Origin: Promethearchaeota archaeon
Lineage (GTDB): Archaea > Asgardarchaeota > Lokiarchaeia > Sigyniarchaeales > SOKP01
Reading direction: 5' to 3'
NCBI GenBank assembly: GCA_030599585.1
Contig: JAUVNS010000010.1
Location: 96,001 to 160,000 of the forward strand
DNA length: 64,000 nucleotides
Position 1 is the stretch's first letter. Every line of letters begins with the position of its first letter. Of this stretch, positions 1-64,000 are shown piece by piece. Below the pieces are notes generated by a model. The model searched no databases. It was not told the origin of the DNA and saw only the letters and a list, made by a program, of their open reading frames with translations. The position numbers and the translations under genes were made by a program.

Positions 1-148
1 CACCATGCATAAGTAGAATGACTTCTGCTTGTTTGTTACCCTCGTCTAAATAATGGATATTGATCCCATCAACTTTTATAAAATGTGGGTTAAATGTAAA
101 ACCAGGAAGGTTTTCAAACCTTTCTTCTGGAGTGCTTAATAATTTCAT
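1..148 (-). CDS. Haloalkane dehalogenase-like alpha/beta hydrolase, N-terminal part (runs off the window)
   Basis: Manual translation MKLLSTPEERFENLPGFTFNPHFIKVDGINIHYLDEGNKQAEVILLMHG matches the typical LRTPDERFxNLP...HYxDEG...LLHG start of the family; not in the ORF track. Confidence 0.8.
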   Translation of the reverse strand, partial: MKLLSTPEERFENLPGFTFNPHFIKVDGINIHYLDEGNKQAEVILLMHG

Positions 149-264
149 TTTTTAGAAACCACTTTTATTCATTAATATATGTTAGTTATTTTTTCGAATT
201 TAAAAAATTTAATTGTTATGGACAAATTCTAAATCTTATAATATAAGAGTTATACAAATATTGA

Positions 265-1539
265 ATGACATTGAAAGTTTTATTCATTCGAGTATTTAAT
301 AAATTGAAAGAATTCTGGAATGAGAGGATCTTCCGGTATGCTATCCTAGTTCAACTATCTTACGTTCTTTTGTCAATAATTTTATTTTTCTTATTTTTAT
401 ACCAAAAAAATGATTTCGTAATTTTTTATGAATCAGGGAAGATTTTCCTCACAGATATTGAAAATCTGTATAATCAAGCTAATTATCTTTGGGATTTTAG
501 GTATTTTCCTTTATCTGCATTAATTTTTATTCCGTTTTCTTTTTTGGATTTTGGTCTAGCCTTTATTGCTTTTAATACTCTCAATTTCATCTTGAACATT
601 CTGATTTCTTTGATGATGTATAAAATCATAAAAGCAATTCGAGGTCAAGATCACGAAAATAACGATAAACGAATAATTCTATACATTAGCTTATATTTAA
701 TGGGAGTACCTCATATCCTTAATTATATTTATGGCCAAATTAATTTATTTATTACATTTTCAATCTTAGCTTCGTTATTGATTTTTCTATTCTACAAAAA
801 GATAAAATGGCAACTACTTGGAAGCATTATATTAGGAATCAGTATCATAATCAAGCCAACTTCATTCTTTCTAATTCCGTTTTTATTAGTAATACATTTT
901 GATATGAGTACGAAAAAGTTGAAAATCGACTTTTCAACTAGTGTAGTAAGGTTGGTTGGAGTTTTAATACCCGTCCTATTGAACTTTGTACTTTTCGCTA
1001 TTTACCCTAAACTATGGAATGATTTTCTTTCCACTAACTTTACTGGAAGTAATCCTCTTGCGTTAAATTTTTCTTTCAGCCTGACAAAACTAGTGACGAA
1101 TTTTTGTTATTTCTTCAATATACCATTCAATCAATTAATCGTATTGATAGTCTTAGTTGGATTAGTTGGTGGATTAGGATTTTTTTCTTACATATTGAGA
1201 AGGCGAGATACGGATTATATTTTATATGGTTATACTATTGGAATGATTATCATGCTCCTTACATATTTTGATAGTTGGGACCACCACTTGTTAAATCTAA
1301 CTCCCTTGCTGATTATAACAATCTTTAATCTTCCAAGAAGAGCGAAATTGATAGAATACATAAAACCAAGTTTCTTTTTCTTCAATTTTTTCGATATTAT
1401 TTTTGTAGGTGTATGGTTTTTAACTTATCCCTTGTTTCCCTATAATTTTGTCGGTACCTTTTTTCTATTCGTGTTATTATATAGCCTAACGAGGTATTTT
1501 CTGGTTAAAAAACTAAAAACTGATGAGGGAAAACTTTGA
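265..1539 (+). CDS. Polytopic GT-C glycosyltransferase, GT87/DUF2029 family
   Basis: DFxxFY, FRYFPLSAL, GQIN and SIIIKP motifs; many TM helices. Confidence 0.75.
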   Translation: MTLKVLFIRVFNKLKEFWNERIFRYAILVQLSYVLLSIILFFLFLYQKNDFVIFYESGKIFLTDIENLYNQANYLWDFRYFPLSALIFIPFSFLDFGLAFIAFNTLNFILNILISLMMYKIIKAIRGQDHENNDKRIILYISLYLMGVPHILNYIYGQINLFITFSILASLLIFLFYKKIKWQLLGSIILGISIIIKPTSFFLIPFLLVIHFDMSTKKLKIDFSTSVVRLVGVLIPVLLNFVLFAIYPKLWNDFLSTNFTGSNPLALNFSFSLTKLVTNFCYFFNIPFNQLIVLIVLVGLVGGLGFFSYILRRRDTDYILYGYTIGMIIMLLTYFDSWDHHLLNLTPLLIITIFNLPRRAKLIEYIKPSFFFFNFFDIIFVGVWFLTYPLFPYNFVGTFFLFVLLYSLTRYFLVKKLKTDEGKL

Positions 1540-2282
1540 TGAAAGTTAAAAAAGGAGGCATCTATACCAGTATAGCGCTCCTATTTCTTTTCATATTAGG
1601 ATTCTCATCAACGGTACTTGCTAACGATTATCAAATTGGAATTAAAACTAACGATGAGTTAATTTGGAATTGTCATTTATGTGATGATAACAAAATGGAT
1701 GAGTTGTTTGGAGAATTTTGGAACGATGCGGGAATGTTTGAAAACTTAAGTACAAACAGCAGAATGAAATGGCGTGTAAATATGGTGGAAGAAAACTCTA
1801 CAGCACTATCAGCTTTAATTAGTATATGGATGTGGGGGGTTGAGGATAATTGGGGTACGCAAGATAACAGCTCTAAATTCTCGTATCTAAAAAATCCAAT
1901 TCTATATCCTAGTGGCTTCAATTTTACAAATAGATTCCCGTTTATTCCTTTTTGGCTTCCTGTTCCTGTTGGCGAATATTTAGGGGAAGTACCTTTAGGT
2001 GAGATTTACGACGTTGATAATCGGGTATTACCAACTTTAAATGTACGAATTACTAAAGACTCCATCCATCCTAGCGAACCTACGGAAACGGTTTATTTTA
2101 TCGCAGTCTATAATACTAATGGGATTTTGAATTCTTTTAAGTTATATACAAGCGGTAATGTAGTCGTTGTTGACATTTCATTGGAAAGTTTACCGATTTT
2201 TGCTATCGCTTCAACGATAGGTTTAGTATTAGCATTTGTTTGCTCCATAGTTTTATATATAAAGAAAAAACGGATCACTTAA
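1536..2282 (+). CDS. Hypothetical exported protein with C-terminal membrane anchor
   Basis: N-terminal signal-like hydrophobic segment; C-terminal TM followed by KKKR; overlaps upstream stop. Confidence 0.7.
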   Translation: MMKVKKGGIYTSIALLFLFILGFSSTVLANDYQIGIKTNDELIWNCHLCDDNKMDELFGEFWNDAGMFENLSTNSRMKWRVNMVEENSTALSALISIWMWGVEDNWGTQDNSSKFSYLKNPILYPSGFNFTNRFPFIPFWLPVPVGEYLGEVPLGEIYDVDNRVLPTLNVRITKDSIHPSEPTETVYFIAVYNTNGILNSFKLYTSGNVVVVDISLESLPIFAIASTIGLVLAFVCSIVLYIKKKRIT

Positions 2283-2312
2283 TATCCAATTAAATTTTTT
2301 ACGATAAGTCCC

Positions 2313-3581
2313 ATGAATTATAAAGTAATATACACCAACTCTAAGAAACGGTTAGCAGAACTCTGGAATATAAAGTTTTTTAGATACGCAATTTTACTTC
2401 ATTCCTTTTACTTTTTTTTGTCAATAATAGTAACGCTTTTCTTTTTAAGAACGCAGAGTGATTTTTATGTTTATTATAAAGTTGGAGAAATTTATGTAAA
2501 CAATCCAAATAATCTCTATAACCCTGCCTATTATGTTGATATATGGCCTTTTAGGTATTTACCTCTATCAGCCTTACTTTTTGTTCCTTATTATTTATTG
2601 GGGTTTAATTTAGGATTTATTATTTTCAATTTTATCAATTTTATCCTAAATATTCTGATCTCTGTAATCCTATACAAAGTCATCATATTGGTTAGAGGGG
2701 ATGACCACGAAAGAGAAGATAAAAGAATTATATTATATATTTGTTTTTATTTAATCGGTTTACCTCAGGTTTTTAATTATATTTTAGGACAAATCAATTT
2801 ATATGTAACTCTATTAATATTATTATCCTTATTCATTTTTCTTAAATTTAAAAAAACCAAATATCAATTATTGGCAAGTTTTATAGTAGGAATAAGTATT
2901 ATAATCAAACCCACCGCAATATTTATGATACCCTTCATAATTGTTCTCAATTACAACTTCGAGAAAAAGAGAATTTCATTTGATCTTAAACTTAGCTTTT
3001 TAAGGCTATTCGGAGTTCTTTTACCTCTGTCAGTAAATGTTGTAATGTTTCTCATTTATCCTGATTTACTTACTGGGTTTTTAGGCACGAATTTTACTGG
3101 TTCTGAAACCGTGCTTTTAAACCATTCTTTTAGCATTACCAAAATCATTTCAAACATGTTATTATTTATAGGCGTTCCATCGAACGAATTAAATGTTTTA
3201 CCCATCTTTATTAGCGTTTTGCTCGTCTTAGGGTGTTTCGGATTTATATTTTATATTTTTAGAAGGTTTAATAAAAATAATTTGATATACGGATACACTT
3301 TTGGAATGTTAATAATGTTCCTTGCTTATTTTGACTCTTGGGATCACCACCTACTCAACCTAATACCGCTTTTAATTATTATGTTATTTAATTTACCGCG
3401 AAGTTCAGAATTAACAAGAAAATACATAAAACCTAGTTTTTTCTTTCTAAGCTTTTTAGGTCTAGTTTTTACCGGAATTTTTTGGTTTACCCAACTATTC
3501 TTTCCATTTAATTTTGCCTCTACAATCTTCTTAATTCTAATTTTTATCGGAGTCAGCCGATATTGTATACTAAAAAATTAA
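2313..3581 (+). CDS. GT87/DUF2029 glycosyltransferase, paralogue of 265..1539
   Basis: Same motifs (DFYVYY, FRYLPLSAL, GQIN, YFDSWDHHLLNL); colinear with the first copy. Confidence 0.75.
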   Translation: MNYKVIYTNSKKRLAELWNIKFFRYAILLHSFYFFLSIIVTLFFLRTQSDFYVYYKVGEIYVNNPNNLYNPAYYVDIWPFRYLPLSALLFVPYYLLGFNLGFIIFNFINFILNILISVILYKVIILVRGDDHEREDKRIILYICFYLIGLPQVFNYILGQINLYVTLLILLSLFIFLKFKKTKYQLLASFIVGISIIIKPTAIFMIPFIIVLNYNFEKKRISFDLKLSFLRLFGVLLPLSVNVVMFLIYPDLLTGFLGTNFTGSETVLLNHSFSITKIISNMLLFIGVPSNELNVLPIFISVLLVLGCFGFIFYIFRRFNKNNLIYGYTFGMLIMFLAYFDSWDHHLLNLIPLLIIMLFNLPRSSELTRKYIKPSFFFLSFLGLVFTGIFWFTQLFFPFNFASTIFLILIFIGVSRYCILKN

Positions 3582-3755
3582 TGGAAATTTGATTTAGGTC
3601 AATTTTTCACCTAATTGAACGGCTTTATATTCCCACTTCAATTAACACTAATTCAATACATAATGATTAAAGTTAAATAATTTCTATTCTACACTAACTT
3701 GAAAATTTGAATATATAATATAATAAATAAATCCAAAAGACACATTAGAAATACC

Positions 3756-4466
3756 ATGGTCCAAGAATATATCATCATTTTTATGCCCGCCTTTTTGTTA
3801 GGAATCTTACATACTGCTATTCCATGTGAAGATAAAGCTATCTTCTTTTTTTGGTCTTTCGGAATAGCTAAAACTCCTACTAAAAGCATTTATATCTTAG
3901 CGCTTTATGGATTGGGTTTAATCTGTGCAAATATGCTCATTGCATCTGTAACAGTCTTGATTACCCAAGTCCCAAGATTTGTCTTTCCGACCTTCACACC
4001 AGATCCGTATGTCATTAACTTTTTCGGCGCTTTTACGTCTATGATCGCGGGAATCATTATCTTATTCTTTTTGACAAGACGAGACTATACGCCACATTCG
4101 AAGTATTCAAAGGAAATTTCAACTTTAGATTGGGAATTAAAGAAGACTCCATTTTTCTTTGGTATTTTAGCTGGGTTTGCTCCTTGTATATTTGAGTTAA
4201 TTATATATTCTCAATCATTTCAGTTCTCATTAGGATATGGCTTTATCGAGGGGTTATTAGTTGTTTTTTACTTTTCGCTTGGGACCTTCGTGGGGCTTTT
4301 TCCACTTGCATTAGCGAAATATGGAACCTCGCAAATGGTCAAGCCAAATATTAAAAGAAGGAAAGTGATTTTCTACATGATGATTTTAATAATCATAGCT
4401 TTCAATAGTGTGGTAATGATTTTATCGTTTTTACGAATATCTGTATTTCCTATAGAAAGTTTATAG
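3756..4466 (+). CDS. Membrane protein of the NiCoT/RcnA/UreH-DsbD-like group
   Basis: GILHTAIPC and GFAPC motifs; about 6 TM helices. Confidence 0.5.
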   Translation: MVQEYIIIFMPAFLLGILHTAIPCEDKAIFFFWSFGIAKTPTKSIYILALYGLGLICANMLIASVTVLITQVPRFVFPTFTPDPYVINFFGAFTSMIAGIIILFFLTRRDYTPHSKYSKEISTLDWELKKTPFFFGILAGFAPCIFELIIYSQSFQFSLGYGFIEGLLVVFYFSLGTFVGLFPLALAKYGTSQMVKPNIKRRKVIFYMMILIIIAFNSVVMILSFLRISVFPIESL

Positions 4467-4634
4467 GTAACCATAAGTAAAACACTAAATATTAAATTTC
4501 TAATCAAAAAATTAAAAACTCATTGATTATTCAAGTAATCAATATTGGTCTCATAAAATAATTTATTATACTGTATTTTTATATATATTATAACTAATTA
4601 TACATCTTTCACCAATGATGGAGATAAGTAAATA

Positions 4635-7007
4635 ATGGTTGAATGCAAATTTTGTGAATCTCAAAACATTTCTTTTACTTGTGAGAAATGCAAGTCAAGT
4701 TTTTGCATTAACCATATGGCTACAACAGAAAGTTGGCTTTGTAAAAAACATGCGTTACATTATTCTAAGGCGAGTGCCACTGAGAAATTTTATAAATGTA
4801 CTGTTATTGAAAATAGTAAATGTCCAGAATGCGATTCTCTCTTAAGATTAGAAAGATTATCATCTGGTCATTATTATTTAGAGTGCATTGATGAAGCATG
4901 CAGTTGGAACTCTTACTTAAAATCTCCTGGCTTATTTTTTCCTACTAAAGAACAGTTAGCTAGAGAAGCTACGAAATATAACTTAATTAAAGGATATAGG
5001 TTAAATTTATGTCGTAGGTCTCTTAAAAAAATAGTTGGAAAAGAAATTTGTCCAAACTGTTTCATAGAATTACTCAAGAGAGCCACAATTACTAACTTCT
5101 CCACTATTATCGAATCATTCAATGTTACTGCTCAACAAATGATTAAATTAATTAATCAATACATTGAAGAGGAACGAATCTATGGTATAATTGATCAGAA
5201 GAACCAGATTTTTTACTACATATCCTACGAAATCCGTGAGAAAATTTTATCGAAAATTCAAAACGAGGGCATTTTGAAAGTAGCAGATCTGGGAGAAATG
5301 CTCGATATGAGTTCAGACGCGGCTATAAAAGTCATTTACAAGTTGATTAGCCAATTTCAAATTAAGGGCTCCTTTTCACAAACGAAACAATTTTATTACT
5401 CCCAAAAATATATAATGGACCAATTAATAAAAGAGATTAATAAAAAGGGAAGGGTATCGTTAGATAAACTTGCGAAAATATTTGATGTCCCAGGAGAATT
5501 GACAAAATCTTTTTGCGTCAATCTAATGAGAACTAACGCAGTAAACGGATTTTTTGCCGATCGTGGTAATGAAATTATTACATCTGACCAAATCTATAAA
5601 GAAATTAAAGCATATTCAAAAGAAGTAGGTTTATTTGAGCTCTCTAAGCTTGCTATAAAATTAAAAATAGCGATAGAATTAGCAAGAAAAAGTCTACATG
5701 AACTCATTAAATCTGGCAAAGTTAAAGGCCTTTTTACACAACGCAGAGAATTTATGACTCGTAAATACCTTGAAACGAAAATAAAAGAAATCGCTCGAGC
5801 CTATAGAACGATGCCATTAAGAGAACTTTCAAATCGATTGGGTGTAACTGAATCCAGTATAGAAGAGAATCTTGCTCAACTTATTGGAAGCGGAGATATC
5901 GATGGTTTTATTGATTTAGGAAAGCGAATGTTTACGGCATACTCGGTACCACGCACTTCATCTAAAACTTCGCGTCCAAAACAGAAAAAATCAATTTCTA
6001 TCGATGAGGGAAGCATAGAAATTGTAAGGGATTATGATTTCGAAGGTGGACAAGTACATATGAAAATAGCCGTGCGGAATAAAAGCGATATGGCTATAAA
6101 TAATGTTAAAGTTTTATTGGATGCGCCATCTAACTTCAAAGTAAAACAACCTTTGATTAGTGTTCCCGTAATTGAAGCTAATAATAGTAGGGGCGTTGAT
6201 TTTTATCTTGAGCCCAAAACTTGCGGTACATCAAATATTGGCGGAACTGTGATATTTAAAGACGCATCAGGTGAAAAACACACTAAACACATAAGAAAAC
6301 AAGAAGTTGCTATAAAATGTCCTCTTGTTTGTACCTCAATGAGCACTATAGAGGATTGCCAAGTCGCGATACAAACCTTAGGAAACGATGCTCGGGCATT
6401 TTTAATTGCTGATTTAGACCCTCGTTTAGCATATAGGGCTGCGATAAGAACTCTAAAAAACTTTGATACTAGCGCTGTAACATCCCACGAGGGTTCTGAC
6501 GCAAAGGGAAACTACGAAGCTGAAGCATGGTTCTGTTCTGAAGCAAAAACTACTGGCGGAAGAATTATTACACGTATCTATGTATCTGAAACAAGTCAGT
6601 CATTAGAAGTAAGGGTATGGTGTGGAAACGCAGGAATGCTTACGGGATTCTTAGCAAAAATTATAGAAATACTGTTTGAGCAGATAAACATAATCAGAAA
6701 AATCAAATCAGAGGAAAGAGAGAAAACAATAGATGTCATGGCAATTACACAGAACTTAGCTGAAATCAGCGATTATTGTATGCTTAGATGGAAGGCACAG
6801 AATATAAGAAACAAGTTACATGACACATTTGTCCGTTTAAGGAAAATTATAGGAGATAATGAGGCTATTTTAGGTAGAGTTGAATATTGGCTAACTCAAT
6901 TGAATAAATATGGCAAAGACGACAAAATCAGCGATGAAGATGCCGAAAAATTAGTGAATGATGTAGAAAAAATCAAAAATGTCGTTTCTCGAGCAATAAA
7001 ACTGTGA
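4635..7007 (+). CDS. Multidomain protein: Zn fingers, tandem PCI-type winged helices, Ig-sandwich/platform (appendage-like) C-terminus
   Basis: CxxC clusters; repeated ~60 aa units such as YRTMPLRELSNRLGVTESSIEENLAQLIGSGDIDGFID; beta-sandwich then alpha/beta region. Confidence 0.6.
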   Translation: MVECKFCESQNISFTCEKCKSSFCINHMATTESWLCKKHALHYSKASATEKFYKCTVIENSKCPECDSLLRLERLSSGHYYLECIDEACSWNSYLKSPGLFFPTKEQLAREATKYNLIKGYRLNLCRRSLKKIVGKEICPNCFIELLKRATITNFSTIIESFNVTAQQMIKLINQYIEEERIYGIIDQKNQIFYYISYEIREKILSKIQNEGILKVADLGEMLDMSSDAAIKVIYKLISQFQIKGSFSQTKQFYYSQKYIMDQLIKEINKKGRVSLDKLAKIFDVPGELTKSFCVNLMRTNAVNGFFADRGNEIITSDQIYKEIKAYSKEVGLFELSKLAIKLKIAIELARKSLHELIKSGKVKGLFTQRREFMTRKYLETKIKEIARAYRTMPLRELSNRLGVTESSIEENLAQLIGSGDIDGFIDLGKRMFTAYSVPRTSSKTSRPKQKKSISIDEGSIEIVRDYDFEGGQVHMKIAVRNKSDMAINNVKVLLDAPSNFKVKQPLISVPVIEANNSRGVDFYLEPKTCGTSNIGGTVIFKDASGEKHTKHIRKQEVAIKCPLVCTSMSTIEDCQVAIQTLGNDARAFLIADLDPRLAYRAAIRTLKNFDTSAVTSHEGSDAKGNYEAEAWFCSEAKTTGGRIITRIYVSETSQSLEVRVWCGNAGMLTGFLAKIIEILFEQINIIRKIKSEEREKTIDVMAITQNLAEISDYCMLRWKAQNIRNKLHDTFVRLRKIIGDNEAILGRVEYWLTQLNKYGKDDKISDEDAEKLVNDVEKIKNVVSRAIKL

Positions 7008-7084
7008 TTTTTTTTATTGAACAACATTTATAAGTATTCTCGTGAATTTATATTAATAATAAGTGAAAAGAGTTTTGAATTAGA

Positions 7085-7501
7085 ATGAGTCCCATAATTA
7101 GCATATCTATAAACGAAAGCTTAAAACAATTTATAAATAAACTTGTTTCAAAAAACCGATACGATAACAAATCCAAGCTAATCCGAGATGCTTTATTAAG
7201 ACTAATGTCGGATATTGAAGTATCGAGCTTCGAGTCTATTGGAGATATAGCTTCGATTGAGAAAAGTATTATTGGAAACCTAATTATAATTATGCCCCAT
7301 GATCCGATTGTTCAGAGAAAATTGAACAAAATCGAAAATAAATATATGGAGCAGATTGTTAATAAAAATCAACATTTCCAAGGAGAAAATCTCATAATGT
7401 CAATTATTTTCGATGGGAATGTCGCAGATTTTCAGAATATTGTAGTCGACATAAATGGGATTAAAGAACTTAAGAACTTCCGTTATTTAATAGTTAATTA
7501 A
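7085..7501 (+). CDS. Ribbon-helix-helix (CopG/NikR-like) regulator with ACT-like C-domain
   Basis: IISISIN...NKSKLIRDAL RHH pattern; NikR-like length but the Ni-ligand His/Cys set is largely missing. Confidence 0.7.
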   Translation: MSPIISISINESLKQFINKLVSKNRYDNKSKLIRDALLRLMSDIEVSSFESIGDIASIEKSIIGNLIIIMPHDPIVQRKLNKIENKYMEQIVNKNQHFQGENLIMSIIFDGNVADFQNIVVDINGIKELKNFRYLIVN

Positions 7502-7649
7502 GCGTAAAATAGCTTAAATAAATCTTGTTTTATTCTACAGAAGGATTAAATAAATTAGTTATATTGAATTTGATACTTAAAACTAGTCGGGATTAACTTT
7601 AATAGATATATCTAATTTAAAACAATGTCACATTATTATTGAAGTATAA

Positions 7650-8756
7650 ATGAATATGTCTTATAGAAAATTACAGCAACGGTTAGATACTTTACCGATA
7701 GGGTTTCCGGCGACAAAATCAGGTGTGGAGCTCCGAATATTAAAAGCCCTTTTTAATCCTAAAGAAGCGGAAATAGCGGTGAAAATGGGTTTTATACCCG
7801 AATCTGTAGAAAAGATTTACAGGCGCGTGAAAAAAATAGTAGCATCAAAAGAAGAATTAAGGGAAATCTTATATAAGATGTACCACAATGGGGCGATAAA
7901 CTTACAAAGAACCGATGAAGGTAATGGAGAAAAAATACTATATCATTTAGCATTTTTAGCAGTGGGAATGTACGAATATCAAGTTGGTACGCTTACTAAA
8001 GATTTTTATGAGGATATTGAGGATTATTTTGAGGAAGCTTACAAGGATGAAGTTATAAGTACAAAGATTAATCAATTAAGGACAATACCCATTGAAGAAA
8101 GCATCACACCCGAGCATAATGTAGCTACTTTCGATGAATTAAAAGAAATTATAAGGAAGACTAAGAAAATCGCAGTTATGGAATGTATTTGTCAAAAAGG
8201 TAAAGAGCTTATAGATAATCCGTGTAAACAAACTGATATGAGAGAACATTGTTTTGCATTGAACAATTCTGCTCAACACGTTGTAGATCTTAGCAACGGC
8301 AAGTTTGTCACTAACGATGAAGCCCTACTTATTCTTAAAAGAGCTCAAGAAGAAGGACTAATCCTTCAACCTGGCAACGCTTTAGATCCAAATTTCATCT
8401 GTTGTTGCTGTGGATGTTGTTGCGATTTAATAACTAATATTAAAAAACTTGAGCGTCCTTGGGAGTTATTTCATTCAAATTTTATCGCAAGTGTTGATTC
8501 TGATTTATGTATTGGTTGTGAATCCTGCTTGAATAGGTGTCAAATGGATGCTATTGAAATGGTAGAAAATATAGCAACTTTGAACCAAAATTTATGTATA
8601 GGATGTGGTAATTGCGTTGTCACTTGTTCAGAAGAAGCCATAACGCTCGAGAAAAAAGAGAAAGAGTTAATTCCTCCCAATACTACAAAAGACTTATTTC
8701 TGAAAATAATGGTGAAAAAAGCGGAATTAAGGAGAAAGGAAAAGGGAGTGTTATAA
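7650..8756 (+). CDS. 4Fe-4S dicluster protein with N-terminal HTH-like region
   Basis: CIC, CCCCGCCC and two CxxCxxCxxxC ferredoxin motifs. Confidence 0.85.
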   Translation: MNMSYRKLQQRLDTLPIGFPATKSGVELRILKALFNPKEAEIAVKMGFIPESVEKIYRRVKKIVASKEELREILYKMYHNGAINLQRTDEGNGEKILYHLAFLAVGMYEYQVGTLTKDFYEDIEDYFEEAYKDEVISTKINQLRTIPIEESITPEHNVATFDELKEIIRKTKKIAVMECICQKGKELIDNPCKQTDMREHCFALNNSAQHVVDLSNGKFVTNDEALLILKRAQEEGLILQPGNALDPNFICCCCGCCCDLITNIKKLERPWELFHSNFIASVDSDLCIGCESCLNRCQMDAIEMVENIATLNQNLCIGCGNCVVTCSEEAITLEKKEKELIPPNTTKDLFLKIMVKKAELRRKEKGVL

Positions 8757-8774
8757 AACTTTAGGTGTTGAACA

Positions 8775-9137
8775 ATGGGAAAAGGGAAGTATGGAAAAGG
8801 ATATGATAAAAAAAGCCAAGCTTCAAAAAGCTCTGGCTCTAAAGGTGGAGGGGCGCCTATTCGTGGAGGTAAGATCAAAGCCAGTCACATTTTAGTTGAT
8901 AAATTCAGTAAAGCTCAAGAGCTTTCTGAGGATATTCAAGCCGGAGAGAACTTTGAAAATTTAGCAAGGCAATTTTCTACGTGTTCGAGCAAGAAAAAGG
9001 GCGGAAATTTAGGTGAATTTGCCAAAGGGGATATGGTCGCTGAATTTTGGAATGCTTGTACAAAATTGAAGATCAAAGAAATTTCTCAGCCCGTTAAATC
9101 TAAATTTGGATATCATATTATTAAAAGAACGGGATAA
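8775..9137 (+). CDS. Parvulin-type peptidyl-prolyl isomerase with basic N-terminal tail
   Basis: ASHIL, LARQFSTC, GGNLG and FGYHII motifs. Confidence 0.92.
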   Translation: MGKGKYGKGYDKKSQASKSSGSKGGGAPIRGGKIKASHILVDKFSKAQELSEDIQAGENFENLARQFSTCSSKKKGGNLGEFAKGDMVAEFWNACTKLKIKEISQPVKSKFGYHIIKRTG

Positions 9138-9192
9138 ATTAATCATTACTACATAGATTGTTTTTCAATAATCAAATTAAAAGGAATAGAAA

Positions 9193-9265
9193 TAGCCCAG
9201 CACGGATTCGAACCGTGGTCACGGGGTTCAGGGCCCCAGATGCTTGACCGCTACACCACTGGGCT
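9193..9265 (-). tRNA. tRNA-Gln (CUG)
   Basis: Cloverleaf AGCCCAG...CTGGGCT-A; T-loop GGTTCGAATCC; anticodon loop CCCTGAA; no intron, no encoded CCA. Confidence 0.92.
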
Positions 9266-9438
9266 TTAAAATGATAATTTATTAATAAGATATAGTTGGT
9301 ATTATCTAAAAAATCTTTTTCTTTTGAAAAGATGGCTAATCCAAAAAGCCTACTAGAATTTCAGATTTTATAGTGCAAAAAAAAAACCTATCTTTGAATA
9401 AAGATAGATTTATATTACTTCATAACCTTATGATGTAT

Positions 9439-9618
9439 TGGATTACACTAGGTTTACATGGAGGATTATAAAAAAAAAACTTGTTTTTATTAATGCTCTT
9501 CTGAGTATTAATACCCCGTGAAATTACGCGTTTTCCGCGTATTTTGGGAAACTGAAAAAACAAAACCCCGTTAAACTAAAAGTAATACCTTATCCTCCAG
9601 GTGTAATCCACTTTTTTT
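9439..9618 (+). ncRNA. Candidate structured ncRNA (~172 nt plus T-tract)
   Basis: End-to-end pairing, nested helices, upstream TTTATATT box at 9409-9416, T7 tract at 9612-9618. Confidence 0.55.
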
Positions 9619-9650
9619 GAAAAGATAATTAACCCTTAATACTAATATCA

Positions 9651-10859
9651 CTAATCAGTGTTATATAGGGAAAAAATCTCATGAAAATACTTATCGCTCA
9701 TACCTGCGATAAAATCACGAGCTATTAACTTGAGATTTCCATTTTGCTTATTTGGTTCAAAATAGGTACTGTATTTTTCATCATCAATATATTCTATGTG
9801 GTCGATAAAAATAGGAGCGTGAAAGTTTTCTTCCTCTAAATCTCGGAGAGAATTTTCAAAAATTAGGTTGAATTGCTTTGTTAGGTTTTCCATGTAGGAA
9901 ATTTTAGAATGTTCATTTTTGTGCATATCTCTTCTGCTATATATACTATCATAATTAAATTTCTTTAATTCTTTGAACGCTTCAAAAATATCTTCACTGT
10001 AACCGATTTTATCATTATGTAAACTTGTGTTTAATAAATCCATGATGAGAGTTTTCATAATTTTTCGATTAGTATCCCCAAGTACATTTCTACAACTATT
10101 TGGGATATCAGATCTCTTGATTATTTTTAATAGAATTGCGTCTTCAATGTCTCGACCAATATAGGCAACAGAATCCGCAAATCTTACTGCGATGCCTTCG
10201 AAAGACATAGGTATTCTTTTAATTAGATTAGCGTTAAAACTTTCTTTATATTCTTTAAAATGATCTTCCCAACTCTTCCCATTTATTGTTACTGGTTTCA
10301 AAGCTCTCTCGTTAACTTCGCCGTCGTGACATAGAACGCCATCTAGCACTTGAAGTGTTAAATTTAATCCTTTTGCTGGTTTATCAGGAAATCTTTTTTC
10401 AAGATAAGATAACCACCTTATCCCTTGAGCATTATGGTTGAAAACCCCCATATGATTTTTCAAACTTATATCGTTTAATATAGCTTCACCTAAGTGTCCA
10501 AAGGGGGAATGTCCTACATCATGACTTAAAGCAATCGCCTCTATTAAATCAGTATTAAATTTCAAAATTCGTCCTATTTGACGCGCAATTCTGGCTACTA
10601 AAATAACATGTAGAGAACGATGAGTAATATTTGCGTTATTAATGCCAAAAAACACTTGAGTTTTATCTATATAGCGAGCGTAAGCTTTACTGTGAACGAT
10701 ACGATCAACATCTCGAAAGAATGCAGGTCGGATATCAATTTTGGATTCTTCATCTTCTTCGTAATATCTTACTGCTTGTGAATCAGATATAGCCTTCTCT
10801 TTTATATCTGAATCGCGTCTCATATGAAGTCTATAGATTTTAAGGTTTTTAGGATCCAC
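9651..10859 (-). CDS. dgt: HD-domain dGTP triphosphohydrolase-like protein
   Basis: RDVDRIVHSKAY, KTQVF, SHDVGHSPFGHLGE, FNHNAQG motifs. Confidence 0.88.
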   Translation of the reverse strand: MDPKNLKIYRLHMRRDSDIKEKAISDSQAVRYYEEDEESKIDIRPAFFRDVDRIVHSKAYARYIDKTQVFFGINNANITHRSLHVILVARIARQIGRILKFNTDLIEAIALSHDVGHSPFGHLGEAILNDISLKNHMGVFNHNAQGIRWLSYLEKRFPDKPAKGLNLTLQVLDGVLCHDGEVNERALKPVTINGKSWEDHFKEYKESFNANLIKRIPMSFEGIAVRFADSVAYIGRDIEDAILLKIIKRSDIPNSCRNVLGDTNRKIMKTLIMDLLNTSLHNDKIGYSEDIFEAFKELKKFNYDSIYSRRDMHKNEHSKISYMENLTKQFNLIFENSLRDLEEENFHAPIFIDHIEYIDDEKYSTYFEPNKQNGNLKLIARDFIAGMSDKYFHEIFSLYNTD

Positions 10860-10901
10860 GTATTAACTCACTTAACTTTTATTTAGAATAATGGAGACTG
10901 A

Positions 10902-11852
10902 TTATACACTTCCAAATTTTATATCTATGGCGTCATATGGACATTTTTCCTTACATGTTAAGCACAAATTACACTCACCTTTTCCTGTAAAGAAGTCAAA
11001 TGGTTCATCTAATATTCGTATTTGTTTTGGACAAACATCCTCACAAACACCGCATTCTGACCGACCCACACACTTAACCGGATTACGCGCTAGTTTCAAA
11101 AAGGAATATTCTGAAACTGCAGAAGAAATAGCTGCAAATGGGCATACATACCTGCAGTATATTCTTGGATACCAAACTGACAATATTATAATCAAAGAGT
11201 AGAAAAATAAGATGAAATAACCTCCAAATTCGAGAGCACCAAATTGTGCCGGAAGAAAGATGTTTTGAACTAGGTAGGGGAGAAAGACGAAGATAAATTC
11301 CGAAAGAGAAAAAAATCCAATAGGTTGTTCAACAAAAACGCCTAACTGGGCCTTAAAATCATTGTAAAAAAAAATATTTGCATTTTTAGCAATTCCTAAA
11401 GGGAAGATAATGATAACTACAATAATTATGAAAACATACTTCATGTTTAACAGAGTTTTATGCGTTTGTATCTTAAATTTCCTTTTTTTAGTAGGGATCG
11501 CAGCACACGCGTCTTGAATCGCGCCTATAGGACATATCCAGCCGCAAAAGAATCGATTCGTGAATAATAAAACCAACAACAAAACTGCGATAAGGAAAAA
11601 AGGAAAATCTCCTTTTGCCATAGAAAAAAAGATATATTCCAAAATTCCTCCACCTTGAGATAACGGATTTCTTGGTGAATTTAAAATGGGTAAAACTTTA
11701 ACAAGCCCTTCTAAACTTAATAAATTAATTTGTAAAATAGTCTCAAGAATTATGTAATTGATAATTAAAAAAGCGAAAATCTGAATAATCCTTCTGGAAA
11801 TTGTAATTGAGTGTTCCCTTATTTTTAACCGTTTAAATCTCAAAGATATCAC
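10902..11852 (-). CDS. Membrane polyferredoxin, NapH/MauN-like
   Basis: RFFCGWICPIG, RIYCRYVCP and C-terminal 4Fe-4S motifs. Confidence 0.85.
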   Translation of the reverse strand: MISLRFKRLKIREHSITISRRIIQIFAFLIINYIILETILQINLLSLEGLVKVLPILNSPRNPLSQGGGILEYIFFSMAKGDFPFFLIAVLLLVLLFTNRFFCGWICPIGAIQDACAAIPTKKRKFKIQTHKTLLNMKYVFIIIVVIIIFPLGIAKNANIFFYNDFKAQLGVFVEQPIGFFSLSEFIFVFLPYLVQNIFLPAQFGALEFGGYFILFFYSLIIILSVWYPRIYCRYVCPFAAISSAVSEYSFLKLARNPVKCVGRSECGVCEDVCPKQIRILDEPFDFFTGKGECNLCLTCKEKCPYDAIDIKFGSV

Positions 11853-12013
11853 ATGTCCAATTTTAAAGTAATAAATAATTACTGGTTAAAAAAATTGATC
11901 TTCCTAAATGAGATGCGTGGATTTTCTATTTTCTAAAAAAAAGAGATGTATCAATCAGAGGGTTTTTTGTAAATTAAAAATAATTAGAAATAAAAAAAAT
12001 AGTAGAACTCCAT

Positions 12014-12448
12014 TTAGGCTTTTTTAATTTTACCAAAAGACTTTTTATATTCTTCGGGGTTTCCACCAGAACTGAGATAATCAGCGTATACTTTTAAACT
12101 CTTTAAAAATAAATCTCCAGCTATTTCCATAATGGATCTTTGATCCTCCAATTCAAATTCAGCCCATAATGTGACAATAGTAGAATCACCTCTATTTTCG
12201 AAGATATAACCGAGTTTTTGCATCGGGGAACCCTCCTGAATGGATGTCATTTTTTCACAGGGTATGTTTTCTATTTCAGTGTTGGTCACATCTCCCACAT
12301 TCGTTTTAAAGAAATATTTTTTAGGTTCAAGCTGTGTACTTTCAGATACTACAATATTCCACCTTGGCAGATCCAAATAATCATTAAGAATTTCGTAAAT
12401 CTTCTCTACAGGTGAATCCAGTTCTATTTTTAATTCGATTGACGGCAT
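12014..12448 (-). CDS. SRPBCC/START-like (polyketide cyclase family) protein
   Basis: IELDSPVEKIYEILNDYLDLPRW N-terminal signature; 144 aa. Confidence 0.8.
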   Translation of the reverse strand: MPSIELKIELDSPVEKIYEILNDYLDLPRWNIVVSESTQLEPKKYFFKTNVGDVTNTEIENIPCEKMTSIQEGSPMQKLGYIFENRGDSTIVTLWAEFELEDQRSIMEIAGDLFLKSLKVYADYLSSGGNPEEYKKSFGKIKKA

Positions 12449-12585
12449 AAAAACAACTCTTTTGAAAATTAATTATTATTAGTGTATACTTATTTTTCTA
12501 ATTATATAAATTAGGGCAATTCCAAGTGAATTTTTCACGAGTTTATAACAATAAAATATAAAATGAGAAAAGCGTCTATTAGATC

Positions 12586-14496
12586 TTATTTTAGGAGTAA
12601 TGTTTCTCTATTCTTAGGACTTTTGGTTGCTTTCCTCAATTTCTTATGAATCATCGTAGATAAACTCACGCATTTACTCTCTTCTCCGTGATTTGTTATG
12701 ACAAGCTTGGGTTTGGGTTGAATTCTACGTAGAAATTGAGATATTTGGCTGCGCGATGAATGTCCGCTAAATCCTTCTAAAGTGAAAACATTCAAATTAA
12801 GTCGTACTAGTTGGGTTCTTCCCTTTGCGTTAGAGTATTGAATTTCACGAAATCCCCGTTGAACTCTTGACCCTAAAGTGCCATTCACTTGATAAGATAC
12901 GAATATTAGAGAATTCTTTTTGTCTTCTGCGAGTGCTTTAAGATATTGTACTGAAGGACCCCCAATGAGCATACCACTAGTGGCTAATATTATACAAGGT
13001 CCACCCATAATAACATTTTCCCTTTCATCTCGACCTGAGACTGTAGTGAAAAAATCGCTCATAAACGGATTTTTACCTTGGTGTAATATCTTTTCTCTTA
13101 AATCGGAGCTAAGAAAATCTGGATTAGCAGTGTGTATCGCTGTTGCTTCGGAGATTAAACCGTCTAGAAAGATAGGAACTTGATCGATGATGCCTTTCGA
13201 AATAAACTCTTCTAAGACGATTATAAGTTCTTGAGCTCTTCCTACAGCTAACACAGGGATAAGTATCTTCCCACCTCGTTTAATTGTTGAAGTTAAAATT
13301 TGCCGAAGCTCCCGTTCGGAATCTTGCCTGCTGGGAATCCGATCTTGCGGTCCGCCATAAGTTGACTCAATAAGTAAACTTTCAACGCGGGGGAACTTCA
13401 CAGCGGCTTGTTCAAGTAGCCTAGTCTTCTGATATTTGAAGTCCCCAGTATATACGAAATTATATCCTCCTTTTCCAAAGTGGAGGTGAATTAGCGATGA
13501 TCCTAATATATGCCCGGAATTATGAAGAGTTAATTTTATATCAGGAGCAATATCAGTGACTTTTCCCCATGAGAGAGGAATTGTATGGAGTACAGCGCTT
13601 TTCACATCTCTCTTTGAGTAGGGCATTGGAATTCCCTCTTTTTCACAAATCTGGACGAAATCCAATTGTAACATGGTTGCCAGGTTGCGAGTTGGAAGAG
13701 TGCAATAGACTGGACCTTGGTATCCATACTTAAATAAGTATGGAACCATACCACAGTGATCTAAATGAGCATGAGATATAATTACAGCATCTAAATCCCT
13801 TATAGAGAATTCGGGGATATCAAAATTAGGAAATTGATCGTTCTTGTTCCCTACATTCAAACCAACATCTAAAAGAATATTGCTATCCCTCGTTTGCATT
13901 AAGATGCAAGATCTTCCAACTTCTCTAAATCCGCCTAACGCAGTTAAACGTATATCCAATTCCTTGAACAAGGTAGGTCTGTGGATTCGTTTTCCAATAT
14001 TAAGGAGTATATCTTTCTGATTTTGTCTTTCTTTGGTAAGCATTTGCCTAATTAAACTGATAGTTCTCGAAGGAAGAGGAGGAGTTCGGATGGTTTTTGG
14101 TTGCCAGAAGGTATTCAGTCTAATCTCTTTTAAATTTACACCTTTCTTACCAATAACTAATCCTGGTTTTCCGGATTCTATAATAACTTCGCCACGTGTG
14201 TGATCAAATTCAATATTTGTAATTTCTGCGTCTTCACTAATCAAATTTCTAATGTAATCTTCAGTTTCAGAGGGATCTTTGCGATCTTCCACATTCCATC
14301 GAAAAACCACTCTTTTCCGCATAGATTTTGCTAATTCCTTCAGAACATCGGAACTTTCAATTGCTTCAAGATTTGAATTCTCAGAGTAAACAGCTATTTC
14401 AGGTCCCTCAAATTCGATTTTTTTTACTACTATCTCGGGAGGAAGATGTTGAATAATTTGTTCTTTAATTCTTTGTAGTTCTGATTCGAAACTCAT
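12586..14496 (-). CDS. fttA: aCPSF1/FttA KH-domain beta-CASP ribonuclease (transcription termination factor)
   Basis: N-terminal KH domains; GGFREVGRSC, SHAHLDHCG, GHILGS, GFSGH, NHGE motifs. Confidence 0.96.
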   Translation of the reverse strand: MSFESELQRIKEQIIQHLPPEIVVKKIEFEGPEIAVYSENSNLEAIESSDVLKELAKSMRKRVVFRWNVEDRKDPSETEDYIRNLISEDAEITNIEFDHTRGEVIIESGKPGLVIGKKGVNLKEIRLNTFWQPKTIRTPPLPSRTISLIRQMLTKERQNQKDILLNIGKRIHRPTLFKELDIRLTALGGFREVGRSCILMQTRDSNILLDVGLNVGNKNDQFPNFDIPEFSIRDLDAVIISHAHLDHCGMVPYLFKYGYQGPVYCTLPTRNLATMLQLDFVQICEKEGIPMPYSKRDVKSAVLHTIPLSWGKVTDIAPDIKLTLHNSGHILGSSLIHLHFGKGGYNFVYTGDFKYQKTRLLEQAAVKFPRVESLLIESTYGGPQDRIPSRQDSERELRQILTSTIKRGGKILIPVLAVGRAQELIIVLEEFISKGIIDQVPIFLDGLISEATAIHTANPDFLSSDLREKILHQGKNPFMSDFFTTVSGRDERENVIMGGPCIILATSGMLIGGPSVQYLKALAEDKKNSLIFVSYQVNGTLGSRVQRGFREIQYSNAKGRTQLVRLNLNVFTLEGFSGHSSRSQISQFLRRIQPKPKLVITNHGEESKCVSLSTMIHKKLRKATKSPKNRETLLLK

Positions 14497-14860
14497 ATAT
14501 TTTCAATTCTTTTATATAATTCTATTTATTGATTTTAAAATGTAAAAGCTAATGAACTTTGATTTGATTTAGAGTTATTTGATCTTTGGAATGAATTAAT
14601 TGAAATAACTTAATTACAAACTCCTTTAAAATTATATATGCAGTGATTGTTATTCATTAAATAATGTTTTTGAACAAATAGAATAATTCTTAGATATTAA
14701 TACAAATACCAGAGATTAAATTTAAGTATGAATTAATTCTAATTTCTATATATTATATAAATTAATCAAATAAAAACATTTTCATTATAGATGGTGTTAA
14801 ATTACACATCTATTAAGACATTAGGTAAATTTTTTTTAATAAAAAGGATTAGAAAAATTT

Positions 14861-15496
14861 ATGACAGAATTAAAAATTGGCGCTATTGCTAGCGGTTCGG
14901 GCTCTAATTTGGAATCTATAATTAAATCCTGTAAAACTGGTATCTTAAAAAATAAAGCAAGCGTGGAAATTCTTATATGCAACAAAATAGGTGCATTTTG
15001 TATGGAACGAGCAAAAAATCATAACATTCCCTATGAACTAATTGAGTCTAATAAGTATCTTCATCTTCCAAGGGAAGATTATGATAAAAAAATGATAGAG
15101 GTGTTCCGAAAGTATAGCTGCGAGTTAATCGTTTTGGTAGGCTACATGAGATTAGTAAGCGGAATGTTTATTGAAGCCTTTAATGGTAATGTTATGAATA
15201 TTCATCCCGCCCTATTACCTTCATTTAAAGGGATGCACGCGCATAGAGATGTGTTAGATTATGGAGTCAAAGTTTCTGGATGTACTGTTCATTTCGTTGA
15301 TAATCAATCAGATCACGGTCCAATCATTATCCAAAAATGCGTTCCTGTTTATGATACTGACAATGAAGATACTTTAGGATCAAGAGTTTTAGAATGGGAA
15401 CATAAAATTTTCCCCAAAGCGATCGAGTTATTTTGTAATAAAAGGTTGCAGATCAAAGAAAGGCTTGTTATAATAGATGGCGAATTTGATCTATAG
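14861..15496 (+). CDS. purN: Phosphoribosylglycinamide formyltransferase
   Basis: SGSGSNL, NIHPALLPSFKG, SGCTVHFVD, DHGPII motifs. Confidence 0.96.
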   Translation: MTELKIGAIASGSGSNLESIIKSCKTGILKNKASVEILICNKIGAFCMERAKNHNIPYELIESNKYLHLPREDYDKKMIEVFRKYSCELIVLVGYMRLVSGMFIEAFNGNVMNIHPALLPSFKGMHAHRDVLDYGVKVSGCTVHFVDNQSDHGPIIIQKCVPVYDTDNEDTLGSRVLEWEHKIFPKAIELFCNKRLQIKERLVIIDGEFDL

Positions 15497-15514
15497 CCAA
15501 TCTACATTTATCAT

Positions 15515-15616
15515 GCGGGAAATGAATTCGTTGAAAGCTCTGACCCAACTGAAAGTTTGGTTGATTCCATAACTTAATGAAGAAGATCTTGAGTAATGAG
15601 AATTTTCATTTCCCGC
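15515..15616 (+). ncRNA. Candidate structured RNA element with kink-turn-like motifs
   Basis: Perfect 12-bp closing stem GCGGGAAATGAA/TTCATTTCCCGC; internal hairpin; repeated TGA/CTGA motifs. Confidence 0.45.
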
Positions 15617-15707
15617 TCCTAATTTCCTTAAATAACCCTAAAATTTTAATCAAATCACTCATGGTAAGTAATATAATATCAGCAATTAACAAGAGAAAAA
15701 AGTAAAA

Positions 15708-17897
15708 ATGCCGCGTCGGAAGGAGATTTCAGAAATTCTGAATATGATGGAAAAAACGCAAAATATTAGAAACATTGGATTTGTTGGACATATAGATCAC
15801 GGAAAGACAACGCTTTCTGATTCGCTTTTGAGTGAGGCAGGATTATTGTCACCCGATTTAGCAGGTGAAGCACGCGCTCTTGATTATTTAGAGGAAGAAC
15901 AAGCTAGGGGGATTACGATGAAATCTACTAATATTTCATTATACTACGAGAAATCATTGAAAGATCATGAACCATTTCTAATAAACCTCGTAGATACGCC
16001 TGGACATTTAGATTTCAGTGGAAAGGTGACTCGCGCTCTAAGATTAATAGATGGGGTTGTAGTAGTTGTTGATGCTGTTGAAGAGATAATAACTCAATCA
16101 GAGACTGTGATTAAACAAGCTCTACAGGAAGGTGTAAAACCAGTACTTTATATCAATAAAGTAGATCGCCTCATCCGAGAGTTAAAGCTAACAGATGAAC
16201 AAATAAGAAAAAAATATACAAGAATTATTAAAGATTTTAATACATTAATTAAAAGACACGCAGATAAACCCTTTAAAAAAGAGTGGCAAGTATCTCCTGC
16301 GGATGGAAACGTAGCATTCGGCTCAGCGCTCCACAAATGGGGTTTTACATTAAGTATTTTAGAAAATAACGAGTTAAAATTTTCTGATATTAGATCTCGT
16401 TATCAGAAAGAAACTTACACCAAAGAGGGTTATGCTGACTTAGCAGTCTATTTTCCAATACATAACGCCATATTGGAAATGGTAGTTGACCATCTCCCCA
16501 ATCCTAAAGAAGCACAAACCTATAGAATCGGAAAGATCTGGGAGGGCGATTTAGAGTCGGAAATTGGAAAGGCTATGGTAAATTGTGATCCTAAAGGACC
16601 TACAATTATTTGTTTAAGCAAGGTACAAGTAGATAAACATATTTTGATAGGAACGGGCAGGATTTTTTCCGGAATGTGCTCAATGAAAGAAGATATTTTC
16701 TTGGTAAGAGAAAACAGTTACGATACAATCCGAAGGACAGCTCTCTTTATGGGACAAAGAAGGGAGCAAGTCGAACAAATACCTGTCGGTAACATTGTAG
16801 CAGTTGAAGGATTAAAGCGATTGCAAAGCGGTGAAACAATAATCGACAAAGACTTTGCCAATTTAATGGTTCCGTTTGAAGAGGTTAAATACATATCTAC
16901 TCCTGTAGTAACCGTTTCAATCGAGCCGGAGTATTTACGAGAACTTGATAAAATGAAGGAACTAATTGAAAACTTATTAATAGAAGACCCAAACCTTAAA
17001 TTTGAAATTAACGAGGAAAACGGCGAATTCTTGCTTTCGGGAGTTGGACCGCTACATCTTGAAATCACAGCAAATGAAATAGAAAAACGTGGTATAAATG
17101 TTTCTATTTCAGAACCACGAGCTGTATTCAAAGAATCTTGTAAGTATGATTCTTCCCTTGTCTCTGTAAAATCGCAAAATAGCAGGAATTCTCTTCAACT
17201 GAAAATTGAAAGAATAAAGGACAAGACTTCGAGGTTTTTACAAACTCATGATTTAGCAGCAATTAAACCTAAGGCGAGATTGAAAGAATTATTTGGGGAA
17301 CATACAGAATTAACGTTAGAAGAAATACAAAACTTCTGGAGGTATTTTGAAAATGACAACCTGTTTTTTTATAAAACGGAAGAAGATCTTGCCCCCACTT
17401 ATAAAGAAATTATAGAAGAAATTGTTGGTAAGATCCTTTCAAACGGATTTTTATGTGGTGAAAAAATTACTGGAATTAAAGTTAAAATTAGCGAGTTGAA
17501 CATAGATGAGCTTAATGAAGAAAACGCTTATACAGAATTATCCGCATTGTTCTACGAGGCCATCAAAAAAGGTTTAAACCAAGCAGAAATAATCCTTCTT
17601 GAGCCGATATATCTCACAATTATTCAATTACCCCCTGATTATGTAAAAAATGCGCTTTCTTTAGCTTCAAAGTATTCTGCTAAAATAAAGGATGTTAATC
17701 AAGAAAAGGATTATCAGGCTATTATTGAGATGTTACTCCCAGTAAGGAATTCGATAAAGTTTGCTGAAGATATTCGATCGTCTACTTCAGGAAAAGCATT
17801 TTGGCAGAATGAGTTTTATGCTTTCATGGAGGTTCCTAATCACGAAGCTAAACTAATTATAAATGATCTGCGCTTTATGAAAGGTATATCTTGGTAA
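15708..17897 (+). CDS. Elongation factor 2 paralogue (aEF-2p type)
   Basis: GHIDHGKTT, RGIT, DTPGH, NKVD motifs; domain IV lacks the HRG diphthamide loop. Confidence 0.88.
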   Translation: MPRRKEISEILNMMEKTQNIRNIGFVGHIDHGKTTLSDSLLSEAGLLSPDLAGEARALDYLEEEQARGITMKSTNISLYYEKSLKDHEPFLINLVDTPGHLDFSGKVTRALRLIDGVVVVVDAVEEIITQSETVIKQALQEGVKPVLYINKVDRLIRELKLTDEQIRKKYTRIIKDFNTLIKRHADKPFKKEWQVSPADGNVAFGSALHKWGFTLSILENNELKFSDIRSRYQKETYTKEGYADLAVYFPIHNAILEMVVDHLPNPKEAQTYRIGKIWEGDLESEIGKAMVNCDPKGPTIICLSKVQVDKHILIGTGRIFSGMCSMKEDIFLVRENSYDTIRRTALFMGQRREQVEQIPVGNIVAVEGLKRLQSGETIIDKDFANLMVPFEEVKYISTPVVTVSIEPEYLRELDKMKELIENLLIEDPNLKFEINEENGEFLLSGVGPLHLEITANEIEKRGINVSISEPRAVFKESCKYDSSLVSVKSQNSRNSLQLKIERIKDKTSRFLQTHDLAAIKPKARLKELFGEHTELTLEEIQNFWRYFENDNLFFYKTEEDLAPTYKEIIEEIVGKILSNGFLCGEKITGIKVKISELNIDELNEENAYTELSALFYEAIKKGLNQAEIILLEPIYLTIIQLPPDYVKNALSLASKYSAKIKDVNQEKDYQAIIEMLLPVRNSIKFAEDIRSSTSGKAFWQNEFYAFMEVPNHEAKLIINDLRFMKGISW

Positions 17898-18018
17898 GAA
17901 TTGATGTGAATTATAAAATTATTTGGTAATTGCGAAAAATCCACCCTCTATCATAGATTAATAATTATCTATTTACTAAATTTTATAAGCCCTTACAAGA
18001 TTATAAGTATGAAAGAAT

Positions 18019-18648
18019 ATGAGTAGTTTAAAAGAAACGATTCTAGTGAATATGATATGTCCATACTGTAAATTTAGTTTTAGAAAAAAAGTTGAATATC
18101 AAAAAAAGAGTGGCCTTTTCTCAATATTAATAAAAAACCACCATAAAAGTGATAATTGTCCACCTTTCATAGCATTCATAGATAGTCAGGGAAAGCATAG
18201 GGGTTCTCAAAAAATTGATAAAGTTGAATTAGAGTCCTCTATAAGCGATGAAATGCTTGAAAACGCTCGAAAAAGTATAAACGAATTAGAAAATACTTTA
18301 AGATTTTTTCATTTAAAGGTGCCTCGAATAGCTGGAATAGGTTTTGACCATAAAGTAGCTAATGTAAATGATAGAGCGTTTATGAGCTCAAATTCTTATA
18401 TTGATTTAATGCGTTTCTTAACGACATACGAAGGTAGCAATACTTTTGGGATAATAGCTTATGGTGACGATATTAATATTGAAGGGCGTATAGTAATTTA
18501 CGGAAAATATCTTGGAATGATTTATGTCCTTCTTTGGAAAGATCAAAAAACTATTCAAAATAAATCTTTTGATGAATTAAAAGGATTAGCAAACCTCACA
18601 GTAGAAAATTTAATAGGGATCTACGATTTAGCAGATTTCTTCTATTAA
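18019..18648 (+). CDS. Hypothetical protein with N-terminal putative Zn-binding motif
   Basis: CPYC...H...C; 209 aa ORF. Confidence 0.65.
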   Translation: MSSLKETILVNMICPYCKFSFRKKVEYQKKSGLFSILIKNHHKSDNCPPFIAFIDSQGKHRGSQKIDKVELESSISDEMLENARKSINELENTLRFFHLKVPRIAGIGFDHKVANVNDRAFMSSNSYIDLMRFLTTYEGSNTFGIIAYGDDINIEGRIVIYGKYLGMIYVLLWKDQKTIQNKSFDELKGLANLTVENLIGIYDLADFFY

Positions 18649-18812
18649 TCCCTTTCCAATTTCAATTTCAAATTAATTCGGTTCTGTAAAAAACTATTGA
18701 AACTATCATAGATATATTAATATTCTGCTAATTACATGAAACGTATTCTTTTAGTATATACTACACAAATTATAAAAGACGACTTAGTTCTTTTTAACTA
18801 TAACTACTTCCC

Positions 18813-19451
18813 CTCAAAATTATAAAAAATACTAATTAGACTTACTACAATCTTTTTGTTCAATTTTATTAAATTAGAAATGAATTTTGTACAATTAAAA
18901 ACTTTATTTGACAAAAAAGACTAATTTCCTTCATATTTTTATGAATAGTTATTTGTTAATTGTTTGATTGATCAAAATTATTAAATAATATATACCCAAT
19001 TAATTTTTTGTCTAAAAGAGAAAAATGATATTTAATTTTCTTTTTAATATCTCCGAGTTGAGGTTTAAAAATGGTTGTAAGCGATCTAAAAGTGGGAGAA
19101 AATTCTTTTCGTAGTCTTGCTGAAAATCTACCGGGAATAGTTTATAGAGTTTTAATTGAGGACGACAATCGAACGATATTCTTTAATGATATGGTTCAAA
19201 CCATGACTGGCTATAATCCTGAGGATTTGAAGAAAGGAAAAGTTTGTTCTATTGACCCGTTAATTTTACCTGAAGATAGATTACATGTAATAAACATTGT
19301 TAAAGATGCTATAGAAAAGAATGCTCCGTTTGAAGTAGAATACCGCATAAATAACAAAAGTGGAGAATTGAAATGGTTTTTTGAAAGCGGTAGACCTATC
19401 AGAGGCCATAATGGAAATCCTTCCTATATCGACGGTGTTATTTTCGATATT
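18813..19451 (+). repeat. Direct repeat copy 1 (upstream region plus first PAS of kinase 1)
   Basis: Near-identical to 23930..24570, beginning CTCAAAATTATAAAAAATACTAATTAGACTTACTACAATC. Confidence 0.9.
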
Positions 19452-22400
19452 TCTGAGCGAAAGGAGACAGAAAAAAAGTTAAAATCTTCTGAGGAAACTT
19501 TAAAACAAATGAGTAAAGAATTAGAACAGAGATTAGGGGAAAGAGTGATCGGATTAAGAAAATCTGAAAAAAAATTTAAGACGATCTTTGATGAATCTCC
19601 AATCGGTATTGAGCTCTATGATTCGAATGGAAAGTTGGTGGACACCAATGAATCGTGTTTAGACATATTTGGAGTGTCAAGTATAAATGATGTTCGTGGT
19701 TTTGAGTTGTTTAAAGATCCTAATATCCCTAAAGAGTATTTAAAAAAACTAAAAAAGGGACAAGTTATAAGACTTGAAATTCTTTTTGATTTTGATTTAG
19801 TTAAAGAGTTAAATTTATATAAAACAACGAAATCAGGAAAAATTTGGATTGATTTATTAATTTCGCCTCTACACCTTGAGGAAAATAATACAATTAGTAA
19901 TTTTTTAGTACAAATACAAGACATAACTGAAAAAAAAATAGCAGAGCAAAAATTAAAAGCTTTAAATAAAGAACTAGATAATAGGGTTCACGAGCGAACA
20001 AAACAATTAAAAAAATCCGAAGAACAACATAATATCTTAAGTACCGAATTGGAAACGATTTTAGATCATTATCCCGGTTTAGCTTTTTATAAAGATACGA
20101 AGAATAACTTTATACGCATAAATCAAAATGTAGTTGATTATTATAATAGTGATTCCGCTAGTGTAAAGGCTAATTTAACCAAGGAAGATATCGAGGGCAA
20201 AAACCTCTCTGATCTCTTACCGAAAGTTATAGCACAAGCATATTGGGACGATGATTTAGAAGTAATTAAGAGTGGAACTCCAAAATTAAACATAGAAAAG
20301 TCTTATAAAACAGAACACGGGATTAAATGGCTCAACTCAAATAAGATTCCGTACTTTAATGAAAATGGTGAAATTAGAGGGATTATTGGATTCTCCATAG
20401 ATATCACTGAGAGTAAGAAAGCGGAACAAAAAATCATTCAAGAAAGGGAAAAAGCAAACCTATATTTAAATGTGGTAGAGGTGATTCTTGTTGCACTTGA
20501 TAGAGATGGAAAAATTACTTTGATAAATAAAAAAGGTCATGAATTACTTGGATACAATGAGGGTGAGCTAATTGGAAAAAATTGGTTTGAAGTATGTCTT
20601 CCTCCACATGACAGAGAAAGAGTGTACGAATATTTCAAGAAGTTAATGGTTGGAGAATTAAAAGTCGTAAAATTTTATGAAAATTCTGTTTGGACAAAGA
20701 ATGGAGAAGGAAGGTTAATTTCATGGTCAACGGTTTTATTTAAAGATGAAAATGAAAATATAACAGGACTTCTAAGTTCAGGAGTAGATATAACAGAACG
20801 GGCGATAACTGAGCAGAAATTAATAGAATCAGAAGCGAGTTATAGGTATCTTTCAAACGAATTAGGGGTTATTTTGGATCATCTACCTGGAGTAGTAGTA
20901 TATAAGGATACGGAGAATAACATTCTTAGAGTAAATAAATTTTTAGCAGACGCTCATAATGTAAAAAAGACAGATATGGAGAATCGCAGTTCGTTTGATT
21001 TTTATCCTAGAGACGTAGCACAAGCTTATTGGGAAGATGATTTAGAAGTAATAAATAGTAAAAAACCAAAAATAAACATCGTAGAACCTTGGGAAACCGA
21101 TGCGGGTAAAAGATGGGTAAATACAAGCAAAATACCCTATATTGATGAAAATGGTAATGTTAAGGGAATTATAGCTATAGCGTTTGATGTTACTGAGCGT
21201 ATGCTAGCTGAACAAAAATTAAAAGAATCGGAAGAAAAATTTAGAAAACAAAATGTATTTCTTAACAATATTTTAAAATCGCTTACGCATCCGTTCTATG
21301 TGATAAATGTTAAGGATTATAAGGTTGTATTAGCTAATTCTGCCGCCTCTTCTGAGGGTTTAGTATATGGAAATCATTGTTATAGCCTTACCCATAATCG
21401 CGGTACGCCTTGTGCAGCGCCCTGCATATGTCCACTTGATGAAGTAAAAAAAACTAAAAAAACTTGCGTAGTAGAGCATACACATTACGATAAAGAAGGA
21501 AATGAGAAAATATATGAAATTTACGGATATCCAATTTTAGATGAGAATGGAAATGTCGTTCAAATGATAGAATATGCATTAAACATTACTCCTCGAAAGA
21601 TTGCGCAACAGGCATTAAAAAAATCTGAAATAAAATATAGACATTTATTTGAAAATAGCCCTTATTACATAATTTTACTAGATAAGAATGGAAATTTTAT
21701 AGATTGTAATAATAGTACTGTAGACATTTATGGATTTCCTAAAGAAGATTTCTCTGGAAAAAATTTTAAAGAAATGCCAATAATTCCTCCTGATATTTAT
21801 CCATTATTAGAGAATATAATGAAATTACTGTTTAAAGGAGAAATTCCTCCACCAATAGAGTTTAAACCTATTACAAAAGATGGAAAAATAATTTGGATAA
21901 ATTCACAGGCATCTTTAATTAAATTAGACAATGAGTTTTTTATATATATTATTGGTCAAGATATCACGGAAAGAAAAAAAACAGAGCTAAAAATAAAAGA
22001 ATCTGAAGAAAGCTATAAAGCTTTAGCCCATCAATGGCGAACAACATTCGATGCCATGAGTGAATGCGTCTATCTACTAGACTTAGAATGTAATATTATC
22101 CAGTGTAATAAAGCTACATTGGAATTCTTAGGAAAGAAGGATTATGACGAAATAATTGGACATTCGTGTTGTGAGATTATTCATGGTACAATCGAACCAG
22201 TAGAATGGTGTCCAATGGCGCGTATGATTGAGAGCAGTCATAAAGAATCCTCTGTTGTTCAAATAGGAGATAGATACTATGAAATCTCACTTGATCCCGT
22301 TATTAATGACGAAGGAACCATCATTGGAGCAGTACATATTATAAAAGATATTACAGAACGTAAAAAAGTGGAACGAGAGTTAATAGAATCTGAAGAAAGA

Positions 22401-23852
22401 TTTAAAACTCTATTTGAAGTTGCTCCTGCTTCCATTGTTTATTCTGATTTAAATGCAAACATCTTATTTTGTAATAAGCAATTTTTGAAACTCCATGGAA
22501 TTAAAAGACCAGAAATGATTAACAGAACAAATATTACTAAATTCTTTTCAAAACAAGATTTACCGAAATTGAAGATTGAGCTTCAAAAATCAATCGAGGG
22601 AAGAGCTCCAGGTCCTACAGAATATATAATGCTTAAAGAAGATGGAACTGAATTTCTAGCTGAAGCGAGTAGTATCGCAGTCCGAGATAAAAATGGAATA
22701 ACTGTAGGTTTGATTGGAGTAGCCCAAGATATCACTGAGCGTAAGAAAGCGGAACAACAATTAAAAGAATCAGAAGAAAAATTCAGAACTATTGCTGAAC
22801 GAACTTTCATGGGCATATTAATCATACAAGATGATCGTGTCAAATACGCAAACGAAGCTTTATTAAGAATGTTTGAATACTCTCAAAAAGATATAGTAAA
22901 TTGGAAAATGGATGATCTAACTAAACTGATTGATTCTGATGATTTATTATTCCTTAGAGAATACCGTGAGCACCTAAGAAGTGGTGATAAAAATTTTAAA
23001 CCATACTATTCTTATAAAGTGTTTACTAAATCCGGTAAAATAAAATGGATTGATCAATTTTCGAAAGAGATGCTTTATAAAGGAAGGCTAGCAGAACTTG
23101 TTACTATAATGGATATTACTGAAAAAAAGGAAGCAGAAAAAGAATTAATAAAATTAAATAACATGAAATCTGAATTACTAAGGAGAACATCTCACGAATT
23201 AAAGACGCCCTTGGTTTCTATTAAAGGATTTTCTGACCTTTTATTAGAATTGCATAGGGGCAAACTCGATGATTATGTGATAAGAACACTTGAACAAATT
23301 AGAACGGGATGTAATCGCCTTGAATCTCTCGTTAACGACATTTTAAAAACCGCAGAATTAGAATCTGGAACAGTTGCGTTAAAAAAATCAAAGGAGGATT
23401 TATCTCTCTTAATAAAGATAGGTGTGAATGATTTAGAAGGATTGTCAGAGTTGAGAAATCATACAATAAATCTCGAGATATCAGATAATTTAATTTGTTC
23501 TATTGAAAAAGAACAAGTATACAACGTTATTACTAACATTTTAAATAATGCTATAAAATTCACGCCCTCCAATGGAAAAATGGAGGTCAAATCAGAAATT
23601 AATAATGATTTTATTATAATTTCAATAAAGGATAACGGGATTGGTTTTACAAAGGAAGAAAAAACTCAGATATTTAAGCAATTTGGAAAAATTGAACGTT
23701 ATGGTCAGGGATATGATGTAATTTCTGAGGGGTCAGGATTAGGCTTATATATATCAAAAAAAATTATAGAAATGCATGGTGGAGAGATTTGGCTCGAATC
23801 TGAAGGGAGGGATAAAGGTTCTACTTTTTATTTTTCACTTCCTATAAATTAA
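19071..23852 (+). CDS. Cytoplasmic multi-PAS histidine kinase (~10 PAS/PAC)
   Basis: Ten DITE-type PAS ends; SHELKTPL H-box; NNAIKF, DNGIG, GSGLGL; no TM. Confidence 0.95.
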   Translation: MVVSDLKVGENSFRSLAENLPGIVYRVLIEDDNRTIFFNDMVQTMTGYNPEDLKKGKVCSIDPLILPEDRLHVINIVKDAIEKNAPFEVEYRINNKSGELKWFFESGRPIRGHNGNPSYIDGVIFDISERKETEKKLKSSEETLKQMSKELEQRLGERVIGLRKSEKKFKTIFDESPIGIELYDSNGKLVDTNESCLDIFGVSSINDVRGFELFKDPNIPKEYLKKLKKGQVIRLEILFDFDLVKELNLYKTTKSGKIWIDLLISPLHLEENNTISNFLVQIQDITEKKIAEQKLKALNKELDNRVHERTKQLKKSEEQHNILSTELETILDHYPGLAFYKDTKNNFIRINQNVVDYYNSDSASVKANLTKEDIEGKNLSDLLPKVIAQAYWDDDLEVIKSGTPKLNIEKSYKTEHGIKWLNSNKIPYFNENGEIRGIIGFSIDITESKKAEQKIIQEREKANLYLNVVEVILVALDRDGKITLINKKGHELLGYNEGELIGKNWFEVCLPPHDRERVYEYFKKLMVGELKVVKFYENSVWTKNGEGRLISWSTVLFKDENENITGLLSSGVDITERAITEQKLIESEASYRYLSNELGVILDHLPGVVVYKDTENNILRVNKFLADAHNVKKTDMENRSSFDFYPRDVAQAYWEDDLEVINSKKPKINIVEPWETDAGKRWVNTSKIPYIDENGNVKGIIAIAFDVTERMLAEQKLKESEEKFRKQNVFLNNILKSLTHPFYVINVKDYKVVLANSAASSEGLVYGNHCYSLTHNRGTPCAAPCICPLDEVKKTKKTCVVEHTHYDKEGNEKIYEIYGYPILDENGNVVQMIEYALNITPRKIAQQALKKSEIKYRHLFENSPYYIILLDKNGNFIDCNNSTVDIYGFPKEDFSGKNFKEMPIIPPDIYPLLENIMKLLFKGEIPPPIEFKPITKDGKIIWINSQASLIKLDNEFFIYIIGQDITERKKTELKIKESEESYKALAHQWRTTFDAMSECVYLLDLECNIIQCNKATLEFLGKKDYDEIIGHSCCEIIHGTIEPVEWCPMARMIESSHKESSVVQIGDRYYEISLDPVINDEGTIIGAVHIIKDITERKKVERELIESEERFKTLFEVAPASIVYSDLNANILFCNKQFLKLHGIKRPEMINRTNITKFFSKQDLPKLKIELQKSIEGRAPGPTEYIMLKEDGTEFLAEASSIAVRDKNGITVGLIGVAQDITERKKAEQQLKESEEKFRTIAERTFMGILIIQDDRVKYANEALLRMFEYSQKDIVNWKMDDLTKLIDSDDLLFLREYREHLRSGDKNFKPYYSYKVFTKSGKIKWIDQFSKEMLYKGRLAELVTIMDITEKKEAEKELIKLNNMKSELLRRTSHELKTPLVSIKGFSDLLLELHRGKLDDYVIRTLEQIRTGCNRLESLVNDILKTAELESGTVALKKSKEDLSLLIKIGVNDLEGLSELRNHTINLEISDNLICSIEKEQVYNVITNILNNAIKFTPSNGKMEVKSEINNDFIIISIKDNGIGFTKEEKTQIFKQFGKIERYGQGYDVISEGSGLGLYISKKIIEMHGGEIWLESEGRDKGSTFYFSLPIN

Positions 23853-23929
23853 AAATCAATTTAAATGATCAGAAAGAATTTTAAAATCGGGGAAATTATC
23901 TTACTAACTCCTTTCCCCTCTAAACCTAT

Positions 23930-24570
23930 CTCAAAATTATAAAAAATACTAATTAGACTTACTACAATCTTTTTGTTTAATTTTTTTAAATTAGAATTGA
24001 TTTTTGTACAATTAAACACTTTATTTGACAAAAAAGACTAAATTCCTTCATGTTTTTATGAATAGTTATTCGTTTAATTGTTTGCTTTATCAAAATTATT
24101 AAATATGATATGCTCAATTAATTTTTTGTCTAAAAGAGAAAAATGATAGTTAAATTTCTTTTTTTTTCTTACTAAGGTGAGGTTTGAAAATGGTTGTAGA
24201 CAATTTAAATGAGGGAAAAAATTCTTTTCGTCGGCTTACTGAAAATCTACCAGGAATAGTTTATAGAGTTTTACTTGAGGACGACAATCGAGTAATATTC
24301 TTTAATGATATGGTTCATACCATGACTGGCTATAGTCCTGAGGAATTGAAGAAAGGAAAAGTTTGTTCTATTAGCCCGTTAATTTTGCCTGAAGATAAGG
24401 TACACGTAATAAACATTGTTAAAGATGCTATAGAAAATAATGTTCCGTTTGAAGTAGAGTACCGCATATATAATAAAAGTGGAGAATTAAAATGGTTTTT
24501 TGAGCGCGGTAGACCTATCAGAGGCGATAATGGAAATCCTTCCTATATTGACGGTGTTATTTTCGATATT
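23930..24570 (+). repeat. Direct repeat copy 2 (upstream region plus first PAS of kinase 2)
   Basis: Near-identical to 18813..19451. Confidence 0.9.
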
Positions 24571-27500
24571 ACAAAGCAAAAGGAGGCAGAGAAAAAGTTA
24601 AAAGAATCCGAAGAAAAGTATAGATTACTATTTGAAAATGCTAATGATGGTATTTCTATTCTTGATCTTGAAGGTAATTTTTATGAGGTTAATAATCTAT
24701 ATTGCACGCGATTAGGATATACAAGAGAAGAAATATTAAAATCAAACATTAGGGATATTGATACTCAAGAATATGCTGATTTAGTATCAAATCGCATTTT
24801 AGATATAAGAGAGAAAGGATTTAATATTTTTGAATCAGCACATAGGGCAAAAGATGGCAGAATTATACCTGTTGAAATAAGTTCTAAAAGTATTCTATAC
24901 GATAATAAACCAACTATCCTTAGTATCGTTCGTGATATCACTGAGCGCAAGAAAATTGAGGAGGAATTACGAGAAAATGAAAAGCTTCTCAAAAATGCTC
25001 AAGAATTAGCACACATTGGTCATTGGAAACTTGATCCTTCAACTATGGAGGTGTCTGGTTCTGATGAGTTATTCAAAATTTTTGGTCTTACTCACGATGA
25101 GGCGTCACTTGAAAAATTTGTTGAGGTAGTCCACCCCGAAGATAGAGAAATGGACTTGTTTCACATAAGAAGAGGTATGGAAAAGGGTGAAAGTTGGGAT
25201 ATTGAACATCGTGTGATCTCTAAAGATGGTACAGAAAAATGGGTACACGCTTTAGGTGAAGCAATCAAAGATGATGACGATAAAGTTATCATGTTGATGG
25301 GTACTGTACAAGATATCACAGAGCGTAGGAAAATAATGGAAGAGCTTCGTATAAAAGATATTATTTTCAATGCTTCTCTTTCTGCACAAAGCACTACTGA
25401 TATAAATGGAATAATTAATCATGCAAACCCAGCATTTTTAGAAATGTGGGGTTATAAATCGAAAGAAGAAGCAATTGGAAATTCAGTTGGTAGTTTTTTC
25501 GCTAATCATAATGATGTTGTTCCTGTCTTTGAAGCACTTAGAGAGACGGGGAAGTGGGAAGGTGATTTTGTAGCGAAAAGATGTGATGGTTCGACATTTA
25601 TTTCACAAGGGTTTGCTTCAGCCATATATAATGAAAATGATGGTCAGATTGGATTTCAATCAACAAATCTTAATATTACAAAACGTAAAGAAGCTGAGCT
25701 AAAATTAAAAAATGAAACGGAAAAAGTGAAGAAATATCTGGGAATTGCTGGTGTAGTTATTTTAGCTCTTGATATTGAAGGGAACATAAATGTATTGAAT
25801 AAAAAAGGTTATAAACTACTTAAATACGAAGAAGGAGAACTCATAGGAAAAAATTGGTTTGAAACCTGTATTCCAATACATAACAGAAAAGATGTTTCCG
25901 GTGTTTTCGAAAGCTTAATGCGTAATGATATAGAACTAGTTGAATTTTATGAAAATTCTATTTTAACTAAAAGTGGCGAGGAAAAAATTATTGCATGGAA
26001 GAACACGATAATTCATGATGATAATGGGAAAATAATTGGAACACTCAGTTCGGGTGAAGATATAACTGAGCGAAAAAAAGCTGAACAAAAATTAAAAGAA
26101 TCCGAAGAAAAATTTAGATTATTATTTGAATCTATTGCGGACCCTATTCACATTATTGATGAAGATTTAAAGATTATTTACATGAATCCCGCTTTTGAAA
26201 GATGGTTAAAATCATTTAACCTGGATTTAAATATTATTGGAAAAAATCCCGTTGAAGCATGGCCCTTTATTGGGGAGAGGGTAAATGCTGAATATCAAAA
26301 AGTCTTTAAAACTAAAAAAATACACATCAAAGAAGATTGGGCTTATGCTGATGATAGATCCACATTTACCGAAACCAGAAAAATACCTATTCTCAAGTCT
26401 GGGAATGTTGTTCAAGTAATTACTATTATAAGAGATTTTTCTGACCGAAAAAAAGCTGAAGAAAAATTAAAAGAATCGGAAGAAAATTTTCGAAAACAAA
26501 ATGTGTTTCTTAATAATATTTTAGAATCACTTACGCATCCGTTATATGTGATAAATGTTAAGGATTACACGATAGCATTAGCTAATTCTACCGCCTCTTC
26601 TGAGGGATTAGAATATGGAAAATATTGTTATAGTCTTACTCATAATAATGATAAACCATGCGAAGCTCCCTGTATCTGTCCATTTAATGTAGTGAAAAAT
26701 ACTAAAAAAACTTGCGTAGTAGAACATACACATTACGATCAAGAGGGAAATGAGAAAATTTATGAAATTTACGGATATCCAATCCTAGATGAAAATGGAA
26801 ATGTTGTTCAAATGATAGAATATGCAATAAACATTACCGATCGCAAGATTGCACAACAAGAATTAAAAAAATCCGAAGAAAAATATAGACATTTATTTGA
26901 AAATAGCCCTTATTACATAATTTTACTAGATAAGGAGGGAATTTTTATTGATTGTAATAATACGACTGTAGACATTTATGGATATCCTAAAGAAGATTTC
27001 TATGGAAAAAACTTTAAAGAAATGCCAATAATTCCCCCTGATCTTTTACCATTATTAGAAAATGTAATGGAATTACTGTTTAAAGGAGAAATGCCTCCAC
27101 CAATAGAGTTTAAACCTATTACAAAAGATGGAAAAAAAATTTGGATAAATTCACAGGCATCTTTAATTAAATTAGACAACGAGTTTTTTATATATATTAT
27201 TGGTCAAGATATCACGGAAAGAAAAAAAACAGAGCTAAAAATAAAAGAATCTGAAGAAAATTATAGAGATTTAGCCAATCAATGGCGAACAACATTCGAT
27301 GCCATGAGTGAAGCTGTTTTTCTACTAGACTTAGAATGTAATATTCTCCAGTGTAATAAAGCTACATTAGATATCTTGGGAGCTGAGAAATATAACGAAA
27401 TAATTGGACATTCGTGTTGTGAGATTATACATGGAACAATCGAACCAGTAGAATGGTGTCCAATGGCGCGTATGATTAAGAGTAGTCATAAAGAAGCCTC

Positions 27501-30300
27501 TATTGCTCAAATAGGAGATAAATGGTGTGATATCTCGCTTGATCCTGTTATCAACGATGAAGGAACCCTCATTGGAGCAGTGCACATTATAAAAGATATT
27601 ACAGAACGTAAAAAAGCGGAACGAGAGTTAAAAGAATCTGAACAAGCTTTAAAGGTTTCAGAAGAAAAATATAGATCTTTTATTGAAAATTTTCAAGGAA
27701 TTGCATACCAAGGTTATGAAGATTATTCTGCTGACTTCTTTCACGGAGCAGTAGAAGAAATTACGGGCTATACAACTGAAGATTTTATGTCAGGAAGAAT
27801 AAAGTGGAATCAGCTTTTCCATCCTGATGATGCTTCTAAATTCCGAACCATGCAAGAAAAATTCGGTAAAATCCCACAAACTCAATTAGAATATAGAATT
27901 AAAGCTAAAGATGGATCAACTCATTGGATTTTAAGCAAAACTCAGAAATTTTATGACGAGATCAAGAATAGACTGGGTGGACGAGGAATTTTCATTGATA
28001 TTACTGATAAAAAAAAAGCAGAGCAACAACTCAAAGAATCTGAAGAAAAATTCAGAACCATTGCTGAACAATCTTTTATGAGCATTTATATCATACAAGA
28101 TGGATTGATAAAATATAGGAATCAGCGAGCAGCTGATGTAAGTGAATATAGTGAAGAGGATATTAAAAACTGGAAACCTTATGAGTACGCAAAAGCAATA
28201 CATCCTGAAGATAGAATGTTTGTCTTAGACCAATCTAGAAAGAAGGAAAAAGGTGAAACTGATGTTATTAACCGTCATAAATATCGTATAGTAAAAAAAT
28301 CAGGTGAGATTGCGTGGGTTGATAATTTTTCTAAGACGATTAATTTTATGGGAAAACCTGCAGTTTTAATTATAACAGAAGACATTACAGAAAAAATTTT
28401 AGCAGAACAAAAAATAAAAGAATCAGAAAAAAAATATCGTCATTTATTTGAAAGTTCCCCCTATTTCATAGGATTGATAGATGAAGATGGAATCTTAGTG
28501 GATTGTAATTCGTCTATAAGCAAATTTCTCTCTATGCGGACAAAAGAAGATGTAATAGGTAAAAAAATCCTTGACACTCTCTCAATAGTGGAAGAAAATA
28601 AGGAGATTATACCACTAATGAAAAAATTATTCCAAGAAGCATATTCTAACGAACAAGGGAAATCCTATGAATTTAAATTACATCGATCAATAGGAGGATT
28701 CTTATGGTTGAAAGTAGAAGGTTCTATTGTGGAAATTAACAATCATAAATTATTACAATTTATAGCCCAAGACATTACAAATAGAAAAATGATTGAAGAG
28801 GAATTAAAAGAGTCGGAAATAAAATTTAGAACTATATCTGAACAGTTTCTTATGGGTATTGGGATTTTACAGGATGAGGAAGTAAAATATGCAAATTTGA
28901 AATTAGCTAATATGTATGGATATGATGTTGAGGAATTTATTGGCAAGACATATTCTGAATTCCTAAATTTAATTCATCCCGAAGATAGAGCAAAATTAAT
29001 TAGACAAGTCGAAAAAAGGAAGGATAGAACGCGTGATACTGGGGTCTTTTATCAATTTCGTGCGTTTAAAAAAACAGGTGAACTATTCTGGGCAAACATT
29101 TACTCACGGATAATTACTTATCAAGGGAAACGTGCAGGTTTACTCGCTATTCTTGATAATACTGAAATAAAAATGGCAGAATTAAAACTCAAGGAATCTG
29201 AGGAAAAGTTTAGAAAAATAGCTGAACAGTCATTTATGGGTATAATCATTCGCCAACATGATAGTATTAAGTATGTGAATGAGGCGGCCATAAATATATT
29301 CGGTTACCCTATGGAAGATGTTAAAGAGTGGTCAAATGAATACATCACAGAAAAGTGTATTTACGCCGAAGACTTACCTTACATAAGGGAAAATCGTAGA
29401 ACTGAGAGAGATAGAAAACCCGAAATAAAACAATTTTTATCGTATCGTATCATTACTAAATCAGGAAAATTAAGATGGGTTGATCAATATTCAAAAATAT
29501 TCCTATATCAAGGTGAAATATCGGAATTAATCACTATAGTTGATATAACGGAAAAAAAGGAAGCTGAGAGAATAATAATTGAGGAAAATAAAAAACTTTT
29601 AGAATTAGACAAAATGAGAAGGGATTTTATGATTAGAGCATCACATGAATTAAAAACTCCATTAAATTCCATCTATAGTACTTCAGAATTTCTACTTCAT
29701 TATAATGAGGAAATTTTAGATGAAAAACTCAAGAAATTTCTTAAAATTATATATAAAGGCGGTAAACGATTAAAGATGCTAATAGAAAATTTGCTAGATG
29801 TTTCCAGAATTGAATCAGCAAAATTTGAGTTAAACATGGCTGAAAAAAATATTATAAAGATCATCGAAAATTGTATCAAAGAAGTGTATTTTTTATCCAA
29901 GAGACGAAATATATCAATTATTTTTGAGAAATCTGAGGATATACTATTAGCTTTGGACAAAATTAGGATGGAACAAGTAATTGCGAATATATTAGTAAAT
30001 GCTATTAAAAATACACCTAATTATGGAGAAGTTATAATTAAAACTCTACAGGAAGAAGATCTTGTAAAAATTTCCATTAAAGATACAGGAGTGGGCTTTA
30101 CTGAAGAAGAAAAATCAAAAACATTCGAGAAGTTTGGAAAGATAGAAAGATATGGTCAAGGAATGGATATTGATACGGAAGGTTCAGGTTTAGGATTATT
30201 TATTTCAAAAGAAATAGTTGAATTACATGGTGGTGACATTGAGTTACTGTCACAGGGGAGAAATAAGGGATCTACATTTATTATTAGACTTCCTTTATAA
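24190..30300 (+). CDS. Cytoplasmic multi-PAS histidine kinase (~14 PAS/PAC)
   Basis: Fourteen DITE-type ends; SHELKTPL; HATPase motifs. ATG 24190 preferred over TTG 24184 by match to the paralogue start and a GAGGT SD. Confidence 0.95.
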   Translation: MVVDNLNEGKNSFRRLTENLPGIVYRVLLEDDNRVIFFNDMVHTMTGYSPEELKKGKVCSISPLILPEDKVHVINIVKDAIENNVPFEVEYRIYNKSGELKWFFERGRPIRGDNGNPSYIDGVIFDITKQKEAEKKLKESEEKYRLLFENANDGISILDLEGNFYEVNNLYCTRLGYTREEILKSNIRDIDTQEYADLVSNRILDIREKGFNIFESAHRAKDGRIIPVEISSKSILYDNKPTILSIVRDITERKKIEEELRENEKLLKNAQELAHIGHWKLDPSTMEVSGSDELFKIFGLTHDEASLEKFVEVVHPEDREMDLFHIRRGMEKGESWDIEHRVISKDGTEKWVHALGEAIKDDDDKVIMLMGTVQDITERRKIMEELRIKDIIFNASLSAQSTTDINGIINHANPAFLEMWGYKSKEEAIGNSVGSFFANHNDVVPVFEALRETGKWEGDFVAKRCDGSTFISQGFASAIYNENDGQIGFQSTNLNITKRKEAELKLKNETEKVKKYLGIAGVVILALDIEGNINVLNKKGYKLLKYEEGELIGKNWFETCIPIHNRKDVSGVFESLMRNDIELVEFYENSILTKSGEEKIIAWKNTIIHDDNGKIIGTLSSGEDITERKKAEQKLKESEEKFRLLFESIADPIHIIDEDLKIIYMNPAFERWLKSFNLDLNIIGKNPVEAWPFIGERVNAEYQKVFKTKKIHIKEDWAYADDRSTFTETRKIPILKSGNVVQVITIIRDFSDRKKAEEKLKESEENFRKQNVFLNNILESLTHPLYVINVKDYTIALANSTASSEGLEYGKYCYSLTHNNDKPCEAPCICPFNVVKNTKKTCVVEHTHYDQEGNEKIYEIYGYPILDENGNVVQMIEYAINITDRKIAQQELKKSEEKYRHLFENSPYYIILLDKEGIFIDCNNTTVDIYGYPKEDFYGKNFKEMPIIPPDLLPLLENVMELLFKGEMPPPIEFKPITKDGKKIWINSQASLIKLDNEFFIYIIGQDITERKKTELKIKESEENYRDLANQWRTTFDAMSEAVFLLDLECNILQCNKATLDILGAEKYNEIIGHSCCEIIHGTIEPVEWCPMARMIKSSHKEASIAQIGDKWCDISLDPVINDEGTLIGAVHIIKDITERKKAERELKESEQALKVSEEKYRSFIENFQGIAYQGYEDYSADFFHGAVEEITGYTTEDFMSGRIKWNQLFHPDDASKFRTMQEKFGKIPQTQLEYRIKAKDGSTHWILSKTQKFYDEIKNRLGGRGIFIDITDKKKAEQQLKESEEKFRTIAEQSFMSIYIIQDGLIKYRNQRAADVSEYSEEDIKNWKPYEYAKAIHPEDRMFVLDQSRKKEKGETDVINRHKYRIVKKSGEIAWVDNFSKTINFMGKPAVLIITEDITEKILAEQKIKESEKKYRHLFESSPYFIGLIDEDGILVDCNSSISKFLSMRTKEDVIGKKILDTLSIVEENKEIIPLMKKLFQEAYSNEQGKSYEFKLHRSIGGFLWLKVEGSIVEINNHKLLQFIAQDITNRKMIEEELKESEIKFRTISEQFLMGIGILQDEEVKYANLKLANMYGYDVEEFIGKTYSEFLNLIHPEDRAKLIRQVEKRKDRTRDTGVFYQFRAFKKTGELFWANIYSRIITYQGKRAGLLAILDNTEIKMAELKLKESEEKFRKIAEQSFMGIIIRQHDSIKYVNEAAINIFGYPMEDVKEWSNEYITEKCIYAEDLPYIRENRRTERDRKPEIKQFLSYRIITKSGKLRWVDQYSKIFLYQGEISELITIVDITEKKEAERIIIEENKKLLELDKMRRDFMIRASHELKTPLNSIYSTSEFLLHYNEEILDEKLKKFLKIIYKGGKRLKMLIENLLDVSRIESAKFELNMAEKNIIKIIENCIKEVYFLSKRRNISIIFEKSEDILLALDKIRMEQVIANILVNAIKNTPNYGEVIIKTLQEEDLVKISIKDTGVGFTEEEKSKTFEKFGKIERYGQGMDIDTEGSGLGLFISKEIVELHGGDIELLSQGRNKGSTFIIRLPL

Positions 30301-30379
30301 ATTTATATCTTATTATGTAAAACAGTAAAAATGATAGTGTTTTATCATTTCCTAAAAAAAATAATAGGTCGATGTAACT

Positions 30380-33300
30380 ATGCTTGAGCTAGAAAATGTA
30401 ATAAATAATTCTAAGAAGAAATTAGGATCATTAAGGGAAAAATTAATCGGAGATAATAACCAAGGTAGAGATAATTCAAATATAATTAATGATCTTGATG
30501 AAATCATATCTGAACTAACAGCGTCTTTAGACTCAAAAATTGAAGATCAAGATGTAACAGAGCAAAAACAAATTCAAATGGAATTACATGAAAGTGAAAG
30601 CCTTCTCAAAAATGCTCAAGAATTAGCACATATTAGTCATTGGAAGCTTGATCCTTCAACTATGGAGGTGTCTGGTTCTGATGAGTTATTCAAAATTTTT
30701 GGTCTTACTCACGATGAGGCGACACTTGAACAATTTGCTGAGGTTGTTCACCCCGACGATAGAGAAATGGACTTGTATCATATAAGAAGAGGTATGGAAA
30801 AAGGTGAAAGTTGGGATATTGAACATCGGGTGATCTCTAAGGACGGTACAGAAAAGTGGGTACACGCTTTAGGTGAAGCAATCAAAGATGATGACGGTAA
30901 AATCATCATGTTGATGGGCACTGTACAGGATATTACAGAGCGCAGAAAAATAATGGAAGAGCTTCGTATAAAAGATCTAGTTTTCAATGCTTCTCTTTCT
31001 GCTCAAAGTACAGCAGATATAAATGGAATAATTGATTTTGTAAACCCCGCATTTTTAGAACTGTGGGGTTATAAATCAAAAGAAGAAGCAATTGGGGGTT
31101 CAGTTGGTAGTTTTTTTGCTAATCCTGACGATGCAGTTCCTATCCTTAAAGTACTTACTGAGACGGGGAAGTGGGAAGGCGAATTTTTAGCGAAAAGATG
31201 TGATGGTTCGACATTTCTTTCACAAGGGTTTGCTTCAACCATGTATAATGAAAATGGTGACCAGATTGGATTTCAATCAATAAATCTTAATATTACAAAA
31301 CGCAAAGAAGTTGAACAAAAACTAAAAGAATCCGAAGAAAAATTTAGATTATTATTTGAATCTATTGCGGACCCTATCCATGTCATTGATGCAGATTTAA
31401 AGATTATTTATTTTAATCCCGCTTTTGAAAGATGGTTAAAATCATTTAACTTGGATTTAAATATTATTGGAAGAACTCCCGTTGAAGCATGGCCCTTTAT
31501 TGGAGAGAGGGTATATGGTGAATACCAAGAAATCTTTAAAACTAAAAAAATACACATTAAAGAAGATTGGGCCCATTTTAATGATATTCATACCTTTACC
31601 GAAACTAGAAAAATACCCATTCTTAAGTCTGGGAATGTTTTTCAAGTAATTACTATTATAAGAGATTTTTCTGAGCGAAAAAAAGCTGAACAAAAGTTAA
31701 AAGAATCGGAAGAAAATTTTCGAAAACAAAATGTATTTCTTAACAATATTTTAGAATCCCTCACGCATCCGCTCTATGTTATAAATGTTAAGGATTATAC
31801 AATAGCATTAGCTAATTCTACCGCTTCTTCTGAAGGTTTAGAACATGGGCAATATTGTTATAACCTTACTCATAATAGTAATAAGCCATGTGAAGCTCCT
31901 TGTATATGTCCACTTAATGTAGTGAAAAATACTAAAAAAGTTTGCGTAGTAGAACATAAACATTACGATCAAGAGGGAAATGAGAAAACTTATGAAATCT
32001 ATGGATATCCAATTCTAAATGAGAACGGAAATGTCGTCCAAATGATAGAATACGCATTAAACATTACCGATCGCAAGATAGCACAACAGGAATTAAAAGA
32101 ATCCGAAAGAAAATATCGTGGATTCGTGAATAATATTTCAGATATTATATTTGAAATTGATATAAAAGGTAAATGTTCATATGTTAGTCATCAATTGTTT
32201 GATATTTCGGGATTTTTTCCAGAGGAAATGGTCGGTCAAAATGTTTTTAAATTTGTGCATCCCGATGATCTATTTGGGGTCGCTGAGGAGGTTAAAATAG
32301 CCTTTAATTCCGAGGATAATCGCTATATTGAGTTCAGATTGCGACATAAAGACGGTCATTATGTTTCAGTATCTTCTAGGTTTAGTACGACAATAATAGG
32401 AGAAAAACGAAAACTCACGGGAGTTCTCGTGAATATGACAGAAAGAAAGAAAGCAAACCAAAAATTAAAAGAGTCAGAGGAATTCTTTAGAACAATTACC
32501 GAACAATCTCTTTTAGGAGTAATAATAATACAAGATAGAATTATAAAATACGTCAATGACATCGCTCTAAATTATTCTGGTTATTCTAGAGATGAAGTTA
32601 TAAATTTGCCTGAAACCCAAATATTGAAATTTATCTACACTGAAGATCGAGATATAATTAACCAGACTTTAATTGATCCTAATCCTAATATGGTATTTAG
32701 AATAATAACTAAAGAGGGAAATACTAAATGGATTGATATTCATACTAAAACAATTTACTATAAAGGTAAAGAGGCATATTTATCTGCATTCTTAGATATA
32801 ACAGAAAAAAAAGAAGCAGAAAATCTTATTAAAGATGAAATCACAAAATTGAAAGAATTGGATGAACTTAAGAATGAGTTTGTTTATAGAGCGTCTCACG
32901 AATTAAAAACACCTTTAAATTCAATAGTGAGTGCATCCTCCTTATTAATTGATAGTTATCAAGATTTTTTCGATGAAAGAGTTTATGGACTAATAAATGT
33001 CATCAATAAAGGAGGAAAAATATTAGATGAATTAATTGGAGATTTACTGGATGTGTCGAGAATAGATTCAGAAAAATTAACGATTAAAAAAAAAAAAGAG
33101 AATATTGTGGAGATTATTAGAAATTGTACTCAAGAAATGATATTTTTGATTAATAAGCGTAATTTAAATATTGAATTTAAATATTTGGATAAGAAAATCT
33201 ATATGAAAATAGACAAGAAAAGATTCGAACAGGTTATTCTAAATATATTATCAAATTCAATTAAGAATACGCCATCTGAAGGAAGTATTTCATTCAATAT

Positions 33301-33562
33301 AAAATCAGAGAAGAAATTTATAGATATATCCATTACTGATACTGGAGTCGGCTTTACAAAGAAAGAGAAAGAGAAGTTATTCCAAAAGTTTGGAAAAATT
33401 GAAAGGCATGGTAAGGGAATGGACATTATATCAGAAGGAACAGGTTTAGGCTTATATATTTCAAAAGAAATTGTTGAATTACATGGGGGAGAAATTTGGG
33501 TTGAATCTAAAGGAAGAAACAAAGGATCTACTATTGTAATAAGATTACCATATAAAAAATAA
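30380..33562 (+). CDS. Cytoplasmic multi-PAS histidine kinase (~6 PAS/PAC)
   Basis: PAS repeats; SHELKTPL; DTGVG and GTGLGL. Confidence 0.95.
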   Translation: MLELENVINNSKKKLGSLREKLIGDNNQGRDNSNIINDLDEIISELTASLDSKIEDQDVTEQKQIQMELHESESLLKNAQELAHISHWKLDPSTMEVSGSDELFKIFGLTHDEATLEQFAEVVHPDDREMDLYHIRRGMEKGESWDIEHRVISKDGTEKWVHALGEAIKDDDGKIIMLMGTVQDITERRKIMEELRIKDLVFNASLSAQSTADINGIIDFVNPAFLELWGYKSKEEAIGGSVGSFFANPDDAVPILKVLTETGKWEGEFLAKRCDGSTFLSQGFASTMYNENGDQIGFQSINLNITKRKEVEQKLKESEEKFRLLFESIADPIHVIDADLKIIYFNPAFERWLKSFNLDLNIIGRTPVEAWPFIGERVYGEYQEIFKTKKIHIKEDWAHFNDIHTFTETRKIPILKSGNVFQVITIIRDFSERKKAEQKLKESEENFRKQNVFLNNILESLTHPLYVINVKDYTIALANSTASSEGLEHGQYCYNLTHNSNKPCEAPCICPLNVVKNTKKVCVVEHKHYDQEGNEKTYEIYGYPILNENGNVVQMIEYALNITDRKIAQQELKESERKYRGFVNNISDIIFEIDIKGKCSYVSHQLFDISGFFPEEMVGQNVFKFVHPDDLFGVAEEVKIAFNSEDNRYIEFRLRHKDGHYVSVSSRFSTTIIGEKRKLTGVLVNMTERKKANQKLKESEEFFRTITEQSLLGVIIIQDRIIKYVNDIALNYSGYSRDEVINLPETQILKFIYTEDRDIINQTLIDPNPNMVFRIITKEGNTKWIDIHTKTIYYKGKEAYLSAFLDITEKKEAENLIKDEITKLKELDELKNEFVYRASHELKTPLNSIVSASSLLIDSYQDFFDERVYGLINVINKGGKILDELIGDLLDVSRIDSEKLTIKKKKENIVEIIRNCTQEMIFLINKRNLNIEFKYLDKKIYMKIDKKRFEQVILNILSNSIKNTPSEGSISFNIKSEKKFIDISITDTGVGFTKKEKEKLFQKFGKIERHGKGMDIISEGTGLGLYISKEIVELHGGEIWVESKGRNKGSTIVIRLPYKK

Positions 33563-33569
33563 ACTTAAA

Positions 33570-34274
33570 TTAGTTAAGATACTCAAAAAGATGGTTAAAG
33601 TCGGTAAAATTAAAGGGCTTACGCAAATATCCTTCTGCTCCTGTATCTTCAATTCTTTTACTAACTTCAGATTCAGGAATTGCTGTAATATAAAAAATTG
33701 GAATCCCCTTTAATTTATCATTTAATTTGATTTGTTTGCATATTTCATATCCGCTAATATCTGGCAAAATAATATCTAATAGGATTATGCTTGGGGCTGA
33801 TCTGTTTAATTCTTCTAAACCTTTTTTACCAGTTGTCACTCCGATGGATGAGAATCCCTTAATATCAAAATAATCTGTTAAAACCATAATTGTAGATGTA
33901 TCATCTTCAATGATCAATACATCATAAGACATAGTTTCCGGCTCAATTTCACCTATAATGTCATTAATTTTATTTTCAAGGAATATGCTTTTACTATAGA
34001 TTTCTTTTATTCTCAATAACATATTTGGATCTAATTTCTCAGCTTCATTTTCAAGAATTAGTTGTGAAAAACCTTTAATTGAAGTTAATGGCTCCTTTAA
34101 ATCATGAGTAAATTTAGATATATTATCAATAAGACTAATTCTAGATTTAGAACCAATATAAAAATTCACAGCTTTCCTAATTAGCATAGAAATTGTTGTA
34201 AATTCATTATCGTCAACAAAAGTTTGCCAATTAGTTTTGGTTTCTTCTGAAACGAGAATACCGATTCTTTTCAT
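33570..34274 (-). CDS. RHH-like + HisKA + receiver domain protein
   Basis: N-terminal KRIGILVS...ISMLIRKAV; THDLKEPLTSIKGF; REC with EDD, LLDIILP, ITA, KP; no HATPase. Confidence 0.8.
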   Translation of the reverse strand: MKRIGILVSEETKTNWQTFVDDNEFTTISMLIRKAVNFYIGSKSRISLIDNISKFTHDLKEPLTSIKGFSQLILENEAEKLDPNMLLRIKEIYSKSIFLENKINDIIGEIEPETMSYDVLIIEDDTSTIMVLTDYFDIKGFSSIGVTTGKKGLEELNRSAPSIILLDIILPDISGYEICKQIKLNDKLKGIPIFYITAIPESEVSKRIEDTGAEGYLRKPFNFTDFNHLFEYLN

Positions 34275-34364
34275 GTCGTCTGTTTTTTTATCATTCTTAG
34301 AAATTATTATCTCACTTCCTAAGGTATCCGTATTTATATAATTCTTTTTCTTAATTAAAAAGTT

Positions 34365-35327
34365 TCACAATAGATTTGAAATGCAACTCGTAAATAGCTC
34401 ATCTACACCCTCACCAGTAAAAGCTGAAGTTTCGTAATATGAAAAGTTATTGCGATAAGATAAATCTAATGCACTACTCTGAATCGATTCTCTATCATTT
34501 ATTAAATCGATTTTATTCCCTACTAAGTAGTAATTAGTTTGGGGGGTTTTTATAAAATTTCTCGCCTCTTCAATCCATTCATTTATATTTTCAAGAGTAG
34601 TAAGTTTCGAGTAATCGAATAAAATAATCACAACTTTAGCATCTTGATAATAATGCTTTCGAACTTTTTTAAAACTCTTAAGACCACCCATATCAAATAT
34701 CTGGAAATCTATACTCATATTTTTAGTGATTTCAAAAGATCTTTTGTTAACTGAAAGCCCTATTGTAGGTATATAGTTATTTCCAGTTTTACCTTTAAGA
34801 TACATATCAACTAAAGATGTTTTTCCTACTGAATCTGATCCAATTATGACAATTTTGTTAGGCTTTGAAAATGAAGAGGAATGATCATCAAAAATAATAT
34901 TACCATTTCCATTAATTTTTGGAAGCTCAATTGATGTTTCTATATTATTCAAAATATTAGATGCCTTTTCAGCAACGAGGTAGGAATATGGAATGAAATC
35001 ATTCAAATTAGAATATGGATCTGTAACCATAACAAACAATCCCTGATTATTTATACCCATTTCAACATAAAACAATTGATATTCATTCATATGAATAGTT
35101 CCACTCCCTAAAGAGATCTCTGCGTATTTCTTCATTTTTTCCAGGTTTTCTTCCACAATACTAATAATGACCTCAAAAATTTCTTCTTTGAATCCTTTAT
35201 TTGATTGTTGAGCCATTATCAGGCCATTTGAATCAACAATAAGAACTGCTATAAGATCCTTTATTTCTTTAACCAAATTATTTAGCAATTCGTTTAGTAA
35301 ATTCGTTTTTGACACAATTACAGACAT
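34365..35327 (-). CDS. Roadblock/LC7 domain fused to Rab/Ras-like small GTPase
   Basis: LIAVLIVDSNGLIMA roadblock start; G1 GSDSVGKTS, G2 PTIG, G3 DMGG, G4 NKID, G5 ETSA. Confidence 0.9.
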   Translation of the reverse strand: MSVIVSKTNLLNELLNNLVKEIKDLIAVLIVDSNGLIMAQQSNKGFKEEIFEVIISIVEENLEKMKKYAEISLGSGTIHMNEYQLFYVEMGINNQGLFVMVTDPYSNLNDFIPYSYLVAEKASNILNNIETSIELPKINGNGNIIFDDHSSSFSKPNKIVIIGSDSVGKTSLVDMYLKGKTGNNYIPTIGLSVNKRSFEITKNMSIDFQIFDMGGLKSFKKVRKHYYQDAKVVIILFDYSKLTTLENINEWIEEARNFIKTPQTNYYLVGNKIDLINDRESIQSSALDLSYRNNFSYYETSAFTGEGVDELFTSCISNLL

Positions 35328-35365
35328 GATCCTTAACCTATGTAATGTTTTTGTTATATTAATTA

Positions 35366-36019
35366 TTAATTAACAGCTATTTCTAATTTTTCAAAAAATT
35401 TATCAAGAGTCTCAACTGAGGGAATAAAACAAAAGGTTCCGTAGAAATCTAAATCTTCAATAATCAACTTTGTTTTAATCAGTAACATAAAATCTAAATT
35501 TTCTGAACACATTGCTAAAAACTCATTAATTATTGCTCCTAATTTATCGAAAGCTAAGATGGGAACATCTGGAATATATTTAGTAGATAACAAGTTAGCA
35601 AGTGCACTAGTATAATGCCCTGCTAAAATATTACCAATTTCTACAATTAAACTGATAGTATATTCATCAAAATCATCTAAATTTGTTATCTCAACTCTCT
35701 TCTGTTTATTTTGTTCTGATAAAATGTCTATTAAATTGAAGATACTTTTTTTTGTGAAAATTTGTAAAATATTAAGATTAGTTTCCGCTTTAACGATTGA
35801 ATTTATTCCAAATACATCTGTATTAGAGCCCCCCAATTTATCACTTAATTTCCAAATGGGAATAATCTCGGCCGAAGTTAGAGAAACTTCTATTCTTTTG
35901 TCTAATAATTGCGATAAAGCGGTTATTGCATTACCGGATCCAATATTCCCAATCTCCATTAGAGTATCAATTTGGTATTGAGTCAATCGAAAATTTTCTT
36001 CTTCAGAATATCTTAACAT
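35366..36019 (-). CDS. cheC: CheY-P phosphatase CheC
   Basis: Two ExGN motifs (EIGNIGSGNA, EIGNILAG). Confidence 0.92.
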   Translation of the reverse strand: MLRYSEEENFRLTQYQIDTLMEIGNIGSGNAITALSQLLDKRIEVSLTSAEIIPIWKLSDKLGGSNTDVFGINSIVKAETNLNILQIFTKKSIFNLIDILSEQNKQKRVEITNLDDFDEYTISLIVEIGNILAGHYTSALANLLSTKYIPDVPILAFDKLGAIINEFLAMCSENLDFMLLIKTKLIIEDLDFYGTFCFIPSVETLDKFFEKLEIAVN

Positions 36020-36118
36020 TTCTTAAAAATCCCTCATCTTTTATCACTAATTGTTAATTTTTTAAGCTCATTAATTGAGTGTGATTATTTCAATCTTTTT
36101 TTTAATTAAACATTATTT

Positions 36119-36724
36119 TTATAATAATTTTCTATAATATTCCTCGCCTGTTGGTTTCACATAAACGCTATTATCTTTTGTATCATAAATGATAATTCTA
36201 CCTCTTTTACCGCCGATATCTTTTCTAATAATCCTAATCTTAAGTCGTTCTAATTCAGATTTAACTACTTTTATGTTTTCTGCACCAATATCATTAAAAT
36301 GGTTTTGAAAAATTTTTGATCCCCCAACCATAACAGCTTTTATATTTTGACTTTCAGCTCCCTGATTAATCATATTTTTTACTAGATCCTTTACAGAACA
36401 GTCAGCAAATTTATGTGGACGTTTTATTTTTATATTATCCTTTATGTGATCTGAATGAGGGAGTAATATGTGAGACATTGCATAAATTTTATTTTGTAAA
36501 TCATAAAGAATTAACGCTATGCATGAACCTAACCCATATATTATTATTTTCGTTTGACTTATATACAATTTTGAATCAGAATTAATCAAAACATAATGAG
36601 CTATATGTAAAACTATCTCTCCTTTTCTATCTCCTTCAGTGATACAATCATTACGGTTTATGGAAGCAATTCCAATATTATTACTAAAAGATATCAGTTC
36701 ATTAGACATAGCTTTAATTTCCAT
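36119..36724 (-). CDS. cheD: Chemoreceptor glutamine deamidase CheD
   Basis: GLGSCIA, SHILLP, KFAD, IGAEN, DIGG..GR motifs. Confidence 0.92.
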   Translation of the reverse strand: MEIKAMSNELISFSNNIGIASINRNDCITEGDRKGEIVLHIAHYVLINSDSKLYISQTKIIIYGLGSCIALILYDLQNKIYAMSHILLPHSDHIKDNIKIKRPHKFADCSVKDLVKNMINQGAESQNIKAVMVGGSKIFQNHFNDIGAENIKVVKSELERLKIRIIRKDIGGKRGRIIIYDTKDNSVYVKPTGEEYYRKLL

Positions 36725-37859
36725 ATTTTTTATCGAATTTTAATATGTAATTTTTAATCATACTATTTGGAGTTATAATTTGTGCTGCCCCACTTTCAGC
36801 AGCTACTTTTGGCATACCGTACACGATGCTCGTTTCTTTCGACTCTGCTATGGTCAAACCACCTTTTGATTTAATAGCTTTTAATCCTGCAACCCCATCA
36901 TTTCCTATACCTGTTAAAATGATACCTAATGCACGTTTTTTGAAAACTCGAGCTGCTGAAAAGAACAAAGGATCTGCCGAAGGTATACAATAATTTATTG
37001 GTTGTCCATCAAATGTTCTTATATAGGGTTTATTATTTTTAACTACAATTTCCGTGTGTTTTCCCCCTGGAGCGAGATAAACAATTCCGGAATTAATTTT
37101 TTCTCCATTTTTAGCTAATGTTACATCCAAATCAGTGTAATCATTTAAGGATTCAGCTAATTGTACCATAAATTGTTCATTCAAATGTTGGACAATTAAA
37201 ATCGGACTGTTTATTCCTTTTGGAATTTGGCTCAAAATTAATCTTAAAGTTTTAGGACCTCCAACACTAGTAGCAATAACAATAATATTAAATTTAAATT
37301 TGTCAATATCGACTTTATTTACTTTTTCCATACCAACTTTATCAAATGGTGGAATTTTTGGTTTTTGAACATAAGCTTTAATTTTTTCAGATTTTTGCTG
37401 ATTCTGATTCTTAAGTGAGGCATCGGGAAAATCCTTAATTGCTTTAGATTTATCTATCTTCTTGGATTTAGAAGCAAGTAGTACTTTTGAAATTAGTTCT
37501 TCTTTAAATTTTGGAAGTTCCACCTTCCAGACACCTCCTGGTTTAATAATATAATCAAAAGCTCCTAAGAGTAGTGCTTGAACAGATGCATCTAAAGTAA
37601 TTGGGTCTAATACTGAAAAGACAATTGTAGGTATGGGATAAATTTTCATGATTTGCTTAAAAGCTGCTAATCCATCCATCCTAGGCATTAAAATGTCAAG
37701 AAGTAGTACATCAGGCTTGAATTCTATCACTTTTTCAACTGCTTCTATACCATCTCGTGCTACATATACCACTTCAATCTCTTCATGCTCTGACAGCATT
37801 TCTGAGATGATTTTCCTCTGAAATGATGAATCATCTGCTATTAATACTTTTACAGTCAT
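36714..37859 (-). CDS. cheB: Chemotaxis methylesterase CheB (REC + esterase)
   Basis: N-terminal REC; TSVGG, VQH and LTGIGNDG catalytic motifs. Confidence 0.95.
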   Translation of the reverse strand: MTVKVLIADDSSFQRKIISEMLSEHEEIEVVYVARDGIEAVEKVIEFKPDVLLLDILMPRMDGLAAFKQIMKIYPIPTIVFSVLDPITLDASVQALLLGAFDYIIKPGGVWKVELPKFKEELISKVLLASKSKKIDKSKAIKDFPDASLKNQNQQKSEKIKAYVQKPKIPPFDKVGMEKVNKVDIDKFKFNIIVIATSVGGPKTLRLILSQIPKGINSPILIVQHLNEQFMVQLAESLNDYTDLDVTLAKNGEKINSGIVYLAPGGKHTEIVVKNNKPYIRTFDGQPINYCIPSADPLFFSAARVFKKRALGIILTGIGNDGVAGLKAIKSKGGLTIAESKETSIVYGMPKVAAESGAAQIITPNSMIKNYILKFDKKYGN

Positions 37860-37875
37860 AATCTAACAAAATTGG

Positions 37876-38919
37876 TTATCTAATCTTTAAATATATATGA
37901 TTTCGGGCATCTACTAATTTGAAATTACTGTAATTATTAAAAAGGGTCTCAGTTTTACCCAAAATTAGTAACCCCCCTAATTCTAAATGTCTATCGATTA
38001 TTTTAAGGAAACTATCACGATTTTCTCTATTAAAATATATTAAAAGATAACGACATAATATGATATCATATTTCCATCTATTCTGATGCCCTTTTGTTAT
38101 ATCTTCACAGAAAAAATCTACTTTTCTTTTAATGTCCTCAGTTAAAATATATTTATTTCCAAAATATTCATTTTCCTTACTAAAATATCTTTTTTCGAAG
38201 TACTTTGAAGTCTCTTTAACTGAATCATCATTATATACGGCTTTGTGTGCTTTATCAATTGCCAACTTATCTATATCAGAAGCAACAATTTTGTATTGAG
38301 GGAATGATTTAATTTGTTTTTCAAGATTATTCAGAATCATAGCTATCGTATAAGGCTCTTCACCAGTAGCACATGGACAGGACCATATTTTAATTGATTT
38401 ATTATTTAATTTAGGATTGTTTATTTTTTTATAGAGTGATGTCTCTTTTACGTAATATTTATTTTGTACAAGGTAACGATTTGAGTTTAACCTTTTGCTT
38501 GAAATTCCTTTAATTGAAGACTTGTTAACTTTTTCCTTATTTTTTTGTTCATTTTTGTTCTTTTTTTTTATTTTTGATGGATCGGGTTTAAAATCATAAA
38601 ATAAAGTATTATTTCTAGAATTAAAACACTCAATAAATATATTATTTAATCGTTCAAACAAATCCCAGTTTCTAAAGAAGTAAGTATAATTTATACTAAA
38701 TCGATTAAAAAAAATTTCTAATTCTTTCGGATTAGAATTTATATAACTGTAATACTCTTCTATTGATTTGCATTTTACGCGTATCATTCTAGCTTTTATC
38801 CTCCTTTCAATAAAATTTCTTCTGTAATAGTCGAAATTTAATTTTGTCTCTTGATGTAATAAGCTAATTAACTTCTTATAGGGATTTTCCTTTATTTTTA
38901 TTTGATCAAATGTTAGTAT
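37876..38919 (-). CDS. cheR: Chemotaxis methyltransferase CheR (start extended beyond ORF-track ATG 38787)
   Basis: INYTYFFR, IWSCPCATGEEPY, ASDID, DIILCRYLLIYF. The open frame upstream of 38787 encodes the CheR N-domain (KLNFDYYRRNFIERRIKARM); exact start uncertain. Confidence 0.88.
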   Translation of the reverse strand: MLTFDQIKIKENPYKKLISLLHQETKLNFDYYRRNFIERRIKARMIRVKCKSIEEYYSYINSNPKELEIFFNRFSINYTYFFRNWDLFERLNNIFIECFNSRNNTLFYDFKPDPSKIKKKNKNEQKNKEKVNKSSIKGISSKRLNSNRYLVQNKYYVKETSLYKKINNPKLNNKSIKIWSCPCATGEEPYTIAMILNNLEKQIKSFPQYKIVASDIDKLAIDKAHKAVYNDDSVKETSKYFEKRYFSKENEYFGNKYILTEDIKRKVDFFCEDITKGHQNRWKYDIILCRYLLIYFNRENRDSFLKIIDRHLELGGLLILGKTETLFNNYSNFKLVDARNHIYLKIR

Positions 38920-38930
38920 TTTCGATCACC

Positions 38931-39467
38931 TTAACTTTCGAGTATTTTATCAATCCTAACAATTCTTCTTTCAATATGTTCGAATGAATATTTTATATGT
39001 AATTGAATCTCTCTTATTTCTGATATTATCTTCTTAATTTGAGATTTCTCAGATTTTGATAACCTAAATTCTGCTTGATTGTTATAAATTTTATTTAATG
39101 GAGTTCTATCCTTCAAGATCTGCTCCTTAACCATACTCTTTCTTGATTGCCCTGGATAATCTAAATCTTGATTCCTATCGTTAATTTCTTCTAAAATAGT
39201 TTTGAAGTCTTCAGGCTCATGATTTTGTTTAATTACTTCATATTTAAATTTATAAAAATCTTTCTTACTCTTTAATTTTCCCGCCCAGTTTGCCGCAATA
39301 TATCGATGGAATAAGCGAGAATTACGACCGGCCCATATCCAGATAAGGTTTAAGTTTTTATCTATAACTAAATAAACACCATCATCCCCAAAAAGTTGAT
39401 CAGGTGCTTTTGTCAAAGTCTCTCCAATAACTTGATAAGTGGAATCATAATAACTGGATTTTACCAT
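38931..39467 (-). CDS. Single gelsolin-like domain protein with C-terminal coiled coil
   Basis: DDGVYLVID...IWIWAGRNS...IAANWA...VIKQNHEPEDF follows the gelsolin-repeat consensus (GDVFILD..IYVWVG..S...A......V.EG.EP..F). Confidence 0.75.
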   Translation of the reverse strand: MVKSSYYDSTYQVIGETLTKAPDQLFGDDGVYLVIDKNLNLIWIWAGRNSRLFHRYIAANWAGKLKSKKDFYKFKYEVIKQNHEPEDFKTILEEINDRNQDLDYPGQSRKSMVKEQILKDRTPLNKIYNNQAEFRLSKSEKSQIKKIISEIREIQLHIKYSFEHIERRIVRIDKILES

Positions 39468-39598
39468 TATTTTTACCTCCTTTAGCCAAATATCTTCTCT
39501 TGAATAAATTTTATTTATTACTATTTTGATCGTCTAAACTATAAAAAAAAATTTAGAAAGATAATTATTCATCATGGGACCTTATCTTTATTATTGCT

Positions 39599-41524
39599 TT
39601 AAGCATAAAACTCTAATAAAGCATCCAATAACTCTTGTAATGTGTCGATATTTGGAATATATAAGAATGTCCCAGTTACTTTGAAATCTGTTATAATAAC
39701 ATTCGTAGTAATTACTAAAGAGAGTTTCTTAAGCAATCCAATTTCATCTCTTAAAATACTGAACAGCTGTTTCCCTGTATCAAGGTGTATATCAGGGGGG
39801 TCTGTCATTAACCGTATTCCTAATAAGTCACCAATTGCGCTAATATAATTACTTCCGAGAATATGACCTAATTCACTCATAGCACTGCGATAAAGCTCAG
39901 GAAAGTCATCAACTGTCTTAAATTTCTTTCGTAAGTCAATTTGTGTTTTCTTTTTATCATCAACGATAATTGATGTTAAATCTATCATATCTTTAACGCT
40001 AAAAATTGTAAGAACCGTTGCTTTAGTTTTTCCTGTGACGTTACTCCAAGCGACTAAGAGTTTATCAGTTGCTCGACTTAGTGTATCAGCATACTTATCT
40101 AATTCAACCATTTCTACCGAAGGTATATTAATAACTACTCTTTGATTTACCATTTGAGCTAGAGCATTAGCGGCATTCCCTGCTCCAATATTTCCTATTT
40201 CTTGTAATGCATCTCTCTGAAGCTCTGTTAATTTGATTGATTCCAAATTAAGCGATAAATCAGTTGTTGCTTCATCATTCGGTGCCTTAAATGTGACTCC
40301 TAATTTTCTGAACATCCCTTCCAGAGTTCCTTTGTCAGGTATAAAGAAAAACACTCCTGTTAGCTTAAAATCACTTATTTTTATCGTGGTTTTAATTAAT
40401 ACTACATATTTCGATATCGATTGCAATTCTTTACCTAAAAATTCTCCTAATAATCCAGAATCACTCATAGCAAATTCCGGAATGTCTATCATCATTTTAG
40501 TACCCGTTAAATCAGCTAGTGCAGATACATAATGACCAGCCATAATGTTTCCCATCTCAGTTATAGTAGATATAGCAAACGAATCAAGGTCCTCTTTGGA
40601 ATTGATTTTTTCAGGATCAAATTTAGAGTCATCACCAGTTAAATTAGCAACTAATTTCAATAGCGGCTTCATTTCAAAGATGTTAAGAATCGTTGATTGA
40701 GAAGGTTTATTGACATGGCAAAATATTCCACAAACCTTTTCACTAGATCCTTGAAACTGTTCTGATAATTTATCGCTGGAAATAATCCCTACATCTGTAA
40801 GTTGAACATCGATTTTTTTCTTTATTAAAACAGATAAAGCGGTCACAGCATTACCTACACCAATATTTCCAATTTCTTGTAAAGTATCAAGTTGATATTC
40901 ACTTAGTTCGTACTCCTTTTTCGGAGTTGGGCTTTTAGCTTTTTTATGGAGAACAACATTTTGAGATTTCGATTTTTTCTCCTTTATTTTCTTCGGGAGT
41001 ATTCCAGGTTGAGAAAGCGCTTTTGGAATCTTCTCTTGTTTTTTAAGCTGTTTAATTTTCAAGTTAGATAAATACCATTCGATAAGTGAATCTAAATCTA
41101 ATAAGATTAATGGTTGATCATTTAGCGTTCCAATCAATTTTACTAGATCCAGGTCTAAGTTTGTTTTTACAATTGTACTGTTTTGTCTAAAATTTCCTAA
41201 AGAAAATTTCTTAACACCATGGACATCATCCACTAATAAACCTAAATTTAAACCTTTATACTCTAATAGAAGTATTCTAGAATTTTCGGATAAATTATAT
41301 TCCGTTTTATTTCCATATATTATATGCCTTAGAGATAATACTGTATACACTGTACCCCTAATATCAATTATTCCTAATACTGATTCTTCAGCTAAAGGTA
41401 TTGGAATAATTTCATTATTTGGAACATAAATTTCTTTAACATTTTCTACTTCAAGTAAATATTGTTCATTTTGAACCTCTATTACTACTGAAGTGATACT
41501 ATTCATATTTTCAGCTTCCATCAT
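39599..41524 (-). CDS. CheW-CheC-CheC fusion protein
   Basis: N-terminal CheW (LGIIDIRG, GLLVDDV); Lys/Pro linker; two CheC domains (EIGNIG/EMGNIM, EIGNIG/ELGHIL). Confidence 0.9.
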   Translation of the reverse strand: MMEAENMNSITSVVIEVQNEQYLLEVENVKEIYVPNNEIIPIPLAEESVLGIIDIRGTVYTVLSLRHIIYGNKTEYNLSENSRILLLEYKGLNLGLLVDDVHGVKKFSLGNFRQNSTIVKTNLDLDLVKLIGTLNDQPLILLDLDSLIEWYLSNLKIKQLKKQEKIPKALSQPGILPKKIKEKKSKSQNVVLHKKAKSPTPKKEYELSEYQLDTLQEIGNIGVGNAVTALSVLIKKKIDVQLTDVGIISSDKLSEQFQGSSEKVCGIFCHVNKPSQSTILNIFEMKPLLKLVANLTGDDSKFDPEKINSKEDLDSFAISTITEMGNIMAGHYVSALADLTGTKMMIDIPEFAMSDSGLLGEFLGKELQSISKYVVLIKTTIKISDFKLTGVFFFIPDKGTLEGMFRKLGVTFKAPNDEATTDLSLNLESIKLTELQRDALQEIGNIGAGNAANALAQMVNQRVVINIPSVEMVELDKYADTLSRATDKLLVAWSNVTGKTKATVLTIFSVKDMIDLTSIIVDDKKKTQIDLRKKFKTVDDFPELYRSAMSELGHILGSNYISAIGDLLGIRLMTDPPDIHLDTGKQLFSILRDEIGLLKKLSLVITTNVIITDFKVTGTFLYIPNIDTLQELLDALLEFYA

Positions 41525-41544
41525 TATTTTTCATTCTCCTATTA

Positions 41545-42390
41545 TTATTTATTTTCTTTTAACATAATTCCTTTCCAAATAAGCTCAACTTCTTGTTCTT
41601 CGCCACTTATTTCCGAGAGGTAATTTTGCTGGACAAATATTGAAATTTGACCTCCATCCGAGTACTCATAAACGTAATCAAGTACATCATCTATAGATGT
41701 AAAATTAAAACCAGCAATTTTCAGCTCTGAACTACCAACTAACAATAAATCCTCACCATTAAAAGGACGGTCTTCATCATTCCATTCAACCCAAATTTCA
41801 GAAGCAATTTCAAGATCGTTTATAACTAAATCCTTTTCCAGGGGGATATTACGATAAGTCTTATAAGCAGCAAAAATAATTCGATTTGGAACTTTTCCCG
41901 TCTTTTTAAAGTATTTTTTTATAGCTTGTACCCCAGAATTAAAATTATTTAAATCAAGAATATCATAACAGACGACATAGGTCAATTCACCATCTTCCAT
42001 CTCTATAACGAAGTCCAAATTATCATTAGATTCATTGGAAATATTAACCTGGAAATTCTCAATTATAAATCCTTGAACATATTTAAAATATTGATAAAAT
42101 CGCCATTTTACCCCAAAATTTGAATTATCTTCTCTGCTGATAAAAATCTGATATAAAGATTTTAGTTGAGATGCTTTTAGGCTTTTTAAGTCATCAATCG
42201 TGTCATAGTCGTCACCAATATTTTTTAAGTTCATTCTTGCTGATTGTTTCTTTTTAGTAGGTTTACTTGAAAGTTCATCCAAAAAGATTTTAAGTTCTCC
42301 TTTTGTAAATGACGGTTTAATTTGGCTTACCAAATAATTTAAATATTTATCCGATTTATCTTGTAAAGTTTCATAATATTGAAAATTCAT
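41545..42390 (-). CDS. Hypothetical protein, possible degenerate PD-(D/E)xK fold
   Basis: 281 aa ORF with GGAG SD inside the operon; LDFVIE...TYVVC pattern. Confidence 0.55.
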   Translation of the reverse strand: MNFQYYETLQDKSDKYLNYLVSQIKPSFTKGELKIFLDELSSKPTKKKQSARMNLKNIGDDYDTIDDLKSLKASQLKSLYQIFISREDNSNFGVKWRFYQYFKYVQGFIIENFQVNISNESNDNLDFVIEMEDGELTYVVCYDILDLNNFNSGVQAIKKYFKKTGKVPNRIIFAAYKTYRNIPLEKDLVINDLEIASEIWVEWNDEDRPFNGEDLLLVGSSELKIAGFNFTSIDDVLDYVYEYSDGGQISIFVQQNYLSEISGEEQEVELIWKGIMLKENK

Positions 42391-42427
42391 TTAATCTCCT
42401 CTTTTTTTATTTATTTTTTTTTTGTTA

Positions 42428-44464
42428 TTATCCATAAAAGTAGGATTCTAATTCCGTAAAATTTACATCCTTTCCATCAATAGTCTTCAAATAATACATT
42501 ATTTCCATTTCCTGATAAGGCGTTATATTTGGAATAGTGAAATTTATCGTTTGATCGTGATTATCACTAGATTTAGTCATTTTATGTTCTATGTTTGATG
42601 ATATAAGCTTAAAGGATTCTGGAATTGTATCTGATATATCAATGTCTTTAATGAAGGCATTTGATTTGTTTTTGATTATAATATTTATTGCAAATTCATC
42701 ACTACTTCTACCTGGAAATATTTCTTTTCCAATCATGACGTTTCGGCGTTTATGTGAAATGTTTAAGGAAGGAATCGCATCTCTATCCAAATTTTCTTTT
42801 ATAACATGATATTCTTTAATCCCTTCATTAGCACTTTCCTGGTATTTAGGAAAATATGCATTAATTTCTAATGGAAAATCATATGATTTCTCGTTATCCG
42901 GTGAAATTGCCCTTAACGGATATTGAATCTCTAAAGTATCATTTTTTTCCAATGAATATTTAAGATTATTTTGAGATAGATTAACTTCAAGCTCTAATAC
43001 ATGCGTCATAGAAGGATCATCATTGTTGGGGGTTATATTTACAGTATATGAATCGGGGGTAATTGTTCCAGAATTATTAGTCAAAGTATAACTTGTATTA
43101 TCCATGGGAAGTAGAAAATCTTCAGGTACTACTTCTTTTACTACAACAGCATGCATAGGAATTGAACTGTTGTTTTTAATAAAGATTTTATTGGTAATCA
43201 CTGATTTTTCGAAAGATTTAATCTCGGTTTCTGGAATAAGTTTTTCTATTTTAAAATCAACTACTTCATAAACTTCATCAGCAAAATAGGTTTTTATTGT
43301 TGAATTTTTCTTAAAATTATAATTTACTGAATATTCGATTTTTCTAAAGAAGGATGGTTCAATTTCATCCTCTGTTTCCCATTCGTCTGTCTGATAGTTT
43401 TCGCCAGAATTTATTAGCGTTTTATTATTTGAAGTTTTAAAGTCTAAGTTTAAATATTCTTCTGTTTTGGATTTATCTGTAATTAGAATTGTTCTTAAAT
43501 CTAATGAATAATCACTGTGATTTTCAAAAATTAAGGAACATTTCCAATGATTGGGTCTGTTATTAACTTCTGATTTGTTAATTGCATGAAAGGCATGAGA
43601 GAAAGCCGTAAATTTATTGACATTAACCTCTGAAAATACATTATCTTTAACTTTAAATGAAGTTTCTATAATTCCCGTTCTAATTTTTTGATTTTTTTTA
43701 GGCATTACTTTAATCGAAAATTGTATAATTGCGTTTTCTCCTGGATGTAATTTATTCACTGAGCATTCAATAGAATTTCTTCCTATAACTAAGTTCTTAG
43801 ATGTTTGATCAGATACTTGAAAATCGTAAAAATCCTTGAAAATAGCTTTTCTAAATTCAATCTCTTCTATAATTGATGTACTAATATTTCTAATTACAAT
43901 AGTATACCTTATTAGATTCTCTCTACCTGATAATAGAATATTAGTTCTCTTTAAATGTAAGGTTTTTATGTCCTCCTCAGAGTTTTCAAATTCAGTTTTA
44001 ATCGATTCTAATTTATCATTCAATATCTCAATTTCTTCATCAATACGTATCAAATCTGAGATCTCCTCAGTATTAATAAGATCAAATTTAATATTTTTAC
44101 TAGTTTTAGGTTCAAAAATTCCTAGAACAACTTCATTCTCCTCTCCTATACTCGTTTGTTTAGAACCAGAAAATTCTAAGCGCGTATCCCAGATTCGATC
44201 CTTATTAGAGTTGTTGTTAACTGATAAATTGCCATATCCATGGAGAGATTTTCGAGATCTGTTGTAGTTATATTGAAAATCTAGCACCTCTTCATTTACA
44301 ATTGAAATTTCAGAAACTTTTTTGACAGACTCCGTATATATCTCTTGGGTGCTTCTATCGTCATATAGATCTCTTGAATGGGCTGTTTGAGATAAAGATA
44401 ATCCGATTAAATTAAATCCGGACTTAGTTTTCAATTCATCGTGTTTAATTTTTTTAAATCCCAT
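42428..44464 (-). CDS. Cytoplasmic all-beta protein: mu-homology-like N-half plus Ig-like (DUF11-like) domains
   Basis: Repeated IxIxN...I.D.IP..F sandwich motifs; no signal peptide or TM. Confidence 0.6.
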   Translation of the reverse strand: MGFKKIKHDELKTKSGFNLIGLSLSQTAHSRDLYDDRSTQEIYTESVKKVSEISIVNEEVLDFQYNYNRSRKSLHGYGNLSVNNNSNKDRIWDTRLEFSGSKQTSIGEENEVVLGIFEPKTSKNIKFDLINTEEISDLIRIDEEIEILNDKLESIKTEFENSEEDIKTLHLKRTNILLSGRENLIRYTIVIRNISTSIIEEIEFRKAIFKDFYDFQVSDQTSKNLVIGRNSIECSVNKLHPGENAIIQFSIKVMPKKNQKIRTGIIETSFKVKDNVFSEVNVNKFTAFSHAFHAINKSEVNNRPNHWKCSLIFENHSDYSLDLRTILITDKSKTEEYLNLDFKTSNNKTLINSGENYQTDEWETEDEIEPSFFRKIEYSVNYNFKKNSTIKTYFADEVYEVVDFKIEKLIPETEIKSFEKSVITNKIFIKNNSSIPMHAVVVKEVVPEDFLLPMDNTSYTLTNNSGTITPDSYTVNITPNNDDPSMTHVLELEVNLSQNNLKYSLEKNDTLEIQYPLRAISPDNEKSYDFPLEINAYFPKYQESANEGIKEYHVIKENLDRDAIPSLNISHKRRNVMIGKEIFPGRSSDEFAINIIIKNKSNAFIKDIDISDTIPESFKLISSNIEHKMTKSSDNHDQTINFTIPNITPYQEMEIMYYLKTIDGKDVNFTELESYFYG

Positions 44465-44527
44465 TATTTTTTTCCTCTTTTTTATATTTATTTGTGAATT
44501 TGCTCTTTTTTGGTTAAAAAAATCTAT

Positions 44528-46624
44528 TTAAAATTTAAATGTTCGAATTTCATTTGTTTTTGAAGTTATAATTGTTAATACATCGAGAATTAAGCAGACA
44601 GAGCCATCATCTAAAATAGTTGAACCCAATATATCTCTTGAATCAGAATAATTAGACTTAAATGGCTTGACAACAATATCTGTTTGTTGCATTATATCAT
44701 CGACTATAAAAACTGCTGAATTCATATCATCCTTTTTACATAAAATTGCAACTTTAGATTTTGAATGTAATCTCAAATCTTCGTTCGTAGCATCTTTAAA
44801 TTGAAAATGTTGCTCTAATTGGATTGCAGGAATTAACTTTGAATTAAATTTGTAATAAAGAGTATTTTCTACATATTCTGCCTTTTCTTGTTTAAATTGA
44901 AATATTGTTTCTATGTATTCTATTGGAATAGCAAATAGCTCTCCTGCTACACGAAGTAATTGTGCTTTAAGGATTGCTCTAGAAAAAGGCACTATTAAAG
45001 TGAAAGTAGTCCCAGCATCCTTTTCTGAATGAATTTTTAGAGATCCACCTAATTCTCTTATTTTTTCTACTACAATCGCTAGCCCTATTCCTCTACCTGA
45101 AATCAAATTAGCTCCTGAAAGAGTAGAAAAATTAGGTTGAAGAATATACTGGTTTAAAACATTCGTATTTAAATGCTCTACTTCTTCTTTTAAAAATAAG
45201 CCTTTTTGTACAAGAACATCCTTAACACGATCATAATCAATCCCTTGTCCATCATCTGTTACTTCGATATATATTGATCCAGCACTCCTGTATGTCTTCA
45301 GTCGTAATAATCCTATTTGATTTTTAGTTTTCTTCATCCTTAATTCAGGAGATTCAATTCCATGATAAACAGCATTTCTAAGAAGGTGAACTAATGGGGA
45401 ATTTAGCTCCTCTAAGATTTTTCTATCAATTTCAACATTAGTACCTTCTAAAATAAATCTTATTTTTTTCCCTGTTTCTTTTGCTACATCGCGTATTAAT
45501 CTTTTATACTTAACAAACGTTGTCTCAACTCTTACAAGTTTTAATCCAAAGATTAATTCTTGAATATCCAAGAATGGTTTCTCCATATTGCTAACAATGG
45601 CACCTAAAACTCTATCTTGTCTTTCTTTTAGAGTCCTTGTTATTTGATTCTTTAAAATTACAATTTCTCCAAAATAATTCATTAATTTTTCAAGAATATC
45701 GACATCAACTTTTACACTAGAAATCTTAGTCCCTTCATCTGAATAATCTTCAAATGCATGCGAACTTGTTTCAATTTCACCATCAATGAATTCATCATCA
45801 TCCTCACTTTCAACATGATATGACTCTCTGCTACGCTTAGTTGCTTTTTTTTCCAATATTCGCGTCCATTTTAAGTCAAATTCGTTAAGTAATCCTTCAA
45901 ATTCCTTATTTTCTAGTTTGTTAATTGCTTTATTTTCAATCTCTAAAATTTCATTTAAGATTTTTACTATTTCTTTATCTGTTGAGTGGCTAATATAATA
46001 TATCTCAAAATCATTAATGATTTCACCTTGTTCTAATGATTCTGGATCAGGGACACCCCAACATATCTGACCTTTTTCAGTCAAAGCCCTAAAAATAATA
46101 AAAAGTCGAACTTTCTTAAAGGCACATGTAGATTGAAGGCGAATATATACTTTATAAAATTTATTTGATTTGTCACCTAAAATAGCACTAAATTTGTTCG
46201 GTTGTATATGTTTTATAAAAGACATTTCTGAACTACTATCAAATGAGTCAAAACTGTCTCTTAAATCAAGTAGTAAGCTCGGATCTATGTCAGTCATATC
46301 ACCATTTTTAACATTATTTAGAACACTACGAAGAACTTCAAGGCTTTCAAAAAGCATATTAATAATCGAATCACTCAAATCGACTGAATCTTGATTATCT
46401 TTTATGCTTTGTAAAAAACTCTCAAAGTAATGGCAAAATTTAGAAGTATTATTAAAACCTGCCATTGCTGTTAATCCTTTTAAGGTATGAAAGGTGTAAA
46501 AAAGATTTTGAATTGGCTTCAACGCTTTTGGATTTTGTTCAATTTTCAATATTTCTCCTTCTGTTTGCAGGATGAGATCTTCTGTCTCACTTACAAAGAG
46601 CTTCATATCGTCTTGAGATATCAA
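44528..46624 (-). CDS. cheA: Chemotaxis histidine kinase CheA
   Basis: HPt FHTLKG; P2; HLLRNAVYHGIE; DDGQG; SGRGIGL; C-terminal CheW domain. Confidence 0.97.
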   Translation of the reverse strand: MISQDDMKLFVSETEDLILQTEGEILKIEQNPKALKPIQNLFYTFHTLKGLTAMAGFNNTSKFCHYFESFLQSIKDNQDSVDLSDSIINMLFESLEVLRSVLNNVKNGDMTDIDPSLLLDLRDSFDSFDSSSEMSFIKHIQPNKFSAILGDKSNKFYKVYIRLQSTCAFKKVRLFIIFRALTEKGQICWGVPDPESLEQGEIINDFEIYYISHSTDKEIVKILNEILEIENKAINKLENKEFEGLLNEFDLKWTRILEKKATKRSRESYHVESEDDDEFIDGEIETSSHAFEDYSDEGTKISSVKVDVDILEKLMNYFGEIVILKNQITRTLKERQDRVLGAIVSNMEKPFLDIQELIFGLKLVRVETTFVKYKRLIRDVAKETGKKIRFILEGTNVEIDRKILEELNSPLVHLLRNAVYHGIESPELRMKKTKNQIGLLRLKTYRSAGSIYIEVTDDGQGIDYDRVKDVLVQKGLFLKEEVEHLNTNVLNQYILQPNFSTLSGANLISGRGIGLAIVVEKIRELGGSLKIHSEKDAGTTFTLIVPFSRAILKAQLLRVAGELFAIPIEYIETIFQFKQEKAEYVENTLYYKFNSKLIPAIQLEQHFQFKDATNEDLRLHSKSKVAILCKKDDMNSAVFIVDDIMQQTDIVVKPFKSNYSDSRDILGSTILDDGSVCLILDVLTIITSKTNEIRTFKF

Positions 46625-46668
46625 ATTATCACCTTCACCTATTTCCTTCTTATTTTTATTTTATTTTT

Positions 46669-47046
46669 TTATTTTCCAGCAACTCTCTCTAAAACATCTT
46701 CGATTTGGTCTGCTTTAAAGGGTTTCTGAATAAAATCCTTTGCGCCCTTTTTAGCAGCTTCTAAAACTAACGCCTCTTGACCCAAGGCAGACACAATAAC
46801 AATAATTGCATCGGGATCGAAACTTAAAATTTTCTCTGTAGTTTCTATACCTCCTTGTTCAGGCATAACTAAATCCATTGTTACTAAGTCAGGCTTGAGC
46901 TCTTGATACAAAGAAACTGCTTCAACACCGTTTCTAGCTTCTGCGATAACTTCACCAATTTCTGTTTTATTGATGATCTTCTTCAACATATTTCGTGTAA
47001 ATTGGGCGTCGTCAACTACCAAAATTTTCTTTTTATTTTTTGTCAT
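46669..47046 (-). CDS. cheY: Response regulator CheY
   Basis: VDDAQFTR, TMDLVMP, SALGQ, KPF; adjacent to cheA. Confidence 0.95.
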   Translation of the reverse strand: MTKNKKKILVVDDAQFTRNMLKKIINKTEIGEVIAEARNGVEAVSLYQELKPDLVTMDLVMPEQGGIETTEKILSFDPDAIIVIVSALGQEALVLEAAKKGAKDFIQKPFKADQIEDVLERVAGK

Positions 47047-47595
47047 TTAATCAACTCTTTTTTTTTGCATTTTTATTTCTTCTTTTTTAATTGAAATATA
47101 GTCAATTTCATTAAGCAAATTGCTTAAATCAAGTAAAATTCTAGGTCTATCCTTGAATTTTATTATACCTTTAATATTTTCCATACCCACACTTGTTTGG
47201 AATATTGGACTCAATCCCACAATATTTTCTGCATTGACATGAGCAATACTAACAATTTGATCAGCAAAAAACCCGATAAAAACTCCAGCTATATCCAAAA
47301 TAATAATATATTTCTTTTTCCTCTTAGTTTTTACTTTAGATAAAGCGAGTTTTGATTTATATAAATAATTCTCGTGTAAATTTAGAACTTTTTCAAGGTT
47401 TAATATGTGAATTATTTCTCCTCGATAATTGTAGATGCCATCGATGAAATCAAGGCTCTTCGGTAGTTTTCTAATTTGACCCGATCTTACAATTTCTTTT
47501 ATTGTGGAAAGTTCAATTGCAAATTCTTCTAAACCAATTTCAAAAATTATAACCGATTTTTTTTCTAATTCATTTTTTATTTGTTCTTGATACAT
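47047..47595 (-). CDS. cheW: Coupling protein CheW
   Basis: EEFAIEL..IKEI, LPKSLDFIDGIYNYRGEII, ILLDL. Confidence 0.92.
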   Translation of the reverse strand: MYQEQIKNELEKKSVIIFEIGLEEFAIELSTIKEIVRSGQIRKLPKSLDFIDGIYNYRGEIIHILNLEKVLNLHENYLYKSKLALSKVKTKRKKKYIIILDIAGVFIGFFADQIVSIAHVNAENIVGLSPIFQTSVGMENIKGIIKFKDRPRILLDLSNLLNEIDYISIKKEEIKMQKKRVD

Positions 47596-47615
47596 TTTTT
47601 CTCACATCTATTTTT

Positions 47616-48464
47616 TTAAATTTCAAAATACAAATCAATTTTTTTTTTAAATTTATGGAAAGGTGCTATATCTCCGGTAAAATCAATTAGATGCTCCTTG
47701 TACTGTTCAAGGAAATCATCAGCTATTAGATACATGTATCTTTTGATTAATGAATTCAGGTTTTCAACCAAAAAAGCAAAAATAACATTCTTTTTTGTTA
47801 TCATATAAAAACGTTGATTACCGAAGTTAATTTCTTTCAGTTCTGCCCCGGATTCTTGTCCGATGATTTCTTTTGAAAATGAAAATAGCGCAGATATAAA
47901 CCCTCCAATGTGAACTTCCTTATTTGATATAAGTTTTCTGTTTTGATTGATTTTTGAAATATAAGGGCATCCATTTGCCCCTATTATGAACACACCAATA
48001 ATTCCCTTTGTTTGGGGTATTGATATTGTCTTGTTACACGTATTAATTACTTCAGAAATAGGTGTATTTAACCGTATTTGGTTTGTTATTTTTCTTGTAA
48101 AAAAATATAATTTTGGAAAATTAATAGTATGATCTTTCTCTGTCATATAGAGAATTACAATAGTATTATTATTATGTTGGAAATAATGAATAAAAATTGA
48201 AAAATCATCTAAAGGAATTATCGAATTCCCCTGCTTTTGATTATTAATTTCTTTCTTGCACAGTTCAATTACATTTTGTATAAGTGGTGTTCCTATTCCT
48301 TTTTGAAATAATACGTGAATTTTATCATTGTTATTAAATTCAGAAATTTTTATTAACCCATATCCGAGCATCTGCAAAATTTCTTTTGATTCTATTGTAT
48401 CCAAATGATTATTCATTTGAATTTTTCTATTTTGATGTTTTTCCATAACAATCATTAAATTCAC
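47616..48464 (-). CDS. Longin-like domain protein (probably two tandem domains)
   Basis: C-half VFIIGANGCPY...GGFISALFSFSKE...LKEINFG...FAFLV...F.EQY is the longin-type pattern; start uncertain (GTG 48464 or a later ATG). Confidence 0.7.
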   Translation of the reverse strand: MNLMIVMEKHQNRKIQMNNHLDTIESKEILQMLGYGLIKISEFNNNDKIHVLFQKGIGTPLIQNVIELCKKEINNQKQGNSIIPLDDFSIFIHYFQHNNNTIVILYMTEKDHTINFPKLYFFTRKITNQIRLNTPISEVINTCNKTISIPQTKGIIGVFIIGANGCPYISKINQNRKLISNKEVHIGGFISALFSFSKEIIGQESGAELKEINFGNQRFYMITKKNVIFAFLVENLNSLIKRYMYLIADDFLEQYKEHLIDFTGDIAPFHKFKKKIDLYFEI

Positions 48465-48821
48465 AGATTATTTTTTTGTATTTTTAGATATTTTCAATCC
48501 ATTATTTGTATTTTACCAAGAAAAGATTATTTGATGAAAAAAATTTAATTTTAAACACATCTTTTTATGTATTTTATGAAGAAGAATTTATATTTAAATG
48601 TTTATATTTCGAAATATGTGTTATTTTTAAGCATACAAACATAGTTAATAAAAAAAAATTGTATAATAATTTTGTTATTACTAAAAAAAAAGGGAAAGGT
48701 TTAAAAATACATATAATTATAGATTTATTAAAGATTTTTTATCATAAATTTAAAAATGAACAAAAAAATGATAATTTTTATTTAGTAATTGATTAAGTTA
48801 ATTAGAAAAGGTGAATAATTA

Positions 48822-49037
48822 ATGGAAGACTTTTACTTTGCTAAGGGAAGTAAGAATTTAGAAGAATGTAGTAGTTCGGAGAAATTTGTCATAATTTCTT
48901 TTCTTAGAGAAGAGTTAAACCTTATATCTAAAATTAAATGGTTTAGAATTAATGCTTTTAGAAATAAGGCTCAAATTTTCTCATTAAAATTAAAAACTTA
49001 TTTATTTGATAATCCTGGAGTTGTGTATAATTGGTAA
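48822..49037 (+). CDS. Small hypothetical protein
   Basis: ATG preceded by AAGGTGA SD; overlaps the tfb start. Confidence 0.4.
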   Translation: MEDFYFAKGSKNLEECSSSEKFVIISFLREELNLISKIKWFRINAFRNKAQIFSLKLKTYLFDNPGVVYNW

Positions 49038-49912
49038 TAATAAATGAAATAGAAGAATATCAAAATCTTTGTCCAGAATGCAATGGGTATATAATCCTAA
49101 TATCAGAAAAAGGAGAAACCGTTTGTAATCAATGTGGTCTTATCATAAATGAAAAAGAAATAGATCTAAAAAACAGCGGGAGGAGGACATATACACAAAA
49201 GGAAAAAAATAAATTTGATAACTATGGTTGGCCTATATCTCCTTTGGTTGCAGATTTAGAAATTTGTACTAAAATTAATAAAAATGAAACAAATAATTTT
49301 AACTTAAAAAGAATTATTAAGAGAGATTCAATGTATTCCTGGAAGACAAAGAATATGTTAATCGCAATTGCTGAATTAAAGCGATTAAGCTTTAACCTAA
49401 AAATACCTTCTCATGTTAAAAATGAAACATTATCCCTTTATAAGAAAAGTTTTAATGCTAATCTTTTAAAAGGGCGCTCCATATGTGGAATGATTGCTGC
49501 TTGTCTATATTTTGTTTCAAAGAAATTGAATACACCTGTTATGTTAAAAGATATTATCTATGAGTCTACTGCTGATGTTGAAATAATAAAGAAATGTTAT
49601 ATAGCTCTGACAAAGAAATTCAAATTACCACACTATAATCTTAATCCCCTTCTATTTATTCCAAGATATTCGTCTGAATTAGATTTAGATATTGAGACTC
49701 AACACTTGGTAGTAAAAATATTATCACATTTTTTAAAGAATAATGAATTTGATGGGAAAAATCCAATGGGATTATGCGGTGGAGCGATTTATTTTGCAGC
49801 TAAACTTAAAGGTAAAAAAATAACTCAAAAACAAGTTGCCAAAAAAGTTGGTATTACAGATTTAACTCTGAGATCACGATATAAGGAAATAATTGAAAAA
49901 ATAGGGTTATAA
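49031..49912 (+). CDS. tfb: Transcription initiation factor IIB paralogue
   Basis: CPEC...GETVCNQCG Zn ribbon; two cyclin repeats (LKGRS...AACLY, GKNP..L.GGAIY); TQKQVA...TLRSRYKE. Confidence 0.93.
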   Translation: MVIINEIEEYQNLCPECNGYIILISEKGETVCNQCGLIINEKEIDLKNSGRRTYTQKEKNKFDNYGWPISPLVADLEICTKINKNETNNFNLKRIIKRDSMYSWKTKNMLIAIAELKRLSFNLKIPSHVKNETLSLYKKSFNANLLKGRSICGMIAACLYFVSKKLNTPVMLKDIIYESTADVEIIKKCYIALTKKFKLPHYNLNPLLFIPRYSSELDLDIETQHLVVKILSHFLKNNEFDGKNPMGLCGGAIYFAAKLKGKKITQKQVAKKVGITDLTLRSRYKEIIEKIGL

Positions 49913-49915
49913 AAA

Positions 49916-50287
49916 ATGATGGCATCCGTTTTTATTGTTGAAGATGACGTTTTCATATTAAGATTATATGAAATTTTTTTAAGATCGAGCAAATTTTCTG
50001 TAATTGGAAAGGCAAAAAATGGAGATGAAGCTGTAGCTTCTTATAAATTAATGAGTACAAAACCTGATTTGATAATTATGGACAATCGTATGCCAGTTAA
50101 AAGTGGTATTGAAGCATTAAAAGAAATTCTCGAAATTGATAGTCAGGCAAAAATTATGATAGTGAGTGCAGATCGTAGTATTGAAAAAATAGCGAAATCT
50201 GTTGGAGCTGTAGCGTTTATGGAAAAACCATTTTCGTTGAAAATATTAGTTGAGAATATTAATAATGTTATTACAAATTGTGTTTAA
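49916..50287 (+). CDS. Stand-alone receiver (CheY-like)
   Basis: VEDD, IMDNRMP, VSA, EKPF. Confidence 0.92.
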   Translation: MMASVFIVEDDVFILRLYEIFLRSSKFSVIGKAKNGDEAVASYKLMSTKPDLIIMDNRMPVKSGIEALKEILEIDSQAKIMIVSADRSIEKIAKSVGAVAFMEKPFSLKILVENINNVITNCV

Positions 50288-50330
50288 CTTTACATCATTA
50301 AATTTGAAAGTTTGAGATGATTTAAAAATA

Positions 50331-50525
50331 ATGAATATGGATATGAAAAAAAAGATTATTTATACTCCAAATATATGTCCCTATTGCCAATCAACAGAAA
50401 TAATCCCGAAAAAGGAATTTATCAAAGATAATTACCTCAAGATCCCATACTATTGCAAAAAATGTGGAAAAGTTTCTAAAGCCATATATTTTATTGAATA
50501 CCAAGAAACTGAGGGTTGGTATTAG
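50331..50525 (+). CDS. Small Zn-ribbon protein
   Basis: CPYC...CKKC; co-directional within the unit. Confidence 0.65.
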   Translation: MNMDMKKKIIYTPNICPYCQSTEIIPKKEFIKDNYLKIPYYCKKCGKVSKAIYFIEYQETEGWY

Positions 50526-50595
50526 TTTGATTAGGTTTAAACTATATTATTTAATTTGGATTATGATATTTAGTTGAGGATTTAGGTTTGTTATT

Positions 50596-52524
50596 TTGGC
50601 ATTATTAACATTACTACAAGCAGATATAGATGAAGTTATTAAGCAGTTACAAGTACTAACAGGCTTAAAATTTGATAATTATTTATATAATTTTATTGAA
50701 AAAAGAATAATTTATCGCATTCAAAACTTAAAATTAAATTCCCACGTGGAATATTTAAAATATCTTAAGTCGAATCCGAAAGAAATTGAGGAATTTCTTG
50801 AACGATTTACCATTAATCACACTTATTTTTTCAGAGATTTAGATGTTTTCAAAGCATTAGAAAATTATTTTAAGAATTATAAAACAAAATCGAAAATACG
50901 CGTATGGTCTGCCGCTTGTGCAACGGGAGATGAAGCCTATTCAGTTGCATTGATTTTAGATAAATTAAGCAAACGCGTTAAAAATTTTTCTGATTTTAAA
51001 GTAATAGCGTCTGATATTGATAAAAGGGCAATTGGAGTTGCCAAAAAAGGAAAATATTCTGAATTTTCTTTACATACCACTCCTGATGAATACATTCAAG
51101 AATACTTCAAACGAAAGGAAACACCTTACAGTCCAGAGTTTAAATTGGATGAAGTCTTAATGAAGAAGGTTGAATTCATCGAAGAGGATATAACTATAGG
51201 ACATAAAAAGAAGATAAAATATGACATCGTTTTATGTAGAAATTTCATGATTTATCTTAATAAAAAAGCGCGTAATGAACTCTTAAGGATCATCGAATCC
51301 AAAATGATTAATGGGGGTTTGTTGATTTTAGGGTTAAGCGAATCTTTATTAGGTGTAAAAAGTAGCTTTAAGCCAATTGATATTAAGCATCGTTTCTTTA
51401 TTAAAAGAAGTTCCAATTTCATTGAATCTAATAAGAAACAAATTGAAGAATTAATAAAAAAGACCAAGATACAAAAGCCAATTTTCATAGAGAATAATCT
51501 AACTAATTTTGATGAGCTTGAATTAAAAAATAATATTAATGAAACAACTCTAAAAATAGAAGAAGAAAAATTAAACAAACAGATTAAATACAAATCGATT
51601 GAAGATCAACGAAAGACCATTGAAAAAAGAGCACATGGATTAATTAAAAGAGAACTGATTATACAAGAACAAGAAAAGATTTTATTAAAGAATCTTTCAT
51701 ATTTAAAAAAAAGAGAGAAGGATATATTAAAAAAATCGAAATATATGGAAAAATTAATTCTATTTATTAAAGAACAAGAAAAGGAATTAAATCTCTTCAT
51801 TAGGAATATGGAGTTCTTTTCCAATCAATTAGAAGAAAAGGAAAATCACTTGAATTATAAAGAGAAGCAAATAAATCATCAATTCAATCAAATTGGTTAT
51901 TATACAAATCAATTATTACAAAAAGAAAAAACACTTCCAAAAAAAGAACATAAACATATAGGTGACTATTCACTTGAGGTTGTGGATGAGAAACGAATTG
52001 ATCACATAATTAATCCTAATAAAGATCTAGAATTAACTATTCCAGTGGGATATTATGGAGTTTTGAACTTGCATATTCAAAATGAAACTGCTACTAAGTT
52101 CGGCGTTAATTCTTTAGGAGCAGGAATAGCCTTGATATTAAAGGACGATTCTAATAAAATATATGCATTTTCTCATTCAAGATTTCCCAATTCTTCAGCT
52201 TCAAAGCAAGGATATCATCTCGTTTCTCCTCATTCTTTTATAAATACTTCTGTAATAAGTTTGTTAAATACAATGCTTTATCATGGTGCTGAAAAGAATG
52301 AAATTAAAGCAATTGTTATAGGAGGCGCACGATTGTTTAATGATTTTGATTTAACATTTCAAGAGAATATTGATTCTATCAAAAGAGAATTAAAGAAAAA
52401 TAGTATTTTAACTGAAATCGAAGATTTGGGAGGCTTAAGTGAAAAAGCAGTAAAGTACGATGTAATAAATAATTCTCTTTATGTAAAAAGAGCTTGGGAA
52501 TTTGAATTTAGGAAAATTAATTAA
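50596..52524 (+). CDS. CheR - coiled coil - CheD-like fusion
   Basis: TINHTYFFRD, VWSAACATGDEAYS, DIVLCRN; heptad-rich middle; C-terminal CheD fold (LGAGIAL, SHSRFP, IGGA, EDLGG). Confidence 0.85.
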   Translation: MALLTLLQADIDEVIKQLQVLTGLKFDNYLYNFIEKRIIYRIQNLKLNSHVEYLKYLKSNPKEIEEFLERFTINHTYFFRDLDVFKALENYFKNYKTKSKIRVWSAACATGDEAYSVALILDKLSKRVKNFSDFKVIASDIDKRAIGVAKKGKYSEFSLHTTPDEYIQEYFKRKETPYSPEFKLDEVLMKKVEFIEEDITIGHKKKIKYDIVLCRNFMIYLNKKARNELLRIIESKMINGGLLILGLSESLLGVKSSFKPIDIKHRFFIKRSSNFIESNKKQIEELIKKTKIQKPIFIENNLTNFDELELKNNINETTLKIEEEKLNKQIKYKSIEDQRKTIEKRAHGLIKRELIIQEQEKILLKNLSYLKKREKDILKKSKYMEKLILFIKEQEKELNLFIRNMEFFSNQLEEKENHLNYKEKQINHQFNQIGYYTNQLLQKEKTLPKKEHKHIGDYSLEVVDEKRIDHIINPNKDLELTIPVGYYGVLNLHIQNETATKFGVNSLGAGIALILKDDSNKIYAFSHSRFPNSSASKQGYHLVSPHSFINTSVISLLNTMLYHGAEKNEIKAIVIGGARLFNDFDLTFQENIDSIKRELKKNSILTEIEDLGGLSEKAVKYDVINNSLYVKRAWEFEFRKIN

Positions 52525-53227
52525 ATAATCACTAATAAATTCGGTTCCAAAATATTGCCGAACAATATTAAAAATCCAATTTTAGCGTCCTATAACAGAC
52601 TTTATGATAAATTTTACAAAGCTCGATATGTGCTAAATCATCTTAGCCGTAACGGAAGCATAAGTGTACTGATTAAAATAGTCAATGATTGCGTAAGAAA
52701 TAGCTTGAGCGAGCGCCATTTTATTGTGTTCGTTAGTGTTTGAATCTTCCACCACAAGGTCAAATTTTACAGTAAATCTGTAATAAATGATCGAAGAAGA
52801 AGAACCTCAAGTATATTGTCATCTTAGCATGATGGGATAATTCCTGACTGATTTTCTAGGTTTCAAAATACCAGATTATAAAGACACTTAATTATGTCAT
52901 ACCTATTATTGCGAGCCAAAAATATAACATTGGAAGGTATGGTGATAATTTGGAACCCATATTTCGCAATAATATGGTATACGCACTTGTAAAAGTTAGC
53001 AAAATCAGAAATATCAGTAATCTCGGTTAATGCTTTAAATTGCCAATAAGAAATATATCCTAAGAGAGTTATAAATTTTCGAGAAAGATCGAGAAAGAAT
53101 GGGGATAAATGATTATATTTAAGGTAATAATTTAAGATCGGGAATGAGACTTTCACGAACATAATAATAATAAAAAATTCTATAAAAAAGTGAAAAAAAA
53201 ATGAAAAAAAAATGAAAAAAAAAAACT

Positions 53228-54823
53228 TTATCGTTTTAATTTAGATTTTAATGAAAGTTTCTTCTTTTCTTTTTGTTCCTTGATTGGTTTTGACTCAGTT
53301 CCTTCTGAACCATCAGATTTGTATTGAGTTAAATTACTTTTTAAATCTTCTGCTAGAACACCTAATTTATCAGCTGTAGCAGCGATTTCTTCCATGGATG
53401 CTGTCTGTTCTTCTGCGGATGCGCTAATGCCTTCAATAGATCCCGTAGTAGATTCAAGTCTTTTAAGAATATCATTGATTTTTGAACCCGTAGTTCTAAC
53501 AGAGTTTCTTGATTCTTCAGCAAGTTTTCTTACTTCATCAGCTACAACTGCAAATCCTCTACCATGTTCTCCAGCACGACCAGCTTCTATACTTGCGTTT
53601 AACGCTAGTAAGTTTGTTTGTTCAGAAATAGATACTATTATCTCCATAACTCTTTTAATCTCGGTCGAAGATAGCATTATAGTTTGACTATCATTTGCAA
53701 CTTCTTGTGTTGTTGAGGCGATTTCTTCTGATGCAGCGTTAACTTCACTTGCACTAGCAGCTAATTCTGTAGCTATATTTGCTACAATAATACTTGCTTC
53801 AGATCCTGCTTTTAGCACATTTTCCATATTGGAGGTAACTCTTGCAATACTTTTGGTAGTAGGTATCGCTATTATTAATCCAAGTACAACAACAGCTCCT
53901 AATGCTACGAAAGTGATAACATAGGCTATAAATACACCTAGTTGAGCACTAGCAATTTCTTCGTCTATTTCGGCTTCTGTTTCATGATGTATTTCAGTTA
54001 AGTCTGCGGATAAATGTTCATAATCTAATTCAACATCTTCTAATTTTGCATCAATGTGATCTTTCATGTCAAAGACTCCATCCGCTCCTACAACCATTTC
54101 AGTAAAAGCATGATGGACAGTTTCAATCTCCGCGATCTTATCTGTAATTGTTGCGTTTCCAGCATAAAAAGTTTCAATAACTCCTATTACATTATCGAAA
54201 GTAACAACTGAAGTATTAAATTCTAAATCAGTATCTTCATGGATTCCTTCTAAGTACTCAAACGTTAAATATATCTGTTCGTTAACATAACTTCTCATCA
54301 AAGTTGCATTTAATTTCATCTGAACATCACTAATTAATGCAATCAACTCGTCAATTAAAATATCTATTTGCTCTCGCATATCAATACTCGAATTTAAAGC
54401 TGCGCTTATTTCTTGGATATGAACGATAATTCCATGCTCGTCGCTAGTAATATCATCGATAATGCAATCAAAATCTGTCCCAATATCAACAAGTTCATCA
54501 CCATGCTCTGGATGCAATGTTCTTAATAAATCTAAAGATGAATTAAAAATTTCAGCATGCTCCAAAATATGGTCTATGATACTTTCCTCTTCGGCATGAT
54601 GCGATTCTCCTCCGTTATAGAGGGTTTCAAAAGTTTCTCGAATAATCAACTCCGATTCATATTGCATTGTATCTACGGCTTCCATAATAACAAAATCCTT
54701 TTGGGTAAACTCTGTAAGATACCCATCCAAAGAATTTATTTGAATGGTGCCAACGATTCCGATTGCAAAAGAAAAAGCAATAAGAACGGCAAATCCAATA
54801 GTCATTCTTCTTTTAATATTCAT
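53228..54823 (-). CDS. Methyl-accepting chemotaxis protein
   Basis: Two TM helices; [35 protein letters not shown]; EE/QE methylation pairs. Confidence 0.96.
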
Positions 54824-55396
54824 AATTCTAGTCCTTTTTTTGTGTTTTTTTTTTTTAAAAAATATATTTTTTATAAAAATTAGGTAATTATACCAATTTA
54901 ATTAAATTACTTATATATAAATACTAATATTTACATAAATTTAAAAAAGAAATGTAAATTCTTATCTAAAATCACAAATTTTATCTAAATCTAAAAACTA
55001 ATTTTAAAGAATATTAGTAAATAATTCTTAAATAGAAATAAAAACTCTAAAAAAATTAAGATACTTAAGAAGATTGTAAATAAAAAATAATTTAAATTTA
55101 GTCCTTTCTCATAATATTTTTGAAAATAGAAGTTTTTTTTTAGTGCAATATTAGATTTTGAAGGAACCATCTTTCACAACCCTACCAATAATTTTAGCTT
55201 GAAGTCTTTTTCTCTTTTTATTTCGAGTTAACATTTCAAACTAATAATTCATTTCTTTGCAAAAGGAAAAACACCATCAGCTATTTCATGACTTCCTTTA
55301 CCAGGAGCCTTTCTACAAAGGGAGATAAAACGATACAACTTTTAATGCAGAATATCCAATTAAGTTAGAAGAAAAATTAATAAATAAGTAATTAAA

Positions 55397-55467
55397 TGCG
55401 CCTGCCGGGAATTGAACCCGGGACGCTGACTTGGGAAGCCAGCATATTACCACTATACTACAAGCGC
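55397..55467 (-). tRNA. tRNA-Gly (CCC)
   Basis: GCGCTTG...CAGGCGC-A acceptor; anticodon loop TTCCCAA; T-loop GGTTCAATTCC. Confidence 0.95.
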
Positions 55468-55736
55468 AAAAAAGAAAAAAGTAACAAATAATAATGAGCT
55501 CTCGCAAATAAATTTTTATTAATTATTATTCGATTTCTCGAAAAAGAATTTCGTATCAGTTTAACGAACAAGCATCTTTTTTGAATAATGTTATAATCTG
55601 TTTTTTCTAGATTTACAATTAAGGAGAATTAATTAGATTTTCTAACGATTTTTTAGTTAATACTTCTTTGCATAGAATTCACGCTTAAAGATATAATTTT
55701 ATATATTTTTAACTTAAAATAACAGGGTTTAAGAAA

Positions 55737-58379
55737 ATGATTTCAGATAAGAAAAGTGTGGTAGAAGATCTCAAGCTACCTGATGCAATATATCAAACAT
55801 TAATAAATGACATTGTTGATACAATTGTAGAAATTGATTTAAATGGTAATTTTATTTATGTAAGTCCTCAATGTTACAAGATGTTTGGATATCAACCCCA
55901 CGAAGTCATTGGAAGAAAAGCTCTTCGCTTTATTCATTCAGATGATTTATTGAACGTAATGAATAAGATGAAAGAAGCGATAGAAGAACAAAAACATATT
56001 TCATATGAATATAGAGCAAAACATAAAAATGGCGGTTATGTAAATGTTTCAGCTAAAGGAGGAATAATCAACCGAGATGGGAAGGGATCTTTAGTTGGAG
56101 TATTAAGAGATGTTACAGACCAAAAAATCGCAATTAATAAGCTAAAAGATTCAGAGCATCAATATCGAACAATTATTGAATCCATGGGAGTCCCCATACA
56201 TGTTATTGATAAGAATTATAAAATAATTCTAGCTAACAATTCTTTAAACAACTGGTTAACCACATTAAATCTAACTGAAGAATTAGTTGGAAAAATTGTC
56301 TTTGAGGTATTTCCTTTTTTACCCGAAGAAGTAGGTAAAGAATATGATAAGGTCTTCAATACGGGTAAAACAGTAGTAACAAAAGGATTTACTAACCTCA
56401 ATGATAAATTAATTTATACGGTAACCAGAAAGATTCCAATTATCAATAATAATCAAGTCACCCAAATCGTTACTGTTGTAAAGGATATAACTGATAAAAA
56501 AGTAACAGAAGAAAAACTGAAGAAATCTGAGAAGGAATTTCGAAATATTATTGAAAATACTAAGGATGCGATTGTCATAATAGATTTTGAGGGAAAATTA
56601 TTATACATCTCACCTCAATTATCGAAGATGTTGAAAGGGAGAGAAATCACCAAAAACAGTAGATTCTTTCATTATGTCCACAAAGATGATGTCATGAAAT
56701 TGATTTCTTTTTACAAAAACACGCTTAAAGAGAAGACTTTTCTCGAACAACCCGTTGAATTCAGAATTTTGCCTAAACACGGTGACTATAAGTGGTTTTC
56801 AAGTTCATCTAAAAATTATTATGATGACGAAGGCAACATTATTGGTTTCATTTCAACTCTAAAAGACATAACAGATAAGAAGATAGCTGAACAAAAGTTA
56901 AAAGAATCGGAACAAAAATATCGTCTTATTACTGAACAATCTAACGATCTCATAAGAGTTTTAAACGAAAAGTTTGAACTCGAATATGTAAACGAACTTT
57001 CTCTTAAAAATCTATTAGGTTATACTAAGCAAGAATTACTTGGTAAGAATTCAATTATTTTAAACCACCCTGACGATTATAAAAAAGTCCGCCGCTTTAT
57101 GCTCAAAGTGTTCAAGTATGGAGAAAATATGCATGAAACAAGGATAAGACATAAAAATGGTAATTGGGTGTGGTTTGAGAATAAAGCAAAAATGTTTACT
57201 GATGAACAAGGTAATCAAAAATACTTATACATATCCCGGGACATCACTGAAAGGAAAAAAACTGAAAAAGCTCTTAAAGAATCAGAGGAAAAGTACCGAA
57301 GTTTATATAAAAACTCTCCTAATGCTGTTGTTTTAACAAATGAAAGAGGATTGATATTAGATATCAACTCATCAGCGGAAAGAATTCTAGGATATAAGCG
57401 AGAGGAGATAATTGGGAGAAATTATCTGGAATTTAATATGGTTACTTATGAGCAGATCTCGACTATTAAAAGAATGTATAAGGATATTCTCAATGGCATT
57501 AAACCCAAGCCTATTGAGCTACAGATAAAAAGAAAAAATAGTAAGATATCATGGATATCTTTTCAGAGTTCAATGATTAAAATGGATAAGGAAATTATAA
57601 TTGAATCGATTTGTCAAGACATCAATAGTAAAAAGAAAGCTGAAATTCTCATAATCGAGGAAAATAAAAGATTAATGGAACTTAACAAGATAAAGTCCGA
57701 ATTTATCTCGAGAGCGTCTCACGAACTAAAGACCCCCATTACTTCAATATATGGGGGATCTCAAATCTTAATGGAGTTATATAAAGATCAGACATGTTCT
57801 GATGCGATAGAATTTATAGAATTGATTAATAGAGGAGGAAAGAGATTAAAACTTCTAGTTGATAATTTACTTGACGCTTCAAGAATTGATTCTGATAAAT
57901 TAAGATTGAATCTTCAAAGTGAGAACATATCACAAATTATAGGAGACAGCACGAATGAAATTCGATACTTAGCCTATAAACGAAATATTATCATAGAGCA
58001 ACACTTACCTGAAATAACAAATATTGTAGTAGATAAAATTAGAATAGAACAGGTTATCACTAATCTAATCTCAAATGCGATTAAAAACACTCCAAGGAAG
58101 GGGATAATATCGCTAGTTTTAGAGGAAAAACCCGATAGCGTTATATTTAAGGTAAAGGATTCGGGTATAGGATTGACGGAAAAAGAAATGGATAAACTAT
58201 TCAAGAAATTTGGAAAAATAGAACGAGTCGGCCCAAAAATGGATATTGACATCGAAGGTTCGGGTTTAGGTTTGTATATTTCAAAGGAAATAATAGATCT
58301 ACACGGAGGAAATATTTGGGTCGAATCTAAGGGCAGAAATAAAGGAGCGACCTTTTATTTCAAACTATTTAAAAAATAA
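55737..58379 (+). CDS. Multi-PAS histidine kinase (~5 PAS)
   Basis: PAS repeats; SHELKTPI; NAIK, DSGIG, GSGLGL. Confidence 0.95.
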   Translation: MISDKKSVVEDLKLPDAIYQTLINDIVDTIVEIDLNGNFIYVSPQCYKMFGYQPHEVIGRKALRFIHSDDLLNVMNKMKEAIEEQKHISYEYRAKHKNGGYVNVSAKGGIINRDGKGSLVGVLRDVTDQKIAINKLKDSEHQYRTIIESMGVPIHVIDKNYKIILANNSLNNWLTTLNLTEELVGKIVFEVFPFLPEEVGKEYDKVFNTGKTVVTKGFTNLNDKLIYTVTRKIPIINNNQVTQIVTVVKDITDKKVTEEKLKKSEKEFRNIIENTKDAIVIIDFEGKLLYISPQLSKMLKGREITKNSRFFHYVHKDDVMKLISFYKNTLKEKTFLEQPVEFRILPKHGDYKWFSSSSKNYYDDEGNIIGFISTLKDITDKKIAEQKLKESEQKYRLITEQSNDLIRVLNEKFELEYVNELSLKNLLGYTKQELLGKNSIILNHPDDYKKVRRFMLKVFKYGENMHETRIRHKNGNWVWFENKAKMFTDEQGNQKYLYISRDITERKKTEKALKESEEKYRSLYKNSPNAVVLTNERGLILDINSSAERILGYKREEIIGRNYLEFNMVTYEQISTIKRMYKDILNGIKPKPIELQIKRKNSKISWISFQSSMIKMDKEIIIESICQDINSKKKAEILIIEENKRLMELNKIKSEFISRASHELKTPITSIYGGSQILMELYKDQTCSDAIEFIELINRGGKRLKLLVDNLLDASRIDSDKLRLNLQSENISQIIGDSTNEIRYLAYKRNIIIEQHLPEITNIVVDKIRIEQVITNLISNAIKNTPRKGIISLVLEEKPDSVIFKVKDSGIGLTEKEMDKLFKKFGKIERVGPKMDIDIEGSGLGLYISKEIIDLHGGNIWVESKGRNKGATFYFKLFKK

Positions 58380-58473
58380 GCTATAGAAAATACTTAGTTT
58401 TATTGGGATTTTTATTCGCTTGCCTTTTTTTTTATGATAAAATTTTAATTTTCTTGCTTTTATCTAGAATGTT

Positions 58474-59148
58474 ATGAGTGTTGAGAAACGATATCATAAA
58501 AAAAATATACACATTGATAATACTAATGCATTACTTATAGTTGATATGCAAAATGATTTTATGCCAGGTGGGGCTTTACCTGTCGAAGAGGGCGATCAAA
58601 TAATTGATAATGTAAATCAAATTTCTGAAATTTTTAAAGTAAATAATAGTAAGATCATATTGACTCAGGATTGGCATCCAAAAAACCATAAATCTTTTGC
58701 TAGTAGCTACAATGATAAAAATCCAGGTGACGAATATCATTCTGATGGTATTGGCCCTGTATTATGGCCAGATCACTGTGTACAAGGAACAAAAGGAGCA
58801 CAGTTTCATGATAAATTGAATGTTGAAAATGTTCACGCAATAATCCGAAAAGGTTATAATCTTGAGGTAGATAGTTATTCAGGCTTTATTGAAAATGATA
58901 AAAAATCAGAAACTGGACTTAAAGGTTACCTTAATTCCCTGAAAATTAAAAAAATTTTTATTTGTGGATTAGCTTTGGACTATTGTTGTTATTACACCGC
59001 TTTAGATGGAATAGATTTTGGTTTTGAAGTTTATTTTTTAGTAAATTTAACCAGAGGGATAGATCTACCTCCTGGAAACATATCAATAGCTCTCCAACAC
59101 ATGAGAGAGAAGGGAATTAAATTCGCTACTAAAGATAATTTAATCTAG
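58474..59148 (+). CDS. pncA: Nicotinamidase/pyrazinamidase
   Basis: VDMQNDF.PGGAL, QDWHP, WPDHCVQGT, DSYSGF, GLALDYC. Confidence 0.95.
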   Translation: MSVEKRYHKKNIHIDNTNALLIVDMQNDFMPGGALPVEEGDQIIDNVNQISEIFKVNNSKIILTQDWHPKNHKSFASSYNDKNPGDEYHSDGIGPVLWPDHCVQGTKGAQFHDKLNVENVHAIIRKGYNLEVDSYSGFIENDKKSETGLKGYLNSLKIKKIFICGLALDYCCYYTALDGIDFGFEVYFLVNLTRGIDLPPGNISIALQHMREKGIKFATKDNLI

Positions 59149-59258
59149 AACAAGATTACTTAATTTTCTTCTAAATTTGCATGAAATTATTGAATTTTTT
59201 TCCTGTCCAAATCATTCCAAAAACTAATTATTAAGAAAAAGAATTTTCTAAAGTATCG

Positions 59259-59744
59259 ATGAATCAAAAATATAACCGCTTTCCATATAGGAAAATTCTA
59301 GTTGTCTGTAGCGTTAACACTGCTAGAAGTCCGATGTCTGAAGGAATTCTCAGAGATTTCTTTTCCCGTAATGCAATGGATGTTTCTGTATCTTCTGGTG
59401 GTATCGCTTCAAACGCTAGAGACGGGATGCTTATTTCTTTAGATGCGAAGTTAGTTATGGAAGAAATTGGTATTTATCTTTCAGATGATTCTGTTTCAGT
59501 TGACCTAAAAAAACACCCTGAATTAATGCAAAAGGTGGACTTAATTCTCGCCTTAACAGAGAAGCACAAAAAAGAAATCTACAATCATTTTAAGTTAGAG
59601 AACAAGGCTGTTTTTACATTAAGAGAATTTGCAGGAGAAAATGGAGATATTGATGATCCTTCCATGAAAGGTCCTATAGGTTTTCGAAAGGCTCGTGATG
59701 AGATAGAACATTGTATAGTTGAAGGAATGAAAAGATTTGAGTGA
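59259..59744 (+). CDS. Low-molecular-weight protein tyrosine phosphatase family protein
   Basis: VCSVNTARSPMSE P-loop; DIDDP. Confidence 0.88.
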   Translation: MNQKYNRFPYRKILVVCSVNTARSPMSEGILRDFFSRNAMDVSVSSGGIASNARDGMLISLDAKLVMEEIGIYLSDDSVSVDLKKHPELMQKVDLILALTEKHKKEIYNHFKLENKAVFTLREFAGENGDIDDPSMKGPIGFRKARDEIEHCIVEGMKRFE

Positions 59745-60595
59745 TTTTTATGATTGAATACATAATATTAGCAATACTGCAAGGATTATTTGAGTGGTTG
59801 CCCATTTCTTCTTCTGGGCAAGTTATGATAATTTCAATTAATTTTTTTGGTATTCCTCCTGAAAAAGCATTTAGTTTAAGCATTTGGATGCATTTAGGAA
59901 CTGCAATCGCGGTTTTAATAAAACTAAGAAAAGATTACCTTCAAATAGTTAAATCCGTAATACCAAAGAGGTTTAAAGTTGATGAAGATGATATTAAGAA
60001 ACGAAACTGGTTAATTTATGCCACGATTGGAACAGCTATAACTGCCATCCCGTTATATCTACTGTTTAAATTTGTAATAATAGAAGGTTTTGACGCAACA
60101 CAGGGTGATTTGTTAACTTTGGCGATTTCTAGCCTACTAATTGTAACTGGAATTGTTTTATTGATTTTTAAAAGGAAATTTGGAAAAAAAACTATCGGGA
60201 CAGTGTCAGATCGGGAACTCATCAAGGATTCGAGCATATCTGGGTTAATTCAAGGAATTGCAATACTTCCGGGAATATCCCGTTCAGGGTTCACTGTATC
60301 CACAATTCTATTCGAGAAATATGACCAAGATCAAAGTTTAAAATTAAGTTTTCTAATGTCGGTCCCTGTAGTACTCGCTTCTATTGGAATGGATATAATC
60401 TTCGGAGAAGGATCGGTTTTTGGAACAATTGATATCTTCACAATTTTGATTATAATAGCAGTTAGTTTCATTGTAGGTTACCTTTCAATGGAACTATTGT
60501 TAAAAATCGCACAAAAAATCAATTTTAGTTATTTCTGTATCCTATATGGAGTATTATCATTCTTGATAATTGTCCCTTTCACATTATTCGGATAG
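59741..60595 (+). CDS. uppP: Undecaprenyl/polyprenyl-diphosphate phosphatase (BacA family)
   Basis: QGLFEWLPISSSGQ, HLGT, PGISRSG, SFLMSVP. Confidence 0.93.
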   Translation: MIFMIEYIILAILQGLFEWLPISSSGQVMIISINFFGIPPEKAFSLSIWMHLGTAIAVLIKLRKDYLQIVKSVIPKRFKVDEDDIKKRNWLIYATIGTAITAIPLYLLFKFVIIEGFDATQGDLLTLAISSLLIVTGIVLLIFKRKFGKKTIGTVSDRELIKDSSISGLIQGIAILPGISRSGFTVSTILFEKYDQDQSLKLSFLMSVPVVLASIGMDIIFGEGSVFGTIDIFTILIIIAVSFIVGYLSMELLLKIAQKINFSYFCILYGVLSFLIIVPFTLFG

Positions 60596-60598
60596 ATT

Positions 60599-61495
60599 CT
60601 ATAAATTTCTAATATATTCCACCAAATAACTGGATAAAGCGTTTTCTACGTTTTTTATCCCTCTAAATCCAGGAAAATCGTTTAAATCGATTAGATAAAA
60701 ACGATCCTTATCTATTAGTTTTATTAAATCAAATCCAAAAATTTTAAGGTTAAGTTCTTTTGATAAGATTTCAGCGAGTTCTCTAATTTCTTCAGATATT
60801 TTAAATTCCTTCCTTTTAATCGTGTCAACATTGATATTATTTGGCTTATCTCTTAAAAAGATATAAATCGGATTTTCTCTTATAATACCAAAAGCTTTAT
60901 CTCCTATTACATAAACCTTCCTTTCAAATCCATCACATTCAATAAATTTCTGAATATAAATGTCGTAATATAAAAGGTGTTTATACCGATTGCAAAAGGT
61001 ATCTACTTCTTCAATCTTTCTAACTAAGAAGTTAAATCTATTATATTTGTCGTGCTGGTAATGACTTTTAATTACAATTGGAAGTTTATGTAAAGCCCAT
61101 TTTTTAAACTTTGAGAGATCTGTAGCATTATTATTCCAAGAGTTAGGAATTGAAAACTTTTTACTAATTTGAGGATGGTCTTTAAATACCCTTCTTAGAG
61201 CGTAATCAAGCGATATCTTATTTTTGCACATTAGAACGGTATCGACACTATGTAGTGTTGGAATTTTATTTGTTTTAGCGTAATGAAGTAAATCAATGGA
61301 ACAATCGTTTCTTACTTTGACTATAATTAAATCTGCTTCTTTAATCGCTTTAGGCATTCTAGAAAGGTTAAAAAACTTTTTTGTAGGATCGTGAAAGTGT
61401 AAGTTAACATCGGGTAACTTTTTAAGCTTATTTATAACACCCTTAACTATTTCGTGATCTTCCCTTGCTGAAAAAACGACATTTCTTATCATCAA
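60599..61495 (-). CDS. ATP-grasp enzyme, ITPK1-like inositol phosphate kinase candidate
   Basis: IQKFI...KVYVIGD and LKIFGFDLI...YLIDLNDFPGF resemble ITPK1 (QNFI..KVFVVG; FGIDII...IDINAFPGY). Confidence 0.65.
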   Translation of the reverse strand: MMIRNVVFSAREDHEIVKGVINKLKKLPDVNLHFHDPTKKFFNLSRMPKAIKEADLIIVKVRNDCSIDLLHYAKTNKIPTLHSVDTVLMCKNKISLDYALRRVFKDHPQISKKFSIPNSWNNNATDLSKFKKWALHKLPIVIKSHYQHDKYNRFNFLVRKIEEVDTFCNRYKHLLYYDIYIQKFIECDGFERKVYVIGDKAFGIIRENPIYIFLRDKPNNINVDTIKRKEFKISEEIRELAEILSKELNLKIFGFDLIKLIDKDRFYLIDLNDFPGFRGIKNVENALSSYLVEYIRNL

Positions 61496-61608
61496 TTAAA
61501 AATAAAGAAGCGCAGAAAATTCTTAAATTTTCCCTCAATGATTACTTTCTTTTTGTATTGTATATTTTAGAAAAATAATAATTTCTTTGAAAAAATGGAG
61601 ATATTAAT

Positions 61609-62880
61609 TTGAAAGAAAAAGTGTTTAGTAAATTTCTCAGAAGACAAGTGTTATTAATTGGTCTGCTCTACATGGGAGATTACCTTTTCTTCTTTTTTGA
61701 GCAGAATTATTTCAATACTTACTTAGATCATGTCCTCTTTTTACCAAAAATATTCATATCAATTATGGTTTCTTTATCAGCTGCAATGGGTCTCATAATA
61801 ATGCTAGTTTGGGGGATTTTAAGCGATAATACTAGGACTAAATTTGGTCGAAGACGACCTTATTTATTATTAGGAGGAATCATAGCTGGTCTAGCTATGA
61901 TGTTTTACGGATTGTCAGGGAATTATTTTATATGTCTAATTATCGATGTGGTAATTATCGGACTCGCTTCAAATGCATTTTTAGTTGCTGAACGATCTCT
62001 TATCCCAGATACATTTGAAGTTGAGAAAAGGGGACGAGCAAATGGTATTATAAACTCAATTAGTTATATAGGCTTATTAATCGGTGTAGCATTCTTTCTA
62101 CTTGTAAATGAATTATATGGAATTCCAGATCCTCGTCCAGATCCAATAGGTACAATTTTAACTCAACAAGGCCACTTTATCTTATTATCTGTTGGAGGAA
62201 TTGTATTTGCTTCAGTTGGAATCATAGGCTTCTTATTCATAAAAGAGGAACCAGTGTCAGAACTTCCGGAGAAAAAAAAGTTTTATGTTGAATTAAAGCA
62301 AATTTTTAATCTAGCAGAATTGAAATCCCATAAAGAATTCTATAAAATTCTTCTAGCATTGGTCATATTCCAATCAGGGATTTCTTCGATAATGCCGTTT
62401 TTATTTATTTTCATCTTCAATCAAGGGCTCACAACTCTGCAACTCTTATTAGGGATCGCTATCGCATTACCAGGTGTATTAGTTGCAACCATTTATTTAG
62501 GAAGATTGTCGGATAAATTTGGAAGAAAAAGATTCGTACCAATATCTATGATTATAGTAAGCATAGGATATCTTATAATGCCATTTGCTTCAGGCAATTA
62601 CATTCTATTTATAATTGGATTGCCATTTGTGTTAGTAGGTGTATTATCATTAGTAACACCCCTAAATGCGTGGTCTCAAGATTTGTTACCAGTTGATAAA
62701 CGGGGAAAATTTACAGGAATACTAAATATTGTTAACACCTTATCTCAAATTATAGGTTCCTTCGCAGGTGGCATAGTTGCTGAATTATTTGGCCTTCCTT
62801 GGATATTCATACTCGGTCCTGTCTTTTTTCTAGCCTCGATTCCACTATTTTTGAAAGTAAAAGAAACTGTAAATTTATAA
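61609..62880 (+). CDS. MFS transporter (sugar/glycoside, GPH-like)
   Basis: GILSDNTRTKFGRRRPY and GRLSDKFGRK motifs; about 12 TM. Confidence 0.9.
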   Translation: MKEKVFSKFLRRQVLLIGLLYMGDYLFFFFEQNYFNTYLDHVLFLPKIFISIMVSLSAAMGLIIMLVWGILSDNTRTKFGRRRPYLLLGGIIAGLAMMFYGLSGNYFICLIIDVVIIGLASNAFLVAERSLIPDTFEVEKRGRANGIINSISYIGLLIGVAFFLLVNELYGIPDPRPDPIGTILTQQGHFILLSVGGIVFASVGIIGFLFIKEEPVSELPEKKKFYVELKQIFNLAELKSHKEFYKILLALVIFQSGISSIMPFLFIFIFNQGLTTLQLLLGIAIALPGVLVATIYLGRLSDKFGRKRFVPISMIIVSIGYLIMPFASGNYILFIIGLPFVLVGVLSLVTPLNAWSQDLLPVDKRGKFTGILNIVNTLSQIIGSFAGGIVAELFGLPWIFILGPVFFLASIPLFLKVKETVNL

Positions 62881-63110
62881 ATAAAATTTGACTCTTTTTT
62901 CTTATTTCTTTTTTTTACTTCTTTTAGGAGTTTATGATGATTTTCATCTACAAATATCTCCAATCAAATAATTTCAATAGTGTCAAAAATATCATAAATC
63001 TAATAAATAGAAACCATCTCTATAGTTTATTTCAAGATGATTTAAATAATACTTTTTAATATAGATACTATAACGGCGACCACTATAAATTTAGAAAAAA
63101 GTTGAATAAA

Positions 63111-64000
63111 ATGACTGAAAAGGATATAAAAGTTGCAATTATCGGAGTAGGTGACGTTGCAAGCGCATTAGTTGCGGGAATCGAGAATTACAAAAAAAAT
63201 CCAGATAAGATCATTGGTTTATTACCAGAAATTACTCAATATGGAGTAGAAGACATAAAATTTGTCCTTGGTATTGATGTTAATGCTAATAAAATTGGTA
63301 AAGATCTAAGTGAAGCTATTTTTGTTGAACCAAATTGCAATAGGAAAACATTTGAGCCTGGAATTTTAGATGCTCCTGTCCTTAAAGGTCCAATATTAGA
63401 TGGTCTAAAAAGTAATATAAAAAACATTATACCTGTTATTGATACTCAAAAACCCGTAGACCTTGTGGAAGAGTTAAAAAAACGGAATGTTGATGTTGTT
63501 GTTATTTTGCTCCCAACAGGTTGCCATGAAGCGGTTAAATTCTATGCTATGGCAAGCCTTGATGCTGGAGCTTGTGTAATTAACGGTATGCCTTCACATG
63601 TAGTTAAAGATTCAGAAATTGTTGAAAAAGCTATAAAATTAGAACTTCCATTGATCGGTGACGATGTCAAGTCTCAAATAGGAGCTACTATAATACATCG
63701 ATCGTTAGCAAATCTTTTTCCAATGCGGGGAGCAATTCTTGACAGAACTATACAGCTTGATTGGGGAGGATCATCGGATTTCTGCAATTTATTAACCCCT
63801 CAATCTAATGGTGAATTAATATATGAGGAAGGAAAACGCCAATCTAAAACTGAATCGGTAATAGCAAATCTACAGAATAAGGATGATGTGGATTGTCGAA
63901 TATCTGCTGTAGATTATATCCCCTTCTTAAAGAATCAAAAAGAGGCTTATATGAGATTAGAAGGGAGAATTTTTGGTGGTGCCTCTGTGCGAGTTGATGT
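63111..64000 (+). CDS. ino1: myo-inositol-1-phosphate synthase family protein (runs off the window)
   Basis: Manual translation MTEKDIKVAIIGVGDVASALVAG...KIGKDLSEAIF...LIGDDVKSQIGATIIHR...KRQSKTESV...DYIPFLKNQK; not in the ORF track. Confidence 0.88.
   Translation, partial: MTEKDIKVAIIGVGDVASALVAGIENYKKNPDKIIGLLPEITQYGVEDIKFVLGIDVNANKIGKDLSEAIFVEPNCNRKTFEPGILDAPVLKGPILDGLKSNIKNIIPVIDTQKPVDLVEELKKRNVDVVVILLPTGCHEAVKFYAMASLDAGACVINGMPSHVVKDSEIVEKAIKLELPLIGDDVKSQIGATIIHRSLANLFPMRGAILDRTIQLDWGGSSDFCNLLTPQSNGELIYEEGKRQSKTESVIANLQNKDDVDCRISAVDYIPFLKNQKEAYMRLEGRIFGGASVRVD

Follow-up and report, generated by a model that had tools for sequence, protein, structure and literature searches.

A gelsolin-fold protein confined to an archaellum-less che operon of Lokiarchaeia, a candidate link between chemical sensing and actin

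A 178-residue protein, hereafter GelCC, is encoded within a chemosensory (che) operon of a lokiarchaeial genome (assembly GCA_030599585.1), in a stretch of 64,000 nucleotides of contig JAUVNS010000010.1 that is referred to below as the window. GelCC contains one domain with the gelsolin/cofilin fold, which is of the type seen in Asgard ProGel and has no gelsolin Ca2+ ligands, and it belongs exclusively, and at a fixed position, to a che operon that is not accompanied by an archaellum. Homology and gene context suggest that GelCC may bind or regulate actin and may receive a signal from CheY-P. The reading preferred here, to which we assign a probability of roughly 45%, is that GelCC serves a lokiarchaeial Che pathway lacking both archaellum and pilus as its dedicated accessory subunit, and that it works by a predicted Che-to-actin mechanism.

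The GelCC coding sequence occupies positions 38931-39467 of the window on the reverse strand (178 aa plus the stop, from the list of open reading frames and its translation), and the stop codon lies at 38931-38933. Direct reading of the sequence places a Shine-Dalgarno-like GGAGGT motif at 39475-39480 on the same strand, 7 nt 5' of the ATG, and the N-terminus of GelCC is common to all orthologues in the alignment. At least 170 relatives, 172-193 aa in length, were obtained from a search of 5.8 billion clustered proteins, and all of those listed are unnamed “hypothetical” proteins from Asgard MAGs. A HMMER search of 1.84 billion representatives gave 24 matches at E <= 1e-10, and a weak search for fused or longer forms of 313-2000 aa found none at E <= 0.001. 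The gene is also intact, with no indels, in independent metagenome contigs from other studies. One of these contigs, X2 (1536 bases, corresponding to 38435-39970), differs from the window by 30 substitutions and 0 gaps; seven of the 12 substitutions listed inside GelCC are synonymous, and the nonsynonymous changes fall in the linker in four cases out of five, the fifth being N40K in a loop. A search for RNA over positions 38000-41500 found none: the RNA run X24 gave no alignment, and run X20, labelled “RNA?”, is probably DNA and covers three short pieces.

The gelsolin/cofilin-fold domain comprises residues 6-98 (39174-39452, reverse strand), as delimited by an AF2 model, Foldseek, VIA-align and profile searches of the PDB. 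The AF2 model of GelCC (pLDDT 79) has the strand and helix order of gelsolin, with strands at residues 10-14, 17-20, 31-36, 41-46 and 75-80 and helices at 52-66 and 86-96, so that a central beta-sheet is sandwiched by one long and one short helix. When the single GelCC sequence was compared with the PDB, the top matches were Thor 2DGel3 (E 6.9e-4) and ProGel (E 3.9e-3); a family profile built from 38 sequences retrieved ProGel (7c2f_B) at E 2.9e-7, 2DGel3 at 1.8e-4, a Heimdall 2DGel at 2.6e-4 and villin at 1.5e-3. Foldseek placed ProGel first (E 2.7e-6, TM 0.71), and VIA-align, in which ProGel was again the best match, superposed 85 of the 88 residues of ProGel 7c2f_B on the model with an rmsd of 2.0 A (Z 12.2). 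All 50 structural neighbours listed are domains of gelsolin, villin, CapG, severin, adseverin or fragmin, and no Sec23/24 gelsolin-like domain is among them. The initial annotation had described a gelsolin-repeat pattern over approximately residues 20-95 and had proposed a Foldseek comparison with gelsolin as a check; both the profile and the structural comparisons bear this out. Two observations count against reading the domain as actin-binding. The match to Pfam Gelsolin (PF00626; residues 26-88, E 0.025, 14.8 bits) stays below the cut-off of 21, and identity to ProGel is just 22-24%.

The DWG motif (D..W.G) of gelsolin domains is kept in GelCC. Residues D36, W45 and G47 are invariant in sets of 38 and of 30 GelCC sequences and align with their counterparts in CapG and 2DGel3. 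The ligands of type II Ca2+ sites are the Asp after a strand's conserved Gly and the Glu that starts the long helix, positions known from gelsolin G2 (D187 and E209). In an alignment with CapG these positions are occupied in GelCC by Val31 and His54, both of them (nearly) invariant, and for this reason GelCC is placed in the ProGel/1DGelX class, which is without Ca2+ sites. The most conserved segment of the protein is the long helix, residues 50-66 (39270-39320, reverse strand; S-R-L-F-H-R-Y-[IM]-A-A-N-W-A-G-K-L-K), with a mean column entropy of 0.27 bits as against 0.92 for the whole domain. Alignment to the long helices of ProGel and CapG identifies it as the counterpart of the helix with which gelsolin G1 and ProGel occupy the actin cleft, and it has L-F and A-x-K-L in common with the ProGel helix. 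Beyond the domain, conservation picks out a Y-P-G-Q-S-R motif at residues 104-109 (39141-39158, reverse strand), in which P105, G106, S108 and R109 are invariant across 30 species-level orthologues.

Residues 111-134 (39066-39137, reverse strand) form a variable linker that is predicted to be disordered from its pLDDT, which is below 50, and its entropy; it is the most variable segment of GelCC (2.84 bits) and differs in length between orthologues. The protein ends in a 40-residue heptad helix, residues 138-177 (38937-39056, reverse strand), modelled by AF2 as a single long helix with a pLDDT of 85-91. Across the 30 species-level orthologues of the conservation table, all five heptad “a” positions are Ile (I144, I151, I158, I165 and I172), the “d” positions being I147, I154, S161, R168 and I175. 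A second conserved stripe, polar in character, runs along the tail (E150, E153, H157, Y160 and H164). Such a pattern fits a predicted coiled coil that may also present a partner-binding face, and the linker and C-terminal coiled coil of about 40 aa that had been proposed from the letters of the DNA are both recovered.

How does GelCC compare with the gelsolins already described from Asgard archaea? These were defined as ProGel, 1DGelX and 2DGel (Akil et al., 2020; PMC7444086), and the single-domain gelsolins of Thor bind, sever or bundle actin (PMC7444086). ProGel (PDB 7C2F; PMC7444086) is, like GelCC, a single domain with a DWG motif and no Ca2+ sites. However, ProGel has some 90 aa and no tail, whereas GelCC adds the YPGQSR motif, the disordered linker and the 40-aa heptad helix, and is confined to che operons. 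Thor 1DGelX, in which a gelsolin domain is joined to a predicted coiled-coil domain X, binds rabbit actin with a Kd of 7.7 uM and has Ca2+-independent severing activity (PMC7444086). In both 1DGelX and GelCC a lone gelsolin domain precedes a C-terminal extension for which a coiled coil is predicted, a likeness at the level of architecture; the Thor protein is probably much larger than 178 aa because it ran near actin on gels. MK-D1 has two 1DGelX proteins and no che genes (PMC9433394; PMC9834061), and no che context is reported for 1DGelX, unlike GelCC.

GelCC also has paralogues, and at least six other gelsolin-domain open reading frames are found elsewhere in its own genome. The GelCC profile aligns to the longer of these (309-402 aa) over the domain only. 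A non-che paralogue of 182 aa (e.g., L045:9846-10391) is like GelCC in length and in architecture, having a gelsolin domain, a linker and a C-terminal helix, and the two proteins both carry W43, W45, G47, S50, Y56, A58, A62 and K66. Nevertheless, they are only about 25% identical. The paralogue passes the Pfam Gelsolin cut-off (24.4 bits), below which GelCC falls, and it is without the L52-F53-H54 and N60-W61 residues and the E/H/Y stripe of the tail. The paralogue is found away from che genes, in a conserved run of genes (L045:8495-14893 and L044:6794-11619) for a roadblock-like protein, an unknown protein of 323 aa, the paralogue itself, a FIST sensor, LuxE and LuxC, and in L045 an LRR-Roc/Ras GTPase is encoded near this run.

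The che operon as a whole comprises fourteen genes (33570-48464, reverse strand), assigned with Pfam and conserved in order in other genomes. In order, these encode unk282, CheW, CheY, CheA, a DUF11/Ig-repeat protein, unk281, a CheW-CheC-CheC fusion, GelCC, CheR, CheB, CheD, CheC, a roadblock-Ras GTPase and a HisKA-REC protein. To follow synteny, 46 loci were compared with the proteins of the window by tblastn. The CheW-CheC-CheC gene (39599-41524, reverse strand; Pfam) lies directly upstream of GelCC, on the same strand, in all 34 loci that have upstream DNA, and this adjacency holds at GelCC identities of 44-57%. On its own 5' side is unk281 (41545-42390, reverse strand), which has no Pfam family and directly precedes the fusion gene in 33 of the 34 loci. 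The AF2 model of unk281 (pLDDT 76) gives weak matches to the PD-(D/E)xK nuclease-like folds of EcoO109I, NucS and Card1/Can2, and Foldseek against the PDB returns no match for it at E <= 0.001. The gene 3' of GelCC varies: among 36 species loci it encodes CheR (17), CheB (nine), CheD (three) or the roadblock-Ras GTPase (three), with nothing or a contig end in the remaining four. On the closed chromosome CP070831 (G230; L052 and L053) the operon is present as two halves, 1.08 Mb apart, with CheY-CheA-DUF11-unk281 at 0.36 Mb and CheW-CheC-CheC-GelCC-CheR-CheB-CheD-CheC-GTPase at 1.44 Mb. The break falls between unk281 and CheW-CheC-CheC, and GelCC remains with the fusion gene.

A sample of 201 genomes of the phylum yielded full-length GelCC orthologues in no family but that of the window, the other matches being paralogous gelsolin domains. 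Among 135 species genomes of the family, GelCC and CheA (PF02895) are both present in 39, CheA occurs without GelCC in four, and 92 have neither; every one of the 39 genomes with GelCC thus has CheA. The four genomes with CheA alone all have contigs that break off within the DUF11 gene or the CheW-CheC fusion, before the GelCC slot is reached. Across the 135 family genomes every GelCC orthologue found lies in a che operon, and absence of the gene was not demonstrated for any such operon. Within genera the presence of the pair is patchy (2/42 genomes in g1, 22-24/54 in g2 and 4/10 in g6), and GelCC and CheA always occur together. A locus in a different genus, L062 (G220:C224:789-1322), has CheW-CheC-CheC, GelCC and CheR that are 97% identical to those of the window, on a contig of 3.4 kb. 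Its host G220 is a 72%-complete MAG with two CheA matches, which suggests that this copy is either a mis-binned fragment or a recent transfer.

In most relatives the GelCC stop codon abuts or overlaps the start of the next gene, and in 15 orthologous loci the GTG or ATG that opens CheR is placed anywhere from overlap with the GelCC stop codon to about 40 nt after it. The cheR gene of the window (37876-38925, reverse strand) is made up of a canonical reading frame, 37876-38787 (Pfam CheR), and an in-frame upstream extension to 38925 that encodes the first CheR_N helices. Its frame is open from 38925, 5 nt beyond the GelCC stop codon. The initial annotation was accordingly correct in setting the gene between CheW-CheC-CheC and cheR and in giving a distance of about 10 bp between its stop and the extended cheR frame. 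No ATG, GTG or TTG was found in this frame from 38925 until 38787 is reached. The GTG at which the relatives' CheR starts (“VIRIDDIQ...”) is present at 38929-38927, out of frame, and the frame that it opens ends with a TGA at 38908-38906. The same odd 5' structure (38787-38930, reverse strand) is seen in L062, and the region has no indel in independent metagenome contigs; it could reflect a frameshift, a near-cognate start or recoding.

The che operon lies within a “chemosensory island” of 37.5 kb (17898-55390, with genes on both strands) that is precisely absent from three congeners. The remainder of the window (1-17897 and 55390-64000) is collinear with three same-genus genomes at 83-93% nucleotide identity, and the ~37.5 kb are identified as an accessory island because its flanks abut within ~10 bp in these genomes (G279:C147, G276:C33 and G071:C1). 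The left flank is the aEF-2 gene, and the right border is marked by a tRNA-Gly(CCC) gene (55396-55468, reverse strand; ARAGORN). Since the flanks are collinear and the che operon is present in 2/42 genomes of the window's genus, the contig is genuine core genome of that genus rather than a binning error, and the che system, GelCC included, is mobile or frequently lost. In G281, the only other congener that carries a che operon, the island seems to lie beside the same flank (80% nucleotide identity over 705 bases of flank). The GelCC of G281 is, however, 49% identical to that of the window, as if divergent versions of the island occupied one site.

Besides the che operon, the island contains three giant PAS kinases, a divergent TFIIB paralogue with REC, a CheR-CheD fusion and an MCP. 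The three PAS histidine kinases lie in tandem (19071-33562, forward strand) and are composed of repeated modules, each ~380 nt long; recurring blocks of as much as 300 nt are shared between the genes at 84-94% identity. The TFIIB paralogue is followed immediately by a stand-alone receiver domain (49031-50287, forward strand). This TFIIB (49031-49912) has no relative above 48% identity among the 135 family genomes and was uninformative as a marker of bin membership, which was decided instead by the synteny of the flanking DNA. No integrase-like gene was found at the left edge of the island, and a search for att sites found no repeat matching the tRNA border among the 20 largest direct-repeat families, which are mostly PAS-module repeats.

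If this pathway has no archaellum, what does it act upon? CheF (PF04283) was looked for in five che-positive GelCC genomes of 90-100% completeness and found in none, with controls matched in three archaea, and the same was true of archaellin (PF01917), for which the archaeal controls were matched. The T2SSF platform protein (PF00482) was not found in five che-positive genomes, the closed chromosome included, in a search that matched 13 of 14 controls. T2SSE (PF00437) gave weak, partial matches of 26-60 bits in each of the five genomes; these were not taken for a pilus or archaellum system, no T2SSF platform protein having been found.

CheF is the archaeal adaptor from CheY-P to the archaellum switch. 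Like GelCC, it is an accessory protein outside the Che core whose gene accompanies che genes, and it would link CheY-P to a motility or cytoskeletal apparatus as is proposed for GelCC; the analogy is one of function only, without homology. Complete Che cores with a non-rotary output and pathway-specific accessory proteins are also known from the Pil-Chp, Frz/Dif and Wsp systems, which act on type IV pili, polarity GTPases or c-di-GMP, and the lokiarchaeial operon would be a likewise arranged system. Among Asgard archaea, Lokiactin filaments and putative chemoreceptor arrays have been reported from L. ossiferum, along with a che gene set and eight gelsolin-like proteins, in a study that drew no link among them (Rodrigues-Oliveira et al., 2022; PMC9834061). 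The literature searched describes neither a gelsolin gene in a che operon nor a gelsolin-fold protein or actin output of any chemosensory pathway.

In the mechanism proposed here, the gelsolin domain would bind Lokiactin through its nearly invariant long helix, independently of Ca2+, in a contact analogous to those of ProGel, 2DGel D1 and gelsolin G1 in the cleft between actin subdomains 1 and 3. The C-terminal helix would dimerise and/or dock on a Che component, most likely the array-tethered CheW-CheC-CheC phosphatase, with CheY-P as the alternative partner. Local CheY-P around the chemoreceptor array could then be converted into local severing, capping or bundling of actin, and this output would bias the growth of protrusions in place of a rotary motor. 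GelCC had been called the most direct candidate effector at the outset. That is a reasonable choice, though not the sole one, as the operon has four other conserved non-Che genes (unk282, the DUF11/Ig-repeat protein, unk281 and the roadblock-Ras GTPase) that could equally be the output of the pathway.

The gelsolin fold might instead have been repurposed, so that a domain no longer binding actin serves as a protein-protein adaptor in the Che complex, with CheW-CheC-CheC, CheR/CheB/CheD, unk281 or CheY as its partner. The gelsolin-like domain of Sec23/24, for one, is not known to bind actin, and the sub-threshold Pfam score, the strict dependence of GelCC on che genes and the varying downstream neighbours, all of them adaptation enzymes, would be in keeping with such an adaptor. 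The residues of the long helix bear on this point from both sides. L52-F53-H54 and N60-W61 are a peculiarity of the che-linked orthogroup that the non-che paralogue does not share, and the invariant surface of the helix could therefore serve a che-specific partner; yet its extreme conservation would also suit Lokiactin as the partner, a protein itself 96-99% identical within the family. GelCC retains the DWG motif, and its closest relatives in sequence and structure are all bona fide actin-binding gelsolin domains, the top ones, Asgard ProGel and 2DGel, having been solved in complex with actin. A repurposed domain is a serious rival, though we regard it as rather unlikely.

A GelCC that does bind actin need not signal to it. 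It might be a structural tether that anchors or positions the array on Lokiactin via CheW-CheC-CheC, the true output lying elsewhere, e.g., with the roadblock-Ras GTPase, the HisKA-REC protein or gene expression. Bacterial arrays are positioned by dedicated proteins such as ParC/PpfA, a precedent for tethering that is joined by the constant adjacency of GelCC to the array-docking CheW fusion, a coiled-coil tail suited to scaffolding and the other candidate outputs held in the operon. The data fit a tethering role and an output role equally well. Characterised Asgard single-domain gelsolins, however, alter filament dynamics beyond mere binding (PMC7444086); the output effector role is favoured over an array tether, which we judge unlikely. 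Still less can be said for GelCC as a passenger, an ordinary actin regulator that is one of several gelsolin paralogues and has no functional tie to che. The other gelsolin-domain reading frames of the genome and the paralogue of the same architecture in an unrelated neighbourhood would be in keeping with this, but the distribution already speaks against it. Orthologues were found in che operons only, CheA is present in 39/39 genomes with GelCC, and the upstream adjacency (34/34) persists at 44-57% identity; moreover, the pair formed with CheW-CheC-CheC is kept when the operon is split, and the GelCC stop is closely coupled to the point at which the next gene starts. We consider a passenger gene very improbable.

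Some Asgard archaea have che genes and arrays without an archaellum, together with a dynamic eukaryote-like actin cytoskeleton, and GelCC is a concrete candidate for the protein that wires chemical sensing to this skeleton. Being inherited, lost and moved solely with the che operon, it offers a small, expressible handle on both Che output and actin regulation. Even if GelCC proved not to bind actin, it would still count as a new accessory subunit in a Che system that is unusual in itself. If it both binds actin and responds to a Che component, this would be the first prokaryotic two-component chemosensory pathway acting on actin, and a plausible evolutionary bridge from bacterial-style sensing to eukaryotic actin-driven directed growth or motility. 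The wider proposition is that the lokiarchaeial MCP-CheA-CheY pathway uses the actin cytoskeleton as its output, CheY-P controlling a gelsolin-fold severing or capping protein and so steering protrusions, with the level of CheY-P shaped locally by the array-tethered CheW-CheC-CheC phosphatase. We hold this to be possible, if doubtful; if true, a prokaryote would show chemotropism based on actin, and the mechanism would be a forerunner of that of eukaryotic chemotaxis.
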